Positions 1 through 64,000 are shown, counted from the first letter of the stretch. The stretch is 64,000 bases of DNA from Octopus sinensis (GCF_006345805.1 NC_043012.1:15748001-15812000), one strand, 5' to 3'. Made by a program: numbers and translations. The notes: generated from the letters alone by a model not told the origin.

Positions 1-4
1 AACA

Positions 5-170
5 ATGTTTTCAAATTTTGACACAAGCCCAGAAATTTTGGGGGAGGGGATAAGTAGATTACATCGAATCCAGTGTTCCACTGGTACTTATTTTATCGAT
101 CCCGAAAGGAGGAAAGACAAAGTCGGCGTCGTCGGAATTTGAACTCAAAACGTAGCGACGGACAAAATAC
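5..170 (-). mobile_element. tRNA-derived SINE, family B, older tail variant (B2), interrupted at its 5' side by a B1 copy
   Basis: Reverse complement carries the family-B core GAGTTCAAATTCC...GTCGACTTTG(C)CTTTCATCCTTTCGGGGTCGATAAA and the B2 tail ending GTGCCAAAATTTGAAA, shared with copies at 21.2, 22.5, 31.3, 31.5 and 49.8 kb. Confidence 0.8.
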
Positions 171-402
171 CTATTTCTTTACTACCCACAAGAGGCTAAA
201 CACAGAAGGGACAAACAAGGACAGACAAACGGATTAAGTCGATTACATCGACCCCAGTGCGTAACTGGTACTTATTTAATCGACCCCGAAAGGATGAAAG
301 GCAAAGTCGACCTTGGTGGAATTTGAACTCAGAACGTAGCGGCAGACGAAATACCGCTAAGCATTTCGCCTGGCGTGGTTACGACTTTGTCAGTTCGTTG
401 CC
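171..402 (-). mobile_element. SINE family B1, near full length
   Basis: Matches B1 copies elsewhere in the window: B-box GAGTTCAAATTCC, core, and tail GTGGGTAGTAAAGAAATAGG. Confidence 0.85.
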
Positions 403-744
403 CTTTTTCTTTTCTGCTAATAATTACGATTTCTTCTAACTTCTATAATAAAAGATAATAAATAACAAATGAACTAGTCTCTATGAAGATATTAAAATAG
501 GTGACACCAGAAATAGAATTTGCAGGTTAGTCTGAATTAGTCAAGAATATTTCACCAAATTACATACATACATTTATGCATGTATGTCTGCATGCATATA
601 TCTTTGGCCTGCAAGTGTTATTTTCTATCTGGAAATCAAAGGATATGACTACTATTCTTTTGATTACTTTACTTTTGAGACCTGGACATCAATGTTTTGA
701 AATTGCTCTGTTTCCCGTTACATTTCACACAGATTCAGCGCTGA

Positions 745-925
745 ATTGCTGAAACAGAAATATAGGTAATATTCGGCTCAGTACTATAGATTTGGTTGTC
801 ACTTGCTTGACTTCGACCACATGAGCATGTCCCTTAGTGGCTGACAGTATGTGCACCTCTGATCATGATCAGGAGTTGTGGGGCAGTATCATAGCAATGT
901 GTTGAGAGGGATTCTTTGAGGGTTT
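745..925 (+). repeat. Diverged fragment of the family C element
   Basis: GAGCATGTCCCTTAGTGGCTGAC...CATAGCAATGTGTTGAGAGG matches the internal part of the copies at 16.2, 16.9 and 27.2 kb. Confidence 0.7.
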
Positions 926-2221
926 AAATAAATGTAACAAAAAAGCAAAGTTTGAAGGAAATATTAGCCTTCATATTTCCTAGGGATAAGAAAATAGGAC
1001 ATAACAGTAGGAATCAATAGGAAATAACAAGGACAACATTTGTGCTACACTGTAAAATTAATAACAACTATATACAGCGAGTACAATTTCTATAGTTTGT
1101 TGTTCAGAACGAGTATCTACAGAGCTTAGTCAGCTTTAGCCAACAGTGACAGTGAAAAATACTGTAATGGAGAAACTTTCAGTAAACTCTGTAACGAAGG
1201 AAAATCTCTAGGAACTTTGAATTCTATGTGATAAGAAGTTTGCTTCCGAGCCACATGGCTCAGTGCCGTTTTTAAATTCTTAATAAAAACAAATAACACT
1301 GTGTAGCAATTGTTTTTTCTCTTTGGTCAGTAAGTGTTATTTCCTATCTAGAAATCAAAGGGAATGACTACTATTCCCTTCTACTACGTGACATCTTGGC
1401 GAGTATCTTTTATTGTTGGACCGGGCCAGCTAAAGTATTGTGAGTAGTTTTAGTAGAGAGAACTCCGAGGTTCCCACCACCCCTCCACTCCTTTCTTTTC
1501 CAGAAAAAAGTGGCTTGCGGCGGGTTTAGAGGTCAGATACATTGAATGCACTCGCACAAACCTATGCAAAAACATTGTTTCACACCGAGATGCGAACGGG
1601 TCCTTTACGAAATATTTACCTATTTTTAAGTCATTTTCATAAAAAAATATTTTTAGATATTCCAAAAATTTTTTGAAATAGTATTCATATGAAAATAATT
1701 TTAAAATGAAGTAAAATATTGTCTGTTTAAAAAAGCTAAGATATAAATACTTAGTGTACAAAAAACTTGTATTTTTGAAATTACATTCACTTAAAAATAT
1801 TTCTAAATGATTGAAAGATTGTGTTTAACAAAACCGAATGTAGAAACATTTACTGTAAAACCAACTCGTACTTTTTCGTTGACAAATTAAAGTCACTAAC
1901 ACTTTTTTACCCGGGTCGTGAAGTTTGTATTCAAAATACAGAAGAAATTGATCATAATGCATCTAATCGAAAGGTTAGAGTTTCTTCATTTTCAGGGTTA
2001 CGTTATTTTCGAAGTATTTTCTCATTATGCCCCGTTTTGGGTATTTATGAATACCCACCCGATATCGTAGGAATTCGTGGTCTGATTTATGCGAAACTTG
2101 TTTTAATCCGTTTGTATTCACATTTCAGGTGTACCTTAATTCATAGTATATTCCGATTATGCGCTAGTTTGGCTGTATCAAATGACAGACAAGCAAGCAA
2201 GCAAGCAATCAGACAGATTCA

Positions 2222-2252
<31 letters not shown>

Positions 2253-2395
2253 CAGCAGCAGTAGTAGTATATATACATACATTATATATATATATATATA
2301 TATACATACGTACATACATATATATAATATAAATAACATATATATATATCTTTCTTTGTTTGATTTGCATAATAGTGGTTTTGTCTCTAATTAAT

Positions 2396-2477
<82 letters not shown>

Positions 2478-2568
2478 GTATATACATATATATATATATA
2501 TACATATATACATACGTATATGTACATACTTACATCTATACATACATATATATATGTGTGTGTGTGTG

Positions 2569-2603
<35 letters not shown>

Positions 2604-2640
2604 TAATAAATAAATAAAACATATGCATATATACATATAT
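2222..2640. repeat. Compound microsatellite (TAG)n/(TA)n/(TG)n
   Basis: Direct inspection. It explains the Y/I/S-rich pseudo-ORFs here. Confidence 0.95.
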
Positions 2641-3155
2641 GTACGTACCTATTTTTATTTCGTTTGGCTTAACAGCCCTTCTTGTTTGTGTTACTGTTAT
2701 TCTCTGTCCTGTCTTTTACTGTTTATATTTTGTACTGTCGTTACTGTCCTGTTTTTGTTACCATTTTTACCCCTCCGCAAAAAAATCTCAAATTTTATTT
2801 AATTTGATTTTCGCGGGAAGGAAAATTTCATTGAAGTCATGTATCGCCTTGACCTTCGTAACGTGGAGTAGATGAAATTAAGGCGACTGAAGAAGGGGAA
2901 TTTTCCTTGTTTTGTATGTCCTGCACTCTATTTTTTCGCTGTTTTAAAAAAATGTCCATTTCCTTGGTTTTGTGTTTATGTTTTCGTTTCTCATTGTGTT
3001 CGACGTTTTTTGGTGTTCTGTACCCATATATGCATGTATATATACATGTAGAGGTAGGTACGTATATATATGTATGTATATATGCACATGTTTTATTTAT
3101 TTATTAATTTATTATATGACAGAACGCACGCATCCCTTTCTAAGTAAGATTGTTC

Positions 3156-3224
<69 letters not shown>

Positions 3225-3399
3225 TATGTGGGCACAGGACGTCACGAAACATGTACAACAAAAAAATACGAAGTATGAATACATGGAACATGAACTATTT
3301 TTTCGAACAACGAAAGACACAAATGGAAAACAAGACAAGTAACATAAAGAACGACCTTTCATCAGTTGTTGGCTGTTTTTCTACTCTCGTATTTCGATC

Positions 3400-3662
3400 A
3401 TTTAACAACATATGTATATATGCATGTATTTGTGTATGTGTGTGTGTGTGTGTTTGTGTTTGTCCCGGACCACTGCTTGACAAGTGCCGTTGGTTTGTTT
3501 ATGCCCTGTAGTCTAGGGGCTCAACAAAAGAGCCCTCATAAAATAAGTATCAGGCTCGAAAAAAAAAAAAGCAAGTAAGTACTGGAATCGATTTATTCGA
3601 CACAAAACCCGTGAAAATGGTGTCCCCGCATGGCTGCAGTCCAATGCTTAAAACAAAAGGTA
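3400..3662 (+). mobile_element. Diverged 3' half of SINE family A
   Basis: GCTTGACAAGTGCCGTTGGTTTGTTTATGCCC...GCATGGCTGCAGTC aligns to the family A 3' half. Confidence 0.6.
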
Positions 3663-4135
3663 AATGAGAAAAGACAATTGATTTCATAAGATTAAATCAT
3701 ATCCTAGTCTGAATGTTCTTATATAAACCAGCGTCTCAATTAATAGCAGTAATTATTACGCACTCTCTCTAGATTTTTAAACCTTTGAAGAAAAATCGTT
3801 GCCATCTTATTATATGAATTTCAAAACCTACACAAGAAAGATTCTATCATAAGTTTTGTCAGTGGACTGGAAGAGTCTTGATGAGCCCAGAAGATAGTTG
3901 AGGTCAAACTGTGAGAGCGTTGGTCTCGTTATTCATTCTGCACTGGAGTGTTGGATTGTTATTGTGCGAACGGTTATAATAAGAAAACCAGCTCTTGTTG
4001 GTTGTATTGATACTGCGATTTATTGTTACACACACACACACATCACATATTGTCACTGACGCGATAACAAGTTTAATGAACGTAATCACTGCATATATAT
4101 CATGAGTTTGTAATTACTGCATACTTTTTGATATA

Positions 4136-4462
4136 CAGTAATCTCTTGACTATCGCCGTTGTTACGTTCCAAAACCTCCTTACAGAAATAGTTAAAATCT
4201 AAAAAAATATAATACCTTTCGGCTGCAGAAACCCGCGATATACTGAGGAATCCGTGAAATAAATTTACATATATTAGCCAGAAAAAAAAAATATATGCAT
4301 ATATACATACGTATATGTACATATGAAATAATTAAAATCTAAAAAAATATAATACCTATCGGCTGCAGAAACCCGCGATATAATTTTACATATATTAGCC
4401 AGAAAACTCCGCGATGTACAGATTGCGCGATTGGTGAACTGCGATAAGGCGAGGAATTACTG
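4136..4462. mobile_element. Tigger/pogo-like non-autonomous DNA transposon (MITE)
   Basis: TA-flanked imperfect TIRs CAGTAATCTCTTGACTATCGC / CAGTAATTCCTCGCCTTATCGC, plus an internal tandem duplication (AAAATCTAAAAAAATATAATACC...GCAGAAACCCGCGATA, twice). Confidence 0.55.
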
Positions 4463-5278
4463 TACAAGGTAAAGAGGTATTTCGAAAGTTTAATTGATAA
4501 TTAGCGAGTAGGGGATTAATTAAGATGACACTTGTCTGGACTTTACTTTCTGTTGAAATATTTACCGAGTCAATTAATTAATCTGCTTCTTTTTATATAT
4601 TCAACCGTAAAACGTTTTTGTGGTGCCCCAGCATGGCTGCAGTCTAATTACTGGAACAAATAAAAGTTAAAACGTGAAAGTTAAAAGACGATAACACTCA
4701 CAGAGATAAACACAGAGAAAGAATTGTGTTTGTGTGTGTGTGGGTTGTTAGCGCGCGCGTGTACTTATGTGTAATAAATGTGATATATGCGTCTATGTGT
4801 ATCATCGCGTGCCTTCTTTCATTATGAGTCAGTCATTTCTTATCTAAATATTTTTTTCTATCTTATGACATCCTGACATCCAAACATTGTCCTAACGTAA
4901 TTTGATGTCTCTTGGGTGTTAAATTATGGCAGAGATCAAATTTTCCTTATTAATTGAATTGTTTAGTCAAGAAATGGAGACCCACCTAGTTAACACAGAG
5001 GTGACGGGGGGAGGGTTTCCTGGTGATAATAGTTTTAGACATAATTCCATAGTGCAACGCTACTGAGACATGGTTGTGCTTCACTTGAAAAAAAAAAAGA
5101 GAACACGAGCAACAACTACAACAAACAACGTACAAACACTATCAGTGGGAATGAAAAATACACAAGAATGAAAAACAAAATAACAAAATAATAATAAAAG
5201 CATTAGCAACAAACAGCGATAACAGAATGTCAGGAGCAAAGAGAAACATAAAAAAACTGACCAAAGAAAATATAATTG

Positions 5279-5437
5279 GCGCAGGCGTGGCTGTTGTAGT
5301 AAGGAGCTTGCTTTCCAATCACATGGTACCGGGTTCAGTCCCACTGCGTGGAATTTTGGGCAAGTGTGTCCTACCATAGCCTCGGTCCCACCAAAGCCTT
5401 GTGAGTAGATTTGGTAAACGGAAACTGAAAGAAGCCT

Positions 5438-5440
<3 letters not shown>
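5279..5440 (+). mobile_element. SINE family A, 5' half ending in (GT)n
   Basis: A-box-like GTGGCTGTTGTAGT, B-box GGTTCAGTCCC, and body CCAAAGCCTTGTGAGTAGATTTGGTAAACGGAAACTGAAAGAAGCC. Confidence 0.85.
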
Positions 5441-5482
<42 letters not shown>

Positions 5483-6046
5483 GGAAGATGGAGACGCATT
5501 GTGCAACAAAATGGTTCATATTTGGTTGATTAAAAATGTAATGGCAAATATTTATTGACCTTTTCCTTTCCTTTAAAAATTGGCACGAACGTTCCGGACA
5601 ACCCAATATTATAATTCGAATAATTGTTGATTCGAGCAAATGTTAATTCAGCCCGTTGTATTTTGTTAACTATTTTAGATAAATTGAATAAAATATAGAC
5701 CGTTCAACTCATTCAAACCCTGGTTGCTTAAAATAGAGGCTGCACAATTGATAATTATTGTGTGTAGATTGTTTTCTTTTAAACTTTGAGAAAAAAATGT
5801 GTGAAATATGACTTCAACACTCCATGACTCATTCATTTTCTTTTCAAGTGTCTGAAGAGGCAACTTTTGTTTATTTGACTCGTTTTTAAGAGCGGTTACC
5901 TATATAGTCTCGAAGATTATACTCGTTAATATAACACGAGCACACACGCAAATAGAATGACATACACAAACGCACACACATGTACGTATTATATATATAT
6001 ATATATATATATAATGACATGATATGGTATATATGTGCATATATAC

Positions 6047-6078
<32 letters not shown>

Positions 6079-6102
6079 AGAGAGAGGCATAACAGACATA
6101 CG

Positions 6103-6103
6103 A

Positions 6104-6181
<78 letters not shown>
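6103..6181. repeat. (ATCT)n microsatellite
   Basis: Direct inspection. Confidence 0.95.
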
Positions 6182-6184
<3 letters not shown>

Positions 6185-6479
6185 AAAGATTCCCTTCTGT
6201 CACGAATGACCATTGAATTACACCCAGGAAATTCACCTCTCAGGCACAAGTCCGGGCAAGGTTGCTTGTGGAAGACCAGCAGTCACCCATGCGTATCAGC
6301 CTCCTCTCTCTCCATGCCAGTGAAGTTGTTCAAAGGAAAAGCAAAGGTCGATATAGCTTGGCACAGCTGAGTGAACTGGAGCAACGTGAAATAAAGTGTC
6401 CTGCTCAGGCACACAACACAGCCCGGTCCGGGGATCGAGCTTACTACTTCACTTTCACTTCTGAGCCATGCACCTTCAC
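6185..6479 (-). mobile_element. tRNA-derived SINE, head/body type E with a distinct 3' tail
   Basis: Reverse complement GTGAAGGTGCATGGCTC...CTGAGCAGGACACTTTATTTCACGTTGCTCCAGTTCACTCAGCTG matches the copies at 26.4 and 35.1 kb. Confidence 0.7.
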
Positions 6480-6710
6480 TATAGGCCAATATTTTGATAT
6501 ATAATGTGTAAAAGAATGAAAGTATGGGTACCACATTATTCCTTTTATGCTCCCTCTTCCCCCTCTAGCTACTCTGGTTTGGTCAGCTCTCCTAGTTCAA
6601 CCTCAACTACCTCTTACTGATAAATAAGTCAAACTCGTATGCATCCAATAGAACTTCTCTCCAAAACACTTCTCAAATATTTTTGTCTCATTACCATATA
6701 TATATATATT

Positions 6711-6932
6711 ACTACCCACAAGGGGCTAAACATAGAGGGGACAAACAAGGGCAGACAAAGGGATTAAGTCGATTATATCGACCCCAGTGCGAAACTGGTG
6801 CTCATTTTATCGACTCCGAAAGAATGAAAGGCAAAGTCGACCTCGACTGAATTTGAACTCAGAACGTAATAACAGACGAAATGCCGCTAAGCATTTCACC
6901 CGGTGTGCTAACAATTCTGCCAGCTCACCTCC
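6711..6932 (-). mobile_element. SINE family B1
   Basis: Full head-core-tail match to the other B1 copies. Confidence 0.9.
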
Positions 6933-7084
6933 ATAAATCCACATTAAAATATTACTTATATAGCTGAACTATGTTGCTGCCACACAATAATTCAAGGTCA
7001 GTTGTACTAAAAGGAAAGCATATTGCCGAATGACACCATCACAGTACAAACACCAAATTCACACAACTGTTGTCTTGTCTCCCT

Positions 7085-7560
7085 TTTTTATCGATCCTCT
7101 TTTAACTAGCAAGCTACATAACCTCTCAGCTTAGGTTAAATCGATAAAGCTTTCTCTTCATTTCTTGCCACTTTTGCTGAGTTTCATTTCTTAAACCTGC
7201 CGAAGACACTCTGCTCAATCGTTTCTTCCAGGATGACATTATTTGAGTATTTCGTTTTTGGATTTGGTTTGCAAGATTCTTTATATGATTTCGTGTGTTG
7301 AAGCATATTCTGTTGTGTCTGGGGAGAGTCATTTTCTGTTTGTGTCTTATTTAACACACTTGCTTGAAAACAAAAGGGAACGCAGTGTAAATAACGGACA
7401 GACAGAGTCAAAACTATTGAAAAGGTTGCAAGACGCAACGAAAATTTTAGGAAAATGAAAATAAGAAATAAGTGGAAATTTTACCGGTGAGTGTGTTAAA
7501 TAATAAGGCACAAAAAGAAAATGACTCTCCCCAGGCACAACAGAATTATTTGAGTACTTT
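7085..7560. repeat. Unclassified repeat with an internal ~55 bp inverted duplication
   Basis: TCTGTTGTGTCTGGGGAGAGTCATTTTCTGTTTGTGTCTTATTTAACACAC (~7309-7360) is mirrored by GTGTGTTAAATAATAAGGCACAAAAAGAAAATGACTCTCCCCAGGCACAACAGA (~7490-7545). Confidence 0.6.
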
Positions 7561-8474
7561 AACGCAACTGATTTTCGTACCTTCTGATGACGTTCAAACG
7601 TTCAGACCAAACAAAGACAAGCGAAATACCATCCGTATATCAAATATATTTCTGACTATGTTTTAGACAGGTATTAAAATCGCCCTGAAATTATCTTTCC
7701 ACCCTTTTCTATATATATATCATGTGAGCATTAGTGAAAATATAACACACTTAAAAATCATTACAGCTAATTATGAGAAAGAGTATGTTTTGTTGACGAA
7801 ATCTAACAAGATATGTTCAGACTTGTCTACTGAAATTACTAAAACAATATAAATAATTAAATTTAATGTTGTCTCTTCCTCTCCGGATAACAATTTCTTA
7901 TTAGTTGTTTGCCGTTCACTTGATGCAGAAACATAACTATAACCTTAGAAATATATATAAATGCAAAATATTTATTTTCTCTCTCTGTGTCTCTCTTTCT
8001 ATCTATCCCTGCATCTATATAGTATAATTATCATACATAATACACTTCTGCCTGTCTGTATGTATGTCGTATGATAATTATGTTTGTATATATATATATA
8101 TATCAGGTGGTGCTATTAAGTTAGACATGGCCTGGACCAATCTTTTGTCGAAATATATCTAAGTTTATCTAAGTTTATATATATATATATTATATATATA
8201 TATATATATAATATATATATATATATACATAGTTATCGCCATACTAATATGACAGTCTTATAAATATAAGACTAAAGCTGTCGCTGGTTAGCTCCATGAG
8301 GCCACCGCCTCAAGCTAGCTATTTGACACACGAACCTGCGTCCATTAAAAACCTTCGAACAAGGGAGGTCAGCCGCTTCATATATATATATATATATACA
8401 TAAACACATGTATATATGTATATATGTATGCATGCATGCATGCATGAATGTATGTATGTATGCATGTATGTATG

Positions 8475-8505
<31 letters not shown>

Positions 8506-8824
8506 GTGTGTATGTTCTATTTATATCATAAAAAGATAAGACATAAACAATTCTCATTAGCCGCAAATCTTTGGTTTTAATTCCTACTCCTTTGAAAATC
8601 TTTCTATATATTATATATATATATTATATATATATATATTATATATATATAATTATGGCGCTAGCCTTTCCTTTGCATTCATTTCTTTCGCGTCTGCCTC
8701 TCTACTTCGCTCTTCTCTCGATGAACAGTAACGGATGCTTATTAACAGGATGCTGGATGAACTCTGAGAGAGGTTGAATGATGCTTTGACGTCACACCGG
8801 AAATCTTTGCATAAATAATAATGA

Positions 8825-8856
<32 letters not shown>

Positions 8857-9486
8857 ACTACTACTACTACTACTACTACTATTTTCTTTTGTGACCACGG
8901 TGGCCTCACACAAAAAAATACAATACACGTTTTACAAAAGAATTACAAAACGTGTTGAGACATACAAAAACAATGAACGAAGAGGTGCAAAAAACACAGT
9001 AGAAAACAAAAAAATATTAAAAATGTATGTTCGTTTAAAAACCAACGAGTACACATATAAAGTAATGAAAACCATCACTTAAGGATGATCAGGGCACCTC
9101 AAAATACGGACCAACTTCCTCTCCGGACGCTCTCCCTTTCTCCAGGTAGAATTAAAGGAATGCTCCTCTCTGATATGTACCAATACACTCCCTTGCATTC
9201 GCTCCTCGTCAAAATTAAGAGCAATACTTTCGTTCTATTAACAAATACCTAACGTCGTAATATCGTATATATCCACTTCCTAGCTGTGTACACCTTATAA
9301 AATTAAAAAAAAGGATAATTCTTGACCTCATTAACCCATTAACCCTCTAATCCAAATTACATCACGGATTTAGGTCACCATACTAAACTACTATACTAAG
9401 CACAAACCTGACAGAAAAATACATGATAGCTTCAATAACAACAACAAAACAAAGACAAAACAAAATAAACCCTCACATATATACAT

Positions 9487-9884
9487 AGGTGTAGGAGTGG
9501 CTGTGTGGTAAGTAGCTTGCTTACGAACCATGTGGTTCCGGGTTCAGTCCCACTGCGTGGCACCTTGGGCAAATGTCTTCTACCATAGCCTCGGGCTGAC
9601 CAAAGCCTTGTGAGTGGATTTGGTAGACGGAAACTGAAAGAAGCCCGTCGTATATATGTATGCGTGTATATGTTTGTGTGTCTGTGTTTGTCCCCCCAAC
9701 ATCGCTTGACAACCGATGCTGGTGTGTTTACGTCCTCGTAACTTAGCGGTTCGGCAAAAGAGACCGATAGAATAAGTACTAGGCTTACAAACAATAAGTC
9801 CTGGGGTCGATTTGCTTGACTAAAAGCGGTTCTCCAGCATGGCCACTGTCAACTGACTGAAACAAGTAAAAGAGTAAAAGAGTA
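9487..9884 (+). mobile_element. SINE family A, full length
   Basis: tRNA-like head (GGAGTGGCTGTGTGG; GGTTCAGTCCC), CCTTGGGCAA motif, central TA/TG microsatellite, and tail GAAACAAGTAAAAGAGTAAAAGAG. Confidence 0.92.
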
Positions 9885-9939
9885 TACCATTCTAACTGAC
9901 ATCGACATTCAGTAAAGCTTTCAACTCACTTTCTCACTC

Positions 9940-10600
9940 CCCATTCGCAGAAAATACTGAACCCCGTCTTAAGAAACGGCATGAAATGTTGTCTGTTAGG
10001 CTGTCAACTCTATTCAGTGTGCAAAACATTTTCATCATCTGGAAATTCCTACAAAGAGTACCACTAGAATCTCTCCTTACAGCTGCTCTTTTCAACCCAT
10101 ATCTAAAAGATCCATCTACACTCCCACAAAACGACGTGCAGACATCTTCAAATATTGTTGACATGAACATCCTTCCCCCATTCTCCAGACATTTCTGCTC
10201 AACTATTGTCATCCAACTTAAATCATCTAGAAACATGGTTCCACACAAAATATTCAAAATAGCATCTACTAAATTCACGGCCCCAACTTCTTACCACCAA
10301 CACCTATTTTTATTTGATGGAAGGATCGCTCCCACCAATCTATCCATAACACAAAACAATGCACTATACGTGATAACGAGTCATACATAGTCATACTACC
10401 AAGCCACCTATGCAACTAAATATATTCCCAAGATGAAAAGCTAATTGGATATGCAAAGGAGCAATGCGGTATTGCAACAACTTTCAAATATCACAATCCC
10501 TGTCAATGCACAAAATCCATCTGCAAATACTTAGACGCATAAATAACACTACAGAGCTCGATTAGAATGTCCTAAAAGACATTTTAATCATCTCAGACAC
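9940..10600 (+). pseudogene. Possible highly decayed Penelope-like ORF remnant
   Basis: Weak peptide resemblance across frames (LLNYCHPT, NMVPHKIFKI, NNALYVIT) to PLE RT thumb and GIY-YIG regions; not decisive. Confidence 0.25.
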
Positions 10601-10635
10601 ACGCAAACACACACACCACAATATACAAAGATAAA

Positions 10636-10703
<68 letters not shown>

Positions 10704-11629
10704 GCTGAACAGACTCCAAGCGCTGTACTGGGTTACTCGTCACCTGCAAGTGTAACTGTCATGCTCCGACTTAAACTTTTACCTGCTTCCCCTGTGTCCG
10801 GCCTAGGATCTATGGTGGCATTGGAATAGACTGGACAGCGGAGAAAGTAAATATGTTCAGACGGTAGCACTTCCCACCCTACATCACAGATTCTTTTCAA
10901 CATAGTGGAATGTACCGCTCGACAGACACATGTTATAAATGGGAAGATGAATCCTCATCATTCGGCCTCTACCTTTCAGCTTGAGCAAAGCTGATCTGAG
11001 GCTACAATAAATAAACTTGATCAAAGATTGATCTGGGATTACAATAAATAACATCTTCACATTGAAGAGGTATGTGATGGCTTAGTTGGAGAAATACGTT
11101 TCTATCTTCAACCCTTACAAATTCATCAATCATACATCTTTCATCAAACCTACCAAACGGGAGAAAACTGTCCATCCATCCTATTCAAACAAAAGTCTAT
11201 GGAGCCTTTTTAAGTGAATCGTCTTACAACTGGATCCTTTCTACCTTTGATCATGGCCCCAACCTTCTTACACGCAATAAAAAATATTTGACATGACCTC
11301 CACATATCACCAATACTTGAGTGAATGAGAACGCTTTCGTCACTCTCTGCCTGTTTCGAATTGGCACAACAGCTGGCACTTCCAACCGTTATTGCTGTTA
11401 GGAATAAACTCAATTTATTCCTAACAACAATGACAACCCAGCAGCACTCTGAGAACACACAGGACACCCTTCAAAGCCTCCACCTTCCACAGCAGTGGCT
11501 GTGTCTGACCTCTTGCTGAATGGTGCGCGCTAGCTATCTGATTGGTTATCACGGGGCCAATTGGAAATAACGCTTAGACGACATTTTGGCTATTATTCTC
11601 CCAGGTGCGCACACGTGCACACGCACACA

Positions 11630-11668
<39 letters not shown>

Positions 11669-11672
11669 AAAT

Positions 11673-11840
11673 TTATTCGAGACAAAACCACTATTTGCAA
11701 AACAAACAAGGAAAGACTTAATAATACATAAAATTTTAATAAATAGTCAAAAAATAGTCAAAGACTATTTATTAAAATTTTATGTATTAATTAAGTCTTT
11801 CCTTGTTTGTTTTGCAAAATAGTGGTTTTGTCTCGAATAA
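11673..11840. repeat. Fold-back element (~76 bp arms) between (TA)n tracts
   Basis: 11673-11748 is the near-perfect reverse complement of 11763-11840. A related single arm lies at ~2350-2390. Confidence 0.9.
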
Positions 11841-11927
11841 TATTTTATAATATTTTACTATAAAATCGATTAATCCTAAATCTGATTTTTTCCCTGTAAA
11901 TTTGGATTTATTCCCTAAATTTATTAT

Positions 11928-11960
<33 letters not shown>

Positions 11961-11971
11961 TTATATATATA

Positions 11972-12850
11972 TTTAATGTACTGATCCGTGATAGAAAATT
12001 CAACAAAAAAGTACTCTATCTGGTAAGAGATAAATATTATTGTTTAATGGTCACAATACACGTATTAAAGCGCTACTAATAGTTTCAAGTGTTGAGAGAA
12101 CTCAAGCATATTCTTCAAGCGCAAGCCACATATCATAACGAACTAAAAAATTGAATAAATAGAAGAAACGTGATGAAGCTGAGAAGGCAGTATATAGAAA
12201 ACGCAGACAGTAAACAACGGAAAATGAAAAGCGGAAAACGAAACTAAAATGCCAAAAGTCAAAAAGTGCTCTTCTCCTCAGGCCTTAAATGATAAGGCTG
12301 GAAAGATATCAAGTCAGTGAGGAATAAGCGAATTTTCCAATTCTTCAGAATATATTTATACATATGAATACAACCACTGAAAATTTCTGACCTGGAGTTC
12401 AATAGAGAGTTAAGGATCTTAGATCTGAACAGGATCTACTCTTTTTCAGTCAAACAAAGTCTACATTTATTTGATCCATTCACATAAGGTATGGATTTCT
12501 CAATTATTTTCGTTAGCTTTCAAAGTCCATATGTAGCTAGCCAACTCAGTAGCTTTACTTTTGTTCCTATGTCGGAAGGAGGCCATGTGATTGACAGGGA
12601 TTTTTAATTTTTCTTCACATAATCCAATATAGGTCTTCTTATTAGTTGTATTATTATTTAGGGTCGCAGTAACTTCTGCCTTATATATGACAGATTTAAT
12701 CTTTCATCATTGGTCTAGTGGACAGGACCCTGGGTTGTGACAGTTGAAGCTGGATTCAGGTTCTTGGTGTTGACCACATGCAATGATACTCTTCATATTT
12801 GGCCAGCGGCTATATGATAATTTCACAGAACACCTATTGAATATTTTCTT
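11972..12850 (-). mobile_element. Penelope-like element 3' region (GIY-YIG endonuclease remnant plus pseudo-LTR), inverted copy
   Basis: Minus-strand peptide remnants FNCHNPGSCPLD / SVIYKAEVTAT / KTYIGLCEE / SFRHRNKSKATELASYIWTLK. The segment is the reverse complement of 14750-15264 plus 15683-15780. Confidence 0.85.
12070..12122 (-). ncRNA. Degenerate minimal type I hammerhead ribozyme candidate in the PLE pseudo-LTR
   Basis: GCGC-TTGAAGA-[stem II TTGAG/CTCAA]-GAAACT att AGTA-GCGC. The core has C3->U and stem II is imperfect. Confidence 0.4.
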
Positions 12851-13141
12851 GTGTCTTTGAGTAGCTGCATATAGAAAACGCAGACAGTAAATAACGGGAA
12901 ATGAAAACCGAAAAACAAAACTAAAGTGTCAAAAAGTCAAAAAGTGCTATCCTCCTTAGGCCTTAAATAATAAGGCCGGAAGGATATCAAGTCAGTCAGG
13001 AAAAGGCTTACATCAACGATGTAAGAGTAAAACTATCATATGGGGCAGAAGTTACTGCAACCCTAAATAATAATATAAATGTTAAAAAGACCTATACTGG
13101 ATTATGTGAAGGAGAATTTAGCAATCGCTATGATAATCACA

Positions 13142-14740
13142 TCATCATCATCATTGTTCGACCGTGGTCGAGACAATGGAATTTACTATGTTACGCCAGA
13201 CTTCACGGTCCATCATAGCATTATGGAGGTCCTGTTGCTGGATGCCTGTATCCCTGGAGATTACATCAGGGTAGGAGAGTGTGCGCCCTCTGGTATTGCG
13301 AGTAGATGGCTTCCAGAGGAGAAGAGTAGAAATTACTTCTTTTTCAGCTCTACAACAATGTCCAGCAAACTGGACTCTCCTACCTTTCACAAGAGATGAC
13401 ACAGGTGGTAGTTTCCCATATATTTGCATTTTGGTTGGACGGCGCTTCCACGAGAGATTTTGAGCTCTCATAAGGAGGCGAGTGTAGGTTCCATCCAACC
13501 GCCTCTCAAGCTTCTTTGATAACGTCTAGGTTTCTGAGCCATATAGTAGAATTGGTTCGACTGTGGCTTTGAATATTTCAAGTTTGAAGTCTCTACTTAG
13601 ATTTGATGGCCATATCTTATGCATGTCATTACAGGCTGACCAGGCCATACCCTTTCTAGTTAGAAAGTCTTTTCCAGATGATGATATGTATGACCCAAAA
13701 TATTTATAGTCAGAAACCATATTTAAAGGCGCACTGTTGAGAGTATGGATGATGCAATCACTGTTGGACAGGCACTTGTTTATATATTCAGTCTTGGCCT
13801 CATTGAGGTAAAGACCTACACAATTTGAGGCTTGTTCAAGAGATTGTAAAAGAGACTGGGCATTGGAGAGAGAATCACTGATAAGAGCGATGTCGTCAGC
13901 AAAGTCAGTGTCTGTCAAGTACTCAGCTGGGTGTCTGGAACTTCTTCTTGGTTTTATTTCAAAGCCCTTGCCAGAGATGGTATCAACTGACATACGTGGC
14001 ACATAATCAACAACAATGATGAAAAGAAATGGGGCGAGTGTGTCTCCCTGCAGTATTCCGGCTTTGATTGAGAAAGATGATGTTTCTCCATCAGGGGTTA
14101 AGATGGTTGAAGACGTATCTGTGTAGAGGACCTTGATGGCAGAAATAATTTTGTCTGGTATCCCATAGAGCTTAAGGATTTCAAACATCTTGTACCTATC
14201 TACAGAATCGAACGCTTTAGAAAAGTCTACAAATACCATTGCAAGATCGCGATTAAATGCTTTTGATTCTTCAATAAGTCTGCGCAGGCATAGTATCTGG
14301 CTCAGCGTTGAGCGCCCATGTCTGAATCCATTTTGGTTCTTTCGGAGCAAAGGTTCAACAAAAAGGACAAGACGATTTAGGATCAGTTTGTTGTACAGTT
14401 TTGCAGCAATTGACATTAGAGATATACCCCTGTAGTTGGTGACGAGGGATAAATCGCCTTTTTTGGGTATTGGAATGATTTGAGATTGGTGCCAAATCTT
14501 TGGAGCGACAAAGGTGGAAAGTGTGTGGTTGCAGAGGTTGAGCAAAAGTGTGTGAAATCTATCATCCTTCCAAATTACAGCTGGGATGTTGTCGGGACCA
14601 AATGCTTTCGAGGCTTTTAGTTGCTTGGTGGCTGCTGTTAGTTCAAATATGGTAAAAGGGGAGGTGTTGATGTCCAGCGTGTCTGATATAGGCACACTTG
14701 GAAGAGTGGGGCTATCAGGGATTTTGGCATTCTTCCCAAG
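13142..14740 (-). mobile_element. 5'-truncated RTE-clade non-LTR retrotransposon (LINE)
   Basis: RT ORF, 3' (TGA)n tail at 13142-13154, and a 10-bp TSD GATAATCACA at 13132-13141 and 14741-14750. Confidence 0.95.
13151..14740 (-). pseudogene. RTE reverse transcriptase ORF (~530 codons, 5'-truncated, one in-frame stop)
   Basis: Motifs NYRGISLMSIAAKLYNK, QNGFRHGRST, FVDFSKAFDSV, GILQGDTLAPFLF, DFADDIAL, LLYGSET*TL (W->stop), AGHCCR. The ORF-track N-terminus beyond 14740 is antisense Penelope sequence. Confidence 0.93.
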
Positions 14741-15264
14741 GATAATCACAGGGCCTCCTTTCGACATAGGAACAAAAGTAAAGCTACTGAGTTGGCTAGC
14801 TACATATGGACTTTGAAAGTTAACGAAACACCACATGCGATTAAATGGAAAATAATTGAAAATCCATACCTTGTGTGAATGGATCAAATAAATATCGACC
14901 TTGTTTGGCTGAAAGAGCGGAGATCCTGTTCAGATCTAAGATCCCTAACTCTCTATTGAACTCCAGGTCAGAAATTTTCAGTGGTTTTATTCATATGTAT
15001 AAATATATTCTGAAGAATTGGAAAATTCCGCTTATTCCTCACTGACTTATTATCTTTCTAGCCTTATCATTTAAAGCCTAAGGAGGATAGCACTTTTTGA
15101 CTTTCGATACTTAAGTTTCGTTTTCCGTTTTCCGTTGTTACGTTTTTCGTTGTTTACTCTCTGCGTTTTCTATATACTGACCTCTCAGCTTCATCACGTT
15201 GCTTCTATTTATTCAATATGATATGTGGTTTGTGCCTAAAGAATATGTTTGAGTTCTTTCAACA

Positions 15265-15682
15265 TAGGCGCAGGAGTGGCTGTGTGGTAAGTAGCTTGCT
15301 TACCAGCCACATGGTTCCGGGTTCATTCCCACTGCATGGCACCTTGGGAAAGTGTCTTCTACTATAGCCTCAGGCCGACCAAAGCCTTGTGAGTGGATTT
15401 GGTAGACGGAAACTGAAAGAAGCCCGTCGTATATATGTATATATATATATATGTGTGTGTATATGTTTATGTGTTTGTGTTTGTCACCCCAACATCTCTT
15501 GACAACCGATGCTGGTGTGCTTACGTCCCCGTAACTTAGCAGTTCGGCAAAAGAGACCAATAGAATAAGTACTAGGCTTACAAAGAATAAGTCCCGGGGT
15601 CGATTCGCTCGACTAAAAGCGGTGCCCCAGCATGGCCGCAGTCAAATGACTGAAACAAGTAAAAGAGTAAAAGAGTAAGAGT
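15265..15682 (+). mobile_element. SINE family A, full length, inserted in the PLE pseudo-LTR
   Basis: Same head, body and tail as 9487-9884. The flanks rejoin as PLE sequence when compared with 12060-12130. Confidence 0.92.
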
Positions 15683-16094
15683 ATATGAAACTATTAGTAG
15701 CGCTTTAATACATGTATTGTGACCTTTGAATAATGATATTTATCTTTTTTGTTGAATTTTCCTTCACGGACCAGTTCATTATATCGCTGCTTTATATCGT
15801 TGGCTTTTTACCGCAAATTCATACTGTCATATGATTGGCGTGATTGCTTGTTAAGTTGAGTAACTCTAATGATTCAACCAAGTTTCACATTATAATGGAT
15901 TTATACCACAGGGATTACTCTTCTAAAATTATACCAACAGCATCGAATAAACTATACCTCAGGATATTACTTGAGAAATTTGAAGATCTCGTGAAACGGA
16001 TGAGATGGAAAGCTTCATTTTTTGATGCCAGACTATCTCCTTCATATAGAGAAAGGTATGATTTAAAGATAGGGAACTACCCTCCTATTCATCT

Positions 16095-16171
<77 letters not shown>

Positions 16172-16199
16172 ACTACTACTACTACTACTACTACTAATG

Positions 16200-16240
<41 letters not shown>
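16095..16240. repeat. (TAC)n/(TGC)n/(AAT)n compound microsatellite
   Basis: Direct inspection. Confidence 0.95.
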
Positions 16241-16241
<1 letters not shown>

Positions 16242-16773
16242 TGACCTGATGCAGTACCAGGCAGTGGCTCTCATGGCTGCTGATCTTAACTGATTGGAAG
16301 TGTTATCATGTACATTGTTTTGTCTTGGTATAAAAGATGGGCTTCAGCAAATATTCTGCTCAATACCACAGATTTGCTTGTCAGTTGTTTGACCTTAACC
16401 AGTTGAGCATGTCTCTAGGTGGCTGACGATATGTGCAGCTCTGATTACGACCACAAGTTTTGTGGGGAGCATCATAGCCATGTGTTGAAAGGAATTCTTA
16501 GAGGTTTGGATAATTCACCTTTGGAAATATGGGTGGTTCGTTCAACATCCGTAAACAATCCTTATTCAGGGACCTTTTGAGTGGGATAGGCTACTCGACC
16601 AGAAGAAAATTCTAACTGGGCCCCACCTACAAGGTCATGCACTGTCGCGCATATTTGGTTGTGATGCATGTGCCTGGTGTACCCTTATCAGACGGGTAGT
16701 CATTATGGGTATACTGGGCTTCGTATATTTTTACCCCGGCGTCACTTTGATGGCATGCACTGCTCTCTCACTC
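16241..16773. mobile_element. Family C ~550 bp element flanked on both sides by (AAT)n
   Basis: Starts CCTGATGCAGTACCAGGCAGTGGCTCTCATGGC and ends GCACTGCTCTCTCACTC. Three full copies are present in the window. Confidence 0.85.
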
Positions 16774-16833
<60 letters not shown>

Positions 16834-16862
16834 TATAATAATAATAATAATTCTTTCTTGCT

Positions 16863-17400
16863 ATGCCCTGATGCAATACCAGGCACATGCTCTCATGGCT
16901 TCTGAACGTAACTGATTGGAAGAGTTATCATGTACATGTTTTATCTTCGTGTAAAAGAAGGACTACAGCAAATATTCTGCTCAACACCGCAAATTTGCTT
17001 GTCAGTTGCTTGACCTTAGCTAGTAAGTGCATGTCCCTTAGTGGCTGACCATGTGTGCATATCTGACCACGAGCAGAAGTAGTGGGGGATCATCATAGCC
17101 ACATGTTGAGAGGAATTCTTTGGGGGTTTGAATAATTCACTTCTGGAAACATGACTGTTTTGTTCAACATCCTTAAACAACCTTTATTTAGGGAAGTACT
17201 ACTTAACTTGAAGAAAATTCTAACTGGGCCCCATCAGCAAAGTTATGTGCTGTTTACATTGATATGAGATCACCATGTCACGCACATATGGTTGTGATGC
17301 ATGTGCCTGGTATATCCATATCAGATGGGCAGTCACAATGGGTCAGCTTCGTATAGTTATACCCCAGTGTCACTTTGATGGAATGTGCTACTCTTTCACT
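16863..17400. mobile_element. Family C element, more diverged tandem copy
   Basis: Colinear with 16241-16773 and separated from it by (AAT)n. Confidence 0.8.
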
Positions 17401-17694
17401 TAACAAAAATAATAATTATCTTATATAATAAAACGCAAGGTATCCTGTAAAACAACAGAGTGCGTGGCATGAGAGATGCTAAAGCAGACGATAGCATATA
17501 AAGGATTTGCTCCGAAGACGCTGATAAACTCCGTATTTTTATCGTAAATTGTATTTATTTTATCAGTTTCTCTCTCTCTCTCTCACGCGCGAACGCAAAC
17601 AAACATACACATACATAAACAATTCATTATTAAACACGTTTGTTTTCAAATCATTATCTCCACATAATGCATATATATAAATGTTATATGAACG

Positions 17695-17750
<56 letters not shown>

Positions 17751-17879
17751 TATGTATGTGTGTGTGTGCATAGTTTCATTTTTCCCTTTGGTTTTAGTCC
17801 TGTTCTTTGCTTGTTTTTTCTATTAAAACTCTTTATTTCCTTTTCCAGGTGATGGATAACACATTTTACTGATATCATC

Positions 17880-18290
17880 GACCTAAAAAATGTAAATATA
17901 CTATGGAAAGCTTTAGACTTATCTAAATTGATCAGGGTGCCACCCGTGCCGGTTTTTTTACTCACTTTTTCATTGATGTACCGCATGAGGTGAAGATTGT
18001 CGTGGGTGGATCTTTTCGGGATGGCACGTGCCTGTGTCTCCCTTCTCAGATCCCCGATAACAAGCGCCAACCTCATGGCTAACTTCTTGGCCAAAGCAAT
18101 AACAATAATAACAGTAATAAGACAAATAAAAAAAAAAGACCGAGACAAATGTCAAATACACGAAGAAAACAATGAAGGAGCCAAATTCAAAAAAGATCCT
18201 AAAACAAGGGATCATCTCTAAATCACAAAGAATTGGTCGCAATGAAAAAGTCACAACGATTCAACAAATAGTTCAACTTGTGAACTGAGT
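17880..18290 (-). pseudogene. L1/Tx1-like reverse transcriptase fragment
   Basis: RLALVIGDLRRETQARAIPKRSTHDNLHLMRYINEKV...GGTLINLDKSKAFH resembles the L1/Tx1 RT motif QxxxIPGRsIxDN...LDxxKAFD. Confidence 0.7.
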
Positions 18291-18395
18291 AAAAATAAAA
18301 TGGAGATTGATGCAGAGCCATTTCAAAAGAAATAGAAGAATTTTGTGGGGGGGATCATGGACGGTGAAGAGATAGCTACTAGCGAGAAAGTTTTT

Positions 18396-18550
18396 TATGT
18401 ATGTATGTATGTATGTATGTATGTATGTATGTATGTATGTATGTATGTATGTGTGTGTATCTGTCTCTCTGTCTCTCTCTCTCTGTCTCTCTCTCTGTCT
18501 CTCTCTCTCTGTCTCTCTCTCTTTCTCTCTTTCTCTCTCTCTCTCTCTCA

Positions 18551-18589
<39 letters not shown>

Positions 18590-18590
18590 C
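18396..18590. repeat. (TATG)n/(CT)n/(TA)n compound microsatellite
   Basis: Direct inspection. Confidence 0.95.
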
Positions 18591-18746
18591 AGAAGGGAAA
18601 TATCTGGGCAATTATGCGAGACCATATTATGCTAAGAAGCAATTCCGATGCAAAGAGTAAATAAATAAATAATTAAATAAAAATGAATAATTGGAAAGGT
18701 AGATAATGAAATAGATAAAAATATCATGCGTAAAAAAGTGACTAAT

Positions 18747-18821
18747 GGTGACCGGTAATTTCTGCCGCAGTAAAATTCCACCACGGAATATTCCACTATG
18801 GTAAATTTCACCATAGGTGAA

Positions 18822-18890
<69 letters not shown>

Positions 18891-18895
18891 GTTGC

Positions 18896-18933
<38 letters not shown>

Positions 18934-19853
18934 TGTTGTTGTTATTACTATTACTATTACTATTATTATCATTATCATCATCATCATCATTATTATTATT
19001 AATATTATTATATGGGTTACGATATTATAGAAATCGTCGGCGAAGAGAAACCCCACATTTTCCTAGACAACTCTAGAATGTACGTGATCGCGTCTTAAAG
19101 GACTTGCCAAGATCAAATAATTCGTTAGAAGGGATCCACAATGCTTTGCCCTCATCCCTAACATCCACACATATAAATTTGTGTAAATTATGCACTGGCC
19201 TCAAAGCTGAGAAAGGATTAAGCCAGACAAAAATTGCGCACATTCGACGTGGAGTATAACCCCCCCCACCACCAAAAAAAAAAGACCTATCAAATTATTG
19301 ACGCATGGCTGAAGAGGCTCAGGAATATCGAAATGAAAACCCACTACAATTTTTAAGACGTATTGCACACAGTTTGTCTTAGGAAATCTTTAAGTAATTA
19401 AAAAAAAATTAATTAAACTTTCTCATCCTAACTCTGCTTCACATTGTACATTCTGTTATTTTATATCCTATTGTTATAATAAAATTTGAGCTAAATTTTA
19501 ATCTTTTCTTTCTTTATCCCCAATTATATTATTTTTGAAATTTTGTGATGAGTCTTTTTCATAGATTCTTACACGATGGGAGAACATTAAAGTGATCCCA
19601 TCTCAATTCAAGTAGATTATAAAGATTATTTTCTATCTCACCTTCAGACTCTCTGTCTGTCTGTTTGCCTCTCTCTCCTTAAGACTTGTGAGGTAGACAT
19701 TAAATAACATAGCTATTGACCCACGGTCTAGAGAAACTGACCACAGTAATTATTAAAGGGAGCAGCTTATATTGGAAGTCTGTCCATGGTTGGAATTTAC
19801 CACGGTGGAATATACCGTGGTGGAATTTACTGCGGCGGAATTTATCTAGAACC
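18747..19853 (+). mobile_element. Internally deleted Mutator-like (MULE) DNA transposon
   Basis: ~65 bp imperfect TIRs (18747-18815 / 19787-19853) built of GGAATTTAC-like repeats. Transposase remnant RRETPHFPRQL*NVRDRVLKDLPRSNNSLEGIHNA (19005-19250) matches the MULE PRTNNxxEGWH motif. Confidence 0.75.
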
Positions 19854-19854
19854 A

Positions 19855-19933
<79 letters not shown>

Positions 19934-20005
19934 CATACACACATAAACGTTTACGTTTATCAATTACTCGGTACCTTTTCTGTTAGGCGATTTTAATCAG
20001 TAAAA

Positions 20006-20330
20006 TACAAGGGTCGGCGAACCGGGGTAAATTACTTCAAGTGAAATAAAAATGAAATTCTAGCGAGTTATGAAAATTCATTACACATAAGTAGAATTAT
20101 ATAAAAGACGTGTTCCTTGTTACGATAGAAATTTTTCTTCTAGCAACAACTGCATCTGTCCAATATAATGGATGTGTAAATTGATTTATATAGATAGATT
20201 GAATGAAATAGATTCAATAAAACTTTTGAATTCAAAGAATCTATGATTTCCTTCTTTTCAAATCAAAGGGTAAGGTCGGCGTAAATAAATATATTTTGGG
20301 GAAATTGGTTAAAAAAAGTTTCCACCCCTG
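20006..20330. mobile_element. Possible hAT-like MITE
   Basis: Ends CAAGGGTCGGCGAACC ... TTTCCACCCCTG resemble CAGGGGT-type hAT termini. No TSD confirmed. Confidence 0.3.
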
Positions 20331-20472
20331 ATATAATAAATTGGGTTGATCCTGGTTACAAATGCAATTGAGTAAAAATCAACTCTCTCTCTCGATTTTG
20401 AAGATGTACTATGCAGATGATAAACAAACGGAATCGCTTACGCAGATCAGTGAACGGGATCGATCTGTAATT

Positions 20473-20527
<55 letters not shown>

Positions 20528-20714
20528 GTGTATTATGTGTACGTATGCATATTAGATTGTGGTGAGTTTCAGGTACATTCCGACAGAGTTACTCTATGCT
20601 ATTAATGCTTGGAAAGCCGTGCTCGCTCTAACCACCGTCCAACGACCGAATCTTGTAAAAGTAACATAAGAACGAATTTGTCTGTATATAAATATATACT
20701 TTCCCCTTTTGAAT

Positions 20715-21287
20715 GTTATTGTTCGTGGTTTGAGTTCATATGTGCCGGAGGTCGCTTTTGCTTTTTATCCTTCCACGAGTATTAAATAAATACCTATTTC
20801 TTTACTACCCACAAGGGGCTAAACACAGAGAGGACAAACAAGGGCAGACAAACGGATTAAGTCGATTATATCGATCCCAGTGCGTAACTGGTACTTATTT
20901 AATCGACCCCGAAAGGATGAAAGACAAAGTCGACCTCGGCGGAATTTGAACTCAGAACGTAACGGCAGACGAAATACTATTTCTTTTCTACCCACAAGGG
21001 GCTAAACACAGAGGGGATAAACAAGGACAGACAAACGGATTAAGTCGATTATAGCGACCCCAGTGCGTAACTCGTACTTATTTAATCGACCCCGAAAGGA
21101 TGAAAGGCAAAGTCGGCGGAATTTGAACTCAGAACGTAACGGCAGACGAAATATGACTACGCATTTCGCCCGGCGTGCTAACGTTTCTGCCAGCTCGCCG
21201 CCTTTAGAAAATAAATACCAGTTGAGCCCTAGTCGACTTACTCGTCCCCTGAAATCTCTGGCCTTGTACCAAAATTTGAAACCAATA
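20715..21287. mobile_element. SINE B2 (+) interrupted by an antisense B1 dimer (20795-21202)
   Basis: B2 halves lie on both sides, with AAATAAATACC duplicated at 20784-20794 and 21209-21219. The insert is one headed B1 plus one headless B1 unit. Confidence 0.85.
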
Positions 21288-21796
21288 CTGCTGTTCGTAG
21301 GACGTAGTATATAACTGGTATCTACAAACACTGATATAGATAACATATTTAAAACGGAATATAAAAAATATTAAATTGTTTATACATGGGTGGATTTACA
21401 TACATTTATAGCTTCTAGAAATTTAAATATTTGCGTGACTATTAATTTTTCTGTCCATCTAGTTAAATAATTTTGTCTAGTTCGCACATATTTCTACTAA
21501 AATATACACACATGTACCAATCTACACGGACATAATTTGAAAATTATGAAGCAGTAACTTACCTAAGGAAAACAGAAAAATATATTTTGTAATCATTTTT
21601 CTCTCTTGTTTCTTTCTGGTATCCTGTAACACCTGATTTGATGGCAAAAAATGCAAAAATTATCTGTGACGTTCACAAAAATTCAATGGTAAATCATTGG
21701 TGGCCATACAGAAATGAACAATTCTTTAAATTTGACGAGAAATCTACAAGTGGTCGGTGATTAAGTTACAGCGGAATCACTTGTCTCCAAGTAGGG

Positions 21797-22045
21797 GCAT
21801 GTATGTATGTATGTATGTATGTATGTATGTATGTATGTATGTATGTATGCAAGTGTGTGTGTATGTGTGTGGGTGTGTATGTGTGTATGTATGTATGTAT
21901 GTATGTATGTATGTATGTATGTATGTATGTATGTATGTATGTATGTGTGTATGTATGTATGTATGTATGTATGTATGTATGTATGTATGTATGTATGTAT
22001 GTATGCAAGTGTGTGTGTATGTGTGTGGGTGAGTATGTGTGTATA
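21797..22045. repeat. (GTAT)n compound microsatellite with a duplicated GCAAGTGTGTGTGTATGTGTGTGGGTG block
   Basis: Direct inspection. Confidence 0.9.
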
Positions 22046-22519
22046 AGTCGTTGTACGAATGTATGTAATGGTCACTTATGAGTTTACATCTATTAGAAGC
22101 AGTTTTTTCCTGAAAGCGGATGTATTAGCGAATATATATATATATATGTGAGTGTGTTGTGTGTTTGGACGTATGTATATAATATGTATTGGAGTAGTCA
22201 CTTTTAAATATCTTTGCCAGCCCGAATGTCTTCGTTTGCTTAAGTACGTCTGAATTTACATGTAGGATTGTGTATATGTGTGTGTATGAATGAAGGATCC
22301 ACTTGGTATGAATCCTGTGAGAATGTAAGAGAATGCTAGTATGCGTTATGAATATCATATGTGTCATCCTTGTTTTTTTTTCATACGCCCTCTTCAATTG
22401 TTTCAGCCGTTCATTTGAGACAGATATAAGATGGAACTTATCAGATAAAAAGAGTAATAAGCTCACCACAGAAATACACGTACATACATATGTACTGAAG
22501 AGCATATACTCACACAATT

Positions 22520-22950
22520 GATATTGGTTTCAAATTTTGGCACAACACCAGCAATTTCTGGGGAAGGTGTAAGTTGATTACATCGACACCAGTACTCAAC
22601 TGGTACTTATTTTATCGACGGTGGCGAGCTGGCAGAAACGTTAGCACGCCGGGCAAAATTCTTAGCCGTATTTCGTCTGCCGTTACGTTCTGAGTTCAAA
22701 TTCCGCCGAGGTCGACTTTGCTTTTCATCCTTTCGGGGTCGATAAATTAAGTACCAGTTATGTACTGGGGTCAATGTAATCGACTTAATCCGTTTGTCTG
22801 TCCTTGTTTGTCCCCTCTGTGTTTAGCCCCTTGTGGGTAGTAAAGAAATAGGTACTTATTTTATCGACCCCGAAAGGATGAACAGTAAAGTCGTCTTCGG
22901 AGGAATTTGAATTCGAACGTTAAAACGGACGAAATGCCGCTGAGCATTTT
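22520..22950. mobile_element. SINE B2 (-) interrupted by SINE B1 (+, 22620-22850)
   Basis: 18-bp TSD GGTACTTATTTTATCGAC at 22602-22619 and 22851-22868. Confidence 0.92.
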
Positions 22951-23546
22951 CTCTTTTTGTCCAGAGTGCTAATTAATGATTCACCCAGATCTCTGCCTTA
23001 CATACATTCAATATAAATATATTTAATAGGCGTACAGGTACACATAAAATAAGAATTCATATGCACACGAAAGAGACTGATAGAATAAAAACTAAGCTTC
23101 AAAAAATAAGTCCTGAGGTCGATTTGTTCGACTAAATCCTTCAACGTAGTGCTCCAACATGACCGCAGTAAAAAAATGACTGAAACAAGTAAAATAATAA
23201 AAGAATGAAATATATGTATGTGTTCGTGTGTGTGTGTATATCAAGTCATAAATGCCAACGCACGAAACTCACGGCCCTTGAGTCACTCAGGACTTTTTGC
23301 GGATTACTATTAATAAAACATATATATATACTTGTTTTGAGCTCTATTTCAAATTTCCATCGCTAGACACACACACACGCGTGTGTGTGTGTATGTATAT
23401 ATATATATGCATATATGTACGTCTGTGTATATATAATACATATGTACATATATATATATATATATGTATATGTATATATATATATACATCTGACTGACAC
23501 CATTACCTCTCATAACCTCTCTCTCTATATATATGTATATATGTAC

Positions 23547-23611
<65 letters not shown>

Positions 23612-24217
23612 ATAAAGATTAGGTTACAAAGCGATAGACCCACGTACAGACACACACTCATACACGTACAAGCTAGTATACGCCCACCAATACACACACA
23701 CACATATGTATAACCCATAACTTCAGGAAGTTTTTTCTTCCGTAGATGTGCAGGAGGATGGGCGACCCGTGAATAAAGTGGTGTTTTTATTTTCTGAAAA
23801 CCCAAATGACCAGGAAATATGAGAAGAAACCCGAGGAGAACATATAGTCACTACACCCATCAACACATGGACATCGTCAAGAGATCTAAGTAATTATTAC
23901 TGTTAGGGTTAAAAAAGTTACCGTAGTACATCTGTGCACTTCATGAACAAGTGTTCCATTGAGGAGTTTTGTCAAACAAACGTCTGATTTCTAATACAGT
24001 CTCGTTATGCAATGAAATTCCCTGTGGATGCACCTCGCCTCATACTTCTTTCTACACAGACAAATGTGCTAAAATAGAAATACAAATGAAATACTCGGAC
24101 CTGAACACTCTCATTGGAACCCTTGTGCATTCATATCCTTACGATCATCGATCCATATATGTGTGTGTGTGTGTGTGTGTATGCATATGTATGTATGTAT
24201 TTAAATGTATATGCATT

Positions 24218-24291
<74 letters not shown>

Positions 24292-24337
24292 CATCCATCC
24301 ATCCATCCATCCATCTATCCATCCATCTATCTATTTG

Positions 24338-24399
<62 letters not shown>

Positions 24400-24485
24400 C
24401 ATCCATCCACCCACCCACCCACCCATCCATCCATCCATCCATCCATCATCCATCCATCTATCTATTCGTCTGTCTATTTATCTAT

Positions 24486-24553
<68 letters not shown>

Positions 24554-24571
24554 ATCTATCTATCTATCTAC

Positions 24572-24603
<32 letters not shown>

Positions 24604-24604
24604 A
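24218..24604. repeat. Long (ATCT)n/(ATCC)n microsatellite
   Basis: Direct inspection. It produces the IYLS/IHPS pseudo-ORFs. Confidence 0.95.
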
Positions 24605-24606
24605 TA

Positions 24607-25794
24607 CGAGGTGGTATCAAAAATGTTACCGGACTAGTTCTATAGCGCGCCAACACGTGGCAGTACACGGTTGCAAGCATAGTGATTTCCGGTAGTGACC
24701 TTCCTGACAGGCAGTGTGCCGAGTGACATCGCTGTGTTTACTTCACAAGTTGTGAAATTCGTGTTTTTGTGATCACGTGTATGCTGTAGTCAGCAATTTT
24801 GTCATGGACAAGAAGTTGGAACAAAGAGCCAACGTGGAATTTTGTGTCACACCTGGGAAGTCTGCTACAGAGACATTTAGCACGTTGTGGAAAAGTTTCG
24901 GCGGTGAGGCAATGGCTCGTGCGAAAATGTTTCGAGTGGCACGGGCGCTTGAAAAACAGAAGAACATCCCTGGAAGACGACGAGCGGTCTGGAAACCTGT
25001 CAGGAAGGTCACTACCGGAAATGTAGTTACTAACCACAAAGAGCTAAACATAGAGGGGACAAACAAGGACAGACAAAGGGATTAAGTCGATTACGTCGAC
25101 TCCAGTGCGCAACTGGTACTTAATTTATCGACCCCGAAAGGATGAAAAGCAAAGTCGACCTCGGCGGAATTTGAACTCAGAACGTAACGGCAGACGAAAT
25201 ACCGCTAAGCATTTCGCCCGGCGTGCTAACGATTCTGCCAGCTCGCCACCTTTTAGAGTATTAGAAAGAAAGAACGCAAAGACAGATGAAATACAGCTAA
25301 GCATTTCGTCCGTCGTGCGAAATACCGCTAGCATTCCGTCACCAGTGCCAGACCGTCAATCGAAAGTTCTACTGTGACGTTTCGAAGCGTTTGAGGCGAA
25401 AGCGACCGAATCTGTGGAATGCGTGGAATTGGATTGTTCACCACGACAATGCACCTTGTCACCGAGCTTTCCTCCTTCGTGAGTTTCTCGCCAAAACAAC
25501 ATGGTTTCGCTCCCGCATCCGCCCTATTCGCCAGATTTAGTACCTGTGGACTTTCATCTCTTTCTGAAAATGCAGCTCAAAGTTCGTCATTTTAACATCG
25601 TTGTTGAGATCAAGAGCGAATTGCAGAAGGTGCTGGACTAGCTTATGGAAAACGACTTCGAGGCCTGATTCCAAAAGTAGCAGGAACGCTGGGACCGGTG
25701 TATTGCTGTGCATGGTAACTATTTCGAAAGAGATGAAGTTAAGACTTAGGTAAATAAGTTATAACCAGTCCAGGTACCTTTTGATACTACCTCG
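24607..25794 (+). mobile_element. Decayed mariner transposon, internally deleted, with a SINE B1 insertion
   Basis: TA-flanked TIRs CGAGGTGGTATCAAAA / CGAGGTAGTATCAAAA. Transposase remnants MDKKLEQRANVEFC, SLEDDERSG, HHDNAPCH, PHPPYSPDLVPVDFHLF. Confidence 0.9.
25030..25249 (-). mobile_element. SINE family B1 nested in the mariner
   Basis: Head, core and most of the tail match B1. Confidence 0.88.
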
Positions 25795-26290
25795 TATATA
25801 TGTATATGTATGTATACGAGTGAATAGACAAAGGAAAGATAAAGGCACTCAAGACATTTAGCAGGAGTTATATTATTATTTAAACCCTCCTGATTCGGTT
25901 GCATGCGTCTTAAAGTTTCGCAAGCTTTTAACAGAAAGAAACTTGGTTCGTTCAAGCTCAGATTATCAAATGGAGAAATTCAGGAAATCCAATGGCTACT
26001 AGAGAATTGGCATCTTCTTGTATATATAGTCTTGCGAACTAAGAATGTATCTCTTCCAAGTTATCTGGTGTCGCTGGAATGCCAATTTCACTACTAACAA
26101 TACAATGTGACTCACCTTCACCAATAACATCCTATTTTCCAGTGGCCATTTTGGACGTCCTCTATTCCTCCTTTCGGTAATCTGAGTCTGAGCAAGCCAT
26201 GTTTCTGTTTGAAACCTATGAAGCTTTAACTGGCATGGAACCGAATCAAACTGTTTTAACTATGTGTGTGTGTACATACACACATATACA

Positions 26291-26373
<83 letters not shown>

Positions 26374-26431
26374 ATATATATATACGTATTTGTATGTACA
26401 TGTGTGTGTTGTATATATAATATATATATGA

Positions 26432-26763
26432 GGGAAGCACTTCCGTCGGTTACGACGACAAGAGTCCCAGCTGTACGATCAAAAGAACAGTTTGCTTATG
26501 AGATGAACGTGCAAGTGGCTGCACACTCCCAGACACGTGTACGTCTTTTTACATATTTCTCAGGGAGATTCAACGTGACACAGAGTATGACAACGCTGGC
26601 CCCTTGAAATACAGGTACTACTCACTTCTTTTGCCAGCGGAGTGGGCTGGAGCACCGTGAAATAAAGTGTCTTGCTCAAGGAAACAACGCGCCGACGGGA
26701 ATCGAACTCGCGACCCTACGATCACAAGCCGAATACCCTAACCACTAAGCCACGCTCCTTCAC
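26432..26763 (-). mobile_element. tRNA-derived SINE, head E plus tail Y
   Basis: Reverse complement GTGAAGGAGCGTGGCTTAGTGGTTAGGG (A box), GAGTTCGATTCCC (B box), CCTTGAGCAAGACACTTTATTTCACG body. Confidence 0.85.
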
Positions 26764-27088
26764 AATATATATATATATATATATATATATTAACATAGGG
26801 AATAATAATTATTCCAGGTTATCTGGACATTTACTATTTTACACTTTACCAACAATGCAATATAAACAGTATCATTTATAATATTATTACAAATTTGGGA
26901 TTTTACCAAGAGAACCGCAACTCCTGTTTCAGGACAACCTAATAGTATGGAATACACATAGAAAGTTATAAACGATATAATATAATAATATTTTATTATT
27001 ATATTGGATGTAACTTTCTATATGTATTCCATACACTAAGGTTGTCCTGAAATAGTAGTTACGGTTCTATTGGTAAAATCCCAAATTT

Positions 27089-27824
<736 letters not shown>

Positions 27825-27829
27825 TAATA

Positions 27830-27860
<31 letters not shown>

Positions 27861-29038
27861 TATTTATTACACCCCACACCATAAATACACACGCACACAT
27901 ATGTACACGTTCAAGATTTACAAATGCATATGTATGCGCGCTCATTGCTCACGTAGGTAATATAACTCACACATACACGCACATATATGTACATGTATGT
28001 GTACATAGATATATGCGTATATACATGCGTGTGAGTGTATGTATGTGTATATGAGTGTGTGTGTATGTGTGCGTGAGTGTATGTGTGTTGATCGTATAAA
28101 CATGGATTGTATGTCGTGGAGAATGACACAGAAAGGAAGAAAAAGAGGAGGAAGTAAAGTGAAACGAAGCGGAGGAAAGTGTTTCACAGAAGAAAAGTCC
28201 AGTTTGTGAAGTGATAAAGTATTTTCCTTGACGTTAATAAGCAAATGGGTCAACCGATGTTATCAGAGTGTGGGAGATAATTACACCATCAACTTGATCA
28301 CAAATGAGATATCATACACTCTCTTTGGCATTCCTCTCTATTCTAGTATAAGGCCTGAACAGCCGAACAGTTAACAGTCCCATCACCGCCATTGATATCA
28401 TTCATACACAATAAGTATTATCACTATCATCACCATCACCTATTACTACCGCTGTCGAAACCACCACCGCCACCACAGCCGCCACCACCGCTGCCACCGC
28501 CATCGCCGCCGCCGCAAACACCACCACCGTAAACGTATCTCGTGCATCGTTACTAGCACCAATAGTACCCTCTCCAACGCACATACCCCATTAACTTTCT
28601 AGTTCCACCGCTGTTAATGCATTCATTAACACGATCAAGTTACCAACTGGAGGACTTAATGAGGAACTAATGGCTCTACGTATGTGAAATAGTAACCAAA
28701 TCTCCCTCAAATCACCCTCTGACCTCACGTTGTTTGCCATCCACTTGAGAAAATCTTCAACAAGACTTCCCTCCGAATTATGTCATGTCCATCCTCATTG
28801 CAACAATTTTCTGAAGTTTTCATCAATCTTTCATCAGTAACGATCGTCGCACCCGATTTATAAAATTTGAAATAAAGCCTTCTATTCAAAAATTAGTAAT
28901 TTAGCACCCGATGTAGAAGGGTTGTACCAAAACCAATACCTGTAAATTAATGATGTTCTTGCCAAGAATGTATAAACTTTTACGTTGGTATCTCCCGAGA
29001 GACATTAAATCTTCCATGAAAATTTCAACATATACTCT

Positions 29039-29649
29039 CTTTTACTCTCTTACTTGTTTCAGTCATTTGACTGCGGCCATGCTGGAACACCGCCTTTAGT
29101 CGAGGAAATCGACTCCCAGGACTTATTTTTTGTAAGCCTAGTACTTATTCTATCGGTCTCTTTTGCCGAACCGCTTTTTGGCCATGCTGGAACACCGCCT
29201 TTAGTCGAGGAAATCAACTCCCAGGACTTATTTTTTGTAAGCCTAGTACTTATTCTATCGGTCTCTTTTGCCGAACCGCTTTTTGGCCATGCTGGAACAC
29301 CGCCTTTAGTTGAGGAAATCGACTCCCAGGACTTATTTTTTATAAGCCTAGTACTTATTCTATCGGTCTCTTTTGCCGAACCGCTAAATTACGGGGACGT
29401 AAACATACCACCATCGGTGGTCAAGTGATGTTGGGGGGGTGGGACAAACACAGACACACAAACACACACATATATATATACATATATACGACGGGCTTCT
29501 TTCAGTTTCCGTCTACCAAATTCACTCACAAAGCTTTGGTCGGCCCGAGGCTATAGTAGAAGACACTTGCCCAAGGTGCCACGCAGTGGGATTGAACCCG
29601 GAACGATGTGGTTGGTAAGCAAGTTACTTACCACACAGCCACTCCTGCG
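29039..29649 (-). mobile_element. SINE family A with an internal 105-bp triplication
   Basis: The unit starting GGCCATGCTGGAACACC recurs at 29075, 29180 and 29285. Confidence 0.92.
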
Positions 29650-30039
29650 CAAAATTGCTTTTTTTTGAAAAAAAAATATTCATCCAAAGAGAAACTCTCA
29701 GAATTATCTTTGGTCTTTTTTATTTTATTTATTCCTCCTAGACTTAGTTGGTTGGATCAGTATCAATTATTTTCATAATTTCTGTCTTTCAACAGTAACT
29801 TGACCGACGTTTCCTTTCTTATCAAGCATCTCTTCTGTTGTCCTGACAGCCATAGCCAGGTCGTCAGCAGATTCTAGATCAGCTGGAGTCTTATTACTCG
29901 TCTACTTTATTCCACAAACTCTTCTTCCCTGCAAAACTTTCAATTACCATGGAAATACTTGAATCATATTGTGGATAAGACTGAATTTCATTAAACAGAG
30001 GAGCAAGGAATATCAGAGTAGTGTATCAGTCAATATCCA

Positions 30040-30145
30040 GGGCGGCGAGTTGGCAGAAACGTTAGTACGCCGGGCGAAATGCGTAACCGTATTTCGTCTG
30101 CCGTTACGTTCTGAGTTCAAATGTATATATATGTATATATATATA

Positions 30146-30187
<42 letters not shown>

Positions 30188-30410
30188 ATGTGTGTGTGTG
30201 TTTGTGTGTCTGTGTTTGTCCCCCTAGCATTGCTTGACAACCGATGCTGGTGTGTTTACGTCCCCGTAACTTAGCGGTTCAGCAAAAGAGACCGATAGAA
30301 TAAGTACTGGGCTTACAAAGAATAAGTCCCGGGGTCGATTTGCTCGACTAAAGGCGGTGCTCCAGCATGGCCGCAGTCAAATGACTGAAACAAGTAAAAG
30401 AGAGAAAGAG
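30040..30410 (+). mobile_element. Chimeric SINE: family B head plus family A microsatellite and 3' half
   Basis: GGCGGCGAGTTGGCAG...GAGTTCAAAT is followed directly by (TA)n/(TG)n and the family A 3' body and tail. Confidence 0.85.
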
Positions 30411-30733
30411 ATATCGAAATTGAAGAAAATATTCCACCAAAAGAATGAGACCTAGGTATTGAAAGGAGGGTGATCACGCAAGCTAAGGTCACAAATGCTG
30501 TGACGGAATTAAAATATTATAAAGCATCAGTGGTAAATTGATTCACATCTGAAACAGTAAAAACTGACGGTATCATAACACTTTGCTGTACTAAATTGTG
30601 TTCTCTAAATTGCATTAGAAGTACAGATAAAATGTCCATAGGTAAAATACAGGTAAAATGGAAAAAAGTTATACGTAAATAATTAGGACAAGAAACTTGC
30701 TTAATTTTGTCGAGAGGTATTACTTTGTTACCT

Positions 30734-30910
30734 GCTTCTTTACTACTCACAAGGGGCTAAACACAGAGAGGACAAACAAGGACAGACAAACGGATTAAGT
30801 CGATTATATCGACCCCAGTGCGTAACTGGTACTTATTTAATCGACCCCGAAAAGATGAAAGGCAAAGTCGACCCCGGTGGAATTTGAACTCAGAACGTAG
30901 CGGCGGACAA
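30734..30910 (-). mobile_element. 5'-truncated SINE B1
   Basis: Core and tail match. TTGTTACCT is duplicated at 30725-30733 and 30921-30929. Confidence 0.85.
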
Positions 30911-30969
30911 AATAATTACATTGTTACCTATTGTCATGAAAGTGTCCTGTTAAGTAATTTTAAGCGGAA

Positions 30970-31250
30970 TTGAGTCCAAAGTTACGGGGATGTCAACACA
31001 CCAGCATCGGTTGTCAAGCGATGTTGGGGGGACAAACACAGACACACAACCACACACACACTTATACATACATATACATGTATACGACGGATATCTTTCA
31101 GTTTCCGTCCACCAGATCCACTCACAAGGTTTTGGTCGACCCGAGGCTATAGTAGAAGACACTTGTCCAAGGTGCCACGCAGTGTGACTGAACCCGGAAC
31201 CATGTGGTTGCTAAGCAAGCTACTTACCACACTTCCACTCCTGCGCCTAT
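30970..31250 (-). mobile_element. SINE family A, 3'-truncated
   Basis: Reverse complement matches the head and body of 9487-9884. Confidence 0.88.
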
Positions 31251-31282
31251 ACTGTAACTTCCTCTCGCTATTTCTATTAATA

Positions 31283-32085
31283 ATATCGGTTTCAAATTTT
31301 GGCATAAGACCAGCAATTCAGGGGAGGAGATAAATCGATTACATCAACCCCAGTGCTTGTACTTATTTTATTGATCCCGAAAGAAAGAAACGCAAAGTCA
31401 ACCTCGGCGGAATTTGAAGTCAGAACGTAGAGACGGACAAAATGCTGCTAAGCATTTTGTCCGGTGTGCTAATGATTCTGCCAGCTTGTTGCCTTAATCT
31501 TACTAGTAATATTGGTTTCAAAATTTGCCACAAGAGCAGCGATTTTGGGGGAAGGGATGAGTCGATTCTATTGACCCCAGTGTTCAACTGGTACTTATTT
31601 TATCGACCCCGAAAGGATGAAAGGCAAAGTGAACCTCGGCGGAATTTGAACTCCAAACGTAGTGACGGGCGAAATACCTATTTCTTTACTACCCACAAGG
31701 AGCTAAACACAGCGGAGACAAACAAGGACAGACAAACGGATTAAGTCGATTATATCTGAGTTCAAATTCCGCCGAGGTCGACTTTGCCTTTCATCCTTTC
31801 GGGGTCGATTAAATAAGTAGCAGTTACGCACTGGGGTCGATATAATTGACTTAATCCGCTTGTCTGTCCTTGTTTGTCCCCTCTGTGTTTAGCCCCTTGT
31901 GGGTAGTAAAGAAATAGGTATTTCGTCTGCCGTTACGTTCTGAGTTCAAATTCCGCCGAGGTCGACTTTGCCTTTCATCCTTCCGGGGTCGATAAATTAA
32001 GTACCAGTTGCGTACTGGGGTCGATGTAATCGACTGGGCCCCTCCCCCAAAATTCCGGGCCTTGTGCCTGGAGTGGAAAAGAATA
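31283..32085. mobile_element. Cluster of five family-B SINE pieces in both orientations
   Basis: B2(-) 31283-31490; B2(-) 31510-31678; B1 tail(-) 31679-31755; B1(+) 31756-31916; headless B(+) with a third tail 31917-32085. Confidence 0.85.
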
Positions 32086-32906
32086 CTCTGCTCTGTAACT
32101 TCCTCCGATTAAATATCAAGAAGTATTCTTTTTATACGCAACCGTGTTGCCTGTATACACGGCCCTCGTCTTTGTCTGGCTGAATATAACTAAGAAATGA
32201 AAGCTTTGGTTTTTTTCAAGCCTTGTCTTGTATCTACCATCACGTTGTAACTATTGTTTATATTATTGATTTTGTTACTCTTATTGCTACTGTTTTATTG
32301 TCTTATTGTTGGTGGTCATTAATATACATGTCAGCCTCACCAACTTCAACCTGTCGTTGCCATTATTTACAATACGGCTACCATTTCCATTGAAGGAGTC
32401 TACTTTTATTACAGTCTTAGTAGCTATTATTAAACATCTTGTTTGTCAAGTATCGTTTGTAGAAAAATAACCACGATAAAATTTGATCTTGCTTACCTGA
32501 ACTTATTTGAATAAACTAGGATTGTCTCTGATAGTTCCTGCATTTGGCTTTGTACGTGTATTTTGATTGCAATGTTTACTTTTGACACTCTGATATTACC
32601 ACATGGTGGTAAAAAATTCTTACCATGAAAATAGCTTAATTAGATCCTTGGTATTGTCTTGTATCACTGAAATATTGGTCGAGTATAAATTTTGTATTCT
32701 AGTTGTTTTGCTATTCGAGTGATTGTTATCTTAGTTAACTCTCTCTTCCTGTTGCGGTTCATGTCGCTATATTTCCCAAGGTGATGAAACCACCATAACC
32801 TACAGATCAACAGCTGATAATCAGTGACACCTGTCTTTTTTATGTCTGGTTTATCTTGATTTTGTTTCTGTGCCTTGTGATTTCTATCTCCACTATGCCT
32901 ATCTCG

Positions 32907-32949
<43 letters not shown>

Positions 32950-33129
32950 CACACACACACACAGACACACACACACACACATACACACACACACACACAT
33001 TAATGTTAATGGTGATGAACTGGAGAAAAAAGTACTCAATATGGGATGGGAGTTTTACTGAATTATATTGTACATACACATAGACTCATCAGCACAAACC
33101 TATATCACTGATATAAATAGCTCCGTCAG

Positions 33130-33183
<54 letters not shown>

Positions 33184-33455
33184 ACACACGCACATTCATT
33201 TTCAGAAGACTCGCCAGTCAATAGAAGTTTGGAAAATTACCTGCTAATCATAAAAAAAGGTAATTATCTCTTTTCAATGAAACGAATACTTACTTTCGCA
33301 AAACTCGGCATTTTTAAATGGCAGCCATTGTTTTGCTGTTGTTGTTGCTGATATTGTTGATGGACTGACGTTGTTATTAACAACCGCCACGATGAAGAAT
33401 AATGGAAGAATGATGTACCTACATAAACCATGTATATTTATACATACATGTATAT

Positions 33456-33505
<50 letters not shown>

Positions 33506-33562
33506 AAGGCACACACGCACATACATACATATATATATATATATTTACTCATATATATATAC

Positions 33563-33621
<59 letters not shown>

Positions 33622-34929
33622 CGAGGTGATATCAAAATGTTCCCAGACTAATTCTGTTAACGCGCCAACAGTTAGTGGCACACGACGGTTGCGTGTGCAG
33701 TGAGAGATAGCAGTGATCTCCATTTTGCTGAGTGTCGAGTGACGTCACTGTGCTTACTTAGCAAGTTGTGAAATTTGTGATTTTGTGATCACGTGTACGC
33801 TGTAGTCTGCGAGTTTGTCATGGATTAGAAGTTGGAATAAAGGGCCCACGGGAAATTTTGCATTACACCTGGGAAGTCTGCTACAGAGATATTGAGCATG
33901 CTTCGGTAAGCTTACGGCGGTGAGGCAATGAGTTGCACACAATGTTTCGAGTGGCATGGACACTTCAAAAGCGGAAGGACTTCTCTGGAGGACAATGGGC
34001 GATCTGGAAGATCTGCCACGAGAATCATCCTCGGAAATGTGGAAAAAATCCATCAGCCTGTACACGAGAATTATCAGAAGACAATCAAAGACATTGCTGA
34101 TGTTGTTTGTCGTATGGGTCTATGCAGGCAATCTTAACGTCTGAATTGAACATGCGGAGTGTCTGCAAAATTTGTTCCCCGCCTGATGACCACTGAGCAG
34201 AAAGAACATCACCTCAAAGTCTGTCAAGATCTCCGTCAGTGTTCTGCCGATGACCCATCTTTCATGTCGAGGATCGTCAACGGTGTCGAGAGTTACGACT
34301 ACGGGTACGACACTGAGACGAAACAACAGTTGTGACAATGGAAGAGCCCTCTCTCTCCGCAACCGCAGAAAACACGACAGAACCGCAACTCATCGTTTTT
34401 TTTTTTTTTGACATCCGTGGTATTGTGAATCGAGAATTCGACCCTCAGAACCAGACCGTTGATCGAAAGTTCTACTGAGACGTTTTGAAGCGTTTGTGGG
34501 TGGACATTCGGCGAAAGCAACCAGATCTGTGTAGCGGGAAAAATTGGATTCTCCACGACGGCAATGTACCCTAACACCGAGCTCTCCTCCCTTGTGAGTT
34601 TCTCGCCAAGAACAACATGATTTCGCTTCCGCACTAGCCATATTCGCCAGATTTAGCACCTGCGGACTTCCATATCTTCCCCCAAATGAATATGCAGCTC
34701 AAAGATTACCACTGTAACATCGTTATCAGCATCAATAGCGAATAGCAGAAGGTGCTCGATTCGCTCATGGGAAACTACTTTCAGGCCGGATTCCAAAAGT
34801 AGCAGGAACGCCGGAACCGGTTTATAGCTGCGCATGGTAACTATTTCGAAGGAGATGATGTGAAAACTTAGGTAAATAAATTATTTTTTAATAACCATAA
34901 CTAATCCTGGAACTTTTGATACCACCTGT
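33622..34929 (+). mobile_element. Decayed near-full-length mariner transposon (same family as 24607-25794)
   Basis: TIRs CGAGGTGATATCAAAA / reverse complement of TTTTGATACCACCT. Remnants MSCTQCFEWHGHFKSGRTSLED, AKFVPRLMT, ILHDGNVP, YSPDLAPADF with many stops and frameshifts. Confidence 0.9.
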
Positions 34930-35070
34930 CGCGCGCGCACACGCACTCACGCACACACATTGTTGTAATTGAAGGTGTATGTATATATGTATACGTATTT
35001 AGATATGTCCAGGAGAGTCATTATGCCAATAATAGACCAATAATAAATGCACGCACTGATTCTATCATTT

Positions 35071-35312
35071 GTGGAGGCGCGTGGCTTAGTGGTTAGGGTG
35101 TCAGCATCATGATCGTAAGATTGTGGTTTCGATTCCTGGACCGGGCGACGCGTTGTGTTCTTGAGCAAAACACTTCATTTCACGTTGCTCCAGTCCACTC
35201 AGCTGGCAAAAATGAGTAACGCTGCGATGGACTGGCGTCCGGTCCAGCTGGGGAACACACACGCCATAGAAATCGGGAAACTGGGCCCTTGAGCCTGGCT
35301 AGGCTTTAAAAG
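35071..35312 (+). mobile_element. tRNA-derived SINE, head E plus tail X
   Basis: A box GTGGCTTAGTGG, B-box-like GTTTCGATTCC, body CTTGAGCAAAACACTTCATTTCACG, tail GCTGCGATGGACTGGCGTCCGGTCCAG. Confidence 0.85.
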
Positions 35313-35993
35313 GGCGCATTTATTCTTTTATTCACTATCATTTACTTGTCAATTGGTTAAATATTCAACCAGTTAATTATTCGGTTGCTTGACTTACAGT
35401 TTGGTCAATTATTCAGCCAATTAGATTTGTCAAAGCCTTTCCTAGGCATTCGCGACCTCATCAGTACCACGTCTTTTATATTCCAGGTCTGCTTCAGGGC
35501 TGTCTGCCTGTGTCTTTCCAGGTTCTATATTTATGCTGCTGTATAGGTTGTGAATGAGCTTGTAGGTGAGAGAGGAAATGGGAGAGAGAGAGAAAGAGAG
35601 ATCGGGTGCGTGTACGTGCGTGTGCGCGCGTTTGTGTGCGGATGCATGCTTATGTAGTATAATGGATCCTGTGAACAAGTGAATTAGACAGAACATGCGT
35701 GAAGTGTGTGTGTGTGTGTGGGTGGGGTGGGGGTGCGCGTGTGCGTGCATGCGATCATACAATGTGTATGGTTTGGAAAATTTCTGAAAGGTGTGGATCA
35801 ACTGTGAAAATGGGAAAAGTAGGTTAGTTATTAAAATGTATGGAAGGATAAACCACATCATATATTAGGAAGAAAGCTTGGAATCTAGCGGAAAGAATGG
35901 AGAAACAATTGGGAAGAATAATGTGATAAGAAACCTACGTTGATACTCTACCAGCATACTAAAGTTAAACATGATGGTATGCTAAATAACATA

Positions 35994-36560
35994 CACTACC
36001 ATCAGAAATTAATTAGCACCCTTGATTTGCTCACCATGAAGCATGGTGGGGGTGGTCTGATGGTGTGAGGGGTGTTCAGCTACAGTGGTGTTGGGCGGCT
36101 CTATGCCGTCGAAGGCAACATCAACGCAGCAAAGTACGTTGAGATAGTATGGGATACCTCTTTGGTGGCGAGGAGTACGTGCTGGCCAGTCACCTGACCT
36201 GAACCCTATTGAGAACCTCTAGAGTCGATTGGGTAGGGATTTGAATGTGCAGCAATACAGGAACCGACACGAGCTGTTTGGGGCACTTCTTGCTGCATGA
36301 GGGGCCATCCCTGCACAGTACCTGCAGGCACTCATAGACAGCATGCCGACCCGCGTAGCAGCTGTCATTGCTGCCAAAGGAGGAGCAACAAGATATTGAC
36401 TAAATTTCACGATTAATAACAATTATGTGGTGTGCTGGGATATGTTTTAATAAATTTTTGATTAAAAACGAGTTCGTTTCCGATAATAAGTTAATTAAAT
36501 TAAGAAAATGTAAGAAAATGTAGAAATTTGAGAAGTGCTAATTAATTTCCGACGCAAGTG
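35994..36560 (+). mobile_element. Internally deleted Tc1-family transposon
   Basis: TA-flanked TIRs CACT....TC(A/G)GAAATTAATTAGCAC. Transposase remnants KHGGGGLMV, SPDLNPIENL, LIDSMPTRVAAVIAAKGGATRY*. Confidence 0.9.
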
Positions 36561-37932
36561 TAGGCATAAAGAACTTATCAATACATTCTTTACGACAGCT
36601 ACAGGAGATTAAATTAGTAAATGGCAACCGTCACTTAATTAAAAAAATATACTCTTAACATATAGAGATCGCACCACTGCTGCCACCTCTCACAAAAAAA
36701 GAGAAAGAATAGAAAAGGGGAGAAAACTCCAAGCGATACATGATCATCTATGAATCGACAAGTATACGCCTGCCTGTATGAAAAATACAACCTAAATAGG
36801 ATACTGCGGAGAACATGTCAACTTCCCCTACCCCGCCACCACTTCAAGGAAAAGAAAAGACATGAAATATAGAATTATTGGTTGTCATACATAGATTGAT
36901 GCGTGTGTCAAATTAATAAAGACTAGCACTATGACCAGCAACACCGGGTCATAGTGCTAGTGCATGCATACACAGCTGCGTGCGTGCGCACATACACGCG
37001 AGTACTGTCCAAATCTCCAACCAATCACTTACAGCTGGCTGACATTCAATTGGTGTATCAAGTTTCGGGCATTTTGATTGGGTTTTGGATAGAAAATTCA
37101 CAAAAAGTCACTTCTATTGATTTTTTAATGGCTTTTCAGGGTAACTGGGGACAGTTTAAAATGACCATAGAAAGTGCGAGCCCTCTAACTGAAAACTTGT
37201 GGATTTGTATAAAGGACTCACACACGGAGAGACATTTTGCCGTTTATATATAAAGAAATACACTGGAGTGTCAGATAACGTACATTGATAGATTAGTAAA
37301 CTTACATTTGCTTTTGCTATGCCTGTGCGAAACTATATGCTTTGCGTGCGAAGTGGCGAAGTGAAATTCGTCAGTACTCATAGTCTTTATTTCTTTAAGT
37401 TATTTGCATAACAAATGAAGAGTCGTTTAATAGTTCAATCTGTACCATCACCAAAACAAGTAAAATCCACAGAACTATATACGTACATGCACGCATCGAG
37501 CCCTCTCCCTTACACAGTCCAGTCAAAAAGACATTAGCAGTCATCATAAGAAATATACAGCCGTTTCAAATATCGACAATCTTTCACAACGCCACGCTAC
37601 TCTCATACATGCAAATATACACACATGCACACACGCAAACGTGAACGCACGCACACTCACACACACACACATACGCAGATAAGCACATGATCTCTCTAGC
37701 ACACTTACAGGATCCACTATTCTACAGAAACGCAAATCCCTATACACACACATATATACACACGTTTGCACGAACGCGCATTCATACACACGCTCTTTCT
37801 TTCCATCTCTTCCTCCTTCTCTCATATATATTCTCATGCACATCCTTATAAATATAAATGTAGAAACCAGCAAACTAAGAGACTGTCAGACCTGATGCCG
37901 ACCTGGACTAGAAACGGTATGATATTGATACA

Positions 37933-38163
37933 GGCGGCGAGCTGGCAGAATCGTTAGCACGCCGGGCGAAATGCTTAGCGGTATTTCGGCTGCCGTTACG
38001 TTGTGAGTTCAAATTCCGCCGAGGTCGACTTTGCCTTTCATCCTTTCGGGGTCGATAAATTAAGTACCAGTTAAGCACTGGGGTCGATGTAATCGACTTA
38101 ATACCTATGTCTGTCCATGTTTGTCCTCTCTATGTTTAGCCCCTTGTGGGTAATAAAGAAATA
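37933..38163 (+). mobile_element. SINE B1, full length
   Basis: 19-bp TSD GGTATGATATTGATACAGG at 37916-37934 and 38164-38182. Confidence 0.93.
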
Positions 38164-38579
38164 GGTATGATATTGATACAGGATCGTGAAGGGGGACGAA
38201 AGGATGCTGACAAACACAACTAATTGATCGACCGAACGATAAATCAAAAATCGATTGGTTAATTGGGTAAGTAGTTCACCAATCGACAAATAAATCATAA
38301 AGAAGTGAAACTGATCTAAATCGTGTTTTTTTTTTTTTGGCATAATGATCCTCCCGAGATACAACAGAATTTGTTTGAATACACGAGTTCACACTAAGAA
38401 CCATGCAGGGCAAATAGAAAAACGATATACAGGCCCAGTTTATGATTTAAATCATTAGAAACTCTTCTTGTATACCTCCACCTTCTTCTTCTTGTATACC
38501 TTCTTGTTCTATAAAGAACAAGTCGAAACTATCATGTTCTCTATGTAACAACCACCTGTGTATATAAACAAACTTACAT

Positions 38580-38734
38580 TTACATTATTTACATTTGACG
38601 GATATTTGTCCTGACCTTGTTAACACAAATAGTCGGCTGATATACCCTCCAGCCTTCATCAGGTGTCATGGGAACATTTCGAAACCGGGTTCTCATTCCT
38701 AAGGTATTTTCCGATGTTGTTGTTGTTGTTGGTG

Positions 38735-38802
<68 letters not shown>

Positions 38803-38827
38803 TCACTGCCTGGAATTGAACTCGGAT

Positions 38828-38891
<64 letters not shown>

Positions 38892-39090
38892 TAATAATGA
38901 TAACATCGGAAAATACCTTAGGAATGAGAACCCAGGTTCAAAATTTCCCCAAGACACCTGATGAAGGCTGGGGGGGGGGATATAGGCCGAAACATTGTGT
39001 TAACAACAAACAAGATGAGGACAAATATCCGTCAAATGTAAATAATGTAAATAATGTACATAATTCCTCATCTCTTAAATATAGAACTGT
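38580..39090. mobile_element. Inverted pair of short hammerhead-bearing repeats separated by (TTA)n/(AAT)n
   Basis: 38580-38715 is the diverged reverse complement of 38905-39050, and both contain GACACCTGATGAAGGCTGG. Confidence 0.8.
38953..39001 (+). ncRNA. Degenerate minimal type I hammerhead ribozyme
   Basis: GACAC-CTGATGA-AGGC..GGCC-GAAAC-ATT-GTGTT. Stem I (ACAC/GTGT) and the core are intact, but the stem III palindrome is mutated. The antisense twin (38622-38667) has lost GAAA. Confidence 0.55.
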
Positions 39091-39618
39091 ATAAACTTTA
39101 CATTTGTTTTTTAGAAGCGAATGTGTATCGTACGACATGGACAAGACAGTGATATGTCGAACGCAGTATCGACGTTAAAACAGCAGAAAAGTTGGGTGAT
39201 ATCACCGCTGTCTTGTCCAAGATAATGCCATATAAGGATAGAAGATAAAAATCTCGAAATTTTTATGGCTTAATTTTTCTTCATAGAACTCTTCCTACAA
39301 TTGCGTAAAATATTATTTTCCTCCCGCCAAATGCTTCTCTGGATATGAGGAGGAAGTACTGCTCTACCGGGTGAATAATTCATTTAATTGCAAGGCAAAC
39401 CCAACAAAAACAACAACAACAACAACAATAAATACTACACTTAAACGCGCCATTTTATGGTTTAGGAGTGTGTATACATACATAGTTACACACACATACA
39501 TACATACATACATACATACATACATACAAACATATATATTTATATTTATACATACACACATACATACTCACATACATATAAGCATGTGTCTATCTCAATT
39601 TTCCATCCATTTCTCTGC

Positions 39619-39662
<44 letters not shown>

Positions 39663-39745
39663 TTTCTATCTATCTTCAAATTAATACACACGTAAATATG
39701 TACATGCATCTATGTGTGTGTGGTATTATTATATATATATATATA

Positions 39746-39785
<40 letters not shown>

Positions 39786-40639
39786 GTAAATAATACATAT
39801 AAAATATCCACACGCATACACATAAATGTGTAAATCTAGTTGTCCTCTACCATCGGTAACTATGTTTCCGGTCAATAATTATCGCCATTTCCGTTTTCAG
39901 TGCTTTCTGGCAAAGCGTATCACCACACCGTTAGATGACCACGTACTAACACACAGACCTACAACCACACACCCGCAGCCACACACACATATATATATAT
40001 ATACACATACACACATACACACATACACACACACACACAGACACACACACACACACACATATACACACATACACACATACACACACACATATACACACTC
40101 ACACTCACTCTCTCCTGAATGAAATCGTCACACAGTTAATCTACATCGAATGTTTATCTAAATGCAAGCAGCTTTGTGTATGGACAAACATTGCAAAATG
40201 TGAGTATATATTTATATATGCTTCATACATACACAGATAGATTTACATGCGTAGATTTAATCTATCCATAGCCATATGAATATGTGCTTTAATCGAGTTC
40301 TTAAAACATAGAATTTCCTGTGCACACAGACTTTCGATTTGCTTGAAATTGTAAACAAAATTATCTCAAGCCACGCTGTGTCTTCATTAAAAAAGGAAGA
40401 TCTCATTGTATATTAATAATCTTGTTGAGTTTTCAAATCTAAAAAGTCAGGATGGTTAGTGTTGAAACACGTCTGATTATAGGTCTGACTGATCACAGCT
40501 GTAACAGCTAGAACAACAGCAACAACACCGACAACAACAAAAACAACCAGCACGCAAACACCCCCACCACCACCACCACCTCCTCCTCCTCCTCCTCCTC
40601 CACACAACAACAATAACAACAACAACAACAGCAGTAGCA

Positions 40640-41005
40640 GTGGAGGCGCAATGGCCCAATGGTTAGGGCAGCGGACTCGCGGTCGGAGGATCGCAGTCTC
40701 GATTCCCAGACCGGGCGTTGTGTGTGTTTATTGAGCGAATACACCTAAAGCACCACGAGGCTCCGGCAGCGGGTGGTGGCGACCCCTGTTGTACTCTTTC
40801 GCCCCAACTTTCTCTCACTCTTTCTTCCTGTTTCTTGTCCCCGACTTCCTACGCAACCGCTGAGCCTGGATGTGTATTCATCCATCCGTCGATGCTCTCG
40901 GTGTCGGGGGTTGACCTGCTGTCTCTTCTGCGGGTCTTACGAATAGCAAAGGACCACGTTTCGGACTTCTCCCATCTTGCGTGCTCTGGGACGAAGACCG
41001 TTCGC
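40640..41005 (+). mobile_element. tRNA-derived SINE, head D plus tail Z
   Basis: GTGGAGGCGCAATGGCCCAATGGTTAGGGCAGCGGACTCGCGG head is shared with 48805-49100; the 3' part differs. Confidence 0.8.
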
Positions 41006-41469
41006 TCAACAGCAACAGCAGCAACAGCAACAGCAGCAGCAGCAGCAACAAATACAACATATCTAAGTACATGTGGTCGTCATCGGTTTTATCTCGTATC
41101 CGAGAATTTCCTTTGCGGAATGTTTCCTTTATGGTGATAGCGTTGATGAATATGTAGACTAATTCTTGCATAGAAGAGTCTAATGGCATTGACTGCATGG
41201 TAACGTTGGCGGAAAACGAGGTTGATTTTGTCGAGCCTTCCTCTTCTGTAATATGATTTCTTACTTTTCTCTTCGGGTGGCTTCGAAGATTTTGGTTTCG
41301 ATGGTGATGGAACACCACCACTTAGAACAACTTGACATCATTTTGAGTACATAACCCCAAACAGACAGAAAAACCTAGGCTCTCGCTTCAGTTGAAATGT
41401 TATTATTGCTGACAGAACCTGGTGACCAAATGGATCAGATATTGACCTATTAGATAACAACTCCGTAAA

Positions 41470-41735
41470 ATTAATTATTAGCAAAGACACAGTATTTCTT
41501 TTTGCAACCATGATATACTACCAACGTTTGCCACTACATACATTTTTTTCTCTTCTTTTTTTCTCTCCTTGTTTCTCTCATTGTTTTTTCTGTGTCCTTT
41601 TCTGTAGAAGAGCGTAGGCTCGAAACGTAAAAGACTTTTTCTATTCCTGAGCGTTATACTAATACATCTGTTTGTTTTATACACCACCTGTCTTTGTCTT
41701 TTGTTTTCTTTTTTCGTAAACTCTCCCTATATTAA
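41470..41735 (+). repeat. Repeat with a hammerhead-like motif (probably PLE-derived)
   Basis: GTCCTTTT-CTGTAGAA-GAGC gtag GCTC-GAAACGTA-AAAGAC at 41594-41635. Confidence 0.35.
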
Positions 41736-41958
41736 AGGCTGACATGTCAATATTATGCCTTGCTCTTGTGTTAGCAGTTCTCATTTTCAAGTGAATCTCT
41801 ACAAATCCTCCCTAGATCTCTGAACAAGCATCGAAAACTACGATGTTTGGCAGGGCATTGTATTGTTTACGTTGTTGTGTTCGTGTGCGAAGCGTCCTTG
41901 CTTTCAGTGCTGAATCTGAATTCTGTGGAGGATGTGTATATATAATCTTTAAAATTCC

Positions 41959-42189
41959 TATTTCTTTAATGCCCACAAAGGGCTAAACACAGAGAGGACA
42001 AACAAGGTCGGACAAACGGATTAAATCGAATATATTGACCCTAGTGCGTGACTGGTACTTATTTAATCGACCCCGAAAGGATGAAAGGCAAAGTCAACCT
42101 AGTCGGAATTTGAACTCAGAACGTAGTGGTAGACGAAATACCGCTAAGCATTTCGCCCGACGTGCTAACGTTTCTGCCAGCTCGCCGCC
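41959..42189 (-). mobile_element. SINE B1, full length
   Basis: 8-bp TSD AAAATTCC at 41951-41958 and 42190-42197. Confidence 0.9.
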
Positions 42190-42484
42190 AAAATTCCGTC
42201 GTAAATACACTGTACATAGGGCTGCTTATACACTGTGTCTGGCATGACATTACCCGGTCATAATTTGTGCTGAGTACTACCTGCACATGCTGTTAGCAAT
42301 CGGAAAATTATAAATTTGATGAATTCATCAACAATTTGCAGTGTTTGGTTCAACTTCTCTTGCTATCAAAGTTGAGTTGACTAAGTATTTGCATACGAAA
42401 ATGTAATCTTCAAAATGCTCACAGTACATCAAAACTCAACTTATCTTCTCCACTATGTATATATATATATATATATATATATAC

Positions 42485-42530
<46 letters not shown>

Positions 42531-42588
42531 CTATATATATATAATATATATATATATATAATATATATATATATAATATATATATATA

Positions 42589-43094
42589 TACTAAGTAATT
42601 AAGGGTTTAGCAACGATTTGCCTCACCACACACCGAATTTAGAAATAGCAGTCAAAGAGTTATAGCTATTCTTTCTACTAAAAGGGAGATCTCAGTAAAA
42701 CCACAGCACTTGAAAGGCAAACACAGACAGGCAAGAGAGAAAGAAATGACGGCAATCTATCATACAATTTTAGTATCTCGAAATTTAATATACAATTATT
42801 CATAATTGTAGTGTCCTACGCTGATGAGAAAAGAAGTTGGGTAAGACATAATTATCTAATTCTTATGCTTTCCTAAAACTTAATTTCGAAACGTACGTCC
42901 GTAGGTGACTTAAAATTGTATGATAGATTGCCGTCATTTCTTTCTCTCTTGCTTGTCTGTGTTTGCCTTTCAAGTGCTGTGGTTTTACTGAGATCTCCCT
43001 TTTAGTAGAAAGAATAGCTATAACTCTTTGACTGCTATTTCTAAATTCGGTGTGTGGTGAGGCAAATCGTTGCTAAACCCTTAATTACTTAGTA
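42589..43094. mobile_element. Fold-back element 1: 184-bp inverted arms around a hammerhead-containing spacer
   Basis: 42589-42772 is the reverse complement of 42911-43094 with one mismatch seen, and the element sits between (TA)n tracts. Confidence 0.92.
42815..42905 (+). ncRNA. Type I hammerhead ribozyme, complete motif
   Basis: Stem I CCTACG/CGTAGG; core CTGATGA (42821-42827); stem II GAAA/TTTC extended by AAGTT/AACTT and AAG(A)CATA/TATGCTT; GAAA (42888-42891); palindromic stem III ACGTACGT; GTC cleavage triplet (cut after 42899). Confidence 0.9.
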
Positions 43095-43192
43095 TTACTT
43101 AAACTTTCCGCGAATGAGGCTTTTACATGCCGAAATCTACTTGGTGAAATTAATGATTATTCCAAATTAATTAATTTCACCCTATATTATTA

Positions 43193-43256
<64 letters not shown>

Positions 43257-43261
43257 AGCAA

Positions 43262-43410
43262 TAAATTAGGGTCTCTGAGAGATACCACCATGCTGAAATA
43301 GCAGTCAAAACCCTGACCCTAAAACCACCTTAAATGTTCATAGGTGGTTTTAGGGTCAGGGTTTTGACTGCTATTTCAGCATGGTGGTATCTCTCAGATA
43401 CCTTAATTTA
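43262..43410. repeat. Fold-back element 2: 57-bp perfect stem with an 11-nt loop
   Basis: 43274-43330 is the exact reverse complement of 43342-43398. It shares GAAATAGCAGTCAAA with element 1. Confidence 0.92.
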
Positions 43411-43494
43411 TAGTTTAAATAATTATTACCTTTGTATGGTATTTATTCCCATGCTGGCCACTAGATAAGATCGATTTTTAAATATCGATATTAT

Positions 43495-43562
<68 letters not shown>

Positions 43563-43570
<8 letters not shown>

Positions 43571-44055
43571 AAAAAAGCAACAAGAATGGATTAATATTTC
43601 GGTACAATTGTTTCGTACGAAGACATCTTTATTAAGGCTGCAAATATTGCAGTAAATATAAGTGACCCGTACTCATCAGCCGAAAAAAACATCTGAGTTC
43701 TCCAAACATCTAAGGGTGTGATGTTACACTCCTGAAACATCAGGTATAGTTCTATAAAAATAAGATTTTGGTAACAAATGGACTTCTAAAAGTTCTTTTA
43801 GTGTTGCACAGCACCTGGTCTATGCGGGCAATGAGTACGGGTCACTTATATTTACTGGAATATTTGCAGCCTTAATAAAGATGTCTTCGTACGAAACAAT
43901 TGTACCGAAATATTAATCCATTCTTGTTGCTTTTTTCTTATTAATAATCACCCCGCATTATCTTATGGTTAACACCATATAGATTTCTGGTGCATCTAAG
44001 TTAAGTACCACATTCATGTGAATTCAACAGAACTCACTTGAATCTTAATTGCTTT

Positions 44056-44060
<5 letters not shown>
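43563..44060. mobile_element. Fold-back element 3: ~112-bp inverted arms, with the hammerhead in the left arm
   Basis: 43563-43676 mirrors 43831-43941 with one mismatch seen, and the element sits between (TA)n tracts. Confidence 0.9.
43597..43685 (-). ncRNA. Type I hammerhead ribozyme, complete motif
   Basis: Minus strand: stem I TTTCGG/CCGAAA; CTGATGA; stem II GTACG/CGTAC with inner hairpin CTGCAA-tat-TTGCAG; GAAA; palindromic stem III ACAATTGT; GTA cleavage triplet. Confidence 0.9.
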
Positions 44061-44107
<47 letters not shown>

Positions 44108-44111
44108 TATA

Positions 44112-45358
44112 CAAAGGTAAGTAAAAAAGTAATGCAATTTTTATTAGACGCACATTTTCAATGGAATTATTCAATATTTAGTACAGATGTAAAGGCATAT
44201 ATATGCTTGATCATTAATTATCTAATTTTGTTTTCAGATATATGAATAAATGATATGATATCAAAATGGCTGCACCGCTGAAAGTCCGCCAGAACAAAGA
44301 GCAGTAATTGTGTTTCTTGCTGCCGAAGGAAAATCTCCTGTAGACATCCACAAAAGACTGAAAAATGTTTACAAAGTTAAAGCTTTAGACGACAGCAAGT
44401 TGCAGGGATGGATCCGCTGTCTGAATGAGGATTCAACAGACGAAAAAAGAATTGGGAAATTCAAGCTTTCCAGATATGCCTCACAATGACAGCCCATAAA
44501 CTTCTGCCAACCCTATCAAGGAAAAAAACCCGCTTTAGTTAGAGCTGATAAGCTCATAACTAAAACTGAGCTGGTATAAGAGCTTGAATTGCTGGATCGC
44601 ACGAATATCCAAAAGTATGTGTCCGCTAGGTAATAAAATAACTGAGAAATGAATACAGGCTGAAAAGGTTAACTGTTACACTGTTGTTAGTATGAGACAA
44701 AACCTTCTTTGAAAGGCTCATAACCAGTTGTGAAATTTGGATTCATCATTATGAACCAGAATCAAAAAGAAAATCAATGGAATAGCGTCTTCTGACATAT
44801 CCAAACATGAAAAGATTCAAGGCAGAAAAGTCAGACGGAAAAAGCGTGCAAGAAGAAAAAACAATCAACTTTGAAGCACCGAGATCCTTGGAAAACCTAG
44901 AGCAAGAATCCGCCGAGTTAAACCAAATTTGGAGATAAAGTTCTTCAACACGATAAAAACAGGCACCACTGAAGCCCTAAAACAAGAGAGGTAGTTAACT
45001 CTTTCAGGTAAACCACTCTGTCGTATCTACCCAACTCATCAAGTTTAGCACTCTCAGACTTCTATCTCTTTGGTTCAATAAAAGAGGCTCTGAGAGGCTA
45101 ACATTATGTTGGTGATGTAGAAATGAAAATTGCTATGAGAAATTGATTACGTCAGTATTCAGCTGAGTTTTACGATGCTGGGATACATGCCCTTACTCGT
45201 AGGTGGAACACTACTATTGAAAGAAGTGGTGACTATGTTGAGAAATAAGGATGTGAGCCTATGATGTATAACTATATTTTGATGTACGATATATTTGATT
45301 GTGTTCCTTATTTTTTTTTATCTAATTAAACAAATCGCATTGCTTTTTAACTCATGAT
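44112..45358 (+). mobile_element. Decayed mariner transposon (second family)
   Basis: TIR remnants AAAAAGTAATGC / GCATTGCTTTTTAACTC. Transposase remnants DIHKRLKNVY, WIHHYEPESKRKSME, LALSDFYLFGSIKEALRG, FYDAGIHAL, GDYVEK*. Confidence 0.85.
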
Positions 45359-47455
45359 CATATATACTATCCTAACTATTTACTTCTCTACATACTTGTG
45401 AATGTATTTACTTCTCTACATACATTAACAAATATATAGATATATAGAGAAAGGAAGACCTCGCATCTTTCTGCAGTGAATCCAAGGGTGCTGGGGAAAG
45501 GGATAAAGTAACAAATACTAATCGGTTCCTGAAATATTTTTATTGGATTCATCTTGCGGTGAGGATGTTTGTCTCTATGGTCTCCGGGCCTACCGTGGTC
45601 GGTGAGATTGTTGTTGTTGTTGTTAATCTTTCTCTTGATTTGTTGTAAGTCAGTGACTGAGCGAAAAACTTACAGAGACCGAATTTCAGAGGGTCAGCAA
45701 TCTAGTGGGTATAACCGGTATAATGGTTAGTGCAGACCCTGGCAGAATTGTCTCAATGTAGGTGACGCGGGGAAAAGAACTAAGTCGGGAATACTTGAGT
45801 TGAGATGGTACAAGTCTGGTTATCTCCAAGGAGTAGATTCACTGTAGGAGCAACAGCACTTGAGTCTCAGTTCAACTTTTTCACAAGAGGTAATTGAAGG
45901 ACGTTGATTATTTGTAAGTTAATGAAAGGTGGAAGAGGAGGAGCGTCCATAACACTTGCTGTTCCTTCCTGGTGATGTTTAAATACCTGTAAATATTGAT
46001 TGGAGACGAAAATACCTGATGTTATACATTTCACTCGTTTCTACAACAACTCTTTTATTGCATACGATTCGACAAAATAAACGACTGTAATTGCAAAGTG
46101 AATCGAAACCGGACTGCTAAGTCGATTTATCATCTGCTGCACCTATTCCAACAATAAAATGACAGACAATACTAAATATAAAATTAATAATACTGCTAAA
46201 GGAAGAAAATGATGTTTCCAGTGCATTAAGTTGTTAACTTTCACTTAATATCACATCCGTTTTCCAATATTTGTAGACCATTGCTGCTGCCACGGTCATC
46301 ACCGATCTCACTAACATCAGCAAAATCACTCCCACCATCACCCGCACCACTACCACTACCACCACGATCACCATCACCACCATCATCACCATCAGCATTA
46401 TCATCGATTATTGTCCCAACTGATCCATTAGCCCCCAATAATCAATGGTCCAGCGCGATGGAAAATGTGTTTGATCGCTCTCTAGATCCAAGCGTGGCCT
46501 TAACCAAATAAACCTGTCAACACATTCAAGCGTCGAAACATCAATTCTATGGCTGTATTAGAGAATAAGTTTTGATTTACGACCGGCTTCCGGTGTTGCA
46601 ATGTAAATATTGCTGTCATTTGTCACTATATTATTTCTCCTTTGTTCTGAATAGAGAGAGAGAGAGAGTTGGGTGGATGTTGGCTTGTTTTTCAAATGTT
46701 CCGTGATGGACAGTAAATCGTTTCATCCATAGTTACGATGTTTCTTTTCGTAGCATGAAAAAATGAGAAGTTTGTTAGGCCCTAGCTCAATGCCTCCCAC
46801 TTCCCATTTCTTGGGAGGAAAGTGGCACTGTCCAAAGGTTGCAGACAGCTCTCTTACTGTGTAGTGCACCCGGTTCTGAGAACACAGAGGGAGAGAGAGT
46901 TGATCTCAGCAGATTAAGAATTCATAAACAGGGTCATAAACCCATCATTCTACCAATCGACTGCTCTCTTCGTGATCATGAAGGGGATGATCTCTTCCTC
47001 CCCCTCCCCCTCCCCTCCTCCTCCTGCTGTTGTCGTTCTTGTTGTTGTTCTTCTCCCCCTCCTCCTCCTCCTCCTCCTACCCGCCTCCTTCTTTTCCTTT
47101 CTTCCTTCTCCTTCTCCCATTCCCTCATCTCATCCTCTTCTTCCCCTCTTTCCCCTTCTTCTTCTTCTTCTTCTTACTATCATTACTATCATTATTGCTA
47201 TTACCGCTCAAATACAATGGACAGTGCTACTGTTGTTGCTGCCGCTGCCTCTCAACACGCACACACACCCTAGACTCTTTCCCAGTAGAAGACCATTCAA
47301 TTAAATGGTTAATTATTCTCTCACTCACCAATACAGATACACTATTTTTCCCTTCTCTTCTATTGATACTAGAAGTGATCATGTTTACCTGAACTAGCTA
47401 AGTGTAGACTATCTGTAGCCATGCCCACTCTATCCACGAGTATGGGAAGCCTACA

Positions 47456-48240
47456 ATGGAACGAGTAGGGTTTCTTCTTCTTTCCAAAATCCTGAGATAT
47501 GGGAACCATTAATTCGAGTCGTTTTATTTCACTTTTTTGCTGCACCGAAGCTGGTAATTTGTAATGATAGAATATTAATTACTTGTGTATATATGTCTAT
47601 ACATGTATATGTGTATACATACATATATTTACATATGCGTACATATATACATGTGTGTGTGTGAGAGAGAGAGAGAGAGAAACAGTGCGTACGCACGCAT
47701 GTATTAGAAAAATGTAAGATAGAATGAAAGTAGTTACACTTCAGTTTGGTTCGTAACGCTTCTGGTGTTGGAAGTAAACAAAAATGAATACATATCATAA
47801 TCTCTTCACAAACACATGACTGATTAATTTATCTTTAAAGGACGATCACCGTTCAGTCATTTGCCTACTTCATGACAATTGCCATTTACATCAATGATTT
47901 TCTAGTATTTGTATGGAATAGTTAAACCAATTGACAGCATCAAAATATATATGTACATAGTTGTTGTATTTAGGAATGGTCATTTTGCCAGTTTAGCCAA
48001 TAAAAACACATGCACTATATACTTGGTGGCCTACACTGGAATGAGTAGGGTTTCTTTCCAAAAATCCTGAGATATGGGTACCATTAATTCGAGTCGTTTT
48101 TTTCACTTTTTTTTCTGCACTGAATCTGGTAATTTGTAATTTGTATTGGCTAAACTGGCAAAATGACCATTCCTAAATACAACAACATCTGTTTCAGCAC
48201 ACGATTTCACATCAAGAAACTTGTAAAACAAATATATAAA
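47456..48240. repeat. Rearranged unclassified repeat (a direct ~100 bp duplication plus a 43-bp inverted pair)
   Basis: 47456-47560 recurs at 48037-48140. GTTGTTGTATTTAGGAATGGTCATTTTGCCAGTTTAGCCAATA (~47960-48002) is mirrored at ~48143-48186. Confidence 0.7.
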
Positions 48241-48804
48241 CGTATGTACATAGTGTTCGGGCTAAATTTGACAATATTTTTATGTCTCTTTTTTTTTCTG
48301 AAAAAGCTTGGTGTATTCATGAATAGTCAACGGTTTCGGGAGAGCATAAAAATGAAAGTTGTAAATGAGAAAAAGTTAGCTGACATGGAGAACTGAAAGC
48401 CATCTGGATATTGGAAAAGTGTTACTTGTATCATGAGATTCACGCCGGTTATCAAAATGCCGACATCGTAACTATAGCTCGATGCTCTTGATAAAGGCTA
48501 ACACGACATGAACAGCTACAGTAGGAAGGGACACAGCAGGTGTTATGACTACGTCTAAACGCCGGAATTCATCCCCACATCTTTGAACTGGGGCCTGGGT
48601 TCAATTTACGTAGATGGTTATGTGGTAAGCTGTTGGAGATTGTGGTCAAATCCTGGCTAGTCAGGATTTGGGGTTGTTGTTGGAAGGTCATATGTGTGGC
48701 AGCAGGATTCGCGTCCTTACTCGGAAGTTGTAGTCGGAGAATTTCTACGACTTCACCAGCCACAATCTCTGGTTTCCTAATTCCCAAGGTTGTGATCCCA
48801 TGGA

Positions 48805-49100
48805 TTACTATGTTGTTTGTTCCTTCTCATAAGGGCCTGTTTCCCGGTTTCCTTGGCGTATAGGTTCCCCACCTGGACGGGACGCCGGTCCGTCGCAGGT
48901 GAGCTGCAAGATGCAGGAGGAAAGAGTGAGAGAAAGTTGTGGCGAAAGAGTCAGCAGAAGTTCGCCATTACCTTCTGCCGGAGCCGCGTGGAGCTCAGGT
49001 GTTTCACTCATAAACACACACATCGCCCGGTCTGAGATTCGAACCCGCGATCCCTTGACCGCGAGTCCGCTGCTCTAACCACTAGGCCATGTGCCTCCAC
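48805..49100 (-). mobile_element. tRNA-derived SINE, head D plus tail X
   Basis: Head GTGGAGGCACATGGCCTAGTGGTTAG, B box GGTTCGAATCTC, tail CCTGCGACGGACCGGCGTCCCGTCCAG. Confidence 0.85.
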
Positions 49101-49447
49101 ATTGATTACGATGGGTGGAGCGTGGTTGAGAAAGACACCAGCAACTCTGCCTGCAACACTAAGGCTGAGCTGGTGAGCAAGATAGAGGAAGCATTCGAAG
49201 AAAATGTGAAGCCATGGTGGAAGTTGAGAGAGGCTACTTTGAGAAAACTATTACCCCCCCCCCCACCAGCCACAATCTCGTTGATATTTTTTTTATTAAA
49301 AGAAAGTTATTTTTGGAAGGAATAGTGTTTTCTTCTTTCATTCAGACTCTCAAATTTATCCCGAAACCCTGCATGTATGTATGTATGTATGTATGTATGT
49401 ATGTATGTATGTATGTATGTATGTATGTATGTATGTGTGTGTGTGTG

Positions 49448-49494
<47 letters not shown>

Positions 49495-49704
49495 TGCGTG
49501 CGCGTATGTTATAGCTGAATGCTTAAGAAGTTCGTTTCGCAAACAACAGAACACGAGGTCTTGGGTCTTGAGTGAAACTTCGTAGGTGGAATCCTCGTGG
49601 AAGTCCGTTGGACGGAGAATACTTGTGATTTAAAGGTCCACCAATGCCGCATATTGTCACAATATTTTTGTTCTGTTTTCTTGTTTTAATGTTCTTTATG
49701 TTCT

Positions 49705-49960
49705 GATTTCAAATTTGCTGAGGTCGAGTTAGCATTTCAGCCGTTTGTTGTCGATAAAATAAGTACCAGCTGAACACCGGGGCCGATGTAATCGACTTAC
49801 CACCTCCCATGAACTGGCCTTGTGCCAAAATTTGAAACGACTATTACGCTAATCTGTGATGGCGGCAAGATAGCAGAATTTGAAACGACAATTACGCTAT
49901 CTGATGGTGGCGTGATAGCAGCCTTTTGGTGTCGATAAAATAAGTACAAGGTGAGCACTG
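49705..49960 (+). mobile_element. Diverged SINE B2 fragments
   Basis: GAGGTCGAGTTAGCATTTCAGCCG...GTCGATAAAATAAGTACCAG...GGCCTTGTGCCAAAATTTGAAAC. Confidence 0.7.
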
Positions 49961-50310
49961 GGCCCAATGCCTCAGATTTCAATCTCTGGGCCTAGAATGG
50001 AAACACTTATTACGCTGTCTCTCCAAGTAATCCACACTATCCTAACTATTTCTCCCCAAGCTGTGTCTCATTTTTCAGCATTTTCTCCTTATTTTTATAC
50101 CTTAGCTTTTTTTTTTCAATGCAATGTTATACATTTTGCTTTCGTTTGTAATTTACTAACACTTTATATTTCTGTATTAAGTTACAGCAGATATTTCCCA
50201 CAATGTGATGACGTGTACTTGACGGGGTGAACGTTTCATAACTATGTTTTTGAGAATCCCAAAATAGACTTTGAGATGAAGTAGATACTACTTAAGAATA
50301 GAAATCTTAA

Positions 50311-53300
50311 GAAGGATGAAATTATAAAGGTTTATAAATGACTTTTTATAGAACTTGACTTTGGTTGTTTTGAAGCTCCTTCCTTTTATGTAAAGAAGGA
50401 TGAAATTATAAAGGTTTATAAATAACTTTTTATAGAACTTGACTTTGGTTGTTTTGAAGCTCCTTCCTTTTATGTAAAGAAGGATGAAATTATAAAGGTT
50501 TATAAATAACTTTTTATAGAACTTGACTTTGGTTGTTTTGAAGCTCCTTCCTTTATGTAAAGAAGGATGAAATTATAAGGTTTATAAATAACTTTTTATA
50601 GAACTTGACTTTGGTTTTTTTGAAGCTCCTTCCTTTTATGTAAAGAAGGATGAAATTATAAAGGTTTATAAATAACTTTTATAGAACTTGACTTTGTTGT
50701 TTTGAAGCTCCTTCCTATTATGTAAAGAAGGATGATGAAATTATAAAGTTTATAAATAACTTTTTATAGAACTTGACTTTGTTGTTTTGAAGCTCCTTCC
50801 TATTATGTAAAGAAGGATGAAATTATAAAGGTTTATAAATAACTTTTTATAGAACTTGACTTTGGTTGTTTTGAAGCTCCTTCCTTTTATGTAAAGAAGG
50901 ATGAAATTATAAAGGTTTATAAATAACTTTTTATAGAACATGACTTTGGTTGTTTTGAAGCTCCTTCCTTTTATGTAAAGAAGGATGAAATTATAAAGGT
51001 TATAAATAACTTTTTATAGAACTTGACTTTGGTTGTTTTGAAGCTCCTTCCTATTATGTAAAGAAGATGAAATTATAAAGGTTTATAAATAACTTTTATA
51101 GAACTGACTTTGGTTGTTTTGAAGCTCCTTCCTATTATGTAAAGAAGGATGAAATTATAAAGGTTTATAAATAACTTTTATAGAACATGACTTTGGTTGT
51201 TTTGAAGCTCCTTCCTTTTATGTAAAGAAGGATGAAATTATAAAGGTTTATAAATAACTTTTTATAGAACTTGACTTTGGTTGTTTTGAAGCTCCTTCCT
51301 TTTATGTAAAAGAGATGAAATTATAAAGGTTTATAAAAACTTTTTATAGAACTTGACTTTGGTTGTTTTGAAGCTCCTTCCTTTTATGTAAAGAAGGATG
51401 AAATTATAAAGGTTTATAAATGACTTTTTATAGAACTTGACTTTGGTGTTTTGAAGCTCCTTCCTTTTATGTAAAGAAGGATGAATGAAATTATAAAGGT
51501 TTATAAATAACTTTTTATAGAACTTGACTTTGGTTGTTTTGAAGCTCCTTCCTTTTATGTAAAGAAGGATGAAATTATAAAGGTTTATAAATAACTTTTT
51601 ATAGAACTTGACTTGGTTGTTTTGAAGCTCCTTCCTTTTATGTAAAGAAGGATGAAAGTAATAAAGGTTTATAAATAACTTTTTATAGAACTTGACTTTG
51701 GTTGTTTGAAGCTCCTTCCTATTATGTAAAGAAGGATGAAATTATAAAGGTTTATAAATAACTTTTTATAGAACTTGACTTTGGTTGTTTTGAAGCTCCT
51801 TCCTTTATGTTAAAGAAGGATGAAATTATAAAGGTTTATAAAAACTTTTTATAGAACTTGACTTTTTTTGTTTTGAAGCTCCTTCCTTTTATGTAAAGAA
51901 GGATGAAATTATAAAGGTTTATAAATAACTTTTTATAGAACTTGACTTTGGTTGTTTTGAAGCTCCTTCCTTTTATGTAAAGAACGATGGAATTATAAAG
52001 GTTTATAAATAACTTTTTATAGAACTTGACTTTGGTTGTTTTGAAGCTCCTTCTTTTATGTAAAGAAGGATGAAATTATAAAGGTTTATAAATAACTTTT
52101 TATAGAACTTGACTTTGGTTGTTTTGAAGCTCCTTCCTCTATGTAAAGAAGGATGAAATTATAAAGGTTTATAAATGACTTTTTATAGAACTTGACTTTG
52201 GTTGTTTTGAAGCTCCTTCCTTTTATGTAAAGAAGGATGAAATTATAAAGGTTTATAAGTAACTTTTATAGAACTTGATTTTGTTGTTTTGAAGCTCCTT
52301 CCTTTTATGTAAAGAAGGATGATGAAATATAAAGGTTTATAAATAACTTTTTATAGAACTTGACTTTGGTTGTTTTGAAGCTCCTTCCTATATGTAAAGA
52401 AGGATGAAATTATAAAGGTTTATAAATGACTTTTTATAGAACTTGACTTTGGTTGTTTTGAAGCTCCTTCCTATTATGTAAAGAAGGATGAAATTATAAA
52501 GGTTTATAAATAACTTTTTATAGAACTTGACTTTGGTTGTTTTGAAGCTCCTTCCTATTATGTAAAGAAGGATGAAATTATAAAGGTTTATAAATAACTT
52601 TTTATAGAACTTGACTTTGGTTGTTTTGAAGCTCCTTCCTTTTATGTAAAGAAGGATGAAATTATAAAGGTTTATAAATAACTTTTTATAGAACTTGACT
52701 TTGGTTGTTTTGAAGCTCCTTCCTATTATGTAAAGAAGGATGAAATTATAAAGGTTTAAATAACTTTTTATAGAACTTGACTTTGGTTGTTTTGAAGCTC
52801 CTTCCTATTATGTAAAGAAGGATGAAATTATAAGGTTTATAAATGACTTTTTATAGAACTTGACTTTGGTTGTTTTGAAGCTCCTTCCTTTTATGTAAAG
52901 AAGGATGAAATTATAAAGGTTTATAAATGACTTTTTATAGAACTTGACTTGGTTGTTTTGAAGCTCCTTCCTTTTATGTAAAGAAGGATGAAATTATAAA
53001 GGTTTATAAATGACTTTTTATAGAACTTGACTTTGGTTGTTTTGAAGCTCCTTCCTATTATGTAAAGAGGAGATGAAATTATAAAGGTTTATAATGACTT
53101 TTTATAGAACTTGACTTTGGTTGTTTTGAAGCTCCTTCCTTTATGTAAAGAAGGATGAAATTATAAAGGTTATAAATGACTTTTTATAGAACTTGACTTT
53201 GGTTGTTTTGAAGCTCCTTCCTTTTATGTAAAGAAGGATGAAATTATAAAGGTTTATAAATGACTTTTTATAGAACTTGACTTTGGTTGTTTTGAAGCTC

Positions 53301-56300
53301 CTTCCTTTTATGTAAAGAAGGATGAAATTATAAAGGTTTAAACAACTTTTTATAGAACTTGACTTTGGTTGTTTTGAAGCTCCTTCCTATTATGTAAAGA
53401 AGGATGAATGAAATATAAAGGTTTATAAATAACTTTTTATAGAACTTGACTTTGGTTGTTTTGAAGCTCCTTCCTATTATGTAAAGAAGGATGAAATTAT
53501 AAAGGTTATAAATAACTTTTTATAGAACTTGACTTGGTTGTTGTTTTGAAGCTCCTTCCTTTTATGTAAAGAAGGATGAAATTATAAAGTTTATAAATAA
53601 CTTTTTATAGAACTTGACTTTGTTGTTTTGAAGCTCCTTCCTTTTATGTATGTAAAGAAGGATGAAATTATAAAGGTTTATAAATAACTTTTTATAGAAC
53701 TTGACTTTGGTTGTTTTGAAGCTCCTTCCTTTTATGTAAAGAAGGATGAAATTATAAAGGTTATAAATAACTTTTATAGAACTTGACTTTGGTTGTTTTG
53801 AAGCTCCTTCCTTTTATGTAAAGAAGGATGAAATTATAAAGGTTTATAAATAACTTTTATAGAACTTGACTTTGGTTGTTTTGAAGCTCCTTCCTTTTAT
53901 GTAAAGAAGGATGATGAAACTATAAAGGTTTATAAATGACTTTTATAGAACTTGACTTTGGTTTTTTTGAAGCTCCTTCCTTTTATGTAAAGAAGGATGA
54001 AATTATAAAGGTTTATAAAAACTTTTTATAGAACTTGACTTTGGTTGTTTTGAAGCTCCTTCCTTTATGTAAAGAAGGATGAAATTATAAAGTTTATAAA
54101 TGACTTTTATAGAACTTGACTTTGGTTGTTTTGAAGCTCCTTCCTTTTATGTAAAGAAGGATGAAATTATAAAGGTTTATAAATGACTTTTTATAGAACT
54201 TGACTTTGGTTGTTTGAAGCTCCTTCCTTTTATGTAAAGAAGGATGAAATTATAAAGGTTTATAAATAACTTTTAGAACTTGACTTTGGTTGTGTTTGAA
54301 GCTCCTTCCTTTTATGTAAAGAAGGATGAAATTATAAAGGTTTATAACTGACTTTTTATAGAACTTGACTTTGGTTGTTTTGAAGCTCCTTCCTTTATGT
54401 AAAGAAGGATGAAATTATAAAGGTTTATAAATAACTTTTTATAGAACTTGACTTTGGTTGTTTTGAAGCTCCTTCATTTTATGTAAAGAAGGATGAATTA
54501 TAAAGGTTTATAAATAACTTTTTATAGAACTTGACTTGGTTGTTTTGAAGCTCCTTCCTTTTATGTAAAGAAGGATGAAATTATAAAGGTTTATAAATAA
54601 CTTTTTATAGACTTGACTTTGGTTGTTGTTGTTTTGAAGCTCCTTCCTTTTATGTAAAGAAGGATGAAATTATAAAGGTTTATAAATGACTTTTTATAGA
54701 ACTTGACTTTGGTTGTTTGAAGCTCCTTCCTTTTATGTAAAGAAGGATGAAATTATAAAGGTTATAAATAATTTTATAGAACTTGACTTTGGTTGTTTTG
54801 AAGCTCCTCCTATTATATGTAAAGAAGGATGAAATTATAAAGGTTTATAAATGACTTTTTATAGAACTTGACTTTGGTTGTTTTGAAGCTCCTTCCTTTT
54901 ATGTAAAGAAGGATGAATTATAAAGGTTTATAAATGACTTTTTATAGAACTTGACTTTGGTTGTTTTGAAGCTCCTTCCTTTTATGTAAAGAAGGATGAA
55001 ATTATAAAGGTTTATAAATAACTTTTTATAGAACTTGACTTTGGTTGTTTTGAAGCTCCTTCCTTTTATGTAAAGAAGGATGAAATTATAAAGGTTTATA
55101 AATGACTTTTTATAGAACTTGACTTTGTTTTTTGAAGCTCCTTCCTTTTATGTAAAGAAGGATGAAATTATAAAGGTTTATAAATGACTTTTTATAGAAC
55201 TTGACTTTGGTTGTTTTGAAGCTCCTTCCTTTTATGTAAAGAAGGATGAAATTATAAAGGTTTATAAATAACTTTTATAGAACTTGACTTTGGTTGTTTT
55301 GAAGCTCCTTCCTTTTATGTAAAGAAGGATGAAATTATAAAGGTTTATAAATGACTTTTTATAGAACTTGACTTGGTTGTTTTGAAGCTCCTTCCTTTTA
55401 TGTAAAGAAGGATGAAATTATAAAGGTTTATAAATAACTTTTTATAGAACTTGACTTTGGTTGTTTGAAGCTCCTTCCTTTTATGTAAAGAAGGATGAAA
55501 TTATAAAGGTTTATAAATAACTTTTTATAGAACTTGACTTTGGTTGTTTTGAAGCTCCTTCCTTTATGTAAAGAAGGATGAAATTATAAAGGTTTATAAA
55601 TGACTTTTTATAGAACTTGACTTTGGTTGTTTTGAAGCTCCTTCCTTTTATGTAAAGAAGGATGAAATTATAAAGGTTTATAAATAACTTTTTATAGAAC
55701 TTGACTTTGGTTGTTTTGAAGCTCCTTCCTTTAATGTAAAGAAGGATGAAATTATAAAGGTTTATAAATGACTTTTATAGAACTTGACTTTGGTTGTTTT
55801 GAAGCTCCTTCCTTTTATGTAAAGAAGGATGAAATTATAAAGGTTTATAAATGACTTTTTATAGAACTTGACTTTGGTTGTTTTGAAGCTCCTTCCTTTT
55901 ATGTAAAGAAGGATGAAATTATAAAGGTTTATAAATAACTTTTATAGAACTTGACTTTGGTTGTTTTGAAGCTCCTTCCTTTTATGTAAAGAAGGATGAA
56001 ATTATAAAGGTTTATAAATGACTTTTTATAGAACTTGACTTGGTTGTTTGAAGCTCCTTCCTTTTATGTAAAGAAGGATGAAATTATAAAGGTTTATAAA
56101 TAACTTTTTATAGAACTTGACTTTGGTTGTTTTGAAGCTCCTTCCTTTTATGTAAAGAAGGATGAAATTATAAAGGTTTATAAATGACTTTTATAGAACT
56201 TGACTTTGGTTGTTTTGAAGCTCCTTCCTTTTATGTAAAGAAGGATGAAATTATAAAGGTTTATAAATGACTTTTTATAGAACTTGACTTTGGTTGTTTT

Positions 56301-59300
56301 GAAGCTCCTTCCTTTTATGTAAAGAAGGATGAAATTATAAAGGTTTATAAATAACTTTTTATAGAACTTGACTTTGGTTGTTTGAAGCTCCTTCTTTTAT
56401 GTAAAGAATGATGAAATTATAAAGGTTTATAAATGACTTTTTATAGAACTTGACTTTGGTTGTTTGAAGCTCCTTCCTTTAGTAAAGAAGGATGATGAAA
56501 TTATAAAGGTTTATAAATGACTTTTTATAGAACTTGACTTTGGTTGTTTTGAAGCTCCTTCCTTTATGTAAAGAAGGATGAAATTATAAAGGTTTATAAA
56601 TAACTTTTTATAGAACTTGACTTTGGTTGTTTTGAAGCTCCTTCCTTTTATGTAAAGAAGGATGAAATTATAAAGGTTTATAAATAACTTTTTATAGAAC
56701 TTGACTTTGGTTGTTTTGAAGCTCCTTCCTTTTATGTAAAGAAGGATGAAATTATAAAGGTTTATAAAATAACGTTTTATAGAACTTGACTTTGGTTGTT
56801 TTGAAGCTCCTTCCTTTATGTAAAGAAGGATGAAATTATAAGGTTTATAAATAACTTTTTATAGAACTTGACTTTGGTTGTTTTGAAGCTCCTTCCTTTT
56901 ATGTAAAGAAGGATGAAATATAAAGGTTTATAAATGACTTTTTATAGAACTTGACTTTGGTTGTTTTGAAGCTCCTTCCTTTTATGTAAAGAAGGATGAA
57001 ATTATAAAGGTTTATAAATAACTTTTTATAGAACTTGACTTTGGTGTTTTGAAGCTCCTTCCTTTTAGTAAAGAAGGATGAAATTATAAAGGTTTATAAA
57101 TAACTTTTTATAGAACTTGACTTTGGTTGTTTTGAAGCTCCTTCCTTTTATGTAAAGAAGGATGAAATTATAAAGGTTTATAAATGACTTTTATAGAACT
57201 TGACTTTGGTTGTTTTGAAGCTCCTTCCTTTATGTAAAGAAGGATGAAATTATAAAGGTTTATAAATAACTTTTTATAGAACTTGACTTTGGTTGTTTTG
57301 AAGCTCCTTCCTTTATGTAAAGAAGGATGAAATTATAAAGGTTATAAATGACTTTTTATAGAACTTGACTTTGGTTGTTTTGAAGCTCCTTCCTTTTATG
57401 TAAAGAAGATGATGAAATTATAAAGTTTATAAATGACTTTTTATAGAACTTGACTTTGGTTGTTTTGAAGCTCCTTCCTTTTATGTAAAGAAGGATGAAA
57501 TTATAAAGGTTTATAAATAACTTTTTATAGAACTTGACTTTGGTTGTTTTGAAGCTCCTTCCTTTTATGTAAAGAAGGATGAAATTAAAGGTTTATAAAT
57601 GACTTTTTATAGAACTTGACTTTGGTTGTTTTGAAGCTCCTTCCTTTTATGTAAAGAAGGATGAAATTATAAGGTTTATAATGACTTTTTATAGAACTTG
57701 ACTTTGGTTGTTTTGAAGCTCCTTCCTTTTATGTAAAGAAGGATGAAATTATAAAGGTTATAAATAACTTTTTATAGAACTTGACTTTGGTTGTTTTGAA
57801 GCTCCTTCCTTTTATGTAAAGAAGGATGAAATTATAAAGGTTTATAAATAACTTTTTATAGAACTTGACTTTGGTTGTTTTGAAGCTCCTTCCTTTTATG
57901 TAAAGAAGGATGAAATTATAAAGTTTATAAATAACGTTTTATAGAACTTGACTTTGGTTGTTTTGAAGCTCCTTCCTTTATGTAAAGAAGGATGAAATTA
58001 AAAGGTTTATAAATAACTTTTTATAGAACTTGACTTTGGTTGTTTTGAAGCTCCTTCCTTTTATGTAAAGAAGGATGAAATTATAAAGGTTATAAATGAC
58101 TTTTATAGAACTTGACTTTGGTTGTTTTGAAGCTCCTTCCTTTTATGTAAAGAAGGATGAAATTATAAAGGTTTATAAATAACTTTTTATAGAACTTGAC
58201 TTTGGTTGTTTTGAAGCTCCTTCCTTTTATGTAAAGAAGGATGAAATTATAAAGGTTTATAAATGACTTTTTATAGAACTGGACTTTGTTGTTTTGAAGC
58301 TCCTTCCTTTATGTAAAAAAGAAGGATGAAATTATAAAGGTTTATAAATGACTTTTTATAGAACTTGACTTTGGTTGTTTTGAAGCTCCTTCCTTTTATG
58401 TAAAGAAGGATGAAATTATAAAGGTTTATAAATGACTTTGGTTGTTTTGAAGCTCCTTCCTTTTATGTAAAGAAGGATGAAATTATAAAGGTTTATAAAT
58501 GGATTTATAGAACTTGACTTTGGTTGTTTTGAAGCTCCTTCCTTTTATGTAAAGAAGGATGAAATTATAAAGGTTTATAAATGACTTTGTTGTTTTGAAG
58601 CTCCTTCCTTTTATTAAAGAAGGATGAATTATAAAGGTTTATAAATGACTTTTTATAGAACTTGACTTTGGTTGTTTTGAAGCTCCTTCCTTTTATGTAA
58701 GAAGGATGAAATTATAAAGGTTTATAAATGACTTTTTATAGAACTTGACTTTGGTTGTTTGAAGCTCCTTCCTTTATGTAAAGAAGGATGAAATTATAAA
58801 GGTTTATAAATGACTTTTTATAGAACTTGACTTTGGTTGGTTGTTTGAAGCTCCTTCCTTTTATGTAAAGAAGGATGAAATTATAAAGGTTTATAAATGA
58901 CTTTTATAGAACTTGACTTTGGTTGTTTTGAAGCTCCTTCCTTTTATGTAAAGAAGGATGAAATTATAAAGGTTTATAAATGACTTTTTATAGAACTTGA
59001 CTTTGGTTGTTTTGAAGCTCCTTCCTTTTATGTAAAGAAGGATGAAATTATAAAGGTTTATAAATGACTTTTTATAGAACTTGACTTTGGTTGTTTTGAA
59101 GCTTCTTCCTTTTATGTAAAGAAGGATGAAATTATAAAGGTTTATAAATGACTTTTTATAGAACTTGACTTTGGTTGTTTTGAAGCTCCTTCCTTTTATG
59201 TAAAGAAGGATGAAATTATAAAGGTTTATAAATGACTTTTTATAGAACTTGACTTTGGTTGTTTTGAAGCTCCTTCCTTTTATGTAAAGAAGGATGAAAT

Positions 59301-62300
59301 TATAAAGGTTTATAAATGACTTTTTATAGAACTTGACTTTGGGTTTTTGAAGCTCCTTCCTTTTATGTAAAGAAGGAATGATGAAATTATAAGGTTTGTA
59401 AATGACTTTTTATAGAACTTGACTTTGGTTTTTTTGAAGCTCCTTCCTTTATGTAAAGAAGGATGAAATTATAAAGGTTTATAAATGACTTTTTATAGAA
59501 CTTGACTTTGGTTGTTTTGAAGCTCCTTCCTTTTATGTAAAGAAGGATGAAATTATAAAGGTTTATAAATGACTTTTTATAGAACTTGACTTTGGTGTTT
59601 TGAAGCTCCTTCCTTTATGTAAAGAAGGATGAAATTATAAAGGTTTATAAATGACTTTTTATAGAACTTGACTTGGTTGTTTTGAAGCTCCTTCCTTTTA
59701 TGTAAAGAAGGATGAAATTATAAAGGTTTATAAATGATTTATAGAACTTGACTTTGGTGTTTTGAAGCTCCTTCTTTTATGTAAAGAAGGATGAATTATA
59801 AAGGTTTATAAATGACTTTTTATAGAACTTGACTTTGGTTGTTTTGAAGCTCCTTCCTTTTATGTAAAGAAGGATGAAATTATAAAGGTTTATAAATGAC
59901 TTTTTATAGAACTTGACTTTGGTTGTTTTGAAGCTCCTTCCTTTTATGTAAAGAAGGATGAAATTATAAAGGTTTATAAATGACTTTTTAAAGAACTTGA
60001 CTTTGGTTGTTTTGAAGCTCCTTCCTTTTATGTAAAGAAGGATGAAATTATAAAGGTTTATAAATGACTTTTTATAGAACTTGACTTTGGTGTTTTGAAG
60101 CTCCTTCCTTTTATGTAAAGAAGGATGAAATTATAAAGGTTTATAAATGACTTTTTATAGAACTTGACTTTGGGGTTTTGAAGCTCCTTCCTTTTATGTA
60201 AAGAAGGATGAAATTATAAAGGTTTATAAATAACTTTTTATAGAACTTGACTTTGGTTGTTTTGAAGCTCCTTCCTTTTATGTAAAGAAGGATGAAATTA
60301 TAAAGGTTTATAAATGACTTTTTATAGAACTTGACTTTGGTTGTTTTGAAGCTCCTTCCTTTTATGTAAAGAAGGATGAAATTATAAAGGTTTATAAATA
60401 ACTTTTTATAGAACTTGACTTTGGTTGTTTTGAAGCTCCTTCCTTTTATGTAAAGAAGGATGAAATTATAAAGGTTTATAAATGACTTTTTATAGAACTT
60501 GACTTTGGTTGTTTTGAAGCTCCTTCCTTTTATGTAAAGAAGGATGAATGAAATTATAAAGTTTATAAATAACTTTTTATAGAACTTGACTTTGGTTGTT
60601 TTGAAGCTCCTTCCTTTTATGTAAAGAAGGATGAAATTTAAAGGTTTAAATAAAATAACTTTTTATAGAACTTGACTTTGGTTGTTTTGAAACTCCTTCC
60701 TTTATGTAAAGAAGGATGAAATTATAAAGGTTTATAAATGACTTTTTTTAGAAAGAACATGACTTGGTTGTTTTGAAGCTCCTTCCTTTTATGTAAGAGA
60801 GATGAAGGATGAAATTATAAAGGTTTATAAATAACTTTTTATAGAACTTGACTTTGGTTGGTTTTTGAAGCTCCTTCCTTTTATGTAAAGAAGGATGAAA
60901 TTATAAAGGTTTATAAATGACTTTTTATAGAACTTGACTTTGGTTGTTTGAAGCTCCTTCCTTTTATGTAAAGAAGATGAAATTATAAAGGTTTATAAAT
61001 AACTTTTTATAGAACTTGACTTTGGTTGTTTTGAAGCTCCTTCCTTTTATGTAAAGAAGGATGAAATTATAAAGGTTTATAAATGACTTTTTATAGAACT
61101 TGACTTTGGTTGTTTTGAAGCTCCTTCCTTTTATGTAAAGAAGGATGAAATTATAAAGGTTTATAAATAACTTTTTATAGAACTTGACTTTGGTTGTTTT
61201 GAAGCTCCTTCCTTTTATGTAAGAAGGATGAAATTATAAAGGTTTAATAATGACTTTTTATAGAACTTGACTTTGGTTGTTTTGAAGCTCCTTCCTTTTA
61301 TGTAAAAGAGGATGAAATTATAAAGGTTTATAAATGACTTTTTATAGAACTTGACTTTGGTTGTTTTGAAGCTCCTTCATTTTATGTAAAGAAGGATGAA
61401 ATTATAAAGGTTTATAAATGACTTTTTATAGAACTTGACTTTGGTGTTTTGAAGCTCCTTCCTTTTATGTAAAGAAGGATGAAATTATAAAGGTTTATAA
61501 ATAACTTTTATAGAACTTGACTTTGGTTGTTTTGAAGCTCCTTCCTTTTATGTAAAGAAGGATGAAATTATAAAGGTTTATAAATGACTTTTATAGAACT
61601 TGACTTTGGTTGTTTTGAAGCTCCTTCCTTTATGTAAAGAAGGATGAAATTATAAAGGTTTATAAATAACTTTTTATAGAACTTGACTTTGTTGTTTTGA
61701 AGCTCCTTCCTTTTATGTAAAGAAGGATGAAATTATAAAGGTTTATAAATGACTTTTTATAGAACTTGACTTTGGTTGTTTTGAAGCTCCTTCCTTTTAT
61801 GTAAAGAAGGATGAAATTATAAAGGTTTATAAATGACTTTTTATAGAACTTGACTTTGGTTGTTTTGAAGCTCCTTCCTTTTATGTAAAGAAGGATGAAA
61901 TTATAAAGGTTTATAAATGACTTTGGTTGTTTTGAAGCTCCTTCCTTTTATGTAAAGAAGGATGAAATTATAAAGGTTTATAAATGACTTTTTATAGAAC
62001 TTGACTTTGGTTGTTTTGAAGCTCCTTCCTTTTATGTAAAGAAGGATGAAATTATAAAGGTTTATAAATGACTTTGGTTGTTTTGAAGCTCCTTCCTTTT
62101 ATGTAAAGAAGGATGAAATTATAAAGGTTTATAAATGACTTTTTATAGAACTTGACTTTGGTTGTTTTGAAGCTCCTTCCTTTTATGTAAAGAAGGATGA
62201 AATTATAAAGGTTTAAATGACTTTTTATAGACCTTGACTTTGGTTGTTTTGAAGCTCCTCCCTTTTATGTAAAGAAGGATGAAATTATAAAGGTTTATAA

Positions 62301-64000
62301 ATGACTTTTTATAGAACTTGACTTTGGTTGTTTTGAAGCTCCTTCCTTTTATGTAAAGAAGGATGAAATTATAAAGGTTTATAAATGACTTTTTATAGAA
62401 CTTGACTTTGGTTGTTTTGAAGCTCCTTCCTTTTATGTAAAGAAGGATGAAATTATAAAGGTTTATAAATGACTTTTTATAGAACTTGACTTTGGTTGTT
62501 TTGAAGCTCCTTCCTTTTATGTAAAGAAGGATGAAATTATAAAGTTTATAAATGACTTTTATAGAACTTGACTTTGGTTGTTTTGAAGCTCCTTCCTTTT
62601 ATGTAAAGAAGGATGAAATTATAAAGGTTTATAAATGACTTTTATAGAACTTGACTTTGGTTGTTTTGAAGCTCCTTCCTTTTATGTAAGAAGGATGAAA
62701 TTATAAAGGTTTATAAATGACTTTTTATAGAACTTGACTTTGGTTGTTTTGAAGCTCCTTCCTTTTATGTAAAGAAGGATGAAATTATAAAGGTTTATAA
62801 ATGACTTTTTATAGAACTTGACTTTGGTTGTTTTGAAGCTCCTTCCTTTTATGTAAAGAAGGATGAAATTATAAAGGTTTATAAATGACTTTTTATAGAA
62901 CTTGACTTTGGTTGTTTTGAAGCTCCTTCCTTTTGTGTAAAGAAGGATGAAATATAAAGGTTTATAAATGACTTTTTATAGAACTTGACTTTGGTTGTTT
63001 TGAAGCTCCTTCCTTTTATGTAAAGAGGATGAAATTATAAAGGTTTATTAATGACTTTTTATAGAACTTGACTTTGGTTGTTTTGAAGCTCCTTCCTTTT
63101 ATGTAAAGAAGGATGAAATTATAAAGGTTTATAAATGACTTTTTATAGAACTTGACTTTGGTTGTTTTGAAGCTCCTCCTTTTATGTAAAGAAGGATGAA
63201 ATTATAAAGGTTTATAAATGACTTTTTATAGAACTTGACTTTGGTTGTTTTGAAGCTCCTTCTTTTTATGTAAAGAAGGATGAAATTATAAAGGTTTATA
63301 AATGATTTTTATAGAACTTGACTTTGGTTGTTTTGAAGCTCCTTCCTTTTATGTAAAGAAGGATGAAATTATAAAGGTTTATAATGACTTTTTATAGAAC
63401 TTGACTTTGGTTGTTTTGAAGCTCCTTCCTTTTATGTAAAGAAGGATGAAATTATAAAGGTTTATAAATGACTTTTTAAAGAACTTGACTTTGGTTGTTT
63501 TGAAGCTCCTTCCTTTTATGTAAAGAAGGATGAAATTATAAAGGTTATAAATGACTTTTTATAGAACTTGACTTTGGTTGTTTTGAAGCTCCTTCCTTTT
63601 ATGTAAAGAAGGATGAAATTATAAAGGTTTATAAATGACTTTTATAGAACTTGACTTTGGTTGTTTTGAAGCTCCTTCCTTTTATGTAAAGAAGGATGAA
63701 ATTATAAAGGTTTAAAATAACTTTTTATAGAACTTGACTTTGGTTGTTTTGAAGCTCCTTCCTTTTATGTAAAGAAGGATGAAGAATGAAATTATAAAGG
63801 TTTATAAATGACTTTTTATAGAACTTGACTTTGGTTGTTTTGAAGCTCCTTCCTTTTATGTAAAGAAGGATGAAATTATAAAGGTTTATAAATGACTTTT
63901 TATAGAACTTGACTTTGGTTGTTTTGAAGCTCCTTCCTTTTATGTAAAGAAGGATGAAATTATAAAGGTTTATAAATGACTTTTTATAGAACTTGACTTT
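50311..64000. repeat. 84-bp tandem satellite array (~163 monomers, open at the window end)
   Basis: Consensus GAAGGATGAAATTATAAAGGTTTATAAAT(G/A)ACTTTTTATAGAACTTGACTTTGGTTGTTTTGAAGCTCCTTCCT(T/A)TTATGTAAA, about 27% GC. The period was checked at 50341 vs 50425. Confidence 0.99.

What the first reader, a model, noticed from the sequence alone, without database searches (positions are those of the whole stretch)
42589..44060. Cluster of non-coding fold-back elements in (TA)n tracts, two carrying intact hammerhead ribozymes (retrozyme/Penelope-like system)
Seen in sequence: three consecutive hairpin elements (184, 57 and ~112 bp arms), each separated by (TA)n. Elements 1 and 3 have unrelated sequences but the same ribozyme architecture: 6-bp stem I, CTGATGA, long rod-like stem II, GAAA and an 8-bp palindromic stem III. 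No ORF is present. Established: type I hammerheads occur in Penelope-like element pseudo-LTRs and in non-autonomous retrozymes, and PLE insertions often have an inverted 5' segment. Inference: these are non-autonomous, ribozyme-processed retroelements mobilised by a PLE RT/GIY-YIG protein (PLE remnants occur in this window) with a preference for (TA)n. I do not know of a description of such families in cephalopods, but I cannot check the literature.
Basis: partly seen in the sequence, partly recalled or inferred. Interest (0 to 1): 0.9.

Follow-up and report, generated by a model that had tools for sequence, protein, structure and literature searches.

The report
Hammerhead-bearing Penelope-type hairpin insertions in (TA)n
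Three small, gene-less hairpin-shaped mobile-element copies sit one after another in a TA microsatellite; two carry a complete self-cleaving hammerhead ribozyme motif, and their layout matches published Penelope-like retrotransposon insertions, so this is a good new example of a known kind, not a new system.

Summary
Three unrelated fold-back elements lie at 42588-44058. Their arms are 185 nt (1 mismatch), 85 nt (inner 57 perfect) and about 116 nt (1 mismatch). Each is followed by a unique 71-112 nt tail and a (TA)n tract.

A generic type-I hammerhead descriptor finds exactly two hits in the 64 kb, both in these elements: + 42815-42905 and - 43685-43597. Shuffled sequence gives 0.005 hits per window. 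Both have the full core, G10.1-C11.1, A15.1-U16.1, a non-G cleavage-site base, a 6-bp helix I, a 58-60 nt rod-like helix II and an 8-nt palindromic helix III. Six of 12 compared pairs differ on both sides and none is broken. Rfam gives no hammerhead match even at E<=10.

The layout matches published Penelope-like element (PLE) insertions: a ribozyme near the 3' end, a head-to-head inverted 5'-truncated copy, a tail at one end only, and a (TA)n target. No unit is tandem, so they are not retrozymes in the strict sense.

I found no PLE coding remnant in the window; the only reverse transcriptase is LINE-like. No other copy could be retrieved. I therefore cannot separate truncated autonomous PLEs from dedicated non-autonomous families. 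Verdict: new member of a known kind, moderate interest.

The parts
42454..42590 (.). Leftmost (TA)n tract, impure (90% matches, 7% indels). Presumed original target microsatellite.
   Evidence: TRF; sequence
42588..42772 (-). E1 inverted arm. It is a 5'-truncated head-to-head copy of 42911-43095 and lacks both the ribozyme and the tail.
   Evidence: 185 nt, 1 mismatch
42773..42910 (+). E1 loop, the 5' part of the direct copy. It contains the ribozyme.
42815..42905 (+). E1 type-I hammerhead motif. Helix I 42815-42820 / 42900-42905. CUGAUGA 42821-42827. Helix II rod 42828-42887. GAA 42888-42890. Palindromic helix III ACGUACGU 42891-42898. C17 at 42899. Predicted cut between 42899 and 42900.
   Evidence: Descriptor hit. 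Constrained fold -15.8 against MFE -19.0 kcal/mol; the homodimer MFE is a double hammerhead at -46.2. Helices I and II persist at the tip of the full-length hairpin.
42911..43095 (+). E1 direct arm, the 3' part of the unit downstream of the ribozyme.
43096..43195 (+). E1 one-sided tail, unique sequence absent from the inverted copy.
   Evidence: No other copy in the window; sequence
43196..43253 (.). (TA)29 tract, 100% pure.
43244..43426 (+). E2 fold-back with no ribozyme. Arms 43244-43330 / 43342-43426 (inner 57 nt perfect), 11-nt loop. The outer arm ends share two blocks with the E1 arm ends (TTTGACTGCTATTTC and CCTTAATT..TAG).
   Evidence: E1/E2 similarity reached by 3 of 500 shuffles. Rfam sees only a generic hairpin, with miRNA models far below threshold.
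43427..43497 (+). E2 one-sided tail.
43498..43568 (.). (TA)36 tract, 97% pure.
43569..43830 (-). E3 longer copy on the - strand. About 145 nt of upstream sequence, then the intact ribozyme, then 28 nt after the end of the motif (34 nt after the cut site) abutting (TA)n.
43597..43685 (-). E3 type-I hammerhead motif, - strand. Helix I 43685-43680 / 43602-43597. CUGAUGA 43679-43673. Helix II rod 43672-43615. GAA 43614-43612. Palindromic helix III ACAAUUGU 43611-43604. A17 at 43603. Predicted cut between 43603 and 43602.
   Evidence: Descriptor hit. Constrained fold -17.7 against MFE -19.0; homodimer double hammerhead at -46.8. It is buried in the arm duplex in a read-through transcript.
43831..43946 (+). 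E3 + strand arm. A 5'-truncated copy that starts inside the CUGAUGA box (GCA-ATGA), so this ribozyme copy is dead.
   Evidence: 111 nt at 99% identity to 43566-43676; sequence
43947..44058 (+). E3 one-sided tail.
44059..44104 (.). (TA)23 tract, 100% pure.

Best explanation
E1, E2 and E3 are three independent, ORF-less insertion products of Penelope-like retroelements (PLEs) stacked in one (TA)n microsatellite. Each is a 'solo' pair of head-to-head pseudo-LTR-type segments. One copy is longer (with the ribozyme, in E1 and E3). The other is an inverted 5'-truncated copy of its 3' part. A stretch of the 3' end (the 'tail') is present on one side only.

Inferred mechanism:
1. A PLE reverse transcriptase / GIY-YIG endonuclease nicks the (TA)n tract and primes cDNA synthesis on an RNA that carries the element's 3' region.
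2. Copying stops early (5' truncation).
3. A second priming or template switch makes the inverted copy. It starts at a TA-rich patch inside the element that has microhomology to the (TA)n target. This would explain why the tail lies on one side only.

The hammerheads are the type-I ribozymes that PLEs carry near their 3' ends. Their helix III is an 8-nt palindrome (2 bp plus a palindromic tetraloop as a monomer). This favours cleavage as a double hammerhead in multimeric transcripts or between two transcripts.

At this locus each ribozyme is single. E3's is masked by its inverted copy, so these copies are probably by-products of transposition and not working units.

Within this explanation I lean about 55:45 to heavily 5'-truncated copies of autonomous PLEs over dedicated non-autonomous families.

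What is shown: the anatomy and the motifs. What is inferred: the enzyme, the priming steps and cleavage.
For: - Motif statistics. The strict type-I descriptor gives 2 hits in 128 kb of strand, both here, against 0.005 expected.
- Conserved positions. Both hits have the complete core, G10.1-C11.1, A15.1-U16.1 and H17.
- Shared architecture. The two share helix lengths although the descriptor allowed wide ranges: helix I 6 bp, helix II 60 and 58 nt, helix III 8 nt.
- Covariation. Helix I differs on both sides at 4 of 6 pairs and the helix II base at 2 of 4. No pair is broken (sequences).
- Folding. The homodimer MFE folds are double hammerheads with an 8-bp intermolecular helix III.
- Published PLE anatomy that matches:
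  - ribozyme in the pLTR near the 3' end;
  - frequent 5' truncation;
  - adjacent inverted 5'-truncated copy, head-to-head;
  - tail at only one end;
  - (TA)n bias in Naiad PLEs, also hypothesised for Neptune (PMC8557442; PMC3846280).
- PLE hammerheads occur mostly as single motifs, and also as pairs 100-700 bp apart on opposite strands (PMC4209133).
- pLTRs alone suffice for mobilisation in trans (PMC3846280).
- PLE families, including putatively active ones, are annotated in Octopus vulgaris (PMC13282606).
- The arm boundaries overlap TA-rich patches by 3-10 nt.
- Near-perfect arms with different sequences argue for three separate recent events.
Against: - No PLE RT or GIY-YIG coding sequence is detectable at the locus or anywhere in the window. 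The only reverse transcriptase is LINE-like.
- No sequence link to any PLE consensus could be made. No eukaryotic genome or repeat library was on hand, and all look-ups for other copies failed.
- The tails are 71-112 nt. Published PLE tails are about 30-40 bp.
- Helix II of 58-60 nt is far longer than in described PLE ribozymes (6-8 bp) or canonical ones (4 bp). Rfam hammerhead models give no match even at E<=10.
- Self-cleavage is untested.
Confidence: 0.72

Rival explanations
1. E1-E3 are copies of dedicated non-autonomous families, SINE-like parasites of a PLE. Their RNA is processed by its own hammerhead and copied by a PLE RT/GIY-YIG protein that prefers (TA)n. This overlaps the best explanation and differs only in what the source RNA is.
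For: - No coding sequence lies upstream of either ribozyme.
- E1 and E2 differ internally but share two terminal blocks. This is what non-autonomous families sharing a 3' recognition module would look like.
- Near-perfect arms imply recent activity.
- Non-autonomous PLE derivatives and trans-mobilisation through pLTRs are documented (PMC8557442; PMC3846280; bioRxiv 10.64898/2026.07.22.740005).
Against: - There is no second copy of any of the three in the window or in any searchable collection, so 'family' is unproven.
- PLE insertions are typically heavily 5'-truncated, which gives the same picture.
- The E1/E2 similarity is weak (3 of 500 shuffles reach it).
Confidence: 0.33
2. They are non-LTR retrozymes in the strict sense. 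These are short units propagated through ribozyme-cut, circularised RNAs and inserted as head-to-tail multimers.
For: - Helix I of 6 bp and helix III of 2 bp plus a palindromic tetraloop match the canonical metazoan type-I ribozymes of retrozymes (PMC4209133; PMC7229834).
- Low GC content and unit sizes of a few hundred bp fit.
Against: - There are no tandem or direct repeats in any element.
- Each locus has one intact ribozyme.
- The repeats are inverted, not direct.
- Helix II is a 60-nt rod, not 4 bp plus a loop.
- There is no Rfam match.
Confidence: 0.08
3. They are TA-targeting fold-back or MITE-type DNA transposons. The long terminal inverted repeats are intrinsic to the element. The 'tails' are just older flanking DNA, and the hammerhead-like motifs are incidental or captured.
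For: - E1 can be read as TA-[CTAAG...CTTAG]-TA.
- Mariner-like remnants are abundant in the window, one directly next to E3 (HTH_48 at 44259-44486).
- Another ribozyme-free fold-back sits beside a microsatellite at 26861-27118.
Against: - Two unrelated elements each carry a complete hammerhead, expected 0.005 per window by chance.
- All three would have had to land exactly at the right-hand edge of a (TA)n tract.
- The E3 arm boundary falls inside the ribozyme core, with the longer copy running on. That is a truncation pattern, not a terminal repeat.
Confidence: 0.1
4. The hairpins are assembly or read artefacts (fold-back chimeras) in a hard-to-assemble (TA)n region.
For: - The arms are near-perfect.
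- PLE-type tandem and inverted structures, and (TA)n tracts, are known to trouble assemblies (PMC8557442).
Against: - There are three different sequences, each with asymmetric loops and a one-sided tail.
- The arms are short (57-185 nt) and carry single mismatches.
- The E3 copies differ at the ribozyme core.
- Such structures were shown not to be artefacts in rotifer PLEs (PMC3846280).
Confidence: 0.05

Closest known systems
Penelope-like element insertions with inverted pLTRs and a one-sided tail (e.g. Pen2a_Av of Adineta vaga; the Neptune clade also has a hypothesised microsatellite insertion bias)
   Same: - Hammerhead near the 3' end.
- Head-to-head inverted 5'-truncated copy shorter than the direct copy.
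- Extension present at one end only.
- (TA)n insertion sites.
- Arm sizes of 85-185 nt, comparable to pLTRs of 180-220 bp.
   Different: - No RT/GIY-YIG ORF between or near the repeats.
- Tails of 71-112 nt against about 31-40 bp.
- No demonstrated sequence similarity to any PLE.
- Helix II of the ribozyme is about 60 nt.
PLE 'min-HHR' and small-palindromic-helix-III hammerheads (Cervera and de la Pena 2014)
   Same: - Type I topology.
- G10.1-C11.1.
- Palindromic positions around helix III, implying action as a dimer.
- Great sequence variability between families.
- Mostly single genomic motifs, sometimes pairs on opposite strands within 100-700 bp.
   Different: - Described PLE motifs have helix I of 4-5 bp, helix II of 6-8 bp, usually a bulged base after A9, and little or no helix III.
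- Here helix I is 6 bp, there is no bulge, helix III is 2 bp plus a tetraloop, and helix II is a 58-60 nt rod.
Metazoan non-LTR retrozymes (Cervera and de la Pena 2020; Li et al. 2026 preprint)
   Same: - Non-coding, AT-rich, a few hundred bp.
- Type-I hammerhead with a 6-bp helix I and a short palindromic helix III.
- Proposed dependence on PLEs.
   Different: - Retrozymes are head-to-tail tandem repeats that yield circular RNAs.
- These are single units with inverted, not direct, duplication.
- They lack the canonical 4-bp helix II with its loop.
Naiad PLEs with 'HHR_half_core' (Craig et al. 2021)
   Same: - (TA)n target preference.
- Catalytic-core halves separated by an unusually long spacer (35-50 nt).
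- Naiad remnants are reported in octopus and squid.
   Different: - Naiads are reported to lack canonical hammerheads and to be long inactive in cephalopods.
- Here helices I and III are well formed and the arms are nearly perfect (young).

Membership tests
Hammerhead ribozyme, type I | Conserved core C3-U4-G5-A6-N7-G8-A9 and G12-A13-A14 | tested here: met
   CTGATGA and GAA are present at the right positions in both motifs.
Hammerhead ribozyme, type I | Three helices around the core with helix I open-ended; A15.1-U16.1 pair; non-G at position 17; G10.1-C11.1 | tested here: met
   - Helix I is 6/6 bp in both.
- Helix II closes with G-C and folds as a rod (z = -2.2 and -2.6).
- A...U closes helix III.
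- Position 17 is C (E1) and A (E3).
Hammerhead ribozyme, type I | Match to the curated covariance model (Rfam Hammerhead_1 and relatives) | tested here: not met
   No hammerhead family was reported at gathering score or at E<=10 on 42400-44200. The likely reason is the 58-60 nt helix II, but I did not test that.
Hammerhead ribozyme, type I | Covariation that keeps the helices across related sequences | tested here: inconclusive
   Only two sequences are available. 6 of 12 compared pairs change on both sides and none is broken. No further family members could be retrieved.
Hammerhead ribozyme, type I | Site-specific self-cleavage | not testable with these tools
   Needs in vitro transcription of monomer and dimer constructs.
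Penelope-like element (PLE) insertion | Hammerhead motif within the terminal repeat, near the 3' end | tested here: met
   The E1 cut site is 196 nt from the arm terminus and the E3 cut site 34 nt.
Penelope-like element (PLE) insertion | Adjacent inverted 5'-truncated copy, head-to-head | tested here: met
   All three elements have it. Ribozyme orientation shows that the inner ends are the 5' ends.
Penelope-like element (PLE) insertion | Short extension (tail) at one end only | tested here: inconclusive
   One-sided unique segments exist (100, 71 and 112 nt). They are 2-3 times longer than the published 30-40 bp, and without other copies I cannot show that they belong to the insert.
Penelope-like element (PLE) insertion | Insertion bias for (TA)n, as reported for Naiad PLEs and hypothesised for Neptune | tested here: met
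   Every element is bounded by (TA)n.
Penelope-like element (PLE) insertion | RT (telomerase-like) plus GIY-YIG endonuclease ORF, or sequence identity of the repeat to an element that has one | tested here: not met
   - No ORF longer than 49 aa lies in the elements.
- 219 ORF pieces of the window gave no GIY-YIG match, and RVT_1 only for a LINE-like RT.
- Identity to a PLE consensus could not be tested because no repeat library or host genome was available.
Non-LTR retrozyme | Head-to-tail tandem repeats of about 170-400 bp, each with a type-I hammerhead | tested here: not met
   No direct repeats within any element. No second copy in the window. TRF shows only (TA)n here.
Non-LTR retrozyme | Expression as linear and circular RNA of unit length | not testable with these tools
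   No transcriptome data.
MITE / fold-back DNA transposon | Inverted repeats that reach both ends of the element, flanked by a target-site duplication | tested here: inconclusive
   The left arm abuts (TA)n, while the right arm is followed by a unique tail. TA flanks can be read for E1, but they mean little inside a TA repeat.

The most novel reading that the evidence does not exclude
These are members of active, ORF-less, PLE-dependent families, probably in an octopus. Their hammerhead has an expanded helix II of about 60 nt, a ribozyme subclass that the usual RNAmotif descriptors and Rfam models miss. If so, (TA)n-targeting PLE lineages now scored as lacking canonical hammerheads (Naiad-like) may in fact carry cryptic long-helix-II ribozymes. 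The one-sided tail plus TA microhomology would then give a concrete twin-priming model for the still unexplained PLE inverted repeats.
Probability: 0.2. Interest if true: 0.6.

Novelty: new member of a known kind. Interest (0 to 1): 0.35.

Why it matters
The locus is a compact natural record of how PLE-type elements integrate. It shows three separate events in one microsatellite, each with the inverted copy, the truncation point and the one-sided tail still almost unmutated. That makes it a useful test case for the unresolved PLE integration mechanism, in particular self-priming or twin priming at TA microhomology. It also shows that complete hammerheads with a very long helix II escape Rfam, so genome counts of ribozymes and of ribozyme-bearing PLE derivatives may be too low. 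It does not reveal a new kind of system.

Tried and rejected
- Rfam scans. The whole window at gathering score and the region at E<=10 gave no hammerhead. The only matches were generic hairpin and AT-repeat hits far below threshold. I do not count this against the motifs, but it is recorded as a failed membership feature.
- Relaxed hammerhead descriptor (one core mismatch, weaker stems). Only background elsewhere in the window and nothing in E2.
- BLAST of the arms, loops and tails against the window. No other copies.
- Pairwise comparison of E1, E2 and E3. E3 is unrelated to the other two. E1 and E2 share only two short terminal blocks.
- Other copies through spurious ORF translations. Two homology searches and nine exact look-ups found nothing.
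- Two metagenome pattern scans with family-specific ribozyme patterns. Nothing.
- More host DNA through homologues of the window's LINE RT. The contigs come from ENA marine and other metagenomes, are only about 71% identical at the RT, share no other repeats with the window and contain no E1-E3 sequence.
- PLE coding remnants. None found. The 467-aa RT piece is LINE-like: its best solved relatives are R2 and L1 ORF2p, not telomerase.
- A palindrome created by replication at a (TA)n cruciform was considered and rejected, because the (TA)n lies outside the arms and not at the centre of symmetry.

Full report
**What is there**

Region 42454-44104 is a (TA)n microsatellite interrupted by three blocks of unique sequence. 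Each block is a fold-back.

- E1 has arms 42588-42772 and 42911-43095: 185 nt, one mismatch, 138-nt loop.
- E2 has arms 43244-43330 and 43342-43426: 85-87 nt at 92%, inner 57 nt perfect, 11-nt loop.
- E3 has arms 43559-43676 and 43831-43946: 111 nt at 99%, about 154-nt loop.

Each fold-back is followed, on its right side only, by a unique tail and then the next (TA)n tract. The tails are 43096-43195, 43427-43497 and 43947-44058. The leftmost (TA)n tract is impure. The three tracts to the right of the elements are 97-100% pure.

The longest ORF is 49 aa, and the ORF pieces have no Pfam match. None of the three has another copy in the window or any internal direct repeat.

**The ribozyme motifs**

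I wrote a generic type-I hammerhead descriptor:
- helix I at least 5 of 6 bp;
- CUGAUGA;
- helix II closed by 4 bp, up to 120 nt long;
- GAAA;
- a self-complementary helix III region of 4-40 nt;
- a non-G base at the cleavage site;
- the return strand of helix I.

It hits exactly twice on both strands of the 64 kb: + 42815-42905 and - 43685-43597. 200 block shuffles give 0.005 hits per window. A relaxed version finds only background elsewhere.

Both motifs have G10.1-C11.1, A15.1-U16.1, and C or A at position 17.

The descriptor left lengths free, yet the two share a 6-bp helix I, a helix II of 60 and 58 nt, and an 8-nt palindrome for helix III (ACGUACGU and ACAAUUGU). As a monomer that palindrome is 2 bp plus a palindromic tetraloop.

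Their sequences are otherwise unrelated. Four of six helix I pairs and two of the four basal helix II pairs differ on both sides, and none is broken.

Folding forced into the hammerhead shape costs only 1.3-3.2 kcal/mol relative to the free MFE. The MFE of two molecules together is the classic double hammerhead with an 8-bp intermolecular helix III.

Rfam reports no hammerhead at gathering score or at E<=10. I attribute this to the very long helix II but could not test it, so it stands as one membership feature not met.

In E3 the + strand arm starts inside the core (GCA-ATGA for CUG-AUGA), so only the - strand copy is intact. In a transcript spanning a whole element, the E1 ribozyme sits free at the tip of a 185-bp duplex. 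The E3 ribozyme is paired to its inverted copy.

**What it most likely is**

The anatomy matches published descriptions of PLE insertions point by point:
- hammerheads lie in the terminal repeats near the 3' end;
- insertions are usually 5'-truncated;
- an inverted 5'-truncated copy often lies head-to-head next to the direct one, and is shorter than it;
- an extension ('tail') is present at only one end;
- Naiad PLEs prefer (TA)n, a bias also hypothesised for Neptune (PMC8557442; PMC3846280).

PLE hammerheads were reported as massively widespread in metazoan genomes. They occur mostly as single motifs from truncated elements, sometimes as pairs 100-700 bp apart on opposite strands, and they have palindromic helix III positions that imply action as dimers (PMC4209133).

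The rotifer work also showed that pLTRs alone can be mobilised in trans. It proposed self-priming to explain the inverted repeats.

I therefore read E1-E3 as three ORF-less PLE-type insertion products, 'solo' head-to-head repeat pairs, stacked in one microsatellite.

The outer boundary of each inverted copy overlaps a TA-rich patch by 3-10 nt. That fits a second priming event by the (TA)n target DNA at an internal site, and it would explain why the downstream tail is present on one side only. This step is inference.

**What I could not support**

Pfam scans of 219 ORF pieces covering 1-50300 gave no GIY-YIG match. RVT_1 matched only at 13529-14929(-) and a scrap at 17753-18151(-). The larger RT is LINE-like: its best solved relatives are R2 and L1 ORF2p, not telomerase.

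The label 'retrozyme' fails its defining feature, because nothing is tandem.

Whether these are dedicated non-autonomous families or simply very short truncated copies of autonomous PLEs needs the rest of the genome, which the tools do not hold. All attempts to find other copies failed. Host-like contigs reached through the LINE RT came from unrelated metagenome samples.

E1 and E2 share two short blocks at their arm termini, reached by 3 of 500 shuffles. This is a hint, no more, of a common 3' recognition module.

**Rivals**

- A TA-targeting fold-back or MITE DNA transposon remains possible at about 10%. E1 can be read as TA-flanked, and mariner scraps abound, one next to E3. It does not explain two independent complete hammerheads, the truncation-type boundary in E3, or why all three would sit at the right-hand edge of a TA tract.
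- Assembly artefact is unlikely (about 5%), given three different asymmetric structures with single mismatches. It needs long reads to exclude.

**Organism and literature**

The SINE-like repeats in the window resemble octopus SINEs as I remember them. This is memory, not a test. PLE families, some putatively active, are annotated in Octopus vulgaris (PMC13282606). Naiad PLE remnants are reported in octopus and squid (PMC8557442).

Full-text searches found no paper describing hammerhead-bearing ORF-less elements in cephalopods. These particular families may therefore be undescribed, but I could not check Repbase or Dfam.

**Verdict**

It is a new member of a known kind. Its mildly unusual feature is a helix II of about 60 nt that hides the ribozyme from standard models. 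Interest is moderate (0.35).

Noticed in passing
window 50309-64000: A satellite array of at least 13.7 kb with an 83/84-bp unit and a 167-bp higher-order period, 91-97% matches. It runs off the end of the window.
   Followed up: no
window 13154-14929 (-), with 12137-12592 and 14744-15230: A LINE-type reverse transcriptase (RVT_1 E=2.4e-31; nearest solved relatives R2 and L1 ORF2p) with one in-frame stop. It is bracketed by about 450-bp inverted repeats. Its closest database relatives (up to 85% identity) are all from marine and other metagenome assemblies.
   Followed up: partly
window 26861-27118: Another fold-back (129-nt arms, 82%, no spacer) between a short (TA)n and a (TAA)40 tract at 27090-27209, with no hammerhead. 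It may be the same class of insertion as E2, or a MITE.
   Followed up: no
window 44259-44486 (+); also 24756-25537 and 33757-34698: Mariner-like transposase scraps. The first has a weak HTH_48 Pfam match (E=0.0011, below Pfam's cutoff); the other two gave no Pfam match for the pieces I scanned and are called mariner-like by eye from the translated sequence. The first lies about 150 bp to the right of the last (TA)n tract of the finding.
   Followed up: partly
window 42454-42590 against 43196-43253, 43498-43568 and 44059-44104: The (TA)n tract left of E1 is impure (90% matches, 7% indels). The tract following each element is 97-100% pure. This could mean that each insertion brought or regenerated its own 3' (TA)n and did not simply split an old tract.
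   Followed up: no
window 42899-42911: The inner end of the E1 inverted copy corresponds to a point only 11 nt downstream of the predicted ribozyme cut site, close to where a cleaved RNA would begin. E3 shows no such relation, so this may be chance.
   Followed up: no
window 26693-26754 (-); 29075-29385; 20788-21153: A tRNA-like segment (31 bits, just above Rfam's threshold) that looks like a SINE head, and short tandem duplications of SINE-like sequence (105 bp x3, 183 bp x2).
   Followed up: no
window 34656-50227 (ORF piece not located): One of 69 ORF pieces gave a weak Pfam TMEM9 match (E=1.3e-4). It was not among the ten pieces I re-scanned, so its position is unknown.
   Followed up: partly
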